Assembly: GCA_013416795.1 (NCBI GenBank)
Contig: RQSC01000004.1
Span: forward strand, 509,554 to 573,553
DNA: 64,000 nt
Reading direction: 5' to 3'
Origin: Prasinococcaceae sp. CCMP 1430
Lineage: Eukaryota > Plantae > Prasinodermophyta
Shown: positions 1 to 64,000 of the stretch, piece by piece
How positions within the stretch are numbered: the stretch's first letter is position 1
Layout of the letters: each line of letters begins with the position of its first letter
The notes under the pieces: model-generated
Told to the model about the DNA's origin: nothing
The model's input: the letters and a program-made list of their open reading frames with translations, nothing else
The model's database searches: none
Position numbers and translations under genes: made by a program

Positions 1-1091
1 GCGCGCCAATGCTGCCAGCGGAGTGCTTGATCCGCGCGGGCGATGTGCTCATCACGCACAACTTCTGGCACACTGTCGTCAACCTCGAGCCGACCGTGGC
101 CGTGACCTCTAATTTTGTGGACGAGGCCGCGGCAGCCCATTATCTGTGGAAGACTCTCTCGGCCAAGCGGGTCGAATCGGAAGATCTTCGAGACATCCTC
201 GAGCGACTCCTGCGCTCGCGAAACACAGGTATTGCTGATCGCGTCGTTGAGCAATTCATCGGCTGGGCGAAGGCGCGCTGCGGCACGCATGAGCAGGAGC
301 TGGTCGCGCGAGCTGCGGCCAATGCACAGACGTACTGGCTGCTCATCTCGAGCATTGCGAGCGCGGCACCAGCAAGCAAGACGCATGCAGTGCTCGCACT
401 GTCTGCTCAGCTCGAACGCGCGTGCGAGGGGGGCGAGGGCGCGACAGCGATCGCGGCTGCTGCTGCTCAAGATGCTGCTGCTCTCGAGGTTGCGGGCAGG
501 AAGGGCGAGAAGTACGCGGAGCCCAAGGACCAGTCGCAGCATCTGCTGAAGGGAGGGGGCGAAGACGACGTTCACGAGGTGACTCTGAAGGAGCAGATCG
601 AGCTGTCTCGGGGAGCACAGATGCAACAGCCGAAGCTCCACGTCCCTAGCATCGGGGAGCAGAAGCGTGAGCACGAACGCGAGCGGCTGCGCGACGCACA
701 GCAGGCGATGGCGCGCGCACGCGAGGACCCTCAGGGCGTGCCCGCGAACCAGCAATCGCATCCGGTTGGCCAGTTTCTCTCGGGAGCGCGAGCGGACACG
801 GTCGGGTCCAAGGCGCACAGTGATCGTGAGGAAGCGGCCTACGAAGGGGTGACTCAAAAGGAAAAGGCGCATGGTACCAGTGGCGGGGCGCAGGCGTTCA
901 CGCGTGTGCGCCCGCATGTGAGGGCAAGCCTCGATGGCAGCGAGACGCTACCGCTGTACGTAGCGCCAGCGGCAGCAGCGGTGCTGTTTGTGGCCGTACT
1001 TCTGCGCGGCACGATCGTGAGGCGACGGCGAGCAGCGACACGGAACATGAGGCTGCCACACACAGCCCCACGGGCACGAGGGCGCGCGTGA
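1..1091 (+). CDS. JmjC-domain 2-oxoglutarate/Fe(II) oxygenase (JMJD6-like), 3' part, with a C-terminal hydrophobic segment; 5' end outside window
   Basis: N-terminal FWHTVVNLEPTVAVTSNFVD resembles the JmjC C-terminal WWH.VLNL..T.A.T.NF motif (distal metal His retained). C-terminal LYVAPAAAAVLFVAVLLRG followed by RRRR. Confidence 0.7.
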   Translation, partial: APMLPAECLIRAGDVLITHNFWHTVVNLEPTVAVTSNFVDEAAAAHYLWKTLSAKRVESEDLRDILERLLRSRNTGIADRVVEQFIGWAKARCGTHEQELVARAAANAQTYWLLISSIASAAPASKTHAVLALSAQLERACEGGEGATAIAAAAAQDAAALEVAGRKGEKYAEPKDQSQHLLKGGGEDDVHEVTLKEQIELSRGAQMQQPKLHVPSIGEQKREHERERLRDAQQAMARAREDPQGVPANQQSHPVGQFLSGARADTVGSKAHSDREEAAYEGVTQKEKAHGTSGGAQAFTRVRPHVRASLDGSETLPLYVAPAAAAVLFVAVLLRGTIVRRRRAATRNMRLPHTAPRARGRA

Positions 1092-1225
1092 CTGTGTAGG
1101 GGGCGTAATAAGTCACCAAATGAATGCCGCGAGTCGGGCTGCTGGCATGAATTCCAGAATGGCAGGGCAGGGCGCTGGCGCAAACGCACGGCACACGCAT
1201 GCATGCGCGCGAGTTGCGCACACCG

Positions 1226-2921
1226 TCATCGGGCCGAGCACATTGGCCTGTGACCGCGCTCCCAGCCTACGTACTGGTAGCCCGCGCGAGCGCTCCACCA
1301 CAGCTGCGACGCCGTTGGGCAGCAGCGCTCACCCCTGCGCTCGTGGCGTGCGCGTGGGGGCATGGCTTGGCGTTAGCGGCGCGCCCGCATCTCTGCGCAC
1401 ACTTTTGGACCACGCGCTACAGCGGTCGGCGAGGGTATCGCACAGTCATCTTCGGCCGCGCTCCCTTGCGCGAACGCACGCGCGAACGTGGGCGCACACG
1501 CACCGCTCTCCCTCTCCGCCAATCCCCAGCCTTTGGAAGAAATCCTCCCCGAGCAGCGGGTGACGCCAGAACGTCGCAGTGCGCCGCGATCGCCCGCCAA
1601 TCACGCGTGTCTCTCGCGCTCGCGTCGCCAGCAGGTAGCTAGCGTAGCTGTGTTGCGCGGCGAGGGCGCACGCGCTCAGCGGGTCAGCGCGTTGTACGTG
1701 AGCGCTTGTGGTCAAGCGTGCATGCGCGCACAGCCGCAGTTGGCTTCGGGCACACGCGCACACGCCTCGCCGGTGCACGTACGTCTGATACTCGGAGAAC
1801 CCAAGCCGCGGGTCTGTCGACGCGAGCGCTGCGTCTAGGATTCGCCACGCCCACGGAGAGTCAGAGCTCGCGGCCGGCACGTCGGCACCACGGAGCAGAT
1901 CGAGCTCCTCCCCCTCCCTGCCACCGCCGCCGCCTATTACTCCCAAGAGCTCCTGCGCGAACGGCGCCGAAGCAGGGCGCGCCCCCGCATCGCACGTCCA
2001 GGCAGCAGCGCGTCAGCGTGCTGGCACGGCGAGTCAGAGCGCAGCGGTATGCCAACACGCACGTACCTGCACGACATCTCTCCTAAACAGCATCGCGTTG
2101 GAGACATAGCTCGAGCCGTCCGGCGCATATGCGCTCGGCACGCGCGCGAGGCCTGCTACGGCCGCGTCATATGCGCGCACGGCGTTACCGCCGGCGTGCA
2201 GCAGCGTCACTTGCGCCCCCACGCTGCCGGGTGCATGCGAAAACGACTCAAACGACGGTGTCCGCAGCGCAATCATGTCCATGTCCCAGACGACGAATCT
2301 CGAGCTAAGGTCTTGCAGCTGTGGGTGGGGCGAGACCGCCGCGCCCAGCTTGAGCAGCTGCTGCATGTACCAACCACCGAGCGTGCGGCCCGAGTACACT
2401 GAAGCTGCGCCGTCGTCGCCACGACGCTTGTCGAAGTACGCGTCAAGCGCCGCGCGCGTGACACCCGGTAGGACGCTATCCTCAGATACGCAGCGCACAC
2501 GTAAGTGGGCCGCGTGCTCCGCTGCGAGGTCCGCGCATGCGGCCGCATCGGCAGCCAGCAGCACTACCGAGCGAGGACGCACGAACTTGGCCACGGAAAA
2601 CAGCACGGCGCGGGTCACGCAGGAGGGCGCGGCGAGCGTGCCGACGACGTCGGTGTCCGCATAGGGGCTATCGTGAGCGCCTGAGAAGACAGACGCGCCT
2701 TTGTCACTGCCGCTCCCGTTGCCTTGACCGCCCGCCCGTGGCAGTGCCCTCTCGCACCTGGCGTCCCGTTGCGCTGCGGTCGCGCATCGCGGCGGCGAAG
2801 CAGTGCGCCATGCGGCAAGCGCGAGCAGCGCGAGCGCCGCGAGCGGCGCTGCTGCTGCTGCCCGCCCTTGAAGACGTCGCACCAGCCGGGGGGTACGTCG
2901 CTCCGCGCCGGCGCGTGCCAT
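1226..2921 (-). CDS. DUF6492-like putative glycosyltransferase, type II membrane protein, 4 exons (approx. 2921-2067, 1952-1783, 1647-~1504, ~1336-1226)
   Basis: Splicing at GTACGT/GTGCGT...CAG gives GWYMQQLLKLGAA...FVVWDMDMI (DxD)...FRRDVVQ|ELL...FSEYQT|YASY...GYQYVGWERGH. N-terminal signal anchor AAPLAALALLALAAW. Confidence 0.7.
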
Positions 2922-3540
2922 CGCCCCGCGCCAGCGGCGGGGCGCGCCGTGTGGCGGCGGTTCGGTTGCCGTCACACGCGCCACCACTGGGGGCGCGCCC
3001 GGGGAACTGCCTCAAAAAAGGGGGTACAGGAGTGGGGGGCGAGGGCCAGCGGTGGCGAAGCTCGCGCGCCGCACCGCGTGCGGCAAGCAGCCGCGGCGGC
3101 CGCGGCTTCAAGACACGCGAGAGCACACGCAACGCACGCGCTCGCGTGGTAGCGCACGCAGCGCACGCCTGGCGCGACGTCACACGTGCATGCCCACAGC
3201 TCCTGACGCGCCAGCGCCTCGAATAGCCATACAACATTCACAAGGGATCCACAGAGCGACTGCGCGAGCCTCGCACGTGATGCACGCGCGCGCTAGGCGC
3301 ACAGGCGGCGACGCAACGCCCGTCGCGAGGGCTCCTGCCTGAAGCCACGCCGAGCAGAGGGCGTCCCAGTCGTTTCCATTCTTGCTCTAGAGTGCGTTTC
3401 CTGGCTGCTTCCTCTTTCTTCCAACACACCTCCGATGCAGCAGCAGTGCGGCCCGCCTCGCCACGCCGCGCGCGGGTAGTCGGCCACCCGCCGGTCAACC
3501 CCGCCGCGGGCATCGATCTGAGGTAGCACCTGCGTCGTAA

Positions 3541-5662
3541 TTAGGGAAATCCCGAGAACGCGCCGCGCCTGGTCTGTGGGGTCCCGGGCCTCTGCGCCAC
3601 TCCTCTGCCCTTGTCCGCCGGTTTGAGGATCTGGAAGCTGCACATGAGCGTCTCGTCGACTGACATCATCGCGCCCGCGTTGTCGAACTCGCCGCAGTAG
3701 TTTGGCGCCGAGAACACAGTCACCAGCTGTCGCTCAGCGAAGAACTCGTAGCCGTGCTCGACCACCTGGTGCGCCCGCACAACTAGGTCGAAGTTGAAAT
3801 GGTTGAGGAATTCCGTCACGACCTGCTTGCCAAAGACGTAGCTCACTCCTCTGTCGTTCTCGCCCCACCCCAGAATGTCTGGGTCTGGGTCAGCCCATAG
3901 GAAGTCGCACAACATGCCGTTGTCCGGGATGTCGGTAGGCCGCGGGATGTTTTGAATCTGCTCGAGGTTCTTCAGTTCGGGGCTCAGGCCGCCGTGGATG
4001 CAGAAGATGCGCTCGTCCACAACCGCAGCGAACGGCAGGCAGTTGAAGACGTCCATGAACATCTTCCAGGTCTTGATGTTGAACCTGCGCTTCACCTCGT
4101 CATAGAAGCCATAGATGCGGCTGATGGAGGCGCTTTCGTGGTTGCCGCGCAGCATGTGGAAGCAGTCGGGGTACTTGATCTTGTAACACAACAACAGCAT
4201 AGTCACCTCGACACCGTTGCGACCGCGGTCCACATAGTCGCCCAGGAAGAGGTACGAGGTGTTCGGCGGGTAGCCACCGTACTCAAATAGACGGAGCAGG
4301 TCGCTGAACTGGCCATGGATGTCTCCGCAGATTTTCACCGGCGCACTCAGCTCGAGCATACATGGCTGCTCGAGGAAGATCGCCCTACGGGTGTGCGCGC
4401 GATGGCGATGAGCGGGCGACCGAGCGACCGAGCGAGCGCGGGGTTGTCAGCAGTGCGATGACTTGCACAGCGTGCGGCGCCGCAATGCGCCGCGCTGCTG
4501 GTCTACTGCGCCTCCATGGTGCGCATCGCAGCGCGAGCTGAAGAGTCCGCAGATAGGAGGGGCGAAGGCCGCGCGACCTCTCTCCCGGCCGCAGGCCGAC
4601 GCGCTGCCGCCGCCCGCGATAACGCCCCCATGCGCCGAGACTGCCGCAACGTTCCCCTCCTTGCCACGGCACGCCGCACATGCCCGCGCAGGTGCCAGCG
4701 CCGCCCGCCCTAAGCGCACTCCTTCTCAAAAAAACGCTCGCAGGAGGGGCGCGGGGAAAAAAGTTGGTCGCGCGCTCACGGGAGCGCGCGCGAGACGCGC
4801 ACCAGCGCCCCTCCGCGCGCGCGCGTGGGGGGGCGCGCGCGCCTGCCCGCGCGCCCATGCTGACGGGCACACGCGTCTCTTTCGGTCGGAGATGGGCGCA
4901 GGGGGAGGGGCACGGGGGGCATGGGACACGGGCGCGCGCCAAAAGGATGCCGCGAGCTCGCGCGCGCACGGCGTGCCAATTTTTTTTCTCGCGGGCGATT
5001 TTTCCGAGCGAGTTTTTTCGCAGATGAACGCCCCGCGCCACCCCGCGCCGCGCCCCACCCCCCATCAGCGCCGCGCGTGGTCCTGGCTCACCCCACCCTC
5101 CGCCGCCGGCGCGTCCGATCGAGCGCGCGAGGTGCGCGGCGCGACGTACTTTGCCTTGGCGCACACGGTGCGGACCTCATCCTCGCTCAGCGGCACCGAC
5201 CGCTGTTGAAGCGCGTGCGCGCATTGGCGGGCGAGCCGCGGGCAGGGCGCGGGTCAGCGTCGCACCAACGCGTGCAAGCAGGGGGGAGATGAGGGGGTAA
5301 GGGGAGGCTCGAAAGGGGTGGGGTTGAGGAGCGGCATCTCGTTTACGCAACGCCCCGCGTGCGCATGCGCGGACGAGCGTGGTGCGAGTGGCCTTGGGGT
5401 GGGGGGTGGGGGGGGGTGCGCCGCGCCTGCGCTTGACCACCCCAAAGACGAGCACAGGAATTCGCCGGTGCGCGAGAAACGCCCTGCGACTGGGCGCGGC
5501 GCGCGCGGGGTGCGTGTCGGCGCGCGCGCGCGCGTCGCCCCGGCGTACCTGCGTCCTGTTGCCCCCAGCGCCAATGAGGCGGTTGATTAGGTCGTCGATG
5601 AGGTCGTCCCCCTTTGACGCCGTCGCGGCGCGGTCGGCCGCGCTCGCGCCCGACAGCGACAT
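3541..5662 (-). CDS. PP1: Serine/threonine protein phosphatase PP1 catalytic subunit, 3 exons (5662-5549, 5202-5150, 4384-3541)
   Basis: PPP motifs [35 protein letters not shown]. Exons join in frame through canonical GTACGC/GTACGT...AG introns. Confidence 0.97.
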
Positions 5663-5710
5663 AATAATTCTCTGTACCCCCCCCCCCCCCAAGCTGCCGC
5701 GTGCCGCCTT

Positions 5711-6979
5711 TTAGGCCGACGCGGGCGGCACGAAGACGTACATGTCCTTCCCCTCGGGCCCCGCCTTGGCGGGCTCCTTCTTGACGGCGATGCACTGGCG
5801 CGCGACGCGCCACATGGCCTTGTGCACGGGCGTGGGGTCGTAGAGGTAGTACTCCGGGAAGGTCGTCTTGAGCGCCTCGGTGGCCTTCTTGGCATGGTAG
5901 TGGGGGATGGTGCAGTCGACGTGGTGGGCGACGTGCGTCGAGCCGATGCGGTGGTGCAGGAAGTCGAAGACGGGGCCGTAGGGGCGATCGATGGTCATGA
6001 GAGCGCCCTTGATGAAGTTCCAGTCCTTCTGCTCGAAGTGCGGCACGTCGGTGTCGGTGTGCTGCAGCCACGTGTAGAGCACCAGCCAGACGTTGGTGAA
6101 GGTGAGTGGCAGCGCGTACACGCACAGCACCTTGGCGATGCCCGCCACCGACGCCCACTTGGCGAGCCCCAGCGCCATAGCGACGATGCCCACGTCGGAG
6201 AGCCACACCTTCTTCTTCCACTGCTTCGACTCGAAGAGCGCGTCCGAGAAGGGCCGCGTGGGGATGAAGTGGTTGGTGGTGCCGCGCGAGGTGCCGCCCG
6301 TGGCGCCCCACAGCAGGTACGCCGGCCAGCCGAACACCAGGTGCGAGAACAGCCTGAACACCGCGTAGGGCGCGCCCACCTTGCCCATGAGCTTCACCTT
6401 GCCCTCGCCCTTGGCGTCGTACTGGTAGGGCACGTGCGTCTCGCCGTCCACCGTGTGGTTCGTCTTGGAGTGGTGGATGGCGTGCGACCGCTGCCACGAG
6501 AAGTACGGCACGAGCAGCGCGGTGTGCAGGATGTACCCCACGGTGTCCTGCAGCTTGCGGTTGTTGGAGAAGGCGTTGTGGCCGCACTCGTGCGCGATCA
6601 CCCAGCAGCCGGTGGCCACCGTGCCCGTCACGGCGCCGTAGAGCAGCCACAGCGGCGCCGCCGCCCACGTCATCGGGATGAGGCCGCTCAGGCCCACCGC
6701 GCCGCACGCGAGCGTCATGGCGGTGGAGGTCGCCGCGTACGCCATCGAGCGCAGGGTGTCCTTCTCGAAGCACTCCTTGGGGATGGAGTCGATCACCTCC
6801 TTGCGCGAGGGGAACTCGGTCGCCGCCGCGCGGATCGCCTGGCCGTTCATCCCCGACATCAACACGGGCACGCCAGGGAGGACCTCCTCCACCGTCGGCA
6901 GGGCCGCCACCGCCGCGGCGGCGGCGGCGTCAGTGCCGGCCTCACCGCCCGCGACGGTAGGCAGGGTTTCCACGGCGAC
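5711..6979 (-). CDS. FAD2: Delta-12/omega-6 fatty acid desaturase; true start not found (5' end uncertain)
   Basis: Three His boxes HECGH, HAIHH, HVAHH; TYLQHT-like TWLQHT and DRPYG. An acceptor-like CTCACTCAG lies just upstream and there is no N-terminal ATG. Confidence 0.92.
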   Translation of the reverse strand, partial: VAVETLPTVAGGEAGTDAAAAAAVAALPTVEEVLPGVPVLMSGMNGQAIRAAATEFPSRKEVIDSIPKECFEKDTLRSMAYAATSTAMTLACGAVGLSGLIPMTWAAAPLWLLYGAVTGTVATGCWVIAHECGHNAFSNNRKLQDTVGYILHTALLVPYFSWQRSHAIHHSKTNHTVDGETHVPYQYDAKGEGKVKLMGKVGAPYAVFRLFSHLVFGWPAYLLWGATGGTSRGTTNHFIPTRPFSDALFESKQWKKKVWLSDVGIVAMALGLAKWASVAGIAKVLCVYALPLTFTNVWLVLYTWLQHTDTDVPHFEQKDWNFIKGALMTIDRPYGPVFDFLHHRIGSTHVAHHVDCTIPHYHAKKATEALKTTFPEYYLYDPTPVHKAMWRVARQCIAVKKEPAKAGPEGKDMYVFVPPASA

Positions 6980-6987
6980 CTGAGTGA

Positions 6988-9816
6988 GGACGAGCGCCGC
7001 GCGCTGGTGGCCTCGGCGGTGGGCGAGGGGGGAGTGGCCGCGGGCGCGGCCGCGGCCGCAGCGCGCGGCCGCTGGGCCGCACGGAGAAGGCCAAGGCGGC
7101 GCGCGAGCGAGAGCAGGAGGAAATCGCGCAGCTCGAGGCGGTGCTCTCTGGCACGGACCCTCACGACATCGTCGCGAGCCTGCGAGCGTCGGCTACCGCA
7201 CCTCGCGGCGGCGATGGGGAGAGCGCATCCATCACCGGACACGGCGCGTTCGCGGACCTGCCGCTGTCGGAGCGGACGCAGTCAGCACTCGCGGCAGCGG
7301 GCTTCGAGTCGCTCACCGCCATCCAGGCGGCGACGCTGCCGCTCGCGCTCGCCGGGCGCGACGTGCTCGGCGCGGCCAAGACGGGCTCGGGAAAGTCGCT
7401 GGCATTTCTGATTCCCGTGGTGGAGCGCCTGTACCGGCTGCGCTGGACGCGCCAGGACGGAGTGGGCGCGCTCGTGCTCTCGCCCACGCGCGAGCTCGCC
7501 AAGCAGATATTCGTCGAGCTGCGCAAGGTGGCCAACCAGCACACGTTGACCGCCGCCCTGCTCACCGGTGGCAAGGACGTGCTCATGGAGCGCCAGGCGG
7601 TCGCCAGCACCAACGTGGTGGTCGCGACGCCCGGCCGCCTGCTGCAACACATGGACGAGAGCCCCGAGTTCGACACGGGGCGAGTGGAGGTGCTCGTGCT
7701 CGACGAGGCTGACCGCTGCCTTGACATGGGCTTTGCTGCGGCGCTCGAGGCCATCCTGGAAAACATCCCGCGCGGGCGCCAGACGCTGCTCTTCTCGGCC
7801 ACGCAGACGAAGTCCGTCAAGAGCCTCGCGCGTCTCAGCCTGCGCTCGCCCGAGTACGTCTCCGTGCACGAGGCCGCCGCCGCGCCCACCCCCGTCAGCC
7901 TCAAGCAGGCGTACACCACGTGCAACCTCGAGCAAAAGGTGGAGGTGCTTCTGTCGTTCGTGCGCTCGCATCGGCAGGTCAAGACGGTGGTGTTCATGAC
8001 CAGTTGCAAGCAGGTGCAATTCATGACCGACCTGCTCAAGCGCCTGCGGCCGGGCGTGAGCGTGCAGTGCCTGCACGGGCGCATGAAGCAGCCGCGGCGC
8101 GCGGCCACGGTTGAAAAGTTCGCCAACGAGCCCGCGATGCTGCTGCTTGCGACAGATGTCGCCGCGCGTGGCCTCGACTTTCCGGCGGTCGACTGGGTGC
8201 TGCAGATGGATTGCCCCGAGGACGTGGACCAATACATCCACCGAGTGGGGCGCACTTCGCGAGCTGGGCGCGACGGCTCTGCGCTGCTTCTTCTCACCCC
8301 GCGCGAGGGCCCGCCCTTTCTGGAGCGCCTGCGCGCCCGCGGCGTGCCCATCCGGGGCACGAAGCTCAACCTGGCCCAGGCGCAGCCGGGCGCGGCCGCC
8401 CCGCTGGAGGGGCCGGACCACAAAGGCCGCAAGGCGTTCAACGCAGCGGGGAAGGTGGCGAGCGCGGTCGCGCAGGACGCGAAGCTCAAGGAGGGTGCCG
8501 CCAAGGCCTTTGGATCGTACCTCAAGAGCGTGACGCAGCTAGGCGACCCCGCCGTTTTCGAGCGAGACATCACCAAGTACCCTTTGGAGAAGTTCGCCTT
8601 GAGCCTTGGCATGCCCTCCGTGCCGAGGTCGCGCTTCCTCAAGGCGGCGCTGCGGGAGGCTGGGGGCGGCACGGGCGGCGTGGATGGCGAGGGCGCCGAC
8701 GGCGCCAATGGTGATGGCAGCGACGCTGACAGTGGCGACGAGCGCGAGCTTGAGCGCGGCGATGGCGCCGGCCTGTTCGACCGAGCCGGCGGCAGCGACG
8801 GAAGCGACGGGAGTGACGCCGAGGGCGAGGGCGGCGATGTGTTCGCGATGCGCCGCCGCGACGTGCAGGATGAGGACATCGACAAGGCGCTTGCGAGCGA
8901 GGGGCTTGTGCACGTCGCTGGACCGAAGAACGACAAGAAGCGCAAGCGCCAGCGCATAACGAACGATGGCAAGATCAAGTCGTTTGCGGGCACGAAGGTT
9001 GTGTTCAACGAGGAGGGCGACGCGCTCGATCCCCTTGCGCTCCTCTCGCAGACGGGCCTCGAGGAGGCCAAGGAAGAGGCTCGTGCCAAGCGTACGCGCG
9101 AGGAAACGCAGGGGGGGCTGGTCAACACTGCGCTGCTGCTGGGAGAAGAGAAAGAGGCTGAGGAGCGACGACAGATGCTGGCTGCGCGCGGTGCAGGTGG
9201 CAAGAAGAGCACCAAGATCACCTTCGACTACAGCGACGCCAGCGAAAGCGAGGGCGAGGGCGACGACAGGGACGGCTCCGACGATGACAACGTCAGCGAT
9301 GACAGCGAGGGCGAAGAAGCGCAGCCCATGGAGTACGAGAGCGAGGAGGAGGGAGACGAATTTGTGAAGGCGCGTGCTCGCCCAGCGCCAGCGGGCGTCG
9401 ACTCGGACAAGGTCTCCTCTCACTTCGCCGCCCTGCGCGCGCGCATAAAGGAGGCGGACGCCGAGGATGTGGCCACGCTCAAGGCCCGTCTCAAGGAGCA
9501 GCGCCTCAAGAAGAAGAACAAGCTCAAGGCCCTTGCGGGCGACGAGCCAGCGCAGGCCATGCTGGCCGACGAGGACGGTGGAATGGTCACGCTCGGCGGC
9601 GCGGAGTACTCTGACGAGAGCAGCGAGTCTGAAGGCGATGACAGTGATCGTGAGCGCAGCGGTGGCGAGGGTGGGCGCAGCTCCGACTCCAGCAGTGAAG
9701 ACGACAGCGAGGACGAGGAGGACACGCGCTTCGGCGCACGGCAGCGCCGCGCGGCTGCCGCGGCTGCGAGCATCCAAGACCAGGAGGCGCTGGCACTCAA
9801 GATGCTGCGCCGCTGA
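6988..9816 (+). CDS. DDX10: DEAD-box RNA helicase DDX10/Dbp4 (18S rRNA biogenesis); no in-frame ATG at 5' end
   Basis: AKTGSGKS, PTRELA, TPGRLLQH, LDEAD, SAT, ATDVAARGLD, HRVGRT. Context YRLRWTRQDGVGAL and the C-terminal EALALKML are typical of Dbp4. The frame stays open back to a TGA at 6985. Confidence 0.93.
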   Translation, partial: GRAPRAGGLGGGRGGSGRGRGRGRSARPLGRTEKAKAAREREQEEIAQLEAVLSGTDPHDIVASLRASATAPRGGDGESASITGHGAFADLPLSERTQSALAAAGFESLTAIQAATLPLALAGRDVLGAAKTGSGKSLAFLIPVVERLYRLRWTRQDGVGALVLSPTRELAKQIFVELRKVANQHTLTAALLTGGKDVLMERQAVASTNVVVATPGRLLQHMDESPEFDTGRVEVLVLDEADRCLDMGFAAALEAILENIPRGRQTLLFSATQTKSVKSLARLSLRSPEYVSVHEAAAAPTPVSLKQAYTTCNLEQKVEVLLSFVRSHRQVKTVVFMTSCKQVQFMTDLLKRLRPGVSVQCLHGRMKQPRRAATVEKFANEPAMLLLATDVAARGLDFPAVDWVLQMDCPEDVDQYIHRVGRTSRAGRDGSALLLLTPREGPPFLERLRARGVPIRGTKLNLAQAQPGAAAPLEGPDHKGRKAFNAAGKVASAVAQDAKLKEGAAKAFGSYLKSVTQLGDPAVFERDITKYPLEKFALSLGMPSVPRSRFLKAALREAGGGTGGVDGEGADGANGDGSDADSGDERELERGDGAGLFDRAGGSDGSDGSDAEGEGGDVFAMRRRDVQDEDIDKALASEGLVHVAGPKNDKKRKRQRITNDGKIKSFAGTKVVFNEEGDALDPLALLSQTGLEEAKEEARAKRTREETQGGLVNTALLLGEEKEAEERRQMLAARGAGGKKSTKITFDYSDASESEGEGDDRDGSDDDNVSDDSEGEEAQPMEYESEEEGDEFVKARARPAPAGVDSDKVSSHFAALRARIKEADAEDVATLKARLKEQRLKKKNKLKALAGDEPAQAMLADEDGGMVTLGGAEYSDESSESEGDDSDRERSGGEGGRSSDSSSEDDSEDEEDTRFGARQRRAAAAAASIQDQEALALKMLRR

Positions 9817-9913
9817 CGTGAGTAACATATGTTTGTGTGTACGCAGGACGTCGCGTCGGCGCGGCTCAGTAGCGTGGTGTATTATGGCAATGTGCACACC
9901 GCAGCACGCGCGC

Positions 9914-11674
9914 TCAGCCGCTCGCCTCGACGAGTCGCAATTTGCCGTCTTGGAGCGATACGCTGCTGCCACCGGTCGACGCGCGCTTTCCCTTTTTGCT
10001 CTTGGTCAGCTTCTTGACCAATGCGAGCCCCACGGCCTTGGCGTCGTAGCGCCTGCTCTTGTTCTTGCCAAGCGCCTTCCGAATTACTGCCGTGGCTAGG
10101 GCCTCGGGGCTCAGGCCGACGCCGCGGCCACCCTCCGCGAGCGCCTGCACCGCAAGCGCGCCGGCGTCGTGTTTCGAGGGAAGCTTGGTCTTGAGCTCCT
10201 TGCCGCTGCTTGCCGCGCGCTCGGCCGCCTTGGCCGCATGCTTTGCTGCGGCAGCTTCCGCCTTCGCGGCCGCCTTTGCAGCCCTCTTCGCCGCCTTCGC
10301 CTCGGCCTTCGACGCGCGCTTTGCTGCCTTGGCCTCAGCCTTCTCGGCCTTGGCCCCGGCCTTTCCCGGCGCCTTGGAATCCCTCTTTGCTCCTCCAGAG
10401 CCGCGGGCTGGCGCTGCGTCGAATTTGTCGACGTACTTCTTCGATGCTTCGATTGCCTCCCGGAAGTCGCGCTCGCGCTGCGCGCGCTGCTGTGCAAGCT
10501 TGGCGGCGACGGCGGCCTTCTTCGCACGCTTCGCTTCCTTCGCGGCCGTCTTGGCGGCCTTGTCCTTGGACTTGGCCTTCTTGGGCACGGGATTCTCCTC
10601 CGCAGCGGCTTCGTCCCCCTCGACCTCCTCGAAGACCACCTTGGTGCCCGTCCAGCGCAGCTCCTTGCCCACCTTGAGCGCGACATTCGCGCCGCAGCGC
10701 CCAAGGCCGTGTCGGCCGCCAGTGTTGGCGTCGTGTGCCGAGTTGAAGAGCGCCTCCTGGTCACCCTCGGTGAAACCGCGACCGTTGCGTGCCTTTGCCT
10801 GCTCGCCTGCGCCCAGCCCGCCCGCGCGCACGAAAATACGACGCCCCCACCAATCGTCCGGCAGTGGCGGGAACTTCATACCCATGCTCGCTGGCTCGGC
10901 GAGCTCCTCCCCGTCCTTAGAAACCCCTGCGCCCTTTTCTGCGTCCTTGCCTCCCTCAGCGTGAAGCTTCCTCCGCTTAGGTGCGGCATCGCCCGCCTCC
11001 GCCGCGGAGGGCGCCTGCGTGGCGGGCTGCCCGCCCCCGTCGCCGCTGACGCGAGGACCCTGCGCGGCCGAGCGCGCCTCTGCCTGCGCGGCCGCGCGCT
11101 CCTCCATCGCGCGGATGCGCGCCATCTTGCCCTCTCGTCCGCTGAAGCGTCCTATCCACGGCTGCTTGTCGGCGCGCAGCGCGCGGTTGATGGCGGCTTC
11201 CTCAGCGCTCATGGTCGCCGCGGTTCCGTCCGCATGCATGCCGGCGATGCGCGCGCCGTCGTCAGCGTCGCTGTCGCTGTCGCTGTCGCTGTCACTGTCG
11301 CTGTCAGAGGAGTCGTCATCGCTGTCGCTGTCACTGCCGGACGATTCGCTGTCGCTGCCATCGTCCGAGGAGTCGCTGCCGCTGCCACTGCTGGCCTTCT
11401 TCTTCTTCTTGGCTTTGATGCCCTTGGCGGCCGAGTTGAACACGCCCTCCCACCACTTGGCGCCCCAGTCGTACGCCTGCGCGTCGGTCCCTACGCCGCG
11501 CTGGTCCTCGCGCTTCTTCACGCGCAGCGCCTCGGCGATGCCCTGCTCGTCCTTGCCGAGGCCCTTTCCCTTGGCGTAGCCGAACTTGGCGAGGTAGGCG
11601 GCGCCGAAGCCCTTGTGCAGACCCTCGGTCGCCTTCCGCTCCGTCTCGAGCACGGTCGGCCCGCGCAGCTTCAT
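9914..11674 (-). CDS. G-patch domain protein (GPATCH4/PINX1-like) with acidic tract and Lys/Ala-rich C-terminus
   Basis: GFGAAYLAKFGYAKGKGLGKDEQGIAEALRV..REDQRGVG G-patch followed by KWWEGVFNSAA. ATG at 11674. Confidence 0.85.
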   Translation of the reverse strand: MKLRGPTVLETERKATEGLHKGFGAAYLAKFGYAKGKGLGKDEQGIAEALRVKKREDQRGVGTDAQAYDWGAKWWEGVFNSAAKGIKAKKKKKASSGSGSDSSDDGSDSESSGSDSDSDDDSSDSDSDSDSDSDSDADDGARIAGMHADGTAATMSAEEAAINRALRADKQPWIGRFSGREGKMARIRAMEERAAAQAEARSAAQGPRVSGDGGGQPATQAPSAAEAGDAAPKRRKLHAEGGKDAEKGAGVSKDGEELAEPASMGMKFPPLPDDWWGRRIFVRAGGLGAGEQAKARNGRGFTEGDQEALFNSAHDANTGGRHGLGRCGANVALKVGKELRWTGTKVVFEEVEGDEAAAEENPVPKKAKSKDKAAKTAAKEAKRAKKAAVAAKLAQQRAQRERDFREAIEASKKYVDKFDAAPARGSGGAKRDSKAPGKAGAKAEKAEAKAAKRASKAEAKAAKRAAKAAAKAEAAAAKHAAKAAERAASSGKELKTKLPSKHDAGALAVQALAEGGRGVGLSPEALATAVIRKALGKNKSRRYDAKAVGLALVKKLTKSKKGKRASTGGSSVSLQDGKLRLVEASG

Positions 11675-12419
11675 CACGAGCGCTGCGGCCGCCAGGCGCC
11701 TCCCGCGCCTTCTCCCCCCCCCCCCTTCCCGCGTGCGGGAGCCTCTGAGCGGGCCGCGCCACCCAGGAGCGCGCGCTCCCTCCGCGCAGGCCTCTCGCGC
11801 GCCCTTCGGCGAGCCGCTGCGCCGGCCCAGGCGCGCGCGCTGTGGCGCCTCGCCGCGGCGCCGCGCCGGCCGCCAGCCGCCGCGCCCGGCGGCTCCAAAG
11901 TCGCGGAATACTCGAACGGGAAATCGACGTCTCTCGAAAACGAAAAAAACGGCGCCACGGATATGAAATGATGCAGCAAGCGTGGCCAAGCAAGAAATAC
12001 GTGAACCCTTTAAAATACCCCAAATAGTAACCCTAACTCTGGGGCACCGCACTCTCCTTCGGGTGTCGTTCGGCAACGCCCCTGCACAACGTGTGGGTGT
12101 TTGGGGCAGAAACTCAACCCAAACCTCATTGGGTGGGAGAGCGCGCGGTATTTGATTTCAAAGTGAGAGAGGAGCTGCGTTTGTTGGAGACCCTGATTTG
12201 TCCGGGCCGCACACGCGCGGGCGGGTAGCAGCAGTAACGACTGCGCGCGCTCGCGCGCTTCTGCCGCTCGATGTGCCACGCCGGGCGCCACATCGCTCGC
12301 CGCTCACCGCACGTCGCGCGGCGAGTGACTGAGAGCCGCGGGGCAGAGACCGCCCGGAGCCGAAGGACGAAGAGCCGCGCGCACGCGCGCGCGCCGGGGC
12401 GCTGCAGGGCGCGGCGGCG

Positions 12420-14166
12420 ATGGAGCGGCGCGGGAGCTCTGGCTCGGGCCGCTTTGGCGCGTCCCCATCGATGCGGCGGGAGGGTCCCGCGCTGTGGGAG
12501 GCAGCCGCGCGGCACATCTTCTCGCCGACGGCGGCGCCACTGCCGCCCGAGGTGTCGCGCGCTGAGTACATGCGATTCGAGAGCGCCGACTTCCACGGCA
12601 TCGGCCGCTCCAAGACGGTGCCCATGCGCAACGCGCACAAGCCCGTGTTCCTGTACAGCGGCGCGGCGGCCATGGGCCCGCGCAGCGCGCTCTCGACGCC
12701 GCCCGAGGTGAAGGCGCTCGGATGCCCGAACACGCAGATCATCCCCGACTGGAGCACCGCGCGGCTCGTCGAGCACGCGCCGGGGCGCCCCACGGCGCGC
12801 GTGCTGTGCGATCAGACGTGGACGGACGGGCGGCCCATGCCGAGCTGCCCGCGGCACGTCCTGCGCACCGCGCTCGAGTCGCTGGCAGCCACGGCGCCCG
12901 AAGGCGCGGAGAGCGAGGGTGCCAAGCTGCTTGCGGCGTGCGAGTACGAGTTCACGCTATGCGACGTGGCGCCCGCCAACGGCGACGATGACGGCGGCGG
13001 CCTGACGTTGACCCCCGCCTTCGGCGGCGTGGACATATTCAACACGATGCAGACTGCAAAGACGGCCGAGTTTCAACAGGAGCTCGACCGCTCGCTGCTC
13101 ACCATGGGTGTTGATCTGCAGACACTCAACGCGGAGTACGGCGTGGGACAGCTCGAGATCACCTACTCGCCCCACTTCGGCCTGGACGCTGGCGATGCCG
13201 CCTTCACCTTCAAGGGCGCGGTCAAGGAGATCGCGCAGAGCCACGGGCGCCGTGCGACGTTCATGACGCGGCCCTTCGCGGACGCCGATGGCGCCTCGAA
13301 CGGTGGCCATACGAACATGTCCGTGTGGTGCGGCGAGACCAACCTGTTGCAGGACGACGACGCGCCGGACGGCCTGAGCGAGTACGGGCGACACTTCCTG
13401 GCGGGCATGCTCGAACACGCGCGCGCGCTGCAGGCGCTGGCGGCGCCAACGGTCAACTGCTACCACCGCGTGCAGCTCGACTCTTGGGCTCCGGTGGTGG
13501 CCTCGTGGGGCTTTGACAACCGCACGTGCATGGTGCGCGTAAAGACGCCAAAGACATGCCCCGGCTGCGCATCGGCCTACTTCGAGTGGCGACAGCCGGG
13601 CTCGGCCGCCAATCCGTACATCGTGCTGGCCGGCGCTGTCGCCGCGGGCGTCGACGGCGTCCAGCGCAAGCTCGGGCCGAATCTCCCGCCGCCGGCCAGT
13701 GGCTACCACTACGACGCCGTGCGGGGCGATGCTGCGGCCAAGACGGAGCACGAGTGGATCCCCACGTCGCTGCGCGGGGCGCTCGACGCGTTCAAGCAGG
13801 TAAGCGCCGCGCGAGCCCGAGCGCGCGCACGTCGCTCCCGCGAGCACCCCGGTGCAGCCCGCTACCGCGGAGGCGCAGGCGTGCGCAAAGGCACACACGT
13901 ACACGCACATAGTGGCGCGAGCGCACGTGCAGGCACTGACGCCCGCGCGATTTGCCGCATGTGCCTAGGACGAGGTCCTGCAGCGCGCAATGGGCTCGGC
14001 CTTCTGCTCATGGTTCTGCCTGGTCAAGGAGGACGAGCTCGCTTCCTTCCCTGAGAAATTCATGCAGCAAGATCGGGACAAGGCGCAAGAGGTGCTCGTG
14101 GATAGTAGTTGCGGGGCGGACGAGCTCGCACAGCACTGCCGCAGACTCTATAGCGAGTACATATGA
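12420..14166 (+). CDS. Glutamine synthetase class I-like (lengsin-like / gamma-glutamyl ligase), 2 exons (12420-13799, 13969-14166)
   Basis: RFESADFHGIGRSK, CEYEF, NAEYGVGQLEI, NGGHTNMS, WGFDNRT, FEWRQPGSAANPY. Intron GTAAGC...CACTGAC...CTAG; last exon ends RLYSEYI*. Confidence 0.9.
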
Positions 14167-14317
14167 TGCTGCCGCGCGCAGAGCGTGCGCGTCCCCGCGA
14201 GCGAGGCATTCGCCACGAGCTCCACGACCAACATATTACTTGCGTTTCATTAGTCCGCGGCGCGCCGCGCGCGCGCGGCGAGCGCGGCCATCCACCGCGC
14301 CCCTGTTTCCTCGCGCC

Positions 14318-17263
14318 TCAAGGCGCGCCGCTCGTGTCGGCGATCGCCGCGAGAAAGGTGTCCTTGTGCTGCGTCGGGACGAATTGCTCAAAGCCCGCCA
14401 GCAGCTGGGGAGTGCTGCGCAGCAACGCCACCACGCCCTGCAGCGTGCGCGCGGCCACGCCCGACGTCTCGCCCGCCCTGCCGCCGGCACCGGCACCGAT
14501 AGCTGCATCGCCACCAGAGCTGGCGCGATAGGCCTTCAGCAGACGCTTGAATTGCGCGTAGCCGTCCTTGGGCAGCGCGTCCTTGACACGAGCAATGTAC
14601 GCCACGCCGTCAGATGGCGCGCTCTGTGCCGCGACTTCTCCGGGGCCAGACCGCGCGGGCGCATCCGCCTCAGCTGCAGCTGCGCGCGCCGCCGCGAGCA
14701 GCCCACCCCCTCGTCGCGCCAGTTTGCTGGCGGGGGCACCGGCCGCGACTTGTGACGCCTGTCTGCGCGTGGCATCGCCGGACCCCTTCGCCAGCGCGCC
14801 GGCCAGCTTGTCGTACTCGGCCTGTAGGTTGAGCGCGTTCCCCGCCCTGGGCCCCAGTGGCCGTGCGGCACCTGCATCCCTGTCGCTGTACAGATCGGCG
14901 AGCGAGCCGCCGCCTATCCTCCGCTCGGGCGGCGCGGCGTACTCCCCCTGCTCCTGCCGGGCCTGCTGCTGTCGCATGAACGACGCCATGCCACTGAGAC
15001 CAGCGCCATTGCTCAGGCCGAGCGCCACAGGCGGTGGAGCGCGCGGGCGCGCCGCGACGGTCGCGCCGCTGAGCTGATGGGTCACACGTGCTGACTCGGC
15101 AGGCGCGGCCATGGCGGCCTTGCCCCGCGCTGCCCCGCGCGCCATCGCTTTGAAGAACTTGACCATTGCGCCTTGCGCCTCGCCAAAGGTGCCGAAGGTG
15201 TGCATGTGTGGGCGCAGCCATGCACTCATGTTGGCCTGCACCGCTGGCGAGCCGAAGCGCTCGTCCGCCAGGAGGATGGCGCCGTAGTCGTTTCGGTGGC
15301 GGATGACTCGGCCCACGGCCTGGTTGACGGCACGCATGGCCTGGTCGGAATACCACACGGCACCCGTCAGCCCTCCGCCTTTCCTGCCCGGCGCACTGCT
15401 TCCTCCGATCTCGCCCTTGCTCTTCTTGTCCAGGAAGTCCCGCTTGAGCTGAACCTTAGGGTCGACCTTCGGCGCGTAAGGTATGCCAGTGACCACGACA
15501 CAGCGTCCTGCACGGTCGGCGAAGTCGAGGCCCTCCGACACCTTGCCCCGGCACACAGCGAACATGACGGCACCGCCGCCCCCCGAGTCGAGGGCGGCGT
15601 TGAACTCCGCGAAGACCGCTCCCAGCTCCGACGTCTTTCTGGGCTCGACGAGAGCGTGCTTCTTGCTCGCGATGCGATCCCACTGCCCCCTCTCGCGCCA
15701 GTACTCCACGCAGCTTGCCAGCACGCCGTAGCTGGGAAAGAAAACCAGCATGCCGTCGGGTACCACGCGTGCAAGATTCACCAGGGCGTTGCCGAGCTCC
15801 TCCTTGTAGCTGGGCGTGTCGCGGCTCCTGAAAGAGGAGTTGAGGGGTACGCGCGAGGGGCCCGTAGGCAGCACGCCCACCATCACGTTGGCGGCGTCGA
15901 CCACGTGCGGGTTCTCCAAGCGGACCGGGAAGGGCAGGGCCAGCTCCTGTGCCGTCGACTCCATTGGTGCGAGCGTGCCCGAGGCGAGCACCACGCGGCT
16001 GAGGCCCAGCTCGAGTAGCGGCGCCAGCCCTGCCCCTGGGTTGAAGCACCAGTAGCTCACCACACGCTGCACCGTCACAGCGTCCCGCAGGCTGCCCCCG
16101 TCGCTGCCGCCCGCGCGTGGCATTTCATCGCGCACGTACAGCACGTAGTCGTGCGAGTCGCGCCGAGAGCGCTCGAGCGTGCGAATCGCGCGCGCGACGA
16201 TATCCATGCTGGGCGTTCCGCTGCCCACCGCCGACACGCCACCCAGGTTTGCGGCCTCGGCGGCCGCATCGGCGGCGCCCTCCATGCGCTCTATGAGCAT
16301 GGGCATATTGTCGCTGTCGATGCCAACGTCCACCAGCAAGCGATGCAGGTACACGCCGCGCTCGACGAGGCCCTTGGGGGAGGGTACAGTCAAGGCGGAC
16401 AGCGCGCGCTCAATCGCTTTCAGGACGACCACAAGCTGCTTCGCGTCCTCCGCCCCCGATCTGGCCATCGCGGCCTCCTCGGATGCGTCCGGTACGCCCA
16501 GCTGCTCGCCGTCGGCGGCTTGCTCCGCCGCCTGCGCGATGCGCTCTGCCTCCACGACGGCCGCGGCGAGTGTGGGCACCGGCAAGTCGAAGCTCGCCAC
16601 TTCCGCGCACACGCTCTCGATGTTATGTGCCTCGTCGAATATGACCACCGACGAGTGCCAGTCGATGCCCTTGAGCGCGCGCCTGTTGAGCGGGTCGAGC
16701 AGGTAATGGTATGGCAACAGTACCAGCTCGGCATCCTCGAGGCCCTCGCGGTTGACGAAGTACGGGCACGGCCCTTCCCTCTTGCCAAGCTCGACGAGTT
16801 CTTCGATGTCCATGGGCGGCATCTCGGGCGCCGTGCCCTCTGACTGTTGCGTGACCAGGTTGACGGCTGCACGGTGGTGGCGACACGCGCGCTGGTTCAC
16901 CATCGCCCTGCACGCGTTGTTGAGAGCGGCGCCGCGGAGTCGCCCCACGCTGCTGTGTATGCACGTGTGCTCGCGGCTCGACAGCACCACCGTGCGCGGT
17001 CTGTACCCCGTCTTGCGCAGCTCGCGCACGACCTGCGCGAGCTGCGAGTGCGTGCGGCTCGCGTACAGCACCTTGGTGCCGACCGGCCCACGCCCCTGCG
17101 CCGGCGCGGCGTCCGCCGGGGGGCGCACGTACACGTTTGCGCCCGCCTCCGCCTGCATCCGCTCGTGCGCGGCACGTGCCTGCGCGCGCGCGCGCTCGCG
17201 ACGGTGGCGCTGCCACGCGAGCGACGCGCACAGCAGGCAGAGCGTCTTGCCGGTGCCCGTCGG
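14318..17263 (-). CDS. RTEL1: RTEL1-like XPD-family Fe-S DNA helicase; native N-terminus absent
   Basis: PTGTGKTLCLLCASLAW, YASRTHSQL, Fe-S cysteines (HTC...NAC...RAC...PCPY), IFDEAHN, SGTLAP, VCRGKVSEGLDF, NQAVGRVIRHRNDYG, and a C-terminal harmonin-N-like domain. Confidence 0.95.
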   Translation of the reverse strand, partial: PTGTGKTLCLLCASLAWQRHRRERARAQARAAHERMQAEAGANVYVRPPADAAPAQGRGPVGTKVLYASRTHSQLAQVVRELRKTGYRPRTVVLSSREHTCIHSSVGRLRGAALNNACRAMVNQRACRHHRAAVNLVTQQSEGTAPEMPPMDIEELVELGKREGPCPYFVNREGLEDAELVLLPYHYLLDPLNRRALKGIDWHSSVVIFDEAHNIESVCAEVASFDLPVPTLAAAVVEAERIAQAAEQAADGEQLGVPDASEEAAMARSGAEDAKQLVVVLKAIERALSALTVPSPKGLVERGVYLHRLLVDVGIDSDNMPMLIERMEGAADAAAEAANLGGVSAVGSGTPSMDIVARAIRTLERSRRDSHDYVLYVRDEMPRAGGSDGGSLRDAVTVQRVVSYWCFNPGAGLAPLLELGLSRVVLASGTLAPMESTAQELALPFPVRLENPHVVDAANVMVGVLPTGPSRVPLNSSFRSRDTPSYKEELGNALVNLARVVPDGMLVFFPSYGVLASCVEYWRERGQWDRIASKKHALVEPRKTSELGAVFAEFNAALDSGGGGAVMFAVCRGKVSEGLDFADRAGRCVVVTGIPYAPKVDPKVQLKRDFLDKKSKGEIGGSSAPGRKGGGLTGAVWYSDQAMRAVNQAVGRVIRHRNDYGAILLADERFGSPAVQANMSAWLRPHMHTFGTFGEAQGAMVKFFKAMARGAARGKAAMAAPAESARVTHQLSGATVAARPRAPPPVALGLSNGAGLSGMASFMRQQQARQEQGEYAAPPERRIGGGSLADLYSDRDAGAARPLGPRAGNALNLQAEYDKLAGALAKGSGDATRRQASQVAAGAPASKLARRGGGLLAAARAAAAEADAPARSGPGEVAAQSAPSDGVAYIARVKDALPKDGYAQFKRLLKAYRASSGGDAAIGAGAGGRAGETSGVAARTLQGVVALLRSTPQLLAGFEQFVPTQHKDTFLAAIADTSGAP

Positions 17264-17650
17264 GCCGTTGATCAGCACGGTGATGTCGGATGCGGCGACG
17301 CGCTCGGCCAGCGCGAGCAGTGCCAGGCTCTCGGGATCGGCGGCGACGGGCTCGTGCGGGCCGCGCAGCAGCGCGGTCGCGAAGCCGGCACCGACCGCGG
17401 CGTCGTCCGAGGTATAGGAAAGGCGGGCGGGGTTGCCGTCGCCGAACGCGATCGCCTGGCGGCCTTCGTCGCCGAGGATCAGCGTGCGCGCGGCGGCCGG
17501 GGGCACTTCGCCTTCCGCCACCAGGAACAGGTCATGCGCGCTCGCGCGGCCGTCCTCGCCCGCGCCGATCGCAAAGCCCTGGGCCCGCAGCGACGAGACG
17601 AGCGCATATTTCTGGCGAAGCACGGCGGCCGACGGAAGGATGGATCGCAT
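17246..17650 (-). other. Bacterial sigma54-dependent (NtrC family; FlrC/FleR/FleQ-like) activator N-terminal fragment, fused in frame to RTEL1
   Basis: EPVAADPESLALLALAERVAASDITVLINGPTGTGK matches the start of the sigma54-activator AAA+ domain (family knowledge, recalled, not searched). Purine-rich GGGGG lies upstream of ATG 17650. Confidence 0.8.
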
Positions 17651-18285
17651 TGTTACCCCCTGAGACACATCCCCTTTTGAGACTAATCTGGTTAACGACG
17701 CGTAAAATTGCCCATTTCGAGACCGCTTTGGTCCGGGCGCGTCTACGCGTGCGCACGTAGAGCCGAAATTTTTCGCTTAAGCTGCGCGCGCGCCGCGTGG
17801 CGCTCGCCCTCCCGCTCTCCCCCTCCCCCTCCCTCGCGCGCACTCGCATTCGCGCCTGCCGCCGCCACCGGAACGCCGGCGCGCGCGCGAATTCGTACGG
17901 CGGTCGGCGGCAGAGGGTGCGATATTTGGGGTTTATGTTTAGGGTTGTGAAAGTGCCCCTTTTACTGCAACGCGACCCGCGCGCGAATTGGGCGCGGGTT
18001 GGAAACTCGAATTGCGTTTGCTTTTCGAAACTGCGTTACCGGTACGCGTTTTTTTTTCTGTTGCGCACGGGCTGTTGTGGGTTCGGCGGGGCGGTGATGG
18101 ACGCAGCGCGGCGGGGCGCGACGCGCGGCGACGCGGGGGGGACCACAGAGCGCGCGCGGGAGGGGGGGGGGCGCGCCGGCGGCCGGGCGCCGGGTGCCGA
18201 CCGCCCTCCTTCCGCGCGAAGCCGCGCGGAGCCCGCGGAGCCCACGCGCAAGCTCGGTCCGAAACGCGGCTTGACCGTTTCGAGC

Positions 18286-21200
18286 ATGGCGTCCGGCGAG
18301 GAGATGAGCATCGGCTTCGACGGGATGAAGAAGCTGCGCAACCTGGGCCGCCGCTTGCGGAGCAAGCTGGACAGCGGCGCCGAAGGCGCCGAAGGCGGTG
18401 GCGGAGGGGGTGGAGGAGGTGGAGGAGGCGGAGGTGCGCGGGGTCACCCGCGCGGGCGGCCGTATACGGGCGGGGCGGGCGGCGGGACGAGCGGAGCGGC
18501 GCAGCGCAGCGCGGCGGCCATCGCGGCTGCCGCGTCCGCCGACGCAGCCGCCAGGGAGGACGAGCTCAAGCGCCTTCGAGCGCGTGTGGAGCAGCTCGCG
18601 ACGGCCAACGAGGCGCTCGAGCGATACGCCGCCGACACGCGCGCGGCAGCCACGGCGATGGCCGCCGACGCGGCAGCGGGTGCGCCAGGCGCTGGCGCGG
18701 GGCGCGGGGTGGGCAGCGACGAGTCCCTGCGGCGCGCGAAGCAAGCGCTCAAAGACCAGGAGGCCGAGCTGTGGCGCCAGGGCGAGGAGCTCGAGGAGCG
18801 TGAGGAGGCGCTCGACGCGCGCGAGCGCGAGCTTGCTGCGCGCGAGCGCGAGGTGAGGCAGGCGAAGGCGCAGGGCGCGCCTCCAGGCGCGGGCGGCGCG
18901 AACGGGGCCGGCGCCGGCGGCGGTGCCTCCGAGGACGTTCTCCAGAAGAAGATGGTGAAGCTCAAAGCCTTCGAAGCCGAACTTCGATCGCGGCAGGAGA
19001 AACAGCGCGCGGCGGACGCGGAGCTGAAGCGGCGCGCGGCCGCCGCCGCGGAGAGCGCGGCTGCGGAGGCGCGGCGCATTGAGTCCACGCGCGACCAGCT
19101 CGACGCGCGCGAGGCCGACCTCAGCGCGCGCGAGGAGGCCGCTGGCGTGGCGCATCGCGAGATCGGGGAGAGGAGCGCGGCTCTCGACGCGCGCGCGCGC
19201 ACGCTGGACGAGCGGCAGTCAGAGCTCGAGGTGGAGAGAACGACCATGACCGAAAGCACTCGCGGCCTGCGCAGTGACCTGCAGCAGCTGGATGAGCGCC
19301 TCGCCAGCGGGGCCGCCGAGGCGGAGCGCGCCGCTGACGCGGCTCGCGAGCGTGTTGAGGCGCTCGAGGCGCAACTCGCTCGCGCGCAAGCGGAAATCGA
19401 TGCACTTCGTGCAGAGCGCGCGTTGCGGGAGGCAGCGTCCGCTCGTGCCGCGGCACTCCCGACGCCCGAGGCGCAGTCCGAGGAAATGAACGAGCCGCAG
19501 GGCGACTGGGGCGACGGTGACGACGGCCTCGATGTGGCGCTGCTCGATGCCGAGGCCGCAGGCGCACCCGACGTCGTCGGCGGAGGATCCCACGAGGACC
19601 ACGCGCAAACGGCGCTGCAGCGCAAGGTCGACGAAGCGGAGGGCGAAGCCGCAGCGCTGCGCGCCCGCGTCGACGAGCTCGAGGCACAACTCGAGACTAT
19701 GCCCCTCGAGGGCTCGCAGCAGCAGGTCCAGGCCGAGGAGGAGCATATCGCACGCGTAGCCAAGCTGGAGGCGGAGCTGTCGAGCGCCGTCGCCGAGTCG
19801 AATGCGCGCGCGGAGCGCGTAGCGGCGCTCGAGAGGGAGCTCGCCGAGGCATCCGGTGCGTCGGACGCACGCGCGTCTGATCTCGAGGCAAAGCTAGCCG
19901 AGGCACTCCATGCGAACGGCGAACGTATCAGCGAGCTCGAGGGCGCGCTCGCGGGGGCGTCGGAGGGCAGCGCGGAGCGGAGCGAGCGCGTCACTGAGCT
20001 CGAAACAGCCCTTGAGTCGTCTCGCGCAGAGGCATCCCTGGAGCTCGCAGATCGCTCGCGCCAAATTGAGGAGCTCGAGGCAAAGCTTGCGGAGGCGTCC
20101 GAAGAGCTGGGGTCCACCGAGCAGTCCAAGCGCTCGCAGCACGCTCGCGTGGCTGAGCTTGAGACGCAGCTGGCGCAACTCCAGGCTTCAACAACAGAGG
20201 CTGGCGCCGAGAGCGTCGCGCGCGTCAGCGCGCTCGAGGCGCGGCTGCAGGCCGCGCTCGGCGAGACAGCAGAGCAAAGCGAGCGGGTCGGCGCACTGGA
20301 GACAGATCTTCGCCGCGCGATGGAGCGCGCAGACGAGCTCGAGGGGGAGGCGGCGGCCGCGAGCGAGCGAGCGCGCGAGGCGGAGCGTGCAGTCGCTGCG
20401 GCTCAGGAGCGCGCCGAGTCGGCCGAGAAGTCGACGTCCCAGGCAGAAGCGGCGCTCGCGAGCTCCGAGGCGGCGCTGACGAGCGCGCGCGCGGACATGG
20501 CGCGTGCCGCAGAGGCGGCGACGAGCTCTGTCAGTGCCGCTGACGAGCGCGCGCTGGAAGCAATCGCCAAGCGGCGGGACGCCGAGAGTGCCGCGGAAGG
20601 GGTGGCCGAGGCGCACGCCGAGGAGCTCCAGGCGCTGCGCGACGAGCTCGGCGCGGCTCGGGCGCAGGCTGCCGAGTCGGAGCGCACCCTACGGGCGGCG
20701 GCTGACGGCGAGCGCGCCGCCACGATCGAGGCGGCGGCGCGCGCCGACCGCGCGGAGGAGGCGCTGCGCGCCACTGAGGCGTCCCTGGCCGCGGAGCGCG
20801 AATCTGGCGCGCAGCGCGAGGAGAGCATTGCACGCGCCCTCGATGAGTCCGATCGCTTGCAGCGGGAGCTCGAGGGCGCCACGGCGCGCGCCGAGGCGCT
20901 CGAGGGCGAGCTTGCTGGGGAGCGGGCGCGCGCTGCCGAGCGGGGCGCGGAGCTTGAGGCAGCGCACGCCGCTGCCACCGAAGAAATAGCGACGCTCGAG
21001 GAGGCCTCGCTCAAGCGTCTGGCGGCGCAAAAGAACAAATTCCACCGCGAGAGGGACACGGCCGCGCAGGCCGCCGCCGCCGCCGCCGAGGAGGCGCGCG
21101 CCGCGCAGGCGACTGCCGACGAGGCGCGCCGCGCGGCGGAGACCGATTCCGCCATGCCATCGACGCGGCTGACAATGCCGCGCGCTTCGTAGATGGGCAG

Positions 21201-21806
21201 AATGGGCGCGGTCTTGCCGCGATATTCGGCCATGCGGGTGCGCACCGTCTCTTCGTTATCGTCGGGGCGCCGTTTGGGCAGAAACTCTTTTCCGCAATTA
21301 TCGCAGATCATCGGAAACTCACCTGTGAGCGTCTCCGGTGGACCAGCAATAACGACGGTCTCAATTTTAGGGCGCTTATGTTTGTCGTGATAGCCCTCCC
21401 CGCAATGAGGGCAGCTAAAGCGGCCGGTGATGCGGTCGACCAGCGCGTCCTCATCCACCTCCAGTTCGATGACATGGTCGAGCGTGCGGCCGCGCGCGCC
21501 GAGGCGGCAACGACGGTCGACGACGCAGGGGCGGAGGCGGCGAAGGCGCGCGCGGAGTGCACGCTCGCGCGCGAGGAGCTCGGGCGTGCGCTCGCCGAGG
21601 CAGAGAGCGCGCGCGCTGAGCGCGACGCAGCCGAGGCGCGCCTGCAGGACAAGGCGCGCGAGGCGGGCATCCTGGAGGACCTGCTGCACTCGGTGCGCAA
21701 GGAAGGCGCCATGAGGGAGGCCGCCGAGGCCGCCGCGATCCCCTCCCTGCCCTCTGCCCTCGCGAGCTATCTGCCCTCGGGATTTTTCTCCCCGTCGTCG
21801 TCTTAG
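18286..21806 (+). CDS. Long coiled-coil protein (golgin/myosin-tail-like), interrupted at ~21148-21500; alternative start at 18097
   Basis: About 950 codons of heptad-rich E/A/R/L sequence. The same style resumes in another frame (AAARAEAATTVDD...LEDLLHSVRKE) after the foreign insert. Confidence 0.75.
21148..21500 (-). other. adk: Bacterial adenylate kinase internal fragment (LID zinc domain and flanks), antisense inside the coiled-coil gene
   Basis: RTLDHVIELEVDEDALVDRITGRFSCPHCGEGYH...CDNC...RRPDDNEETVRTRMAEYRGKTAPILPIYEARGIVSRVDGMA. Visibly more AT-rich than the flanks. Confidence 0.9.
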
Positions 21807-22158
21807 TGCGCGCACGTGGGTGGGCCGGTGCGGGAAAGGCCAGCGTGCTTGCGCGTGTGCGAGGCTGCGCCCTCGCCTGCGATGCGCCCTTGGCGGCGCC
21901 GGGTGGTGGGGAAATCTGACGCGACAATAAATACGTGGGAGAAGTTATGAAATACATACTACGGGCCCACGCAGCGTGGGCGGCTTGGGTCTTCTCGTGC
22001 GGCAGTGCAGCTTGGCGTGGGGTGCAGTAGATGCATGCGGTAGGCTATGACGGCATGCGCCCCCCTCGCTCTTCGTCGATTATCCCTCTTCGTTGTCGGG
22101 TTCTCGCGCGGACAAAGAAAGGTTTGGGCTCGCGCGTGTGCGAGGCGGTGCTTTTCCG

Positions 22159-24858
22159 TCACATCGGGCAGTGGCCAATCCATTCCTCCTCTGCGGTGCG
22201 CCCTGCGCAGTCCATGCAGCAGCAGTCCTTCGCGATGAGGCAGTGCTCGTCACAGTAGCACGTGACGCCTTTGTACTTCTGGCAGTGCGTGCACCCGGAT
22301 GGACACCACTCCTCGGGGATGGGCAAGGAATCCTCGTGGTTTGGGCAGTGCATCGCCGTGGGCTCGGATGCAGCCGCACTGTCGCGCGGGCTCGTCGGAG
22401 CGTCGGTAGGCACGAAGCGCCCGCCGGGCGCGTCGGTCGGAATCACGGGCGACTCGCTCGGCACGACGCGACCGCCGGGCGCGTCCGTCGGCGTGATCGG
22501 CGACTTGGTGGGCGGGACGACTGGTGCCTCGGTCTGGGGGTCAGTCGGGCGCCCTCCGGGCGCGTCTGTCGGAATCACGGGCGACTCGCTCGGCACGACG
22601 CGACCGCCGGGCGCGTCCGTCGGCGTGATCGGCGACTTGGTGGGCGGGACGACTGGTGCCTCGGTCTGGGGGTCAGTCGGGCGCCCTCCGGGCGCGTCTG
22701 TCGGAATCACGGGCGACTCGCTTGGCACGACGCGCCCGCCGGGCGCGTCCGTAGGCGTGATGGGCGACTTGGTTGGCGGCACGACTGGTGCTTCAGTTTG
22801 GCGGTCAGTCGGGCGCCCTCCGGGCGCGTCTGTTGGAGTAACGGGCGACTCGCTTGGCACGACGCGCCCGCCCGGCGCGTCCGTTGGTGCGGTGACGGGG
22901 GCGTCGCTCCGAGCAAGCGCAGTCGGCATGTGCGTGGGTGTGTCGATCGGAACGGGCGCCGTCGGAGCGGGCGTCGGTTTGACGAAGTCGTTTGCACCGA
23001 AAGACGTAGTTGGCCTGGGCGTGGTTGGCGCGGGCGTGGGCGCTGAGGTGATCTGGTCTTCCACGTCTGGCACTGCCTCGGGGCCCAGCGCGGGGATGCC
23101 GACGGATCCGAAATTGAGCAGATCCTCATCGATGGCGTCCAGGAAGATGTTCACCCCGTCCTCATCGCCCCCGGGCCCCGGCGCGGGCGCGGGCACGGCG
23201 GCGGCCTCCGATGGCGACTTCAGCTGTGCGTCGATGGACTCCACTGCGTGCACCGAGGCTGGAGTCGGCTCTCCCAATGCAGGGGCCGGCAGCGGCGACG
23301 GGCCTGGCGCCGGAGCGGGCAGCGGCGACGGGCCTGGCGCCGGAGCGGGCAGCGGCGACGGGCCTGGCGACGGTTGGCGACGGCGCGGGCAGCGGCGACG
23401 GGCCTGGCGCCGGCGCTGGCGCAGGCGCGGGCCCGGGCTGCGGCAGCGGCTCTCGCTCGGGCGCAGGTTGCGGGAGCGACGCGCTCGCGTCGCCCGTTCC
23501 GATCAGCGCTTCATCGATGGCGGACACCGCCTCACTTTGGTCGTCGTCGTCCGAGGCGTCGCACGTAACCGCGCACGCAGTCATTGCCGCCGCTGGCGTC
23601 GGCTGCACCGACGAATACTCGCCCGCGTCGCACTGTGGTTCCGCATCGAGGACGGGCACGAGCGACAGCATGAGCGGCTGCGTGCTCGTGCCGTACTCAA
23701 GGAAGGCGCCCGTGTCCGTTGCGATCTCCTCGCCTGCACTGTTGTCGGCCATGAACTGAAGCGCGAGCGTGTAGTTCGCGCCGTCCGAAAGCGTGACATA
23801 CGGCGCGGGCGCGAGCGCCTCGCCGATGGTGAGGCCATCCGCGCACGCGGCTGGCAGTCCCGGCATTTGCTTGTCGCCGAGCGGATTGCCGTAAGGGCAT
23901 CCGCGCGAGAAGCGGTTGGGGTCGTTCTCGGTCTCGTGGTGGGAGAGCGGGAAGATGTACGAGTAGCGCTGCGCGGGTTGGCCGTCCGCGTCGCCGGGCT
24001 GCGTGATCTCGAGCGTGACGTTGAGGGCCATGGCCACCAGCGTAGGCAGAGCCTCCGTGGGCCAGTTGGCCATGCTGATCGCGCCCATCGGCACTCGCCG
24101 CGTCTCGCGCGCGCAGTCGGCGCGCGAGCTGTGCGAGCGCGCCGAGGGGGCGCGAACGCCCGGCAGCGCCGTCTGCGCAGAGGCGTCCGCCACCACGCGA
24201 TACGTGTTGCGCATGGAGCTACCGGCGACGGGCTGCCCCCAGGTGAGCGACGTGGCCTCCTCAGCGTTGGGCTCGTACAGAGGCGGGCTGCTGGCAGCCA
24301 TCGACAGGGGCAGCTGCACGGCCCCTAAGATGTGCGCGGAGAGCACGCGCACCTCGCCCAGGCAGCACGCGCCAAAGAGGCTGTTGTAGCCTATGAGGTC
24401 GACGGAGCCGGTACCGCCCACCAGGTCCTCGTCGATGGAGCTGGCGGCCGCAATGTCGTTGTTGGCCGGCAACACTGTTTGTGGGTTAGTGAGGGGGGGG
24501 GGATGGGGTCATGCGCGATGGGATGCACGCGTCGCGGAAGCCTGGAGTCAGCGCGCGCGGAGCGTCCTTTCAGTCTGGCCAGGCAAAGCGCGCGACGCGA
24601 TGCCCGCGACAGAGTGCAGGGATTTTCGCCAGGGGTGAATGCACAACGAGTGGTGCGAAGACACGCAAGGAGCGCGCGACGAGTAAGTAGGTGCGCACCG
24701 TGCTCCTCGGCGACGACGACGAGGCCTCCGAAAGGCACCTGCGGGGCCGCACTTTCGGCCATCGCGCGCGGCGCTGCCAGCAGGATCGCGCACGACCCGC
24801 CGGCGGCCGCCAGTGCGAACCGCGCGAACGAGGGGGTGCCATTGCCGCGCGGCGCCAT
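22159..24858 (-). CDS. Secreted/cell-surface mucin-like protein with Pro/Thr repeats and a C-terminal somatomedin-B-like Cys domain; exon 1 24858-24699, exon 2 from 24474; apparent frameshift ~23372
   Basis: Signal-like MAPRG...FALAAAGGSCAILLAAPRAMA. Intron GTGCGC...ACTAAC...ACAG joins in phase. C-terminal TCYCDEHCLIAKDCCCMDC. Confidence 0.75.
22410..22890. repeat. Coding tandem repeat, 132-bp (44-aa) unit, ~3.5 copies, with internal PTDAPGGR sub-repeats
   Basis: aatcacgggcgactcgct recurs at 22441, 22573 and 22705. Confidence 0.95.
23285..23420. repeat. 30-bp tandem repeat (PAPAPGPSPL on minus strand)
   Basis: ggcagcggcgacgggcctggcg at 23288, 23318 and 23348, plus a degenerate copy. Confidence 0.9.
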
Positions 24859-25092
24859 TGCCGCCGCCTCTCGCCCGTGTCCCTCCTGATGCTTCGACGC
24901 CCTCCTCCTCCGTGCGCGAGCGGAGGCGCCGCCGCCGTGCTCGTTCAATCGCTGCCGCCAACCGACGCAGTGTGTGGCGGCGCGCGCTGCCGCGCGCTGT
25001 CTGCCCGTCGCGCGCGGTGTGGCAGGGCGCGCGCCGCTCGGCACCCGGTGGCGGCGCGCAGCCCCATCCCCCTTTCCCACCCCGTCCCGTGC

Positions 25093-25265
25093 NNNNNNNN
25101 NNNNNNNNNNNNNNNNNNNNNNNNNNNNNNNNNNNNNNNNNNNNNNNNNNNNNNNNNNNNNNNNNNNNNNNNNNNNNNNNNNNNNNNNNNNNNNNNNNNN
25201 NNNNNNNNNNNNNNNNNNNNNNNNNNNNNNNNNNNNNNNNNNNNNNNNNNNNNNNNNNNNNNNNN
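25093..25265. other. Assembly gap (N run)
   Basis: Run of N. Confidence 1.
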
Positions 25266-26134
25266 GCCGGGCTGCCGCCGCGACTGCGGCCCGCTCCGCG
25301 CGGCGGGGGGAGGCGCCAACCCGTCCCCCGAGGCGCCCGGGGCCGCGCACACGCACGCGAATTTTGCGAATCGCGTCTGATTGTCTCCCGTGGTCAGATA
25401 TGACATCATTTCATAATAGGTTACGATGTGGTTGGCGGCGGTGGCGCCGGCGCGTCGTCGAAGGACTGAATCGGCGATTCGGGGCGAATCGGCGCGATCG
25501 AAGCACGGTCGTCCTCACACCACACAACCTCACCGACAATTTCTGATCCCGCTCCTCGGAGGAGTGTCCGGGCGCGCGGGGTTTGGAATGAGTGGCGTCG
25601 CAAAGAGGCGGACTCTTTTCCTGCGATGCGCTCGGATCGGACGCCCCCACGCCTCGAGAGCGCCTCGATCGAGCCGCTCGATCACAGCGCAGGCATCGAT
25701 GAATGCGTGCACACACGAGATCTGATAGTGCTGGTTGTGGAGTACTGTAATGTAATTGGACGCGACTGGTCCTGTGATTGGACACGTGTACGAACGTCGA
25801 GGCTTCCAGGTGGCACGCACGTGGATGCGCCTGCGGTCACTTCACCAATGCCTGGAACCCATTCTGGTGCCTACCATGGATATATACATATCACTCTAGA
25901 ACTACAGTACTTTTGAGTCCCTTATCACTTTGTGGGATGGGTAGTGCGGCGTCATCCCGTGGCCGGTGGGACCGCCGCTGGCCACTCGACGCAGGCACTC
26001 GTTTGGGAGGCCACGTGCCTGACTCGCGCCCTGCGGGGGTGGCGCGACTCTGCGTGCGACGAGCACCTGCCCACCGCCTGGCCGCCGCGGGGCGAGGCAC
26101 GGCGCCAGGCGAAGGGAGGGGGTGGCAGTGGGAG

Positions 26135-27545
26135 ATGGCATCCGCGGCGCAGACGCGCGGCGCGCCCCTCATGGCTGCGCTCGGCGCGCGGCGCCATGGA
26201 GGAGCCTCCCGCCGCGCATGGCGTGCCATGGCGAGGGCGGCGAAGACGCCGCACGCGGCCGTTCGGCGCGGGCCCGGCGGGGCTGGCCGCGGCGCTCGCG
26301 CTGCGGCGCGCGGGCCTCAGCGTGGCTGTGTACGAACGTGCCTCGCGTCTCGACAGGAGCGCCGGCACGGGCGTCGCGATCTGGCCCAACGGCACGAGGG
26401 CACTCACCCTGCTCGATGCACGCGCATCCGCGCAGCTCGAGCGCGACGGATGCGAGCTCACCGGCGTGCTCGCGCCAGGTATGGAGACTGTGCCTTTCCC
26501 GGTGCGCGCGATGCATGGTGGCGCCCCTGCTGTGATGGTGCAGTGGTCAGCGCTGCAGCGTCTGCTGTTGGAGCGCTGCAGTTGCGGCTCCGATGGAGGC
26601 GATGTTCGATCCCGGCCAGTGTCTGTGACGCTGGGCGCGGAGGTGGCAAGTATCGAAGCGCTCCCTGACGACAGCGTGGCCTTGCTAGGCGCGTCGGGTG
26701 ACTCGCTCGGCACCGCCGACATCGTCGTGGGCGCCGATGGGATCCGCTCGCGCGTGCGCGCGGCGGCGGGCTGTCATGCGGAGGTGCTTGACGGCGGGAG
26801 GAGGCTGGTGCGCTCTGTGGTACCGCGCGCGAAGCTCAGCGGCGCCGCTGCCAAGTTTCCGCGCGGGACCAGCGCCTTGTGGGGAGGCAAGGAGAGCGGC
26901 GCCACCTTATGTCTCATGGACGTCGGGCAAGACTGCTTTTACTGGGCCGCGGGCTTGCTCGATGGCTCAGACGTGTCAGCGGCGGCGAATGACGTGCGTG
27001 CCCTCGCTGAGAGCGTCGCATCTGAGGCGGAGGCATCTGGTGAGGGACTTGGGCCCATCATGGGTGAGATTGTGCGTGATGCTGTGGCCGCGACGCAGCA
27101 CGTTTACGACAACCGCAGCCTTAGCATCCCGCCTCAATTCGACTCGCCTTGGGAAGCGTCGGCCGGCGGCGCGATCACGCTCTGCGGCGATGCCATGCAC
27201 GCTGTGGTGCCCAGCGTCGGCCATGGCGCCTGTCTGGCCCTGGAGGACGCCGTGGTCCTCGGTCGCCATGTGGCTGTCGCCGTTAGGAACGGCGGCTCAG
27301 CGGCGGATTTAAGGGCGGCACTGCGTGCGTACGAATCGGCGCGTCTGCCGCGCACCGCACAGGCTCAGATACACAGCTGGAAGCAGGGCGAGAAGTCGTA
27401 TGGCCGTGCGGGAGACGAATTTGATTCGATGGCACGTGACCTAAGCGAGTATGGCCCGGGCCTTGAGGGTGTACAAAACTGGCTGCTGCAGTGGGACGGC
27501 CAGGGTGATGGCGAGCTCAGCAATGCTGCGTTTGGCGACGAGTGA
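26135..27545 (+). CDS. FAD-dependent monooxygenase (zeaxanthin epoxidase/salicylate hydroxylase-like) with probable transit peptide; apparent frameshift at ~26264
   Basis: GAGPAGLAAALALRRAG...VYER, VVGADGIRSRVR, TLCGDAMHAVVPSVGHGACLALEDA. The upstream frame gives MASAAQTR...KTPHAAV, which is out of frame by one base with GAGPAG. Confidence 0.88.
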
Positions 27546-27664
27546 TGCAGGCGTCACTTCGAAGTAGATGGAGCGCGCGACTTAATGGCGTCTAATGTGT
27601 GCTGTATGTGCACGCACGACTATGTCCACGATCCTCGTTCGTCCCCCCACGCGAGCGCGTGACG

Positions 27665-29848
27665 CTACGCGTCCTCGGCGCCGCTGCCGCTCGCGCCGCC
27701 CTCAGAGGCGTTGTCCGCTCCGTCCTCGGCACCGCTGCTCGCGCCGTCGTCCGAGTCGTCGTCGGGTCCGTACTGGATGTATCCCATGTCGATCAGGTGC
27801 TGGATGATCTGCCCGACCTCGATGCCTCCGCCTCCCGCCGGGCCGTCGCCGTCGCTGTCGCTCAGATCACCGTCGCCATAATCGCTGTCGCTTCGACCGC
27901 TGCTCTCAGCGTCGCCCGCGCCCGAATCCACGCCGAAGGCGCCGCACCAGTCGGGGACGCGCGCCCGCGTGAGCTCCCTGTACTCCCTTCGCCTGTCATT
28001 GGGCGTGTCGAGCGGCGCGAGCTCCGCCAGCATGGTGTCCCCCATCGCGCGCAGATCGTACGCCCAGCCGCCGAAGAGCACCAACCGGTGGCCGCCCAGG
28101 AGCGCGAGCGCCGGCGACAGGCGCGGGTGCACCGCCTGCGGGGCGGGCCGCTCGTCGTGAGGCGGCTCCTTGGCGAGCACGGCGTTCTCTACAGCGCACA
28201 CGCGGCAGGCGACCTCCAGTCCTTCGCCCACGCCAAGGGCGGCGCCGATTCGAAACTCGAGCACGTGCACGCGCCCGGACGATTCGAGGCCGCCGCCGAC
28301 GAGCAGCATGCGCGCGCGTTCGCCACCGTCGGGTTGTGCGCACGGCAGTTGCACGGCCGCGTGGCATCGCCCGCCGACACGAGGAGGCAGCTGGCGCTCG
28401 GCGTTCGGGCCAATACTGGCGGGGTGCCAGCGGCTCTCGGCCAGGTCAAAAAGCCACGCGTCGTGCAGGTCGCCGCCCTCGCGGAGCAGGTCGCCGCCGT
28501 TTCCCCCTCCCACCAATAATACCCGTCCCGAGGACGTCACGCACATGCTGTGGCCGAAGCGCGCAGGCGGGACCTCCCCGACCACCTCGCTGCCCGCGTC
28601 GCCCACCAGTCGCCTCCACTGCCACACGCCGCTCTCCGCCCCGACGTCCAGCGCCCACAGGTCGTTGCACGCGAGGCTCGCGCCCTCGGCGATGCCACCG
28701 CTCACGTACATGACCCTTCCGATGTCGTCGGCGCACGCGGCGTGGTAGCCGCGCGCCGGCGGCCAGCCGTGCACCTCGTCGGGACGCGCGCAGATCTCGA
28801 AGAACTCAAGCGGATAGTGCGACAGGGAGGCGTGCTGCCCACCTGCCGGCGGGGGTGGCGGGGCGTGGCTCTCCGTCGCCCAGCGCAGCGCTTCGAGGTC
28901 ATCGACCTCCCCCGAATACCCGCCGCCCCGCATGCCGCCGAATCGAACGACGACACTCGAGCCATCTGCGAGGCGCAGCGTCACGGCACTGTGGCCATAC
29001 ACGTTGCGCGGGGTGACGGCATTGGCATTGCCCCTCTGCGGTAGGGTCACTTGGTGCCACGCTCGCTCGAACTCCCGGTGCCTGCCTGGCGTGGGCGCAG
29101 CGCGGCGAAGGTCGAGGACGTGCACGTCCGCGCGGATGCCGAAGTCAGTGAAGCCGCCGAGAACGACGGCGACGCCGTCGAGATTCACGGCGGCGTGGCC
29201 CTCTCGCCGGGAAGGCGTCTGGCCGCCTGCCGCCCTCGCGCCGCTCTGGCAGGAGCGAGGGCGGTGCCAGCGCGCACGAATGCCGCCCGCGTCGCGCAGC
29301 GCGTCGCCGCGGCGGCACAGCTCGATCCACGGCGCGCTTTCGGCAGCGCTCTGGAATGCACCCCCTGCCTCGCCCTCGGGGCGTTCGGCGCCGCCTGCCT
29401 CCGCCACCGAGCGCGCGGCCGTGGCACGCATCTCCTCTGGAAGCCACGCGAACTGCAGGTCAGCGCAGCGCTCCCACAGCCGCGCGTCGCCCGCCGCGTC
29501 GCGCCCCCGCGTGCACGTCGCTGCGAACGCGCCCACGGTGCCGCGGTCGCGCGCGCCATCACCGCCGAAGCGCTCGCCCCCCTCCCTGGCGCCCTGGCTG
29601 GCTGGCGGGCGCCACTGTGGCGCCGTGCCGCACTGCGGCCCCCCCGAGCGCGCCGCCAACGCCAACGACACAACACCCAGCGCCCGGCAAAACAAAACCA
29701 AAGCCGCCAATCCAAGCGGTACGCACCACCGCACATCAAAATGAAAGCTTTCATCGCCCGCCGGGGGAGACACTACTGCTCTCCCGTTGGCGGGTTCCCT
29801 GCGCGACCAAAGGGGCGCCGAACGCGGAACAGCGCCCGGCGTCGGCAT
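27665..29848 (-). CDS. Kelch-repeat beta-propeller protein (possibly F-box/kelch); 5' structure uncertain
   Basis: Repeated REGHAAV..VVLGG, YGHSAV..VRFGG, RGYHAAC..YVSGG, RFGHSMC..LLVGG, LVLFGGW motifs; acidic C-terminal tail. Confidence 0.85.
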   Translation of the reverse strand: MPTPGAVPRSAPLWSRREPANGRAVVSPPAGDESFHFDVRWCVPLGLAALVLFCRALGVVSLALAARSGGPQCGTAPQWRPPASQGAREGGERFGGDGARDRGTVGAFAATCTRGRDAAGDARLWERCADLQFAWLPEEMRATAARSVAEAGGAERPEGEAGGAFQSAAESAPWIELCRRGDALRDAGGIRARWHRPRSCQSGARAAGGQTPSRREGHAAVNLDGVAVVLGGFTDFGIRADVHVLDLRRAAPTPGRHREFERAWHQVTLPQRGNANAVTPRNVYGHSAVTLRLADGSSVVVRFGGMRGGGYSGEVDDLEALRWATESHAPPPPPAGGQHASLSHYPLEFFEICARPDEVHGWPPARGYHAACADDIGRVMYVSGGIAEGASLACNDLWALDVGAESGVWQWRRLVGDAGSEVVGEVPPARFGHSMCVTSSGRVLLVGGGNGGDLLREGGDLHDAWLFDLAESRWHPASIGPNAERQLPPRVGGRCHAAVQLPCAQPDGGERARMLLVGGGLESSGRVHVLEFRIGAALGVGEGLEVACRVCAVENAVLAKEPPHDERPAPQAVHPRLSPALALLGGHRLVLFGGWAYDLRAMGDTMLAELAPLDTPNDRRREYRELTRARVPDWCGAFGVDSGAGDAESSGRSDSDYGDGDLSDSDGDGPAGGGGIEVGQIIQHLIDMGYIQYGPDDDSDDGASSGAEDGADNASEGGASGSGAEDA

Positions 29849-30163
29849 CGAGCGGGCGCGTGCGGCGCAGCGGCGGGACGCGGCGGGGCGCTGCGCACTG
29901 ACCCCAAGGCGCGTGGGCGCCTCCGCCTAGAGCGCGCGCACGTCCGTAGGCGGGCGCACAAGTGCGCGAGCGAGCTCGCACACGAGTCGGCCCCGGGAGT
30001 CTCAGACATGGGTCCACTGTAGGTAGATATACAACTTGTGTCCTTTAGTACATACCACACTGCGTCTTCGGCGCCTTCCGCGGCGGTGCAGCGTTCTCGC
30101 GCGAGCCAATCACGGGCCGCCATACTCGAGCGTGCCGTGCAGCGACGCTCTCGCCCCGTCGGC

Positions 30164-33100
30164 CTACGTCGCGTCGCGCGCGCGGTCATCGTCGACGGCG
30201 GTGTCGCCGCCGGTCGTCGCACTCTCGGGCGAGGTGGCTTGACGCTGTGGCGTGCGCCCGGCGGAGGCGATGCGGACCACGCTGGTCAGCGCCGTGTCCC
30301 TCGCCTCGTGCAGGTCCAGTACCACTACGAAGGCCGACGCGCAGCCCTCCTGCGTGAGCGCGAGGGTCACCGCGCTCACGTCGAAGCCCTCAGCGGTGCC
30401 TGAGGCTCCTGCGCGAGCGAGGGAATCCGCCAAAGCGAGAGCGAGAACGCGCGCGCGCGGTCAGCACCAGCTCGCGCGAGCGGCACGTTAGGGGGGTGAA
30501 GGGGTGCAAGGGGGGAAAGGGGGTATAGCCTCATCGCGCGCCGCCCACCTGCGTCGGCTCGTCTCCTCTCGGCGAGTGCCTCATCCGCTTCCCTGGGCTC
30601 CTTGTCCCCGCCCTGCGCGGCGGCCGACGCTGCCTCGGAGAGCGCCCTCTCTTCAGCAGCCTTGAGCGCGTCCTGCGACGAGATGCTCCACACCGAGTCC
30701 ACGCACGCACTCTGATCTAGGTCTGATAGCACGAAGTCGCGTATGTGCTGCGCCGTCGCCAGCGAAAACACGCGCAGAGTTGGCGGCAACGTCTGCGGCG
30801 CGTAGACGAGGTAATCCGACCCCACGCCCATGAGCTGCTCGGTGACGCAGAACACAATCCGCGGCAGTGAGATCGAGTCTGCAGCGTGCTTGCCGCGGCC
30901 TAACTTGCCATGGCGCTTCTTGCCACCTCTCCCCGCCTTGCGCCCCTTCTCTGCAGCGCGCCTCTTCGCCGCCCCGAGCATCTGCGCGTCCGCCCTTAGC
31001 TCCGCCTTCGAGCGCAGCACGTCGATGCGCGGCAGGTCGCACCGAGCCCCGTCGGCGGTCACGGTCACCGAGATAAAGCTGACGTGCGGAAACGTGCCGT
31101 GGCCAAAGTCTGGCGGGCGCACCACCGCGCCCAGCACGAGCTCATGCCCAGAGGGAGTGAGGAGCGCGCTGCACACCGTCGTGTCACCTCCCACGCACTT
31201 GAAATGCTGCTGCATGACGGCCGTGATGATGCCGTGTTGGTCCTTGCGTATCAGGTGCAGGCGCTCACCCTCGGGGAGCAATCGTTCGCGCGCAGCGTTG
31301 GACGTGCGAGGATCCTCCTTGTCGGCCACCGTGAGCAAAGAGGGACCCGTGAGTGGCAGCACCACCGCCGTCTCAGCGCCTCCTCCCTCTGGGCGCACGA
31401 GCCACTTTGCGCCGGCGCGGTCCATCTCCCTGTACACTGCCAGCTCGCCCCCGCCGCTGCCGCCGCCCACGTCGCCTTCGCCCCCCGCACTGCCCGGGCC
31501 TCCGCGCCCGCGCCGACCTTTGTTGAAGAACCGCCCTTGGCGTCCGCCGGCGCCCGCCGCCAGGCTCTTCATGTTGGCAAAGCCATCGCGTGCTTCTAGC
31601 AGGCGTCGCTCGGCGTCCTGTGCGATTGTCCTTGCAGAGTCGAATGCGGCCTGCGCAGCTTTGAGCTCTGACTGCTCGCCTCCTTGGTCTGCCACGGCCT
31701 GCTCGTCTCGCGCGCTTGCCTTCCTCGCCGCCTTGAGCCTATTGCGCGCCTTCTTGAGCCTTCTCTCCGCCGCCCTGTGTTCTGCCTCCGCCACGTCGAT
31801 GTCAGACGCGGCGGCGACGTTGGGGTAGACGGTGCGAGGGGCATGCACAGGCGCGAGGGTTTCCAGCCGACGTGGTAAGCGCCACACGGCCGAGGGAGAG
31901 TACCATCCAAATCCAGTGCGCGCGGCGTCCCCCTGTGGCCATACGACCACCACGCCGTCCATGTCCACCGAGACCATGCACGCGCTGTCGGGTAGGAAGC
32001 CAATGTACACGACGTAGGCGTTGTGTGCGCGGTAGACGCTCGCAGCGTGCGCGGTGTCGTTGAGCTCAAGCGTCGGGAGCATGGTGTCCACCTCAGCCTG
32101 CGACAGGACCTTGCCCGCGCCGTGCCCGCTGCCGTGCGCGGCCAAGCTCCCGCGCATGAGATCAGTCTCGCGCTCCCGCTCACGCACGGCCTCTGCGTCC
32201 CCATCATGAATCTTGCCCAGCGCGTCGGTGAGCAGCTGTTCCGTGCCATCCTTTGCACCCACGCACAGGCGCACGATGTCGCCGTTGAGCGCCGCCACAA
32301 CGACGTACGGCTGCGTGGCGACCACGCTGAAGGATGGGTGGAAGCAAGGGGGCGTGCGCACGTACGAAATCGCACCGTGCAGCGCGCCTCTCACTTCGCC
32401 GTCAGCCCCCTCGTCCTCGCCGCCAAGCCGCCCCCTGCCCTCAGGAACCTCAGAGTACACGTCCGCCTCGTCGGCGATGCTCATCTCGTAGTCTGCCTCA
32501 TCAATTGCGTCTGGCAGGGCCTGATCGGGAGGCAGCGTGGTGGGGGGCGCAAGGCGCGTGGCGACGCCCATCGCGCTGCGCTTGCCGGTGACGCCGGTGG
32601 CCACGGAGAGTCCCGCGTCCGATGCGCCGTCTCCCACATGGCCGTCGGCGAGCGACCAGCCTGCTTCAGAGCGGCCGCTGGTCGGCACGGCGGCGGCGGC
32701 GGCGACCTTGTTGGCCTTCCTCGCCCGAAGGCCGCCGAAGAAGCCGCCCGAGGTTTTGGGCGCGGGTGGTTTCGGCGGCCTCCTCGCGCCCCCGCCCGCC
32801 TCTCGCCGTTCCCTCATTCTCTGTGCCTCTTTCGCCGCCTGAGCCGAGCTCTCGAACCTGCCCTTGATTCCAAAAGCATGCTTCATCTTCTTGAGCCGCT
32901 GCTCGATCTGCATCTGCTTGATCTCCCTCAGGCGCTGCTTGGCCGCGCCGTCCTTCACGGCCTCGACGATCTCGTTGGCGCCCTTGATGCCCGGCGATAT
33001 CGACGTCGAGGGGATCTGCGTGACGCGCACGGTGCTCGTGAGCGCCATGAGGCCGAGGGCATAGCTCTCGTCGCCGAAGTGTTCGGCCTTGGCGCCTTTG

Positions 33101-34830
33101 AATCGCCACACTCGCACGGTGCCCTCCACGTCCGTGGTGGCCAGCTGGCGCTGGTCGACGCTCCACGCCATGCCAACCACTGCACACGTGCCCGTACTCG
33201 GAGGCACCTCCCAACGCCGCTTCTTGCCCCACCACCAGCGCGCTCGCTCGTGCTCGCAGTGTCGGATGCGCGCTGGCGGAGAGCGCCGCAGGTCGTACAC
33301 GAGCACGTCGCCTTCGCTCGTCCCCACCGCCAGCAGGCGCCCAGTGGGAGAAGGACGCACGCAAGACACCTTGTGGCGCGAGCCAGCAGATATCGCAGAG
33401 GCGCCGCGCTTCCCGCGGTCCGTGGCGTAGAGCCGTACATTGGCCCAGAAGGCCCTTTCCGCCCCCTTCGCCACCTCCGTGTGCTTCTCCCTCGGCCAGT
33501 CAGGCGAGCGCAGCAGCGTGTCCTTCGAGTCAACGGCCATCGCGCCAAACATGCTGTGCCTGGCCGCTGAGCCATCACGCGCCGATTCGGTCGCGCCCTC
33601 CTCGCGCACGCGCTCCGCGTACCGGCGTCTGGCGCGCATCTCTGTCGCCATCGCAACCATGCCGCTGTGGAGCCGCTCGTGCACAATCACGCTCGCTTTG
33701 TCCTTGCGATCTCCGCGCGGCAGGCCCCCGAGCCCCCCGAGCTCCTCATCTGAGCTCTCCGACTCGCTGTCCTCGCTGTCGCTTTCGGATTCCTCCTCCG
33801 CAGTGAACAAGCTATCGTCCCACTGCTGGGCTCTCTCACGCGTGCGCGCACCGTCGAGCTCCATCGCGATCGCCAGCTCAAGGTCGCCCTCCACGTTCCC
33901 CTCCGAGGCAGCGGGAGCCGCCGCATCCGCGCCTGTGACGTCCGCACCTGCCACACCTCCTGCCCGCGCGAGCGTCCACATCTTCTCGGAGGCATCGCCT
34001 AAGGACGGGCCGGCCTCGAAGTTCGACAGCGCGGAGGCCGCCAGCAGGTTGACACCGAAGCTGACATGCGCCTGTGCGCCGGCGACTATCTCGGCGCGCG
34101 CGTTGCGCACAACCGTGATCACCTCCTCACGGATGAGCTCGTCGAGAAGCACGCCCGCCATGGCGTCGCGCCACTGATGCGCTCGCGCGCGCCAAGCCTT
34201 TCTGTCCTCGAGCGTTTGCTCCCGAGTGGGCTTCGCCTCGGAGACCTCCACCGCGCGGTCCACGATGCTCTCGAAAAGCACCGCCATGACGCGGGCGCGC
34301 ACGGGAAGCAGGTGCTCCGGGTAGGACTTGGGACCGAGCGAGCCGTCGTACGTCCGCTCTCGCGCCTCCACCGCGCGCTGGCGCCGTGCGGCCGTGAGAT
34401 CCGCGCGGCGGCGCGCGGCTTCGATCGCGCGCTCGTGCTCGTCCATTCCGCGTTGCAGGCTCGACACGTAGTGACCGATCTGCACGAGGTTCAGCGGGCC
34501 GTCGGGGAGCACCGGCGCGGGCGCGAGCAGCGCGCTGCTGTCTGCCTCACCCACGGGCGCGCCCGGCGCCACGTCCTCGTCCTCTTCGCTGTGCTGCGCC
34601 TGCCGCTCCTCGAGGTATTTCTTTTGCGTCTGCTGCCGCCTCAGCGAGCGGTGCCGCTTCTGCGTGCGCTTCGCGTTCCGCTGCATCGCCTCCATGACGG
34701 CGTCGCGTCGCGTCTCGAGCTCGAGGAGCGCGGCCTTTACGGCAGCCGAGGCGGATGCGCGCTCGGCGTCGCGCGCGCCAACGACGGACGCGACCACGCC
34801 CGCCGCGCCGTGGCCCGGCACGGCCCCCGC
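30164..34830 (-). CDS. Large WD40-repeat protein with N-terminal coiled coil; last intron 30548-30409; start not found
   Basis: WD repeats VSCVRPSPTGRLLAVGTSEGDVLVYD, VVGMAWSVDQRQLATTDVEGTVRVW, AHNAYVVYIGFLPDSACMVSVDMDGVVVVW. The in-phase last exon GASGTAEGFDV... ends at TAG 30164. Confidence 0.8.
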
Positions 34831-34878
34831 GGCCGCCACCGACCTCACGAAGCGCGCGCGCGGGGTGGTGCCCTGCAG

Positions 34879-35190
34879 CTGCCCCCGCGCCCGCCGCGCA
34901 GCCGCGCAGTCCCAGCTCGGCGAGGCACTCACCGAGCTCGTGCTGCGCCAGCTGTGCGTGCAGGGCGACATCTTCCTGTCGGAGGACTCGCGCCGCGCGT
35001 ACGCCGTCGCGCACCTGCAGGCCGTGCTCGCGTGGGCCTCGCCGCCCGCCGAGCTCGCGGCGGCGGCTGCCGCGAGCGCCCCAGGTGCCGAGGAAGAGCT
35101 GCGCTCGGCCACCGCGTGCCTGTGCGCGGCTGCTCGCCAGTGCGGGGCGGCGGCCGAGGCGGTTGACGCAGTGCTGGGCGCGGTCTTCCC

Positions 35191-35228
<38 letters not shown>

Positions 35229-35542
35229 GCGCGCTCGACGCGATGGCCGCGCTCGCTATAGAGTGCGCGCGTCACGGTGGCTGCGACTGGGAGCGCGAGG
35301 ACTGGTCGAGCGAGTGCTGCCAGGCGCTGCTCGAGGCGCTGGGCAACCTCGCGTCGCCGCCGCCGGTGCTCTTCGTGGGCATGCGCGGCGCGGGCGGCGG
35401 GGGCGGCGTCGCGTCGGCGCGCGCCAAGGCGGCCGCGTTCGCGGCGTTCGAGGGCTTCGTGGGCGCGAGCCTTGCGATGGCGGCGGCGGGTGCCGACGAG
35501 GATGAGGACGTGCACGAGGGCGCGGCCGCGCGCGTGGCCGCG
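34879..35542 (+). CDS. Orphan coding fragment (helical, poly-Gln), cut by N at 35543
   Basis: Protein-like composition (LTELVLRQLCVQGDIFLSED...CQALLEALGNL), preceded by CTCAC...CCCTGCAG acceptor-like sequence. No family recognised. Confidence 0.45.
35191..35228 (+). repeat. (CAG)n microsatellite encoding poly-Gln
   Basis: About 12 CAG units. Confidence 0.95.
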
Positions 35543-35641
35543 NGGGGGTGGAGGGGGAGGAGGAAGAAGGGGGAGGAGGAAGGGGGGACCGCGTTGTTCC
35601 TCCGCAGGTTAAGGGAGCCGCGGCCCTCCCTCCCGCGAAGG

Positions 35642-38600
35642 ATGCGGCCGGTGATGGCAGCGCCGACGCGAGCGGGCGCCGCGGGCGGCGGCGGCGCCGC
35701 GATCGCCACCGAAGGCGCCCAAAGGGCGAGCACGTGGTCCGAGTACTTGGCGGCGCTCTGGCGCTCGAACTCGGCGCAGCTGTGCGTGCTGTCGGCGGGG
35801 GTGGCGTACGCGCTCACGTGGGCGTCGGACAGCGCGCTGCTGAACGCGCCTGTCGCGCTCGCCGCCACGGTCGCCGCGGCCAGGCTCGTGTCGCGGGCGG
35901 ACAAGGCAGAGGAGCAGCGCGCCGCCGCCGCGGCGCTCGTGCAGCGCGCCGAGAAGGGTCTGGTCGCCGCCGGCGACGGCGCCGGCCCGGGCGCCGCGGG
36001 CGGCAATGCGACCACCGCCGCGTGGCAGGAGCGCCTCGATCCCGTGGAGGCAGAGGAAATCGAGGCCCTGGTGCGCGCCGTGGTGGACGAGTTCATCCGC
36101 AAGCTCTGGTGGGAGCAGTGGATGCCCGACCGCGCGTTCCCGCGCGAGACCGAGCGGCTGCTAGGCGCCATCATCGCCGAGGTCGTCGTGCGCGCGCGCG
36201 AGGTGAACATGGCCGCGCTGCTGCTGCGCGACGCCGTCGCCGTGGCGGGCGCGCAGCTGGAGTCCTTCCGCCAGGCGCGCGACGTGGCGCTCGGCCCGGC
36301 CGACTCCGCGACGGCCGGGCGGCTCGGCCACGCCGAGCGCTCGCGGCGCATCGCGCGCGCGCTCGCCGCGGGGGGCTCGCTGCATGTCGCGTCGCGCTCC
36401 AAGCGCGCAGAGCACGCGTACTTCGCGCACATCAGCGACGCCATGGTCACGCGCGTGCTGCCCGCGCAAGAGGGGTCGGTGCGCGTCCTTCGCCTGCTCT
36501 CGCGCGAGCTGCTGGCGACGACCGTCCTCACGCCTGTGCTCGGGGCGTGCACGCCCGCGGCCTTCACCTCGCTCCTGGCGAACGTGATCGCGTCGCGCAA
36601 GGAGGCGGGCAAGGCGGGCGTGCCCGGCGAGAGCGGCGCAGGCTACGGGTCGGCGGCGGCTCGCAGCGCCGGCCCGAGCCGCGCGCGTCCGGGTCGCCAC
36701 CGCCGCACCGAGAGCGACCCCGCTTTCTTGCGCCGCCAAGACGCCGAGCAGATGGACCTCGGTACGATGAGCCTCAGCGCCGTGCTCGGCGACGCCGAGG
36801 CGGACGACAGATTGAGTGCGCGCAGCGCCGTCGGCGAGGCCGCTCAGCCGGCGGGCAGCAGCGAGGCGGGCGCGCCGAGGTCGCCCTCGAAGCGAACGCA
36901 CACGCGGGTGGGATCCAATGCCGACGTGGACGCGCTTGTGGCCCAGTCCTTGCCTGACCTCTCGCGCGAGGGCAGTGCGACCGACCGCAGGTCTTCCAAA
37001 GCTATGTCCAGCTCGGTGCCATCGCTGCCCGCCGAGGGCGTGCTCGAGGCTGAGTACGTAGTGGTCGACGAGGACGACGACCCGCTGCGCGGCAGTGGCG
37101 TCGGCGTCGGCGGCACAGAATCACCACAGTCTGCGTCGGGCGGTGGCGACGCCTCCGCGGCCTCGCAGGCAGCGAGCCCGTCGGGCGGTCAGGACGGAGG
37201 TGATGTCTCGTCCTCGCATTCGGCGCCCGACGAATGCGAGGGCGAGCCACTGGCTGCGCTCACGGAAGCGGACCTGCGCGACGCATTCGTGCGGTCGCAT
37301 GTGAGCGTGAGCATTACCAGCTCGGTGATGCGCGAGGAAACTGGCGTGCGCATGCTTCAAAAGCCCGAGTACGTGGCCTACATCCTCACCGTGGCTGCCG
37401 AGGGCGCGTCTTGGACCGTAGAGCGGCGCTTTCGGCAATTCGAAGCGCTACACAAACGCATGCGCGACGTGCCTGCGTACGAAGGCATGGAGCTCCCACC
37501 GAAACGACGCATTCCCGGTCTGGGCAACACGGGCAAGGCCATCATTGGCGCTCGAAGGTGCGATTCGCGTCTGCCACACCGCGCCAGTCCCTGCGCTCCG
37601 TCGCGCGGCCGCGCGCGCGCCGCGGCGCCTGGCTTGGCTCGCCTGGCTGACGCACCTTGGCCTTGGGCGCGGCGGAATCGCAACGGACGTGGATGCACGC
37701 TTGCAGGTACCTGCTTGAGGCATACCTGGTCGAGCTTGTGTCTTCGCCGCGGCTCAAAGTGCACCCTGCCGTGGCGGAGTTTTTGTTGCCGGGCACGTCG
37801 TACGACCCCAGCGGCGACGGCCGCGCGCTGGCGGCGGCAGTGGTGGGGGGGGGCGCGGGACTGTCGGGCGCTGCAGGCGGTGCAGGCGCATCATCGCGGC
37901 GCACGCGCGCGCACAGCGCAGCCACCGCTGCTCAACCCTCCGCGTCTCAGCCCGTTCTGGACGGGCGGGGCAGCCTTGGCGACCGGGATCGTTTCGCGAG
38001 ATCTGACTCGGTGAATTCGAGGCTCTCGGGCACGCCCGAGCACGAGTCCGAATTGAGCACGGCGGAGTCGGGTGCGGCGACGGCCACAGCGCGTTCAACG
38101 CGGCCGCCAATCGCCGCGCCCTTGTCGACGCCGGCGCAGAGCTTCACGGCAGGTGGACGCGGCACCAGGCGCGAGCAGGACGGACGCCTGGTGCAGCGCG
38201 CCGCATCCACGAGGCCGACGCACGGGGAGCCGCCCGACGAGGCCGCGATGGTTGTGTCCGCCTCGCGCCAGCTGGATCACCTGTTCGGGCTGAGCGAGGG
38301 GCTGTACGAGTTTGCCAGCATAGTCTTCAACCTACGCGAGCGTGGGTGGCTGCGCCGACAAGTGGTATGGATCGCCAAGCAGCTCGTCGAAGTGGTCGCG
38401 GGCGAGGCGATGGAGGACGCGCTCTCCAGCGGCATGGACGCGTTGGCGTCCGCGGGCACGCGCGCATATCTGGTCAAGCTCATCCGCGAGACGGTGTGGC
38501 CAGGCGGCGTGTGGTACACCCTCGTGCCCTCGTACAAGGAACGCCTAGAGGAGAACACCTTCGCCGCCGAGATGGTCGTGCGCAAGGCGCTCCTGGATGA

Positions 38601-38880
38601 CCCACAGGTGCCCGACGCCCTGGTGAACCTGATAGGCAAGAAGAGCTGCCGGGCGGGATTACGGGACATACACCAGGCGATATCGAGCGAAGCATTCACG
38701 CGCCAGTTCAGCTTGAGCCTGTTCGAGGTGCTGCTCTGCCACCTCTTTCCTGAGCTCGAGCTGGTTGTCGACGCAGCCAAGGACGAGGCTGCTGACGTGC
38801 TCCGGGCCGAACAGGCGGAGGAGCGGCGTGCTGCCGCCACCGCCTCGGTGGACGCGGACGCGCAGCGCGCGCGCGATTGA
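35642..38880 (+). CDS. PXA-PX-PXC sorting nexin (SNX13/14/Mdm1-like, plant type), intron 37558-37706
   Basis: N-terminal TM pair, PXA (VVDEFIRKLWW..W.PDRAFPRE), PX (YVAYILTV...WTVERRFRQFEALHKRM...LPPKR...YLLEAYL), PXC (GLYEFASIVFNLRERGWLRRQV). Confidence 0.9.
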
Positions 38881-38912
38881 GATCCTACAGTGAGGCGTTC
38901 ACTGCCTTATTA

Positions 38913-41694
38913 TTACACTTGATACCGCCCCCCCACGGCATGGCCCGGCAGGCTCTGCTTGGCCACCTCCTCCTCGATGCGGCGCTTGATGTCGCTGCGG
39001 CAACGCCTGACTGACATTTCGCTCTTGCCCTCGATGAGGATGTACAGTTTGCGCTCGCCAGGTGGCACCTTCAGGCCTGGCTTGACGTAGACACCCTTGG
39101 GCGTGAGCGACACCTCGTGGTTGCGCTCCATCTCCATGAAGGCTTGCTTGTTGGTCACCGCGTACCGCGCGGGCTGGCTGAAGTCGTTGATCTCAATCTC
39201 CGACTGGAAGTGCCCGCGCAGCGAGGGGGGCGCCGCGTGATTCTGCGGCCCGACGGCACCGCCGAGGCGCAGGCTGAGTGACTTGGCCGTTTCGCTCGCC
39301 TTGAGCACGATGGCGTTCTGCGTCCCGGCCACCACCAGTTGTTGCTTGGCCATGGCCTCGGCCGCAGCCTTGGCGGCCGCCTGCGCCGCGGCGCGCTGCG
39401 CGGCGGTCACGCCCGGCGCGTCGCCAGTCCCACTTCCGCCCGCCGTCGAGCTCGAGGGAGCAGCAACGGCGTCGCGCACGCCCAGGCCCGCCGCGATGGG
39501 CTTCAGCACCCCCTTCTCCTTGGCAGCCTTGGAGTTGGCCTCCGCCTTGGCGATGAGCATCTGGGCGTGCTGCTTGGCGCGGTCACGCGCGGCCTCCTCT
39601 GCCGTCTTGACCACGCCATCATCCTCCGAGTCCGACGAATCGCTGTCGGCGCCGTCGCCCGCACCGTCGCCAAACTGCTTGGCCTGCGCCTTGCGCTTCT
39701 TGCTGCCCTTGTCGGCCTCCTCCTTGTCGAAGCGGAAGCCCTTGCCACCGAAGCCAGAGCCCGCGGTGCTGGCCGTGCCCAGAAGCAGCCTCTGCTTCTG
39801 CTGGTAGTTGAGCGCGCGAAGGCCGAGCGGTATGTGCTGGCCACTCTGCTCGAGCGCCTTGATTATGTCGTTCGCGTAGTGCGACTCATCGGTGCCAATG
39901 AACGTGTACGCAGTGCCCTTGTTGCCCGCGCGGCCCGTCCGCCCGACGCGGTGCACGTAGTCCTCCATGTGCGACGGCGTGTCGTAATTGATGACCAGAC
40001 GGCATCCGGGCACGTCCAGGCCGCGGGCGCACACAGACGTGGCCACGATCATGTTGCACACGTCGCTCTTGAAGTCCGCGATGGTCGTGTCGCGGTCGGC
40101 CTGCTCCTGGCCGCCGTGCAGGCTGAGGCACGGGTAGCCCGCGCGCAGGAGGTCCTGGAAGAGCTTGGCACACCTGTCCTGGGAGTGCACAAAGATGATC
40201 ACCTTGCCCAGCTCGAACCACTCGCCGAGGAGCTCGAGTGTGCGCAGGAACCTGTCCTCCTCTGGCCGCACCTCTACGTGCTGGTCGATGTCGCGATTGA
40301 CCACGGACCTGCCGCCCACCAGAATCTCCAGCGGACTGCTGAGCGCCTCCTTGGCGAGCAGCTCGACCTGCCTGGGGAAAGTGGCGGAGAACATGACGGT
40401 CTGGCGGTCGGGGCGCGTGTTTTGTATGATCTTGGTGATCTGCGGCGCGAAACCCATGTCGAAGCACCTGTCTGCCTCGTCGAGAACCAGGAAGCTCACA
40501 CGGCCCAGGTTGGTGACCTTGCCGCCGCCGGCGGTGAGGATGTCGATGAAGCGCCCTGGCGTGGCCACGACGATCTCGCAGCCCGCCTTCATGGCAGAGA
40601 TCTGCGCACCGATTGGGCTGCCGCCGTACGCGGCCACCACGCGCAGGTTCACCGCGCGCGCGAAGCGCCGCGTGTCCTCGTAAATCTGCCGCGTGAGCTC
40701 GCGCGTGGGCGCCATCACCAGCCCCACCATGCCCTCGCCCTGCGCCAGCGGGCGCTGGTCCATCACGTGGCGCAGCATTGGGAGCACGAATGCCAGCGTC
40801 TTGCCCGAGCCCGTCTTCGCGATGCCTATGCAGTCGCGCCCGCTCATGATGGCGGGCAGTGCTTGCGCCTGGATGGCCGTCGGCTTCTCGAACGCCAGCT
40901 TTTTGAGGACACCGAGGATGCGGTCGCTGAGGCCGCACTGGTACCAGCTGCGGATGGGGCACGGCGCGCCCTTGCCGCGCACGCGGATCTCGAGCTCCTC
41001 CTTGAGCGCGGCGCGCGCCTCGGCGCCCATGCGCTTGAGCTCTGGCGCCTCGATGTACAGATCCTTCCGAATGGGCTCGTACGCGACCGCGGCGTGGTCG
41101 ACGCGCGCCATCCTGTCCGACTTGGAGCGCTGGGTGGTCAGCCGCTTCGCCCACTCGGCGTCGGTCTCCTCCTTGGCGGCGCGTCGCGCCGCCTCCTCGT
41201 CCTCGCTGTCTGAGTCCGCCCCGTCCCCGAATCGGCTCAGCGGAAGCTCACGCCCACCTGCGCCGCTCGCACCGCCGCCGCCCTTCCCCCCGCCCGTGCC
41301 GCTCGCACCGTTCGGGGGCGCACCCTCCTTCTCTCTGTCCTCCAGGCGCTGCACCTCGGGCATCACCTCAGCGGCCATGAAAGCGTCGAGCGGATCGACC
41401 TCGTCGTCGGCTGCGGGCTGCTGCTGCGCGGCTTCCGCGCCAGCGCCGGGCGCCGGGGCAGGCGCGCTGCCGCCGTCGTCGTCTGCGAACCCCGGCGGGA
41501 GGCGCTGCTTGGGCGCCTCCTCAGCGAACAACGACGCGGGCCTGCGCGCCCCTGCGCCGCTGCCGCCGCCGCTGCCACCGCCAGCAGCGCCCGCACCGCC
41601 GCCGCTCCCCCCCGCGGCGGCGCCGGCACCGCCGAACGCGAACGCCGGCGCGCCGAACTTAATCGGCGCCGGCTTGGCCTGCGATGGGGACGCC
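38913..41694 (-). CDS. DDX46: DEAD-box RNA helicase DDX46/Prp5; 5' end lost at N 41695
   Basis: EVDPLDAFM, AKTGSGKT, PTREL, VTNLGRVSFLVLDEADR, SAT, YVHRVGRTGRAG, and the C-terminal EIEINDF...KLYILIEG KH-like domain. Confidence 0.95.
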
Positions 41695-42130
41695 NGCTCG
41701 CGCCGCGCCCCACGGCGCCCCTCCTCGTCCCTCTCGGCCCCCACACCCCGCCGCCCGCTCCGCGCGTCCCGGCGCGGGCTCTGGCGCGGGCGCCGCTAGC
41801 TAGGGCGCGCGCCTCCCGCCCGTGCCGCGGCACCGGCACATCAAAAACTGCCGCCGGCCCCTTTCCCCCCGCGACCGCCGTCGTCATCCCCAGTCTCATC
41901 CTCGGGCTGTCCCGGGTACCAGCGATGGTACCATGATGGTACTGGGACTGGTTGACAGGATTCAAACCCAAACGTGCCCTCCGCCAAAACTGGATGAAAA
42001 GTGCACTCTTCACCCAAAACTAGACCCTACAAACACTTTGATGACCGTAAATGCGCCATAACGCGGGGCTCCGGGAGGCGCCCCGGGGTCGCGGGCGGGG
42101 CCATGCAAGACAATCTGTTTTTTTTTTTTT

Positions 42131-43322
42131 TTACTGTGTGTGCGTGCAGGACGCCGAGCAGTTTACTGCGAGAGCGGGCGCGTTCGCGAGGGCGGTGGCA
42201 TGGCGCCGTCAGCCGGTGTCGAGCGCGACAGGCCCCATCGGTGGGCGCGCGGCGGCTCCGCGCCGGCGCAGTCTCGGGCGGGGCGCGGCACGCGCTCGCG
42301 TGCACGCTCGTGCACTCTCGCGCTCCAACGGCGCCGCGCGCCGCCCGATCACGTACCATTCCGTAGTCGTCGCCGAAGCAGTAGTCGTCCTCCGACTCGG
42401 ACTCCGGGAAGCACTTCTTGCTGCGCAGGTAGGTGAACGCGCCCGCAAGGCCGGTGTCCTTGAGCTTGATGGGGAAGGTGATGCCCGGCTTGCCCTTCAC
42501 GACGAAGGCGCCCTTGGTCTCGCAAATGCCCGGCAGCACCTCGGTGGCGTCCGGCTCGTTGATGAACGCCACCACGCTCTCAACCCACTCCTTGCAGTTG
42601 ATCTTCTCCACGAGCTCCTTGGGCACGTGCGCAACCACCGCCAGCTGATCGTTCGACGCGCTGAAGATCATCTTGCCGATGTGGCCCGAGCCGCCCTTGC
42701 GCTCCTCCGCGTCGGGCTCGACCTCGACGTTCATGGCGTCCATCGCCATCTGCAGCAGCTCGATGTCGCCCTCGGACTTCTCGAGGGTCGTGCAGAAGAA
42801 CTGGAATGGAGTGTGGCGGACGGGCGGATGGATGGGAGGGTCGGACGCGCGCGCCCGCGGCGATGTCAGCGGCGAGCGAGGGGCGCGCCAAGTGCGGTCC
42901 GCGGGCGGCGCGAGCGCGCTTGGGCGCCGGGCGCGCGCGCGCGCTCGGTACGCACCTCCATGCCCAGCGTCATCTCGGCCGCGCCCGCGATGTCGACGGC
43001 CTTCTTGCCGCCCTCCTTCTTCGCGTCCTTGACCTGCTTGGCGCGCTTCTCCTCAGCCGTGGGCTCCTTCTTCTCCTTCTTGGGGGGGGGCGCCTTCTTC
43101 TCCTTCTTCTCCTTCTTGGGCTGCTCCTTCTTGGGCTGCTCCTTCTTGCCGGCCGCGGCGGGCGCCGATGCGCCGGTCACGCCAGCGGGCGTGCCCGGGA
43201 AGGCCTTGGCAAGCAGCGCGGCGACGTGCGAGTACCAGCGCGCGGCGTTGGGCGTCGCCGACGCGTCGGGCGCGGCGCCGACGGCCACGAAGACGTCGAG
43301 GTCGTCCTGCGAGGCCTGGAAG
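42131..43322 (-). CDS. Protein with EF1B-type (GST-C-like) N-terminal segment, Lys-rich linker and conserved uncharacterised C-terminal domain; exons 43322-42956, 42800-42357, stop TAA 42133-42131; first exon not located
   Basis: FQASQDDLDVFVAV...PNAARWYSHV resembles the EF1-beta N-terminus. Then KEGGKKAVDIAGAAEM..ME|FFCTT...KGGSGHIGKMIFSA. Canonical splice sites. Confidence 0.75.
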
Positions 43323-44457
43323 CTGCGAGGACGTCGCGCCGCGGGGTGTTCGCGGCTCGCCTCGTCAGCGCTTGTGCGCGTGCTTGGCCGAGCGGGCGGG
43401 CCCGCAGGGCGGGAGAGGGTGGGCCGGGGGGGGTCCATGGCGGAGGTCAAGGCCGCCGGCAAGTACCGGCTGGAGTTACGCCCGCGCGCGCCGCGCGGGC
43501 GGCGTCCCCCGCCCTGCAGCGCCGCGGCGCCCTCGAGAGCGCCACCGCACACGCCGATGGCCGCGTCGATCGATGCCCTCGGGAGGTCTCTCTCTCTCTC
43601 GCCGCCTGCTCGCCGTCGGCCGGCGCCGGGCGCAAAGCGCCGCAGCCGCGGAGACGGCGGCTCGGCGGCGGCTGCTGCGACCCGCACAGGCCGCGGCGCC
43701 AAAAGGTGGGGGCATCAGTCGGTCAGATCAGATGATGGATGGCACTGGTACGCACGCACACGGCCGGGGGAGGTTGGGGTGGGGAAGGTCGGGGGGTGGG
43801 TGGGCACCCGACCGACGATCGGCGAGGGCCCTTCGGTCGGAAACCCTCTCTTCTCTCCGGGGCGGGTCGGCGCGTGGGGATGCCAGCGAAGAAACCTCTC
43901 CGCCGTGCGCGTTTCGATCGATCGATCGACTGTGAGGCGCGGACGGCAGGGGGGGCACTTTTTTATTTATTGACGTACTTTCTCGCGAAAATCATCGGGC
44001 GGAGGGCCATCAATGCGCTTTGAAGTGGGATCGCTTTTTTCCTTTTCCCGGGGGGTAGCCGTGGGACGTCACCAAAATCCCTACCAAAAAGCTCTCGCGG
44101 CGCGAAAAGCGCAGGTGCGGGGCCCCCGCAGGGGATCCCAACCAAGCAGATGAAAGAGCGGACGAAATGCGGGTGTGCGGGGGTGGGTTTAGGGGACGAT
44201 ACTGCGAAACGGGTTCGCATTCGGTGGCCATCAATCAAAGGCCATCGATCGATGGATGCTCGTTCATCCGCTGCTCGCGCGGCATCCCCATCCATCCCCA
44301 TGTGGATTGGGGTTCCGCACCGCGTGGCGGCGCCCCGGCGCGCGCGCGCTTCGCGGCGGGCGGCCCCGGGATCGATGGGGGCGCGGGCGCACGGCGCTCC
44401 CGCCCTCGCGCGCTCGCCTGCCCGCTCCCCCCCCCCGCTCCTCCGCGCGCGCTCTCC

Positions 44458-45027
44458 NNNNNNNNNNNNNNNNNNNNNNNNNNNNNNNNNNNNNNNNNNN
44501 NNNNNNNNNNNNNNNNNNNNNNNNNNNNNNNNNNNNNNNNNNNNNNNNNNNNNNNNNNNNNNNNNNNNNNNNNNNNNNNNNNNNNNNNNNNNNNNNNNNN
44601 NNNNNNNNNNNNNNNNNNNNNNNNNNNNNNNNNNNNNNNNNNNNNNNNNNNNNNNNNNNNNNNNNNNNNNNNNNNNNNNNNNNNNNNNNNNNNNNNNNNN
44701 NNNNNNNNNNNNNNNNNNNNNNNNNNNNNNNNNNNNNNNNNNNNNNNNNNNNNNNNNNNNNNNNNNNNNNNNNNNNNNNNNNNNNNNNNNNNNNNNNNNN
44801 NNNNNNNNNNNNNNNNNNNNNNNNNNNNNNNNNNNNNNNNNNNNNNNNNNNNNNNNNNNNNNNNNNNNNNNNNNNNNNNNNNNNNNNNNNNNNNNNNNNN
44901 NNNNNNNNNNNNNNNNNNNNNNNNNNNNNNNNNNNNNNNNNNNNNNNNNNNNNNNNNNNNNNNNNNNNNNNNNNNNNNNNNNNNNNNNNNNNNNNNNNNN
45001 NNNNNNNNNNNNNNNNNNNNNNNNNNN
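44458..45027. other. Assembly gap (N run), probably containing the first RPL36 exon(s)
   Basis: Run of N upstream of the RPL36 last exon. Confidence 0.95.
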
Positions 45028-45394
45028 TCGCTGGGGCGCAGGCCGCGCCTCTGGGGGTTGGGCGCGGCGGGGCAGCCGGACGCGCGCAAGGCGCGCAAGG
45101 CGCGCCGCGCCGTGCGCGCAGCTGCCACGATCGTGCTGGCGACTGCGGTGCTGCGCCGCCATGGCGCGGTTTCCCTCCTCGCAGAGGCTTCCGCCTTGCG
45201 CTCGGGCAGTGTGCCCTGGGGCAGACATGCTGCCGACCATCATCGCGAGTTGGGGAGGGAGGGAGGGGGAGGCGCACGCGCCGCGCCGCCACCCGGCGGG
45301 CTTAGGAGCGCAGCGTGCTGCGCCGCGCGGACTGATGAGCTGACGTCGACGCCCTCGCCCCCGGCGCACGCTCGCTCCCCTCTGCGCCCCACAG

Positions 45395-45607
45395 GTGAAG
45401 GGCAAGCGCGTGGCGTTCGTGCGCTCGCTCGTGCGCGAGGTGTGCGGCCTCGCCCCGTACGAGAAGCGCCTGTGTGAGATGCTCAAGGTCGGCCGCGACA
45501 AGCGCGCGCTGAAGCTCGCCAAGGCCAAGCTCGGCACGCACACACGCGCCAAGCGGAAGCGCGAGGAGATGCAGGCGTACATGCGCTCGCAGAAGCAGAA
45601 GAAGTAA
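45395..45607 (+). CDS. RPL36: 60S ribosomal protein eL36, last exon
   Basis: [55 protein letters not shown]; preceded by GCTGAC branch point and CACAG acceptor. Confidence 0.97.
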
Positions 45608-46363
45608 GCAAACCGCAGGACGGCAGCGGAGCCCGACCTCACTCCTCGTCGCCGTCTCGCGCGCCGATCGCTGCCGCCGCGAGCTCCTCCCCCCCCCTTG
45701 CGTGCACGCGCGCACGCGCACGCGCGCACGCATCTCTCTCGTGACAGGACCGCGCCACTCTCGCCTGCCAGCGCGCCCCCTGCACGCGCCCTTCCCCGTC
45801 CAATTCCTCCCCCCCCCTCCCCTGCCCCCACCCACTCAGGGGTTCCGCCGCCGTGCCCGGGTTCCGCCTGGCCCGGCGGCGCGCCCCCGCTCGAGGCGGC
45901 CTGCGCGTTGACCTGGGCCGCCGGCCCGGAGCGGGAGGCTCCGCCGGCCGCCGCGCGGATCCGGAACCTCCTCTCCCTCTCCCGTCCGACCGAGCCGCAC
46001 GCGCCGCGGCAGCAGAAACCCTGGGACGCATGGACGTAGCGCCGCGCGCGCGCCGCGTCGCCGACAGGAGACGGAGTGGTCATGGCGGGAATTTGATCGA
46101 TTCGGACCGACCGCTGCCTCCTCCTCTGCATCTCTCGCAGCTTGCCACCTCCTCGCTCGTCGGTCAGTGTGGTCGGTGGGCGTCCGCGCGCGCGCGGCCT
46201 CGCGCCCATTTTCCTGTTTGTTTCGGGGGTCGGCGGCGCGCGCGTCGGTCGGAGCGCGCGCGTGCGCCTGGGGAGCGTTTGGGAGGCGCGCGCAGCAGTC
46301 ACTGCGCACTGCGCACCGTCCGTCGCACCGAGCGCGCGGTGCAGGTGGCGCCGGTGGCGCGGG

Positions 46364-46511
46364 NNNNNNNNNNNNNNNNNNNNNNNNNNNNNNNNNNNNN
46401 NNNNNNNNNNNNNNNNNNNNNNNNNNNNNNNNNNNNNNNNNNNNNNNNNNNNNNNNNNNNNNNNNNNNNNNNNNNNNNNNNNNNNNNNNNNNNNNNNNNN
46501 NNNNNNNNNNN
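46364..46511. other. Assembly gap (N run)
   Basis: Run of N. Confidence 1.
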
Positions 46512-46839
46512 CGCATCGGCGGGCCGCGGGTGAAGCCGAGCGCGCGCCCTCCACGGCGCGGCGGAGAGGGGCGGCGGGCGGCCCAGCGCACCACCAGGCG
46601 CAGCGGCAACCGACGCACCCGCAGCGAGGGGCAACCGCGGAGCACGAGCTCCGGCGAACCCCCGAACACCAGCAGCAGCAGGCGCGCGGCTTCGCTGCGA
46701 GCGCGCTGCCCGTCCTGCCGCCCGCGCGACCGCCCCCGCGCTAGCTAGAGGGGCGGGGCAGGCGCGCCGCCGTGCGACGGTGGATTTTTACGATTTTTTG
46801 CACATGTGCTCGAGCGCGCGCGCACGCCCACGTGCCTAC

Positions 46840-49686
46840 TCACTCCAGCAGCGCGGAGAGCGAGCCGTGTTTGCTGATCCTCTCGCACACGACCGCTATG
46901 TGCTTCTTGAGGCGCGCGGTGTCGCGCGGCAGCCCCGAGAGCGCCTGCACGGCGGCGCCCGCCTCGCGCGCGCCCCGCGCGAGCGCCGTCTTGAGCAGGT
47001 GCACCAGCGCCGCATCGGTGGTCTCCTCCCACCCCATTTCCATCGAGTCGAGCACCTCGGGCGTGAGGTATGCCTCGAGAGCGAGCGCCTCGGCATCCGA
47101 CAGCGCAAACTTGAGGCGCATGAGCAGAAGCAGCAGGCGCGTGCCCGCCGCCAGCCGCGCGCCGGCGCTGGCCGTCTCTCTCTGCGCGACCTCCACCTCG
47201 GTGCCCGTCTGAACGAGCCGCGAAAGGGTGTCCTCCAGCAGCGCGTCCAGATGGCCCAGGCTCGAGGGGTTTTTGTCGCGGAAGCGCACCAGCAGGCGGC
47301 GTTGCACGGCTCGCGCGGCCTCGGCGCGCCGCTCGAGCGCCTGCGCGCCGTCCTTGACGTGCGCGCGCCCGTCGTAGTGTGCGTCGACCAGCGCGAAGTA
47401 GTCCTGCAGCGGGAGCGGCTCGCTGAAGCCAATCCGAAAAGGGTCGGCCATGTCGGCGCCCCTCGCGCCACCAAAGTGCTCGAGCAGGCGGCGGGCCAGC
47501 TCTTGCGCCACAAGCGCGATCGCTTCGAAGGTGCGCGCCTGCACGCGGTAGCGCCCGGCGTTCTTGGACACCAGGATGGTGGCCTCGCCGCCGCTGGCGT
47601 ACCGCAGGGTGAGCACGTTGGCGCCGACGGGGCCGCCGCTCACCGCGGGCGAGACGGCCAGCACGTCGGGGAAGAGCTCGGGCAGCGTGGGCGGCGGGCG
47701 GTTGGTGTCGATCGTCACCTTGTACTCGGCCACCTTGACGGGCGGCACCGCCTCGGCCACCAGCGCCAGCGGCAGGGAGAAAGTCACCTTTGAGACCTGC
47801 GGCGCGGAGCCGCCCGGCACTTCGTAGCTGGCCACGACGGTGGCCGCGAGCGTGGCCGGCGGCGCGCCATCGGCGCCGCGCGCAGTGTGCGCGGGGTCCA
47901 CCTCGAACCCCACGGGCACAACCAGGGGCGTGCGCGCGCCGCCGCGCACGTTGCGCAGCTCGAGCGCCTCGCGGCACGGTCGAAGGGGCGCGCCGCAGCG
48001 CACCGTGAGCGTGACGAGCTCGATGGTGCCCACGCCCGCGTAGCTCACAAAGACCTGGGCGGTGGCGCTACGCGACGCGTCGCCGTCGGCGCCCCCCGCC
48101 GCCGCCCAGCCGTCGGCCCCCGCTGCGCCGCCCTCAATGCCCGAGGGCGCCTGCGCGCGCAGCTGCAGGAGCGGCGCGCCTCCCCCCTGCGCGCGCTCAC
48201 CGCCGCCGCCGCCGCCGCCGCCGGAATCGCTCTCGGACGCGCCCGACTCGCGAATTGCCTGCAGCAGCCCGCGGTGCTCCTCGTCCATCTCCTCGTAGTC
48301 CAACTCGCGCCCCTCCACCACCTGCGTGACTGTCTCCGGCGGCCGCGTGCCCAGCGCGCCCACCACGATGCGCCCGTCGCTGTCCATCGTGTAGAGCATG
48401 CCCGCGAGGCCGTCAGCCGGCGCCGCGCGCTCGCGCGCGTGCAGGTCGAATGCGCCCAGCGCCAGCGGCGGCGCGTCGCATTTGGCCGCCCAACACAGCG
48501 ACCCGCCGTGGTACACCATCACCGAGCCGGTGTCGGAGCCCACGACCACGTTGGCGAAGGACTTCCCCCCCGTGTGCGCAGGCACGCAGCGCACGAGCGC
48601 CATCGAGAGCGGCGCGTAGTCCAGCCGGCGCTGCGCGAGCATCGCGCCCGCGTCGCTCAGGAAGAAGAGCGTGCGCTCCCCGAGCACCACCACCACTGAC
48701 GCGTCGCCGACGTCGGCGTGCCCGGGCAGCGCGGCGCCCACCGCCAGCTCCATCACACCCTCGCCCACGTTGGTCGACCAGTCGGCCGTCACTTTCTTGG
48801 TGGATGCGATGCCGCTGTCGCCGCCGTTCGCGTCGGCCCCCACGGCGGTCTGGCCCTCGTCGGCCGACACTAGCTGCGCGTATCTGAAGCCCTGCACCTC
48901 GAACCGCGAGTTGGCAGTGACGAGCGTGTCCGTGCGCTGCGCGTACACGAGCGGCCCCGGCAGCAGGAAGTCGGGCAGGAAGCGGCGGAATGCCGCCACG
49001 TCGCACTCGAACACGCTGAGCTCGCCATCCATCGACTGCACGACGGTGCCATCAAAGTCGCCGCGGCCACCCAGCCGGCCAACGGCGAAGCAGCTAGCGG
49101 AGCGCTCCAGTCTGAGCGGGAGAGCGAGAGCGAGAGAAATGGCCATGGTGGTGGTGGTGTGTGTGTGGTGGTGGTGGGGGGGGGGGGCAAAGGGGTGCGG
49201 ATAGGTCAGGACCAGGCGCGGGCAAGGGCACGCTCTCCATGGCACGCGCGCGCGAACGGCGCGACCGTACCTGTGCTCGTACCGCTTCGTGAGTGTGTAG
49301 AACGCCGCATCGCCGGCGCCGTTGCCACCATCGGCGGGCGCGAGCGCGTACACGACCAGCGAGCGCGGGTGCAGCACGGCGAGCGTGTCGTCGTCCGCAC
49401 CGACAACGAAGCGCCCCGCCTCGAGCTGCAACACGGGGACGCCGAGATCGACCTCGAGCAGCATCTCCTCAACGCGAGTGGCGCCCTCCTCGCCGCTCGA
49501 GCTTGTTTCGAGGGCGCTCGCCGACGCGGGGCGCCACACGCGCAGCATGCCGTCCAGCGAGCCGGACGCGATGCACGCGCCGGCGCGCACGCCGGCGAGC
49601 GCGCCGCAGCAGAGAGCGCCGCACGCGAACTGCTCGCCGGCCGCCGCCGCCGCTGCCCATCGCTCGCGCACGCGGAAGAGGCTCAT
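46840..49686 (-). CDS. BBS9: Bardet-Biedl syndrome 9 (PTHB1), BBSome subunit; intron 49270-49112
   Basis: MSLFRVRERW, GSLDGMLRVW, VQSMDGELSVFE...FLPDFLLPGPLVY, RELDYEEMDEEHRGL, ILVSKNAGRYRVQ, VQRRLLVRFRDKNPSSL, GWEETTDAAL. Confidence 0.95.
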   Translation of the reverse strand: MSLFRVRERWAAAAAAGEQFACGALCCGALAGVRAGACIASGSLDGMLRVWRPASASALETSSSGEEGATRVEEMLLEVDLGVPVLQLEAGRFVVGADDDTLAVLHPRSLVVYALAPADGGNGAGDAAFYTLTKRYEHRYGRAVRARVPWRACPCPRLVLTYPHPFAPPPHHHHTHTTTTMAISLALALPLRLERSASCFAVGRLGGRGDFDGTVVQSMDGELSVFECDVAAFRRFLPDFLLPGPLVYAQRTDTLVTANSRFEVQGFRYAQLVSADEGQTAVGADANGGDSGIASTKKVTADWSTNVGEGVMELAVGAALPGHADVGDASVVVVLGERTLFFLSDAGAMLAQRRLDYAPLSMALVRCVPAHTGGKSFANVVVGSDTGSVMVYHGGSLCWAAKCDAPPLALGAFDLHARERAAPADGLAGMLYTMDSDGRIVVGALGTRPPETVTQVVEGRELDYEEMDEEHRGLLQAIRESGASESDSGGGGGGGGERAQGGGAPLLQLRAQAPSGIEGGAAGADGWAAAGGADGDASRSATAQVFVSYAGVGTIELVTLTVRCGAPLRPCREALELRNVRGGARTPLVVPVGFEVDPAHTARGADGAPPATLAATVVASYEVPGGSAPQVSKVTFSLPLALVAEAVPPVKVAEYKVTIDTNRPPPTLPELFPDVLAVSPAVSGGPVGANVLTLRYASGGEATILVSKNAGRYRVQARTFEAIALVAQELARRLLEHFGGARGADMADPFRIGFSEPLPLQDYFALVDAHYDGRAHVKDGAQALERRAEAARAVQRRLLVRFRDKNPSSLGHLDALLEDTLSRLVQTGTEVEVAQRETASAGARLAAGTRLLLLLMRLKFALSDAEALALEAYLTPEVLDSMEMGWEETTDAALVHLLKTALARGAREAGAAVQALSGLPRDTARLKKHIAVVCERISKHGSLSALLE

Positions 49687-49761
49687 CGAGCCCGCCCGCC
49701 CCACCTACGCCGCAGAGGGCGCTCCGCGCCGCGGATCGGCTGGCTGGTCGCTACCCGCCGG

Positions 49762-49839
49762 NNNNNNNNNNNNNNNNNNNNNNNNNNNNNNNNNNNNNNN
49801 NNNNNNNNNNNNNNNNNNNNNNNNNNNNNNNNNNNNNNN

Positions 49840-49911
<72 letters not shown>
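49762..49911. other. Assembly gap followed by ~70-nt poly-G run (likely sequencing/extension artefact)
   Basis: N 49762-49839, then an uninterrupted G run. Confidence 0.9.
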
Positions 49912-50140
49912 CTGCTGCGGTGGGTGGTGGTCGCGGTGGGTGGGGAAGATTGGAGGCCGCGCGTTTTGGTGGGTGATGTGTGTGGTGGCGGGTGCGCGCG
50001 CGCGTGGGGGGGAGGAGGAGGCGGGGCAGGGGTGAGAACGTGGCGCCGCGGCGGCACAACGCCGCAGCGGGCCGAGGCTGCCGCTGCACACGCACGCCTG
50101 CAGGCGGGCGGGCGGGCGGGCCTCCCCCGCCGGTCCGGTC

Positions 50141-52987
50141 ATGGGCAACGCGCTGTACGTTGAGCGCAGGGGCGCGCCGGCCGTGCGGCGCGCGCAGCTA
50201 GCGACTGGCGTGGCCGCGAAAGGCGGCGGGGACGCGGCTGCAGCGAACGGGGCGGCCGCGGGACTGCGCACGGTGCCGGCCGCCCCCGCGGGCCGGGGGG
50301 GCGCCGCCGCCGTCCCGGGCGCGCTGCTCAGGCTCTACGAGGTGCGCGCGGGCTCGGCTGGCATCACGCCCGAGCCGCTGCCACTCGCCGGGGGGGAGCC
50401 ACTCGCGCTCACTCCCACCTCGGCGTACGTCGCGATCGTGCTGCGCTCGGTGGCGCTCGCCGCTGCCGGCGCGGACGAGGCGGCCGGCGATGTGGTCCTG
50501 TGCGAGGAGCAGGTCGTCGAGGCGATCTCCCCGCGCGGGCTCGCGCGCTCGTTCGTGGGCCGGAGCGTAGTGGCGGCGGACGGGAGCGCCGCGGCGCTCT
50601 CGCCGGACGCGCCCCGTTGCGACTACCGCGTGTACGTGCTCAACGGCGTCCAGTCATCGCCCGTCGCGCGCGCGCTCGCGCTCACCGCGGCGCTGCAGGC
50701 CGAGCGGGAGCTCCTCGCAGCGGGCTCGGTGTGCGCGAGCCTGCTGGGCGTAGCGGGGGCGCCGAGTCTCGACCTCGTCCGGCTGCCCCAGGTCGCCCTG
50801 CATGGCGTCGACTCCATGCTTTGGGACCTCACCGAGCGCAGCGCCGACGCGGGCGCGGACGACCCGGAGGGGAGTGGGGCGGACGGAGGTGCGGCCGTCG
50901 ATATGGACACGGACGGCGAGGGCGCCGCAGGCGACTCGCGCGTCGCATCAGAGTTGGAATCCGCGTCCTCGCCGCACGCACACAGCTCCGGGCTGGCGAT
51001 CCCGCCTCCGAGCGCAGGCGTGCCGAGGCTCGGCCTCTCACTAGGCAGCACGGGCGACGGCGGCGCTCCGGGGCCGCCCTCGCAATCGTCCGCGCCAGCG
51101 GGGGACGACGCGGCGGCGGCGGAGGACGACGATGAGATGAGCGACAGTGCCGAGGACGACAGCGACGGCCTGAGCGACAGCGGCAGCGATGCCGGCGGGA
51201 GCGACCCCTTGCGCGGCGGCGATGCGGGCACCGCGCAGCAAACGGCGGGCGGCGGCCCCGCCGAGCCGCCGCTTGTGTCGAACCGCCCCCCTTCGCTCTC
51301 GCTCAGCCTGGGTCGCGCGGCGCCGCCTGCGCCGGTCCCGCTTGACCTCGGCTCTGTTGGTCGTGGCGGCGCGGAGAAGACCGAGGCGATGCGCAAGAAG
51401 GAGAAGATGGCGCACTTTGCCGGCCACTGCTCCCGCGTTGCCCCTGGACTGCACGTGTCGGGCGAAGCGGTCGCGCGCGACCGCGCTGCCCTCGACGCGT
51501 GCGGCATCACGCACGTGGTGAACTGCGTGGGTTTCGTGTGCCCAGAGTGCCACGCGCCCGACCTGCGATACAAGACCCTGTGGCTCCAGGACACGCCCGA
51601 TGAGGACATCTCGAGCCTCCTGTACGAAGTTTTCGACTTCATCGCGGAGGCGCACGCGGAGGGCGGCACGGTGCTCGTGCACTGCACGCACGGCGTGAGT
51701 CGCTCGGCGAGCTTCGCTATAGGTTATGAGATGTGGCGCACGGGCGCGTCATACGACGACCAATTCAGGGCCGTCAAGGAGCTGCGCGGCGTCGTCAACC
51801 CCAACGTGGGCTTCGCGTGCCAGCTGCTGCAGTGGGGCGGGCGGCGCGAGGGCAAGGAGCCTCCCAGCGCCGCGCGCGCGCGCGTGCTGCGCATCGCGCC
51901 GCACTCCGAGCACGACCCTTTGCTGCTAGTACCCAAAAGCGCAAAGGGCGACGGCACGCTCGACCCGCGTGGGGCGTTCGTGGTGCTCCCGCGGGGTGGC
52001 AGCGCGGTCTACGTGTGGGTTGGCGAGGGCTGCCCGCCGCAATTCGAGGAGGCGGCAGATCTCGCGGCCCAGAGGCTGGTCAAGTACGAGGGCTTGCCCG
52101 CGCCCACAAAGGTGCACCAGGGTGCGAACGAGTCCGAGGACCTCAAGGCGGCGCTGCGGGCGTGGGGCGGCGCGGGCGCCGAGGGCGCCGCGGGGGCAGA
52201 TGCAGCGGGCGCGCGCGCGCGCGCAGAGTGGGACACCGACTTCGAGCTCTTCCGGAAAGGCCTCGAGCGCGGCACGCCCGCCATGCCTGGCTGCGGTGGC
52301 GGCGCCGGCGCTCCGCCACCAAGTGAGGTGCCGCTGTACGCCATGCTCGCGAGCAGACAGCGCAGCGTGGGCAACATGACGGCAGCGGCGGCGGCGCGCG
52401 CGCACGCGCACGCCGGTGTGCCCGCGGCGGACGCGCCACCGGCGCTCGCGCGCACAACTTCTGAGGGCAGCGCCCTCCTGGGTGGTTCGGGCGGCCCGCA
52501 GACGGGCCTGCGCGACTCGGCTCAGCCGCCGTCCGCGCGCCGCAATCTCTCGCTGGGGCATCCGACGGTCTCGGCTGACGGCGGCGAGGGTGCCGTCGCC
52601 GATGGCCGCGCCCGGCGCTGGGGCGGGTCCGAGGCTGGGCCGGGCGCTGAGGAGGCGAGCGCGCCGCACTCGGCGCCCGCGGGCGCGCGCCTGTACACGT
52701 GGCCTGACATGGAGGAGCTCAAAATGTTCGACGGCGACGATCTCGAACCGGGCGGCGTCTTCTTGCTGGTCGCGCCGGTCGGCGGTGACGAAGACGAGGG
52801 TGGCGACGGCACACCGCTGTGCACGGTGTGGGTGGGCGGCGACGCCGACCCAGAGGAGGTCCCGGCAGCTTCGGAGGCCGCCGAGGCGTGCGCTCGCACG
52901 CTCGGCCTCGAACAGGTGCCACGCTCAAGGCTCGTGGAGGACGGGGACGAGCCTGATTCGTTCTGGGAGACCATCGACGGTGCCTGA
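50141..52987 (+). CDS. MKP1: Plant-type MAP kinase phosphatase 1 (dual-specificity phosphatase plus gelsolin-like domains)
   Basis: CSRV...GITHVVNCVGFVCPE...LWLQDTPDEDI, catalytic VHCTHGVSRS, NPNVGFACQLLQ, PHSEHDPLLLVPK, LDPRGAFVV...YVWVG, C-terminal VWVG...EPDSFW. Confidence 0.92.
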   Translation: MGNALYVERRGAPAVRRAQLATGVAAKGGGDAAAANGAAAGLRTVPAAPAGRGGAAAVPGALLRLYEVRAGSAGITPEPLPLAGGEPLALTPTSAYVAIVLRSVALAAAGADEAAGDVVLCEEQVVEAISPRGLARSFVGRSVVAADGSAAALSPDAPRCDYRVYVLNGVQSSPVARALALTAALQAERELLAAGSVCASLLGVAGAPSLDLVRLPQVALHGVDSMLWDLTERSADAGADDPEGSGADGGAAVDMDTDGEGAAGDSRVASELESASSPHAHSSGLAIPPPSAGVPRLGLSLGSTGDGGAPGPPSQSSAPAGDDAAAAEDDDEMSDSAEDDSDGLSDSGSDAGGSDPLRGGDAGTAQQTAGGGPAEPPLVSNRPPSLSLSLGRAAPPAPVPLDLGSVGRGGAEKTEAMRKKEKMAHFAGHCSRVAPGLHVSGEAVARDRAALDACGITHVVNCVGFVCPECHAPDLRYKTLWLQDTPDEDISSLLYEVFDFIAEAHAEGGTVLVHCTHGVSRSASFAIGYEMWRTGASYDDQFRAVKELRGVVNPNVGFACQLLQWGGRREGKEPPSAARARVLRIAPHSEHDPLLLVPKSAKGDGTLDPRGAFVVLPRGGSAVYVWVGEGCPPQFEEAADLAAQRLVKYEGLPAPTKVHQGANESEDLKAALRAWGGAGAEGAAGADAAGARARAEWDTDFELFRKGLERGTPAMPGCGGGAGAPPPSEVPLYAMLASRQRSVGNMTAAAAARAHAHAGVPAADAPPALARTTSEGSALLGGSGGPQTGLRDSAQPPSARRNLSLGHPTVSADGGEGAVADGRARRWGGSEAGPGAEEASAPHSAPAGARLYTWPDMEELKMFDGDDLEPGGVFLLVAPVGGDEDEGGDGTPLCTVWVGGDADPEEVPAASEAAEACARTLGLEQVPRSRLVEDGDEPDSFWETIDGA

Positions 52988-53157
52988 GCGCGAATGCCGC
53001 GAACAGGAGCGCGAGCGCGCGAGCGTGCGCGAGCGTGCGCGTGCGCGAGCCCGGGCGAGCGAGCGGGCGGCGCGGGTGCCTTCCCTGGCTCGGGCGCCGA
53101 TGCGTGGCGCTGGGCGGCGGGATGCCTATTCACCCTATAAAATTACAAACAGTCGAC

Positions 53158-53646
53158 TCATCGCGACGGCACCTTCACGTCGCACGCGCCGATTCCGTCC
53201 GCCATGTCGGTGTGGCTCTTCTGGCCCGCCGCGCGCATCCACTCGAGCTTGACGTCCACTGTGGCGTTCACGCCACACATGTCGAGCTCGACCAGGCCAC
53301 TGCCCTTGAGGTCGCCGTCCTCCCCGACCAGCGCAAACACCTGCGTGAGAATCCCTAGGCAGCCACTGTACGGCCCGCCCGTCACCACCACGACGTCGTC
53401 GACCGAGAAGGGCCGGCGCTTCGGCGGCACGTGCTCGGGAGCCAAAGACGAGAAATCGTGGGAGCGGTACGGGCCGTTGATGACGACGTCTGTGGGATGT
53501 GGGCCGGGAGCGCGTGCCCCTCCCGCGTCGTCATCGCACCCGCCTCCCGGTGCCGCCTCCCCAGCACCCGCCTCCTGCCCAGGCTGCCGATCCCTGGCCT
53601 CGAATCGTCCAGGCACCGCCAGCTCGATGAGCTGCGGCGCGACGTG
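53158..53646 (-). CDS. NusG-like KOW domain protein, C-terminal fragment (cut by N at 53647)
   Basis: FSVDDVVVVTGGPYSGCLGIL...LVELDMCGVNATVDVKLEW resembles the NusG C-terminal KOW domain. Confidence 0.6.
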   Translation of the reverse strand, partial: HVAPQLIELAVPGRFEARDRQPGQEAGAGEAAPGGGCDDDAGGARAPGPHPTDVVINGPYRSHDFSSLAPEHVPPKRRPFSVDDVVVVTGGPYSGCLGILTQVFALVGEDGDLKGSGLVELDMCGVNATVDVKLEWMRAAGQKSHTDMADGIGACDVKVPSR

Positions 53647-53981
53647 NGAGCAGCAGCGCCGATGCAGCGCCGGGCGGCACCGACGTCACGGCGGATGACA
53701 ATGCGAGAGAGCAGGGTACGTGCTAGCGTGCGCTTCTCTCGGGCTAGTCGCGACGATGAAGGGCGCGTGCGCAAACAGCGGCGATCCTCTCTCTCTCTTG
53801 CTTGCTTGCTTGCGCGCGCGCGCGCGCGCGGATTTGTGTGGTAAGGCTGTCGGCAGGTTTGAATGGCCTGTGCGCATACACTGACCTTGGGCTGAATGGC
53901 CCGCACGCGCGCACTCGCTCGCTCGCTCGCACGTACGCACGCTCGCACGCACGCTTCCTTCGCTCTCTCCCCCTCTGCCAG

Positions 53982-54380
53982 AGGCCGTGGGCGACGCGCT
54001 TAATGCGCTGTTCGACGGCTGCGAGCGCGTGATCGTCTTCGACGCGAGCGGCGAGGTGCTTGGTACGGGCGGGCAAGGCACGGGCAGCGTGACGCGCGAC
54101 GAGCTGCGCGCGACAGCGGCAGTATTTGAGGACCGCGACGCGGCCATGTCGAGCGGTGTGGTGCTCGAAGGTCAGCGCTACGAGGTCCATCGCTGGCATC
54201 CGCCATGTGTGTACGGTCGCACGACGACGGAGCGATCGGAGGACTCGGTTGGCTTCGCAGTCTGCCGTGTGGCAAGCCGATCGTGCGAACCCGCGCGCCT
54301 CGTGTTGGCGACGTACGCGTTCCCACGACTGAGCGCGCGGGTCGTGCCTGAGCTCGTTGAGTTTGCTCAGCATTTCCTCG
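53982..54380 (+). CDS. Divergent profilin-like protein exon; upstream exon(s) near 53648-53716, 3' end uncertain
   Basis: LFDGCERVIVFDASGEVL...FEDRDAAMSSGVVLEGQRYEVHRW..VYGR...LATYAFPRLSARVVPELVEF has a profilin-like pattern. CTGCCAG acceptor at 53981. Confidence 0.6.
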
Positions 54381-54976
54381 GTTTGCCAGAGCCCGTTTGG
54401 GAGGCGGGGCGCGGCGGCCAGGGCGTGTTGGCCCGGGCGTGGGCGCGGGTGGGGGACGGGGCGCATGCGCACGCGGGCACGACGCCAAAAAGCGCGACGG
54501 CAAAGAGCACAGCCGGGTCGGAGCGGCGCCGAAACACCCCACCGCAACGCAACGCAACGCAGCGACGGCGACGCGATGCGGCGCGACGGCGGCACGACGC
54601 GACGGCGGCGCGGAAGGGGGGGGGGCAGCGGATGGAGGCGAGCGCGCGAAAGAGAGAGAGAGAGAGAGCGCCGCCATGCAGACCGACCCACGGACGAAAG
54701 CAACAAGCCGGGAGGAGAGGGGGGGGGGGCGCGGCGAGAGCTCGGGAAGGGGATTGGGAGGGAGAGCTCGGGTGTGAGGAGGGGAAGTGGGGGTAGGAGC
54801 TCCTACCAAAGTTACCTTGACTAACTAGCTATTGAAGAGGGAGATCTGCCGGCCGACCAGGACCAACCAAGGATGGCGAAGAGGGACAGCCATAACGGTG
54901 CACCTCACGCGCCAGCCGGCCCCGGACCGGCCGAGGCACGCCCAACCAGGCGGGCGTGCTCGCCCGCAGCCACAGC

Positions 54977-56830
54977 TCACGCGCCCCCTCCCGTGCGCCT
55001 CCACCTGGCCATGAAGAAACCGTCCGTGTGGTGCACGTGCGGCAGCATCTGCCGCGCGTGCGCCAACGCCCCCTCCAGCGCCCCCTCGGTGCCCGCAGGG
55101 AAGTCCCACGCCTCGAAGGCGGCGCCCTCCGCCGAGGCCTCGAAGGCCCGCACGACCTCCTCGTTCTCCACCGCCATGATCGAGCACGTCGCGTACACCA
55201 GCCGACCGCCGGGGGCCACCGCGCGCGCGGCCCTGCGCGCGAGCTCCGCCTGCAGCACCGAAATGATGCGCCCGCGGTGGGTGTAGTGCTCCTCGAGCAG
55301 CCAACGCAACGCCGGGCGCCGCCTGAGCGCGCCGCTCGACGAACACGGCGCGTCGACGAGCGCGCACGTCGGCCGGCCCTCGCCGAACTCGCCGGAGGAC
55401 AGCTGCTCGGGCGACAGAGGGCGGATGCGCTCCTCGACCCCGGCGCGCCGGGCGTTGGCAAGCAGGGCGCGGACGCGGTAGGGCTGCGCGGCGCCGCAGC
55501 GGCCAAGGGGCGAGCGAGGCGCGTCGGGGAAAGGGGGGCGTCAGGAGAGCGGGGCAACTCCTCAGCAGGGACAAGGGGGAGCGGCGCGCGCGCGGCCCGC
55601 GCGCCGCCGCCGCGCGCCAGCGAGCCGCATAAGGGGGGGCGCCGCGCGCACCTTGACGTCGTGCACGTAGACGATCCCTTCGGGCCCGACGTCCGCGGCG
55701 AGCGCGAGCGCCTTTCCACCGTTGCCGCAGCACATGTCCAGCACGCGCTCGCCGCGCAAGGCGCCGCACGCGTGCGCGATCAGCTGCGAGCCCTCGTCCT
55801 GCACCTCGAAGAGGCCGTCGCGCCAACCGGCGATCGCCCAGATGCTTCGCGGCGGCGCGCCGCTCGCCGCCTCGACCACGCTCAGAGCGTGGGGAGCGTA
55901 GGGGCCAAACGCCGACACGAGGCCATCCTCCTCCACCAGCCGCGCGGCGAGCGATTCGCGCGAGTGCGCGCCCGCCGCCGCGTCCGCCTTGGCGGCGTTG
56001 AAACGCAGCGTGACGGGCCCCGGCACGTTGACCGCCTCACCGAAGCGCATGGCCTCCGCACCGCCGAGCTGAGCGACCAGCCTGGCAGCCAGCCAGCGAG
56101 GCAGCGAGCACCTGGCCGCGAGGCGGTCGACGGGGTCCGCGGGCCACTCGACCGCATCAGGCGACGCCGCGCGCAGCGCGTCGATCCATCCCGGAGAGAG
56201 CAGCGAGTTTAGGCACGGCAGCTCGCCCGCGGAGCTCGCGAGCGCCTGCGCCGCATCGCCGCGGCACGCGCCCAGGCCCACGCCCTCCTCGTGCAGGATG
56301 TACAGCGCGAGGAGCGTCTCGGCGTACGCGCGGCGGCAGGCGGCGGAGCGAGAGAGCCACGGCTCCGAATCCGAGTCCGAGGCAGAGCTTGGGCGGGAGT
56401 CCGAACCGCCGGAGGAGGAGTCAGAGTCGGACTCGGAGCGCATGCTTTCGTACTCGCTGCGTTCATCGCCCCCCTCGCCGTCGTCGCGCATGGCCAGCGC
56501 GCACTTGCGGAGGTACGACAGCCGCGCGCGCAGGCAGCCCACGCCGATGATGCGGCGCGCGACGGCCATGCGAACGCCGTTGGTGAGCGCGCCACCATCG
56601 CGTGCGCCGTCGCCGTCGCTGCCTGCGCTGCCCGGGGCGGCGACGGCGGCCTTTCGCTGCGCGGCAGCGGCGGCATCCGGGCCGTGTTCCCTCTGCAGCG
56701 CCCTCAGCGTGCGCGTGGCCTCCTTTTGGGCATCGGCATTGGCCGGGCCAAGCACGCGCAAGAGCGCGCTCACCGTCGCCTCGGCGGCCCACGCGGGGTG
56801 GCTCGAGGCGGGCACGGGGCAGCCGCGCAT
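54977..56830 (-). CDS. RsmB/NOL1/NOP2/Sun RNA m5C methyltransferase, 2 exons (56830-55652, 55483-54977)
   Basis: FEVQDEGSQL, VLDMCCGNGGKA, LVDAPCSSSG, LVYATCSI, HHTDGFFMA. Both catalytic Cys present. Confidence 0.93.
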
Positions 56831-56976
56831 CGCGCGGGAAGTGGCTCTGCCGCGGCGGGCGGCGGGCGGGCGACGCCGAAGACGGCGCGCGGACGCCGGC
56901 GCCCCGCCTGGGCGCGTGCCCGCCCCCCGTGGCCGAGGAGTCGCCTCCGCTGCGGCGATAATGGCGCGAGGTGCGG

Positions 56977-57090
56977 CGCGCTTCGGGCGAGTGCCGCGCG
57001 TCGGGTGCGCGGATCGGAGCTGGCGCTCACGCGCTTCGTGCGAGTGCCGCGCGTCGGTTGCGCGGATCGGAGCTGGCGCTCACGCGCTCG
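56977..57090. repeat. 53-bp tandem duplication (2 near-identical copies) spanning the Nudix stop codon
   Basis: cgagtgccgcgcgtcgg.tgcgcggatcggagctggcgctcacgcgct occurs twice, offset by 53. Confidence 0.9.
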
Positions 57091-57840
57091 GCTTCGCTCC
57101 CGTGGGCGTGTGCACGACCTTTCCGTCCCAGTAGGCGAGGTCCGTGAAGCGCGGGCCCTCCGGTGGGTCGAGCACGACGGAGCTGGCGCTGCCTCGTGCC
57201 GCCTCCGCACCCTGCCGCTCCTCCCGGCCGGCACCCTCGGCACCCGCGTCGGCTCCGTAGACGATCGCCGCGACCTCGGCGCACGCGTGCGCCGTGAGGC
57301 CCCACACGTTGAAGGTCTCGCCGTGCGTCGGGCAGCGGTGCTCGAACTCGTGGATGCGCAGCGCGTGCCCGCCCTCGCCGCCCCACTCGATGTCTTGTAC
57401 GGCGTACGCGCCCACGGGGGGCGCGGCGAACGTGCTGAGGGGCACCTCGAAGACGCAATCGACCTCGTCCGGCTGGCGGACGGCCTCGAACGCCGCCGAG
57501 ACCAGCGCGACGACTGGGCGCACGCTCAGCTTGTGCTGCGAGAGGCGCGGGCGCAGCGCGCCGAGCACGAGCACCACGTCCTCCGAGCGCAGCCCCACTT
57601 CCTCCCGCGCCTCGCGCAGCGCCGTCGCCGCGTCGGACCCGTCCTCGGCGTCGCGCTTGCCGCCGGGAAACGCGACCTGGCCGGCGTGCGTGCGCAGATG
57701 CGCCGAGCGTCGCGTGAGCACGACGTGGAGTGCGTAGCCGCGCGGCGAGCGCTCGTCCGCGCGCGCTACGAGCGGCACGAGCACAGCCGCGCGGCGGTGT
57801 GCCACGGGCGGGTGCGCGGCGTCGCCCTCGTGGCGCACGC
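57080..57840 (-). CDS. Nudix hydrolase, CoA pyrophosphatase family (NUDT7/8, plant NUDT11/15/22-like); start not found
   Basis: AAVLVPL, VVLTRRSAHLRTHAGQVAFPGGKRD...TALREAREEVGL, QPDEVDCVFEVPL, VWGLTA. Confidence 0.9.
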
Positions 57841-58682
57841 GCGCGCGCGCGCGCGCGCGGAGCGCCGAGCTTGCGCACGCGGGTGCCTCGGCTGCGGCCG
57901 TCCCCCTCTCGGTCCTCCCCGCCTCCCTCGAGCGCTCTCCCTCCCTCCTCCCTCGCGCACCGCACCGCGATCGCGCCGCCGCGCACCGCGGTCGCGCGCG
58001 GTGGGGAAGCGGCCTGCGCCGCGTGCGTTTGGTATCGGAGACTCCGCTCCGCACACGAGCGAGCGGATTGGATTGCGCTTCAGGTCGCGCGGCCGCAGAG
58101 TGGGGGGGCGGAAGTGCGCGGGCGCGCGGGCAGTCGGCGCGCGGCGCGCGGGCAAGGAGGGCGGGGGGAGAGGGGGGGGAGCGGGGAAGCGAGAAGCGTG
58201 TGTGTGTTTGGTGGTGGTGGTGGGGGGGCAGAGAGAGGGGCAGACGGAAAGGGAGTGAGGGGGAGGAGCGGGCGGCGCAAGGATTCGGGTGGCAGGAGAG
58301 GGGCGGTCACCGGAGTCGGACGAGCAGAGGCCGCGGGGTAAGCGGGGCGCGCATTTTGTCAACAGCCCCGGCGGGCGCCGCGGGGAGCGCCGCGCACCGC
58401 AGCACGCGAACCAGGGAAGCGCGGGTGGGCAGGCGGCAGCGGGCCTAACCCCCCCCATCCCCCACCCCCCACCCCCTTTCTTGCCCAGCTCCTTGCGGGC
58501 GGGGCGAACCAGCCACCGCCGGTGCGGCCAGCCCACCGCCACTGCCGAGCGCCGACTGCGGGCGCGGCGCCGGCCTGCGGGGACCGCCGCCGGAAGCGCG
58601 CGAATACGTGCCCATCGGCGCGGGCGCGCGGGCGAGCGAGCGAGCGAGGCAACAGTGAAGCGAGAGCGACGAGGCCGCGGCG

Positions 58683-61600
58683 ATGGAGAGGTCTGAGTCG
58701 CTGCCCCATCCCCCGCGTGCGCGCGCGCCGCCCTCTCCACTGGTGGGGGCTGGCGAGCCAGAGGGGGGGGCGGGCGAGGCCCGACCGAGCGCGCAGCGCG
58801 CCCGCCGCGCTGGCGGCCGCGCCGACGCCGGGGATGAGCCGCGCGATGCAAACGTCCTGCTGGGCATCCCCGAAGACTTCGCCGTCGCCTCGACGGTGGA
58901 GACGTACCCGCGCCCGTCAGCGCGCCGTCGGAGCCACCGCCGTGCGGCCTGGAATTGGGGCGCCAACACCGCGCCCGCGCCGAGCGCAGCGACGTACGCA
59001 CCCTTGCCGTCGCGCGAGCGGCGCGAGGGTGCCGCCTCCGCTCCCGTCGGCGCGCGCGCGGACCGCGCGACCCGAAGTTGGAGCGAGGACGCGCCGACGA
59101 GGGAGTCGGCTCTCGGGCGCGTGCACCGCGTGGTCGCCGCGCCCTTCCTCGAGCGCGGACGCGCGTCCAAGGAGACGTACGCCCGCCCGCCCGTGATCAC
59201 GAGCGCCACGCACGACGACGCGTCGCATCGCGCGGGCGCGGCCGCCACGCGGTCGCTCCGCGACGACCTCTGGAGTCGAGTCGAATCCAGCCCCCCGCGG
59301 CATGCCACGCGTCGCGGCCCTCCTCGCAGCCCGTCAGGGACGCTGAGGCATCGGGCGTCTCCGAGGCGAAGCCCGCGCGCACCGCCGTCGCCGACCGATC
59401 CCGCCGGCGCGCACCGCCGCTCGGCGACGGGCTCGCACGCGAGCCGCAGCGGCGAGGACCTGCCGCTCGCAGAAGATGGTGCGAGCTCCTCATCGACGGA
59501 CGAAATAGACTACGACATCGCCAGCGTGAGCATGCGATCGGCGAGCGAGTACACTGCCGAGGGCGTCAGAGTATCGCGCGCCGCCGCGCGGCCCGTCAGC
59601 GACGAGGGAGAGGACGGCAACGGCGCCACGGGCGGCGCCCCCGCTTTGGCGCCGCCGGGCCGCGAGCACCACCACCAGCGCCGCCCGCGCCGGCGGCGGC
59701 GCCAGGGCAAAGAGCACGCCGCCGTCGTCGACGGAGCGCCCGCGCCGCCGCCGCTGGCTCGGACGGCGGCGGAGTACGCTTCGCCCCTCGCGCCCCCGGG
59801 CCTGAACTACAAGCGGTTCCCGCGGCTCATCGGCCCCATGGGCGAGCTGGCGGTCGAGCGCACCGGCCTGAAGGTCCTGCGCATCTGGTACTACGACGCG
59901 TTCACGACGATCTTCAACCTGTCGTGGAAGCTCATCCTGCTGCTCTTCGCGGTGGCCTACACCGTGAGTTTCCTGCTCTTCGGTCTCATCTGGTGGGGCA
60001 TTTGGCGGGCGTCTGGCGAGGACTGCATCTCCAACGTGCGCGGCGACGCCGACGGCTTCCAGGCGGCCTTCCAGTTCTCCATCGAGACGCAGAGCACGCT
60101 CGGCTACGGGTTCAAGTCGCTGAACAACGAGGGCACGTGCCCCCAAGCGACGATCGTGCTGCTGATCCAGCTCGTGGTGGGCTTCCTGCTCGACGCGGTG
60201 CTGCTTGGTCTGGTGTACGCGAAGATCACGCGGCCCGAGCCGAGGGCGACCACCCTCCTGATATCCAAGGTCGCCGTGGTGGCGCCCCGGAGGGGGCGCT
60301 TGCAGCTGATGGTGCGGCTGGGCGACCAGCAGCGCACGCTCATCGCCGAGCCGCAGGTGCGCATGCTCCTCTTCGACTGCCTGCCGCGGCGCACCCCCGA
60401 GGGCGAGGACCGGGACTATCGCATGTGGGAGCTCGACTCGGTGGTGAACGAGGGCTCCAACACCCAGCTTTCGCTGATCATGCCTGCGATCGTCTCGCAC
60501 ACCATCGACGAGCACTCGCCCCTGGCGTTCTGGTACCTGCCGGGCCCGGGACGCGCGCCGCACATCCCCCCGCCCACGCTGCAGCTCGTCATCAGCGTGA
60601 GCGGCACGGCCGTCGAGAGCGGCAACCCCGTCACTAGCCGCAGGTCGATTCTGCCGGACGAGATTCTGGTGGGCAGGGTGTTCGAGCCCATGCTGAGGCA
60701 CAGGTGCGTAATACGCCCCCAACCACGGGGGTTGGTTGGGGGGGAGAGGGAGGGACGTCGAAGACTTTGGATGAGCCCCCATGGGCCCTGCGCGATCGCC
60801 CCGCTTATCGCGCGCGCACGCTGACCCTGAGCCCCACGCATTGGCATGCGTGCTGCAATTGCTGCATTGCCGCCGTCGCAACGCGACACCGTGAAAACGG
60901 CAGGTACAGCCGCAGCCGCGGCGCGTGGGTCCACTGCCTCGACTTTAGGAAGTTCGACGAGACGCGCCCGCTGCCAGTGCCGACGAAAGCGAACGGCGAC
61001 GCGAGCGGCGGCAGCAGCGGGGTCGACGGGCAGAGCCCTGGCGAGGGGCCGGCGGCGCCGGGCCCGTCCGTCGGCGGTGGGGCCGACCCGCAATCGTCGG
61101 TGGCAGCGGGAGCGTCTCCTCTGCTGGGGGCGGGCGGGCGAGGCGGCGGCCCGTCCGCGTCCTCCTCTGCCGCAGCGACCGGACGGAGCGGCGCCGGCCG
61201 AGGAGGGGGTCCGGCCGAGGCGAACGCCCCCGGCACGGGGGTGCCGTTGGGAGGGGTTGAGGACGAGTCCGCATCATCGTCGGGCAACGAGTCGTGGGAC
61301 GACGGCGCGCTCAAGCGAGACACGCTCGAGGAGAGCGCGTGGGACAGCGACGGGACGTACATCGGCAACGAGCGCAAGGCGTTCTTCTCCGAGGTGAAGC
61401 AGTCGATGTCGCAGCGGCCGGCCCCCGTGGGAGCGTTTGGGGTGGGGGCCGGGGGGGATGGGGCGGGGGATGGAGGGGGCGGCGACGCGAGCGCGAGGGG
61501 CACGCAGAGCGACGGCGGCGGCTGGGAGGACGGAGGTCCGAGCGGGGGCGACGACTGCGGCGCGGCGAGCGACGGGGGCGGAGGAGGCGCCGTGTCGCAG

Positions 61601-61750
61601 ATGGCCCTCCAGAGGCGACGCTCGCGGCGGAGGCGCGCTCGGAGGCGCGCGCCGAGCCAGGCCGGGGGCGGCCTCTCTCTCCTGTTTGGTGTTGCGAGCG
61701 GAGGGAGCGGCGGGGGGGCGCTGTGGTACACCTCGCTGTTCGCGTTCTGA
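58683..61750 (+). CDS. Inward-rectifier K+ channel (Kir) with long disordered N- and C-termini; exons 58683-60703 and 60904-61750
   Basis: YDAFTTIFNLSW, M1 helix, C...FQFSIETQSTLGYG...CPQA, M2, KITRPEPRATTLLISKVAVV...LMVRLGD, HTIDEHSPL, GRVFEPM...DFRKFDET. Confidence 0.93.
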
Positions 61751-61819
61751 CGGACGTACGAAAAGACTTAAAAGCACTTAAAACGATTTGCCGCGATGCT
61801 GAGCTATCCCCAATTTATT

Positions 61820-64000
61820 TCAGGGTTCAGGGCTCGGGGCCGCGGTGTCGCCAGCAGCCCCCTCATCGACTTTTCCTTCATCCTCCTCGCCCTCGCCTGC
61901 CTTTTGGCTCGCGCTCGTCGCCACGCGCGCGCTCCTGAGCTTGGACAGCTTGGTGCGCGCCGCGCGCCGCGCCGCCGCGCCGTGCTCGAGCACCGCCGAC
62001 AGCACGGGAATTGCGAACACCATGCCCGAGGTGACCACCAGCAGGGCGCCGATCACCCGCCGGTCGTTCGTGCCGCCGACGGTCTCTACCTTGACCAGCA
62101 GGCCGGCGAAGAGGATGAGCGCGATCTCGACGAGCGCCGCCTGTGCGGAGCGGTCCACCGCGGCGTCCGCGAACGGGCTGAGCGCCAGGTTGGCCACGAG
62201 AAAGAAGCAGGCGACGAGAAGCCCGACGGCAATCTGGCCGCTCCCGCCGGCGTCGACGAAGACCAGCGCGCCGGTCAGCACCAGCTTGCGCAGCAGCTCC
62301 ACCAGCTCCCAATACCAGCACTCGGTGTGGTAGGAGGCGAAGAGCTGGCCGCAGTGGCGCATCGCGAGCGCCTCGTCCGCATCGAGCGGCCCGTTGATAT
62401 CGTCGGCAAGGCGCTCCCCGACAAGAAACGTCCCGACGGCCGTCCCGGCCGCAGCGCCCCTCGCGCTGGCGCTCGACTTGGCGCCGAAACAGAGCTCGCC
62501 GACCGGAGCGTGCGCAGCCGCCCACGCGACCAGCGCCTCGCGCGCCGCACCGTCGTCGGCGGCGAAGGAGGCCGCTCGCGATGCCTTCCCCGACCGTGGC
62601 GACGCGGGTCCGTCCTCGCCCTGCCCGGCGGTCTTGGACTGCGGCGACGCGGGGGTGTCACCGCCGGGCCGCTGGGCATTCTCCGACCCGTCGCCGGCGA
62701 GCGTTTGCGCGAGCCTCGTCCCGACGCGCACCTCGCCCTCGAAGAGCTGCTCGAGGGTGGCGCGCTCGCGCAGCAGGCGGCGCATCTCCATGCCGAGCAC
62801 GGCGTCGACCTCATCGGCGTCCTCGTTGAGCGCGATGCCCACCAGGAGGGCGTTGCGCGCCACGGCGCGGCTGCGGTGCCTGGCGGCGATGGCGGGCACG
62901 CCGTGGCGGAGCATGGCCAGCAGGAAGAAGAGCGGGATGCCCGCCACGTAGAGAGCAATGCCGACGGACGCAAGCATCTCCGCGCGCTCGTGCGCGGCGG
63001 TGTCGCATCGCAGGCGCAGGTCGCTCGAGAGCCAGCGCGCGCCGTCCACCTCGCGGCAGTGAAACGTCTTCAGCAGCGTGGCCGACAGAATGGGGTAGAC
63101 CAAGAAGAGGGCGAACAGCGAGTTGCGCCACACGTTGGCGCGGAAGCGCGCCAGGCGAGGGCGGAGGGCCTCGTCGCCGCCGGCGTAGAGGCGACCCGCC
63201 GCGTACAGCAGGAGCGTCGCGACGCCCAAGGCCGCCGGAGCGCACAGCCACAGCCACAGCTTGTCGAAGAAGTCCCACGTTTCCAGAGAGCAGCGTGCGC
63301 TGGGCAGCGCCAGCACGTCCAGGTTGATCACCTTGAGCGCCTTCACCATGTCAAGGAAAGCCTTCGGCCAGGGAATGTCAAAGGTCACATCCACCGTTGC
63401 GACGACCTGCACGAAGGCGATCAGCACGCGCGCGTGCGCCGCTGCGCTGCTGCGCTCGAGGCGACGCTCGACAGACTCCGCGGTCTCCGCGACGGTCTCG
63501 GACGCCTCGCGGCTCAGCTTCCGACCCAGCTGCGTCTTCTTCAAGTTGTCGCCATTGGCAAACGCTTCGTAAAAACTCGCCATGCGTTTCAGAGCGCCGC
63601 TCACCAGGGCTGCGAGACGCGGCAGGAATGGCAGCCAGTAGAGCAGCACAACGACGAGCGCGAGCGCGAGAATTGCAGCCACCGCGCCGACCCACACGCT
63701 TCCACTCGCCTGGCACGACGAGCATCCATCGCTCTCCGAGTAGCCATACCCCGGCTCGCACACCGCGCACAGCATGCCGTCGTAGCCGTAGTCGCAGCGC
63801 CACGACGAGTCGGCCGCGTCCTCGAGGCCGGCCTCCAACAGCGCGCGGCGGCTCGCACTCGAGCTAGCAGCGCGGGCGCCCTCCCCTCCACCTCCGTGCC
63901 CGCGCGGCGCGTGCTCGGGGAGGCACGCGGTGGGAAAGGGGCACGAGTAGAACACGGGCGAGCTCATGTTTTCGCGCCAGTAGCCCGCCATGCCGCTCGG
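61820..64000 (-). CDS. Cys-rich (TNFR/ephrin-like) extracellular region followed by a multi-pass TM domain; 5' part outside window
   Basis: CDYGYDGMLCAVCEPGYGY...CSSC, then IAFVQV...IPWP, YPILSATLLKTFHC, WLSSDLRLRC, WYWELVELLRKL and several hydrophobic helices. Confidence 0.8.
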   Translation of the reverse strand, partial: PSGMAGYWRENMSSPVFYSCPFPTACLPEHAPRGHGGGGEGARAASSSASRRALLEAGLEDAADSSWRCDYGYDGMLCAVCEPGYGYSESDGCSSCQASGSVWVGAVAAILALALVVVLLYWLPFLPRLAALVSGALKRMASFYEAFANGDNLKKTQLGRKLSREASETVAETAESVERRLERSSAAAHARVLIAFVQVVATVDVTFDIPWPKAFLDMVKALKVINLDVLALPSARCSLETWDFFDKLWLWLCAPAALGVATLLLYAAGRLYAGGDEALRPRLARFRANVWRNSLFALFLVYPILSATLLKTFHCREVDGARWLSSDLRLRCDTAAHERAEMLASVGIALYVAGIPLFFLLAMLRHGVPAIAARHRSRAVARNALLVGIALNEDADEVDAVLGMEMRRLLRERATLEQLFEGEVRVGTRLAQTLAGDGSENAQRPGGDTPASPQSKTAGQGEDGPASPRSGKASRAASFAADDGAAREALVAWAAAHAPVGELCFGAKSSASARGAAAGTAVGTFLVGERLADDINGPLDADEALAMRHCGQLFASYHTECWYWELVELLRKLVLTGALVFVDAGGSGQIAVGLLVACFFLVANLALSPFADAAVDRSAQAALVEIALILFAGLLVKVETVGGTNDRRVIGALLVVTSGMVFAIPVLSAVLEHGAAARRAARTKLSKLRSARVATSASQKAGEGEEDEGKVDEGAAGDTAAPSPEP

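Follow-up and report, generated by a model that had tools for sequence, protein, structure and literature searches.

A Sphingomonas fragment in place of the native 5' end of RTEL1 in an algal draft assembly, most probably an assembly chimera

In the window (the whole 64,000-nucleotide stretch of algal DNA analysed here), the 5' end of the gene for the helicase RTEL1 is replaced by about 0.5 kb of Sphingomonas DNA, extending from 17246 to about 17790. Both junctions of the replacement were located, both sources were identified, and the native version of the locus is found in the same genotype. The bacterial segment is most probably (about 0.93) contaminant sequence spliced in at assembly or gap closure, not the product of gene transfer. 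RTEL1 itself is normal in the alga, and nothing speaks for the existence of a bacterial-eukaryotic fusion protein.

The chimeric reading frame and its bacterial part

The chimera is an open reading frame (ORF) of 1116 aa on the reverse strand (14318-17668), in which the N-terminus of a bacterial sigma-54 activator runs into RTEL1 at PTGTGK. Across the fusion point it reads ...LALAERVAASDITVLINGPTGTGK, of bacterial origin, and then TLCLLCASLAW, which belongs to RTEL1. A preliminary description of this DNA had claimed such an in-frame fusion at a Walker A motif common to both proteins; the reading of the ORF and the source of each side confirm it, and the switch was rightly placed inside PTGTGK, all bacterial alignments ending exactly at 17246. 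Junction 1 (17246..17264, reverse strand) was defined by a three-way comparison of the window, a TARA contig and Sphingomonas. It consists of CCCGACGGGCACCGGCAAG, which encodes the P-T-G-T-G-K of Walker A and is 19 nt long, one more than the 18 nt first described. Over 17264-17246 the native alga is identical to the window and the Sphingomonas relatives are identical at 16-18 of the 19 positions; by this comparison, the source switches somewhere within the 19 nt. The fusion is in frame because the join sits in a motif whose codons are in register between the two genes, so that frame continuity is automatic. No gap marks the join, the nearest N being more than 7 kb away, and the 1116-aa chimera has no record in a collection of 15 billion proteins.

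The bacterial coding part (17265..17650, reverse strand) is the 5' part only of a Sphingomonas flbD/flrC-like sigma-54 activator gene, 91% identical in aa and 88% in nt to that of Sphingomonas sp. Sphisp66. It covers the regulatory domain at the N-terminus and about the first 30 residues of the AAA+ domain. The 91% aa identity holds over ORF residues 1-141, and 122 Sphingomonadaceae-type loci match the bacterial part of the ORF; the original guess of a FlrC/FleR-like protein from the Sphingomonadaceae was thus right. The comparison with bacteria that had been proposed as a check yields a Sphingomonas match at 87.7% DNA identity over 17796-17246, which takes in not only the Sphisp66 gene but also the ribosome-binding site and the intergenic DNA that precedes that gene. 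The span originally given, 17246-17740, is indeed bacterial but slightly short, the piece extending to about 17782-17796. The Sphisp66 homologue (426 aa; Sigma54_activat, AAA lid and HTH_8) is flanked by flagellin and fliE-fliF, so the regulatory domain in the window is homologous to that of a sigma-54 activator in a flagellar gene context. The best NCBIfam matches, NifA (309.1 bits) and FlbD (308.2 bits), are all under the equivalog cut-offs, and the family assignment is therefore generic.

Only a fragment of the activator is present. Pfam PF00158 matches the window ORF at profile positions 5-46 of 168, with 18.1-19.5 bits against a cut-off of 20.2, and matches the Sphingomonas homologue at positions 6-167 with 223 bits. 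The window ORF has no Walker B, GAFTGA loop or lid of the Sigma54_activat AAA+ domain, and no C-terminal Fis-type HTH_8 domain such as the homologue carries (L001:2998-4278); lacking these, it would be unable to work as an activator. The ORF is open and the differences from the bacterial relative are biased to the third codon position (11/1/37 by codon position; 31 synonymous and 11 nonsynonymous codon changes), and no decay or compositional adjustment, the signs of residence in a host, was found in the bacterial piece.

Upstream of the coding part lies a Sphingomonas intergenic/promoter region (17651..17782, reverse strand), whose identity to the corresponding DNA ahead of the Sphisp66 gene is 86%. 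It is still 51% GC (17669-17782) in a genome of roughly 70% GC, and carries conserved GCTTAAGC..AAAAATTTCGGC and GTTAACC blocks. The Shine-Dalgarno-like GGGGG and the bacterial-style upstream region noted earlier are borne out: the ribosome-binding site GGGGG (17660-17656) stands 5 nt ahead of the real bacterial ATG at 17650-17648, and for most homologues the alignment begins at ORF residue 7. At junction 2 (17781..17796) the sequence returns to the alga within a GC-only run, GCGCGCGCGC. The exact base is ambiguous: the match to the bacterium trails off over 17782-17796, and each of the four environmental contigs examined loses native colinearity at 17781. Both junctions thus lie in common or ambiguous sequence, one in the 19-nt stretch and the other in the GC-only run, as expected of a contaminant chimera.

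The native RTEL1 locus

From residue 142 to its end at 1116, the ORF is the native RTEL1 coding sequence of Prasinoderma coloniale (14318..17245, reverse strand), intronless here and identified by Pfam, by the gene model PRCOL_00005520-RA and by environmental contigs. It has the domains of an RTEL1/XPD-family Fe-S helicase: DEAD_2 with its Fe-S region (PF06733, 165 bits), ARCH_RTEL1 (PF23109, 40 bits) and Helicase_C_2 (PF13307, 176 bits). TARA and Logan contigs match it at 98.5% in nt. From PTGTGK on, all 981 of 981 aa of the window ORF recur unchanged in PRCOL_00005520-RA (EukProt, P. coloniale), compared with 6-7 residue differences in the environmental alleles; the model nonetheless begins with a normal RTEL1 N-terminus. 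Another assembly of the same genotype therefore has the normal gene. The native segment before Walker A, with its FPY.PY..Q-type motif, is found in PRCOL_00005520-RA and in the TARA proteins P0001, P0192 and P0196; a tblastn search found the native N-terminus nowhere in the 64-kb window. The preliminary description was correct that the RTEL1 N-terminus is missing, but instead of ~45 residues it has 66 when unspliced and 33 in the annotated model.

The environmental contigs (n=4) come from three TARA metagenome samples and one Logan run. Over about 12 kb they follow the window colinearly with 98% nt identity, and in all four the colinearity is broken twice, always at 17265 and 17781. Between these points each contig has 383-397 bp of native sequence, 79% GC with GGC runs, and the bacterial piece has no match in any of them. 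A normal N-terminus of the FP..PY..Q type elsewhere had been named beforehand as the sign of an artefact, and it occurs in the same-genotype model as well as in the four contigs. A horizontal transfer should recur at this locus whenever the strain or species is assembled independently; the gene model and the four contigs are native there. Two further searches gave nothing: a 35-nt pattern fitting both the native and the chimeric version had no match in JGI metagenome contigs, a result that speaks for neither version, and neither the window's glutamine synthetase nor PRCOL_00005520-RA, looked up by exact match, had a record in the contig collection.

A second foreign piece in the neighbouring gene

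Divergent from RTEL1 lies a native gene for a coiled-coil protein (18115..21146, forward strand, up to its interruption), 97.9% identical in nt to the environmental contigs L081-L083; its start position was taken from the gene called on L082. The gene is interrupted, 3.4 kb from the first piece and at another GC-only site, by an antisense fragment of a Sphingomonas-like adenylate kinase (21147..21485, reverse strand) comprising the LID and the C-terminal part and recognized by NCBIfam adenylate kinase models. Its identity to Sphingomonadales Adk is 70-74% overall, and about 85% to a Sphingomonas MAG Adk outside a 19-aa insertion. The fragment is absent from L081-L083, the three environmental contigs that span the site. 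It thus supplies what a contaminant chimera would be expected to show, a further fragment of the same contaminant. The native sequence at the site is 13 bp; that the second piece stands in for 13 bp only is not the classic picture of gap filling and counts against a filled gap there. A search of the coiled-coil neighbour (L082:670-4059) against the PRCOL models returned nothing at E <= 1e-50, low-complexity words having probably swamped the candidates, and exact look-ups of two environmental coiled-coil proteins were without match.

A 5-mer scan of the window, Sphingomonas versus alga, put both bacterial pieces in the top three of its outliers and found no further bacterial piece. The third outlier (3851-4350) was rejected as bacterial, being a eukaryotic PP1 phosphatase gene, as was 62001-62300, which falls within a long eukaryotic ORF. 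With eukaryotic segments among its outliers, the scan is not specific.

Origin of the chimera and comparison with known systems

The step at which the error arose would involve contaminant reads, a coverage dropout and gap filling. In the proposed sequence of events, the draft assembly would hold reads of a contaminating Sphingomonas species. The native segment, at 79% GC with GGC runs, would be very hard to sequence and leave a break, and an assembler or gap-closer may then have closed the break with bacterial sequence, taking as anchors the 19 nt of the PTGTGK P-loop, where the same high-GC codons are used, on one side and the GC-only run on the other. The RTEL1 5' leader and first 66 codons, about 0.4 kb of native DNA, have given way to the intergenic region and the first 135 codons of the flagellar sigma-54 activator, about 0.5 kb from Sphingomonas. 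The published long-read assembly of P. coloniale has 22 chromosomes and was made from an axenised culture (PMC7455551); the window, with N runs of 1-570 bases and with at least 184 pieces listed for its genome, must therefore belong to another assembly, one of draft grade. Chimeric sequence is known to arise in silico when similar regions of different organisms are merged (PMC8862208). The preliminary description had preferred a contaminant joined through microhomology, and the same-genotype gene model and the environmental contigs support that preference.

Its alternative, a real homology-mediated transfer, is improbable for the same reason, since the same-genotype model and the four contigs have the native N-terminus. 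In this reading, a very recent capture would have joined Sphingomonas fragments at nuclear double-strand breaks in the sequenced culture line by microhomology-mediated end joining, deleting the RTEL1 5' end, creating a real in-frame fusion and making a second capture in the neighbouring gene. This course of events, taken as a whole, is very unlikely. Both junctions of the first piece do lie in short common or GC-only sequence, as such joining predicts, the sequence is contiguous without Ns, and an undecayed piece is as compatible with a very recent event as with contamination. Microhomology at a junction is in itself a signature of real end-joining capture too, and to that extent counts against an artefact. 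Yet capture does not account for the native N-terminus in the same-genotype model and in 4 of 4 environmental contigs; two independent gene-breaking captures 3.4 kb apart are unlikely to persist in a presumably haploid clonal culture, the more so as one of the broken genes is a conserved genome-maintenance helicase that loses its segment before Walker A. A perfect overlap of 19 nt is also long for end joining in vivo, whereas an overlap-seeking program could easily select it from millions of contaminant reads. An ancient, domesticated transfer was rejected, the piece being absent from wild populations and free of decay. So was a fusion functioning as regulator or helicase, which would be without most of the activator AAA+ domain, the HTH and the RTEL1 segment before Walker A.

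The chimera could also be a physical one outside the genome, formed at the P-loop sequence by template switching during library preparation or amplification, or by ligation, and then assembled faithfully from chimeric reads. Template switching favors short identical stretches like the 19-nt overlap, and a gap-free join would be explained without a gap-closer. But with two junctions per piece and two pieces within 4 kb, four independent in-vitro events at one locus would be needed. This origin is slightly less probable still than capture in the culture. The demand for four events would lapse if coverage were so low that single reads set the consensus. Biologically, the verdict would be the same as for contaminant sequence spliced in at assembly: an artefact.

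An assembly origin matters for data quality. Sub-kilobase Sphingomonas fragments embedded gap-free within algal genes of a draft assembly would be scored by automated pipelines as horizontal transfers or novel domain fusions, and contig-level contamination screens are blind to them. Conserved nucleotide-binding motifs in high-GC genomes hold enough identical bases to seed false joins. The published P. coloniale paper invokes bacterial HGT as an adaptive factor (PMC7455551), and fragment-level chimeras should therefore be excluded before HGT is counted from the draft assembly. The literature search found no paper mentioning Prasinoderma together with Sphingomonas. A genuine capture, if true, would be a snapshot of DNA transfer from an associated Sphingomonas to an alga as it happens.

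Compared with known systems, the window resembles green-plant RTEL1 in its DEAD_2, ARCH_RTEL1 and Helicase_C_2 domains and in the harmonin-homology region at its C-terminus, with 34-44% identity to RTEL1 of plants and animals, but lacks the segment before Walker A that the same-genotype model and the environmental contigs possess. It resembles a Sphingomonas activator of the FlbD/FleR/FlrC type in its first 141 residues and upstream region (91% aa, 86-88% nt), but has the regulatory domain and the AAA+ domain to Walker A only. Foreign or organellar DNA is captured at double-strand breaks by end joining, as in the formation of NUMTs and NUPTs and in filler DNA. The short foreign fragment, the small native deletion and the junction microhomology are all reminiscent of such events; however, insertions of that kind occur in every assembly of a strain, whereas the bacterial piece is missing from the annotated model of the same genotype. 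Contaminant-derived chimeric contigs of eukaryotic draft assemblies, known as false HGT calls (PMC8862208), differ in size from the window piece, which is only about 0.5 kb and gap-free on both sides and so would be missed by contig-level screening such as the search of the published genome against nr (PMC7455551). With them it shares undecayed bacterial sequence inside eukaryotic sequence, a join at a similar stretch, and absence from independent assemblies of the same species.

The Two Parts of the Open Reading Frame

The minus strand carries, at 14318..17668, an uninterrupted 1116-aa open reading frame reading ...AASDITVLINGPTGTGKTLCLLCASLAW..., just as the preliminary description had it: the N-terminus of a bacterial sigma-54 activator running into RTEL1 at the Walker A motif. 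Pfam domains cover residues 202-820 (DEAD_2, ARCH_RTEL1 and Helicase_C_2); residues 111-155 give only a sub-threshold, partial match to the Sigma-54 interaction domain. The window is ~70% GC and is interrupted by runs of N, between 1 and 570 bases long, the nearest 7 kb from the fusion.

When the complete ORF was searched against proteins, it hit one of 1137 aa whose RTEL1 part is 99% identical but whose N-terminus differs. Its 90% cluster includes the annotated RTEL1 gene model of Prasinoderma coloniale (EukProt EP00793, PRCOL_00005520-RA), which is identical to the fusion ORF at 981/981 residues from PTGTGK to the stop. Since environmental RTEL1 proteins differ from it at 6-7 residues, the window and the annotated P. 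coloniale genome are the same genotype, and the right part of the ORF, on sequence grounds, is P. coloniale RTEL1. PRCOL_00005520-RA starts with the canonical RTEL1 segment preceding Walker A; a normal RTEL1 5' end thus exists in another assembly of this genotype. It is the segment that the preliminary description expected for RTEL1, and tblastn found it nowhere in the 64-kb window. The gene model treats as an intron, and splices out, a stretch of 99 nt with GT..AG ends that codes for the Gly-rich VIASLGGGG...GRGQ (seen in environmental contig L081:6271-6470 and environmental protein P0190). This stretch may be coding, because it is in frame and its length varies among environmental alleles (1137 vs 1141 aa).

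Residues 1-141, searched against one genome per prokaryotic species, gave 122 confirmed loci; among the 80 matches listed, the majority carry the name Sphingomonas or that of a related sphingomonad. The best match, Sphingomonas sp. Sphisp66, is 91% identical in amino acids across all 141 residues and 87.7% identical in DNA over 17796-17246. Every bacterial alignment ends exactly at 17246, the last base of GGCAAG (G-K). The match to Sphisp66 does not stop at the coding sequence: ~130 bp of the intergenic DNA upstream is 86% identical, and the GGGGG ribosome-binding site falls inside this stretch. The bacterial gene starts with the ATG at 17650-17648, and most homologues begin to align at residue 7. 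A full-length Sphingomonas homologue has 426 aa with Sigma54_activat, AAA-lid and HTH_8 domains; it is a FlbD/FleR/FlrC-type flagellar activator, as its gene sits between a flagellin gene and fliE-fliF. Between the window copy and Sphisp66, 11, 1 and 37 differences fall at first, second and third codon positions; 31 codons change synonymously and 11 nonsynonymously. Such divergence is ordinary for two living bacteria, without decay, and the left part is Sphingomonas DNA.

The Native Locus and the Junctions

Four environmental contigs, one from a Logan assembly and the others TARA metagenome scaffolds representing three samples, follow the window colinearly for up to 13 kb at ~98% nucleotide identity, with the genes in a common order: glutamine synthetase, RTEL1, coiled-coil gene. 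In 4/4 the colinearity breaks at the same two points, 17265 and 17781, between which the contigs have a native 383-397 bp vs 501-516 bp in the window; the bacterial piece resembles nothing in any of the four. With 79% GC and long runs of GGC, the native segment contains the RTEL1 leader and first 66 codons.

At junction 1 (17264-17246), CCCGACGGGCACCGGCAAG is common to the window and the native contigs, and Sphingomonas relatives carry it with one to three mismatches. The window tracks the bacterium on one flank and the alga on the other. Both genes read CCCGACGGGCACCGGCAAG in one frame, as P-T-G-T-G-K, so any join inside it is in frame, and such a join fully accounts for the long ORF. At junction 2 the source switches within a GCGCGCGCGC run (~17781-17796), directly followed by the conserved bacterial GCTTAAGC block.

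A Second Bacterial Piece and Other Features

An adenylate kinase fragment lies at 21147-21485, antisense to the coiled-coil gene, whose ORF it truncates. Overall identity to Sphingomonadales enzymes is 70-74%; compared with Adk from a Sphingomonas MAG, it is ~85% once an unusual 19-residue insertion in the LID region is set aside. In the three environmental contigs spanning the site, its place is taken by 13 bp of GC-only native sequence. On one side the bacterial similarity carries on for a few codons within the GC-only flank; this edge, too, therefore has shared sequence.

In a 5-mer likelihood scan (Sphingomonas vs alga), both bacterial pieces come out in the window's top three outliers. 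The remaining one is a false positive: an intronless PP1-type Ser/Thr phosphatase catalytic subunit gene (3541-4359, minus strand), eukaryotic by sequence. Its k-mer composition departs from that of the window at large as strongly as the bacterial pieces do, which probably reflects biased codon usage in a highly expressed gene.

Tandemly repeated units lie within 22400-23400, in the 3' part of the coiled-coil gene region; the contigs align there in several overlapping registers (84-97% identity), and repeat copy number appears to differ between them and the window. The alignment of the TARA contig L083 ends exactly where the N run 25093-25265 begins, and this run is therefore a true unfilled gap in the algal sequence. 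The first 400 bp past it (25251-25650) are mild 5-mer outliers (z ~2.3).

Origin of the Join

The published P. coloniale CCMP1413 genome (PacBio/NextDenovo, 22 chromosomes) came from an axenised culture and was checked for contamination one contig at a time (PMC7455551). The assembly under study, with N runs and at least 184 pieces, is evidently another, draft-grade one of the same strain.

There is no real bacterial-RTEL1 fusion gene. In all likelihood, contaminant Sphingomonas sequence was spliced into the algal contig while it was being assembled or its gaps closed, where extreme GC had probably cost the algal coverage. The contaminant join that the preliminary description preferred is supported: native RTEL1 is present in the same genotype and in wild populations; two undecayed Sphingomonas-like fragments, each of which disrupts a gene, are separated by 3.4 kb and lie at GC-extreme sites; the junctions fall in sequence that is shared or ambiguous; and the assembly is a draft with gaps. 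That the one culture line sequenced had genuinely captured bacterial DNA is very improbable, and a chimera formed physically in the library is less probable still. For the contaminant join, the step at which the error arose, assembly or gap closure, is the part we infer; the rest is demonstrated.

The sole value of the fusion is its warning that this assembly holds gap-free, sub-kilobase bacterial inserts, which can pass for HGT or novel domain fusions. The merging of similar regions of different organisms is a recognised source of in silico chimeras (PMC8862208).

Follow-up and report, generated by a model that had tools for sequence, protein, structure and literature searches.

Does a piece of a bacterial adenylate kinase gene (adk), lying within a coiled-coil gene of the green picoalga Prasinoderma coloniale, belong to the genome of that alga? 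The question is raised by a 64,000-nucleotide stretch (the window) of an assembly of strain CCMP1413, for which the original prediction proposed that bacterial DNA had been captured by the alga. The features on which the argument turns are collected in Table 1.

Table 1. Coordinates of the two foreign patches and of the native sequence around them, in window positions
Feature	Position	Strand	Remarks
Native RTEL1-type helicase body, PTGTGKT onward	14318..17265	-	Pfam DEAD_2, ARCH_RTEL1, Helicase_C_2
Sister patch, 518 bp, non-native, bacterial-looking	17266..17783	-	Substitutes for 400 native bp
Native coiled-coil gene, 5' portion	18097..21146	+	ATG 18097, alternative ATG 18286; translation agrees with the wild 1129-aa ORF
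adk patch, 339 bp, non-native, internal piece of a Sphingomonadales-like adk	21147..21485	-	Swaps out 13 bp of wild contigs L081, L082, L083
Premature TAG	21190..21192	+	Inside the adk patch; terminates ORF 17797..21192; wild ORF reads through
Middle of the adk fragment, LID region	21270..21403	-	~17 additional residues between the Cys pairs; GC about 0.52-0.54
18-nt overlap GCGGCCGCGCGCGCCGAG	21486..21503	.	Same as native alga and prolongs the adk reading (LGARGR); join point
Native coiled-coil gene, 3' portion	21486..21806	+	Different frame in the window; stop 21804-21806

Identity of the adk fragment

The minus-strand translation of 21132-21518 is free of stop codons, and within it 21147-21503 corresponds to the C-terminal half of a bacterial adenylate kinase. 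The fragment matches Pfam ADK (E 1.6e-9) and ADK_lid (E 3e-7) as well as the NCBIfam adenylate kinase model NF001380 (model positions 102-200 of 216, E 1.2e-24), and its closest relatives are Adk proteins of Sphingomonadales (E about 1e-43 to 1e-50); the prediction of an alphaproteobacterial-like adk on the minus strand of an algal ORF was thus borne out. The patch contains the LID domain, with two Cys pairs (CPHC...CDNC) that align with those of the relatives, as does the RRPDD motif (R-x-DD), and extends as far as VDGMAE. It carries neither the P-loop half, nor a start codon, nor the end of the gene: the N-terminal P-loop (GxPGxGKGT) and the NMP-binding domain are missing, the match beginning only at model position ~100-102 of 216. 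The reading frame is open across 119 codons and the fragment shows no decay. It nevertheless scores below the curated whole-protein cut-offs (86.9 bits vs 251 for NF001380, 76.6 vs 168 for TIGR01351), which marks it as a gene fragment, and the Pfam domain cut-off is the only one that it passes (38.5 vs 26.8). Given the missing P-loop/NMP-binding half, the lack of a start and a stop codon of its own and the antisense position in a coding region, the fragment is, as read from its sequence, without function.

Within the long zinc-finger-LID Adk of Sphingomonadales (PF00406, PF05191; NF001380, TIGR01351), the fragment shares the CxxC...CxxC LID, the RRPDDNEETV stretch and the C-terminal helix. Its outer portions share 82-89% of their nucleotides with the adk genes of two of these relatives (P0003 and P0015), and against P0003, the closest relative aligned, a hand count gave one amino-acid difference in 64 aligned residues of these portions. 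The fragment differs from these proteins in holding only model positions ~100-200 of 216 and in carrying ~17 LID residues foreign to the best matches. The LID region concerned is 58-59% identical in nucleotides to the relatives, and the additional residues are lacking from all 80 top-ranking loci in each of the two collection scans, where the matches cover 102 codons vs 119 in the fragment. A near-identical donor was not found among GTDB species representatives and metagenome contigs, which reach 72-73% amino-acid identity at most. A set of 5.8 billion proteins gave no more than 74% identity; as it covered proteins of 71-225 aa only, a donor Adk of ~235 aa with the 17-residue LID insert would escape it.

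The adk patch is absent from wild populations

Over about 19 kb, the window aligns collinearly, at 97-99% identity, with Tara Oceans contigs of wild P. coloniale, and this alignment set the exact patch limits. The contigs L081/L082 and L083 are collinear with 11859-25092 at 97-98.7% identity, and the sole departures are 17266-17783 and 21147-21485; neither patch is present in any of them. Six further Tara contigs, collinear over 1-5710, are likewise patch-free. The 339 bp of the adk patch stand in the place of 13 bp of the wild contigs, located at 991-1003 in L082. On the left, 17784-21146 is 98% identical in nucleotides to L081, L082 and L083; on the right, identity with the wild contigs begins at 21486 and continues at 97%, with a C-terminal peptide the same as that of the wild ORF. 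In the wild contigs the coiled-coil ORF is unbroken across the site and encodes 1129 aa. As had been predicted, the insert is an addition to the native gene, ends the ORF early and shifts the frame, the coiled-coil reading being picked up in ORF 21378..21806. With the ORF truncated and 13 coding bases deleted, the patch is not compatible with the function of the host gene.

The right edge was expected to be readable in both genes, and this proved correct: the 18 nt at 21486-21503 match the native alga at every base and carry on the adk reading. The relatives read L-G/A-A-R-G-R here, with P0015 agreeing at 15 of 18 nt. Past 21503, identity to adk drops to about 46-50%, and upstream of this position in the adk reading there is an algal antisense reading without adk similarity. 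The prediction of no terminal repeats also held, since the boundaries of the adk patch show no terminal inverted repeat or target-site duplication but just GC-rich chance repeats. The GC content of the patch is 0.59, as against about 0.77 in the flanks.

Searches with the coiled-coil protein for a gene model or transcripts across the adk site gave none at E <= 1e-10, and another search gave one spurious match; these blank results reflect the low complexity of the protein. Exact look-ups of the junction-spanning window ORFs, the wild coiled-coil proteins and the adjoining Gln-synthetase-like ORF returned no record.

A sister patch is missing from a gene model of the same strain

The second foreign patch that had been announced nearby is indeed present, 3.4 kb away, and is non-native by comparison with the wild contigs. 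The 400 native bp lost here encode the N-terminus of an RTEL1 helicase and its 5' region. In their place, the patch supplies the start of an ORF, with AGGGGG as a Shine-Dalgarno-like motif, and ~128 codons, followed by the Walker A motif. Its GC is 73%, that of the adk patch 59%. The sister patch matched no family of Pfam or NCBIfam and no plasmid, and the Atlas gave only a weak lead, to the N-termini of sigma-54 activators (score 0.87). The single donor suggested for both patches in the original prediction is neither supported nor contradicted by these features.

The helicase body is 99% identical to the Tara protein P0121, and the native RTEL1 N-terminus is carried by P0121, P0243, P0247 and PRCOL_00005520-RA (P0241), the last being the published CCMP1413 gene model and the EukProt entry for P. 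coloniale. When searched for with tblastn, this N-terminus was absent from the whole window. In the comparison of the window helicase with PRCOL_00005520-RA, 982 of 987 aligned residues are identical and all 5 mismatches fall in patch-encoded residues ahead of PTGTGKT. The gene model thus matches the window after the patch yet has the native N-terminus, which indicates the same strain, assembled differently and without the sister patch. For the adk site, the same-strain argument rests on this neighbouring patch. The sister patch is built in a similar way: it too lies at an extreme-GC site and takes the place of native bases, and at its left edge (17246-17265) ~20 nt coding for the P-loop are probably common to both sources and would form the join. 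At the second junction of each patch no overlap could be demonstrated.

Assembly quality and composition of the patch sites

The window is a gapped, scaffolded sequence: it contains 972 N in seven runs of 1, 1, 1, 78, 148, 173 and 570 bases, and one N gap is adjoined by a 72-nt poly-G run. Both patches lie where reads should fail, as GC over 60 nt reaches a maximum of 0.933 at each site, the 99th percentile of the wild contig being 0.90, and the joins have the look of overlap-driven ones, with 18 nt shared at the adk patch and probably ~20 nt at its sister. The published P. coloniale assembly was made from PacBio reads with NextDenovo, Arrow and NextPolish and has 22 chromosomes (PMC7455551).

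Other low-GC stretches of the window (3544-4446, 25512-26119, 27243-27542, 41804-42270 and 43966-44457) held no more bacterial fragments. The only match in the scan of these stretches was a native PP1-type phosphatase. In the literature, we found no paper on such patches in P. coloniale assemblies.

Origin of the patches

Taking into consideration that the wild contigs are patch-free, that the sister patch is missing from a gene model of the same strain, that the assembly is gapped and that the sites are of extreme GC, we consider it very probable that the adk fragment lies outside the genome of the alga and results from a chimeric join in this assembly of CCMP1413. On the same evidence, the proposal that the alga captured bacterial DNA did not stand; the outcome is essentially the assembly artefact that the original prediction had itself named as speaking against it, and the uninterrupted ORF was seen in wild contigs. 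False gap closure with contaminant reads accommodates the 93%-GC sites, the joins at shared strings and the N gaps of varying size, and we infer a gap-closure step in the building of this assembly. Short-read coverage would have been lost at the 93%-GC stretch, leaving a contig break; gap closing or contig extension may then have set out from the end of the right-hand contig and, through the terminal 18-mer that the two had in common, passed into reads from a sphingomonad contaminant of low abundance, and after ~340 bases the extension would have been abutted to the left-hand contig without overlap.

Some observations count against a false join. The published culture was described as axenic (PMC7455551), which leaves the source of bacterial reads unaccounted for, and the failure to find a near-identical donor among either species representatives or metagenome contigs points the same way. 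In addition, a small target deletion (13 bp), microhomology at one junction (18 nt), with none demonstrable at the other, and the lack of a target-site duplication or terminal inverted repeat are also what a real capture of filler DNA looks like. A double-strand break in the coiled-coil gene of the sequenced culture might have been mended by microhomology-mediated end joining with sphingomonad DNA as filler and the loss of these 13 bp; the young, undecayed state of the adk patch is as expected of a recent event, and absence from wild populations is compatible with a strain-specific one. We regard this as very improbable, however, because the similarly built sister patch, which is missing from the gene model published for this strain, would cost a haploid alga the start and the conserved N-terminus of its RTEL1, because both sites are the hardest-to-sequence spots of the locus, which repair has no reason to favour, and because the assembly is gapped. 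Equally little credence can be given to the broader notion that a haploid green picoalga in culture repeatedly mends extreme-GC breaks with ~0.3-0.5 kb of Sphingomonas-like DNA by way of microhomology, even inside conserved genes; if true, it would be a route of DNA transfer from bacterium to alga that is ongoing and observable.

The homology-driven junction is also typical of polymerase template switching, and at an extreme-GC site, where genuine reads are scarce, rare chimeras could prevail. A chimera formed at the common 18-mer during library preparation or amplification, by template switching or blunt-end ligation, and then faithfully assembled is still very unlikely: it needs two independent junctions 339 bp apart in one molecule, rejoining the same locus 13 bp on, a double junction much more improbable than a gap fill guided by the scaffold, and the left junction has no demonstrable common bases. 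Least credible, to the point of being negligible, is the idea that the patch was transferred horizontally long ago, became fixed and today acts as an intron, or as a regulatory antisense element, of the coiled-coil gene. The net extra length of 326 bp is 2 mod 3, so that precise excision would bring back the reading frame; however, the patch is missing from all wild haplotypes (97-99% identity) and its GC shows no amelioration. The intron reading was rejected: the GT at 21189, the only one tried, was paired by hand with downstream AGs and gave no frame-restoring GT...AG pair, and splicing could not rebuild the wild protein, since 13 native coding bases are missing.

As biology, the adk patch is very probably ordinary, an assembly fault. 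Such patches imitate horizontal gene transfer, gene fusions, novel N-termini, premature stops and "bacterial introns", and will yield false positives for anyone mining the assembly of this phylogenetically important alga for horizontal transfer or odd domain architectures. They can be filtered as stretches of 0.3-0.5 kb, lower in GC than their flanks or bacterial-looking, that take the place of between a few and a few hundred native bases where GC is extreme, have one junction within a common 18-20-mer and are missing from the Tara contigs of wild populations and from the PRCOL gene models.

Comparison with known systems

At double-strand breaks, filler DNA is captured by NHEJ or MMEJ, for example in the insertion of NUMTs and NUPTs or the capture of foreign DNA. 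The adk patch resembles such events in its short insertion, small target deletion, junction microhomology and lack of a target-site duplication or terminal inverted repeat; it differs from them in that its sister is missing from a same-strain gene model, that the sites are extreme-GC coverage traps and that conserved genes are destroyed.

Chimeric joins or false gap closures derived from contaminants in draft eukaryotic assemblies reportedly lie behind disputed claims of horizontal gene transfer, such as that for the first genome of the tardigrade Hypsibius. Like those joins, the patches described here are bacterial sequence within eukaryotic scaffolds, missing from independent sequence of the same organism, placed at sites hard to assemble and free of decay. 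Unlike joins that bring in whole bacterial contigs or genes, they are scraps of 0.3-0.5 kb within otherwise correct sequence, joined at chance-shared strings of 18-20 nt (GC-rich Ala/Arg coding sequence in one case, probably P-loop coding sequence in the other), and they mimic in-frame fusions and gene interruptions.

Antisense adenylate kinase fragment in the coiled-coil gene

The original prediction placed a fragment of a bacterial adenylate kinase gene (adk) antisense within an algal ORF, and this was confirmed: the minus strand of 21132-21518 is translated without a stop, and over most of its length it matches adenylate kinase in its C-terminal half (Pfam ADK, E 1.6e-9, and ADK_lid, E 3e-7; NCBIfam NF001380, E 1.2e-24, model positions 102-200 of 216). 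GC is ~0.77 in the flanks but only 0.59 in this adk patch; over the whole window it is ~70%. Judged from its sequence, the fragment cannot give a working enzyme, having neither the P-loop half nor a start codon nor an end. The coiled-coil gene is indeed broken by a premature stop, with its reading resumed in another frame, and a search of the patch edges found neither a terminal inverted repeat nor a target-site duplication, as predicted.

Features of the window and wild contigs used for comparison
Feature	Coordinates or source	Strand	Remark
PP1-type phosphatase ORF, 272 aa	3541-4359	-	Tara Oceans loci L166-L171
RTEL1-type helicase gene	14318-17265	-	adjoins sister patch
Coiled-coil ORF, Ala/Glu/Arg-rich	17797..21192	+	terminates at TAG 21190-21192
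Coiled-coil reading, second portion	ORF 21378..21806	+	different frame, similar protein type
Pro/Thr-rich tandem-repeat protein gene	22159-23400, ORF 22159..23277	-	BLAST vs Tara contigs
N gaps	25093-25265, 35543, 41695, 44458-45027, 46364-46511, 49762-49839, 53647		three are single N
Wild contig L081	ERZ28654620
Wild contig L082	Logan ERR11733765		probably same sample as L081
Wild contig L083	ERZ28654712

Comparison with wild Prasinoderma coloniale

A helicase search recovered a wild protein of 1137 aa (P0121) from Tara Oceans metagenome assemblies, and the contigs of this protein and of a sister protein (L081, L082 and L083) carry the entire neighbourhood. They are 97-98.7% identical to window 11859-25092 and collinear with it save at two sites. 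At one, 518 bp of the window (17266-17783, the sister patch) take the place of 400 unrelated bases in the wild contigs, so that the second non-native insert expected close by is present; at the other, the 339 bp of the adk patch (21147-21485) stand against 13 bases, GCGCGCGGCCGCC. The wild coiled-coil ORF runs straight across the adk patch site for 1129 codons without interruption, and the frame change in the window arises because the net added length, 326 bp, is 2 mod 3. Over window 1-5710, six more Tara contigs are 98.9% identical to it and reveal no patch. Exact look-ups for CCMP1413 sequence over the adk site gave no match, and homology searches with the coiled-coil protein, which is of low complexity, yielded none.

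All six left-part contigs stop within ~130 nt of window 5710 (5680-5710), and L081 and L083 stop ~70-150 nt beyond 25092, at which an N gap of the window itself starts; both positions would seem to resist assembly whatever the data set. Over the tandem-repeat gene, the BLAST alignments overlap and shift, at 90-97% identity, which suggests that copy number may differ between the strain and wild populations.

Junctions of the two patches

Identity with the wild alga restarts at 21486 while the adk reading carries on to 21503; these 18 bases are therefore common to both sequences and form the join, and the right edge is readable in both genes, as had been proposed. Here adk relatives read L-G/A-A-R-G-R, and the closest DNA, from the sphingomonad relative P0015, matches at 15 of the 18 bases, a level equal to that of the adjoining bacterial part; past 21503, adk similarity drops to ~46-50%. 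At the left edge (21146/21147) the relatives have different codons, and no common bases could be demonstrated. The sister patch probably has a one-sided join as well, with ~20 nt of P-loop coding sequence that the algal helicase would share with a bacterial ATPase gene. No part of the locus is richer in GC than the two patch sites: 60-nt GC reaches 0.933 at both, the 99th percentile of the wild contig being 0.90.

The helicase in the published CCMP1413 gene model

We compared the window helicase with the published gene model from P. coloniale CCMP1413 (EukProt EP00793 Prasinoderma coloniale, PRCOL_00005520-RA). The two agree at 982 of 987 aligned residues and are identical from PTGTGKT on, the 5 mismatches all lying before this motif in patch-encoded residues; the Tara Oceans versions differ at ~12 residues. 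The string coding for PTGTGKT is exactly the point of fusion. The sister patch itself has a bacterial-looking gene start, with AGGGGG seven bases 5' of an ATG followed by ~128 codons, of which the final element is the Walker A motif; it has no recognisable family, and a weak lead points to a sigma-54 activator.

The 400 native bp that it replaces code for the conserved RTEL1 N-terminus, with which the helicase starts in PRCOL_00005520-RA and in each of the three full-length haplotypes from Tara that were aligned (P0121, P0243 and P0247), and tblastn over the 64-kb window found this N-terminus nowhere. Its presence in the published model and absence from the window mean that this assembly lost sequence present in the same strain's published assembly. 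It is far more likely that the build is wrong than that two sub-cultures differ by a deletion plus an insertion beheading RTEL1 in a haploid cell. A glycine-rich stretch just 5' of the RTEL1 PTGTGKT is absent from the published model, presumably as an intron, and is read through in the metagenome ORF calls of L081, L082 and L083.

State of the assembly

Seven gaps (1, 1, 1, 78, 148, 173 and 570 bases) account for 972 N in the window, and their flanks are of extreme GC or homopolymeric. The low GC at 25, 44 and 46 kb in coarse composition profiles reflects N runs, not AT-rich DNA. At 49762-49911, the 78-N gap is directly followed by a 72-nt poly-G run, which could be a two-colour-chemistry read artefact drawn in at the gap edge or a real homopolymer. 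In the P. coloniale genome paper (PMC7455551), 22 chromosomes were built from an axenic culture with PacBio, NextDenovo, Arrow and NextPolish, and scaffolding is not mentioned. The window would thus appear to come from another build of this strain, one that was scaffolded and gap-closed.

Donor of the adenylate kinase fragment

Adk proteins of Sphingomonadales are the best relatives in all three collections. Their overall identity, 70-74%, is a misleading figure because the outer parts of the fragment are near-identical and the middle is divergent. The two outer parts show 1 difference in 64 aligned residues (manual count) from P0003, the closest relative aligned, and 82-89% nucleotide identity to relatives. 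The LID middle (21270-21403, minus strand) has ~17 extra residues between two Cys pairs, markedly lower GC than the other parts of the fragment and only ~58% identity. This insert is in none of the best matches across the three collections; the protein-set search covered proteins up to 225 aa, and a longer true donor may have lain beyond its reach. The middle would be a LID variant that has so far escaped sampling, or else a second-level chimera joining two adk genes. A single sphingomonad contaminant would be a plausible source. GC is 73% in the coding part of the sister patch vs 59% in the adk patch.

Origin of the patches

On the combined evidence of the wild contigs, the sister patch and the condition of this build, we consider it very probable that the adk patch arose at the assembly level. 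Short reads would have dropped out at the 93%-GC stretch, breaking the contig; a gap-closing or extension step, which we infer together with the contaminant, would then have tracked the 18-mer into reads of a low-abundance bacterium, and this extension would finally have been joined end to end with the contig on the other side.

The original prediction had the alga itself capture bacterial DNA, and this was not supported: the wild contigs lack both patches, PRCOL_00005520-RA lacks the sister patch, the build is gapped and the sites are of extreme GC. Real microhomology-mediated capture at a break, which the anatomy of the adk patch alone would fit, is the main rival; we regard it as unlikely, as it leaves unexplained why the sister patch is missing in the same strain, why the patches coincide with coverage traps and how broken conserved genes were tolerated. 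A chimera formed at the library stage ranks somewhat below capture, and an old functional transfer is highly improbable. The PP1-type phosphatase product is identical across contigs of many Tara Oceans samples (40 index blocks), which shows near-clonal P. coloniale to be widespread across these metagenomes and makes it a ready wild reference against which this assembly can be checked.
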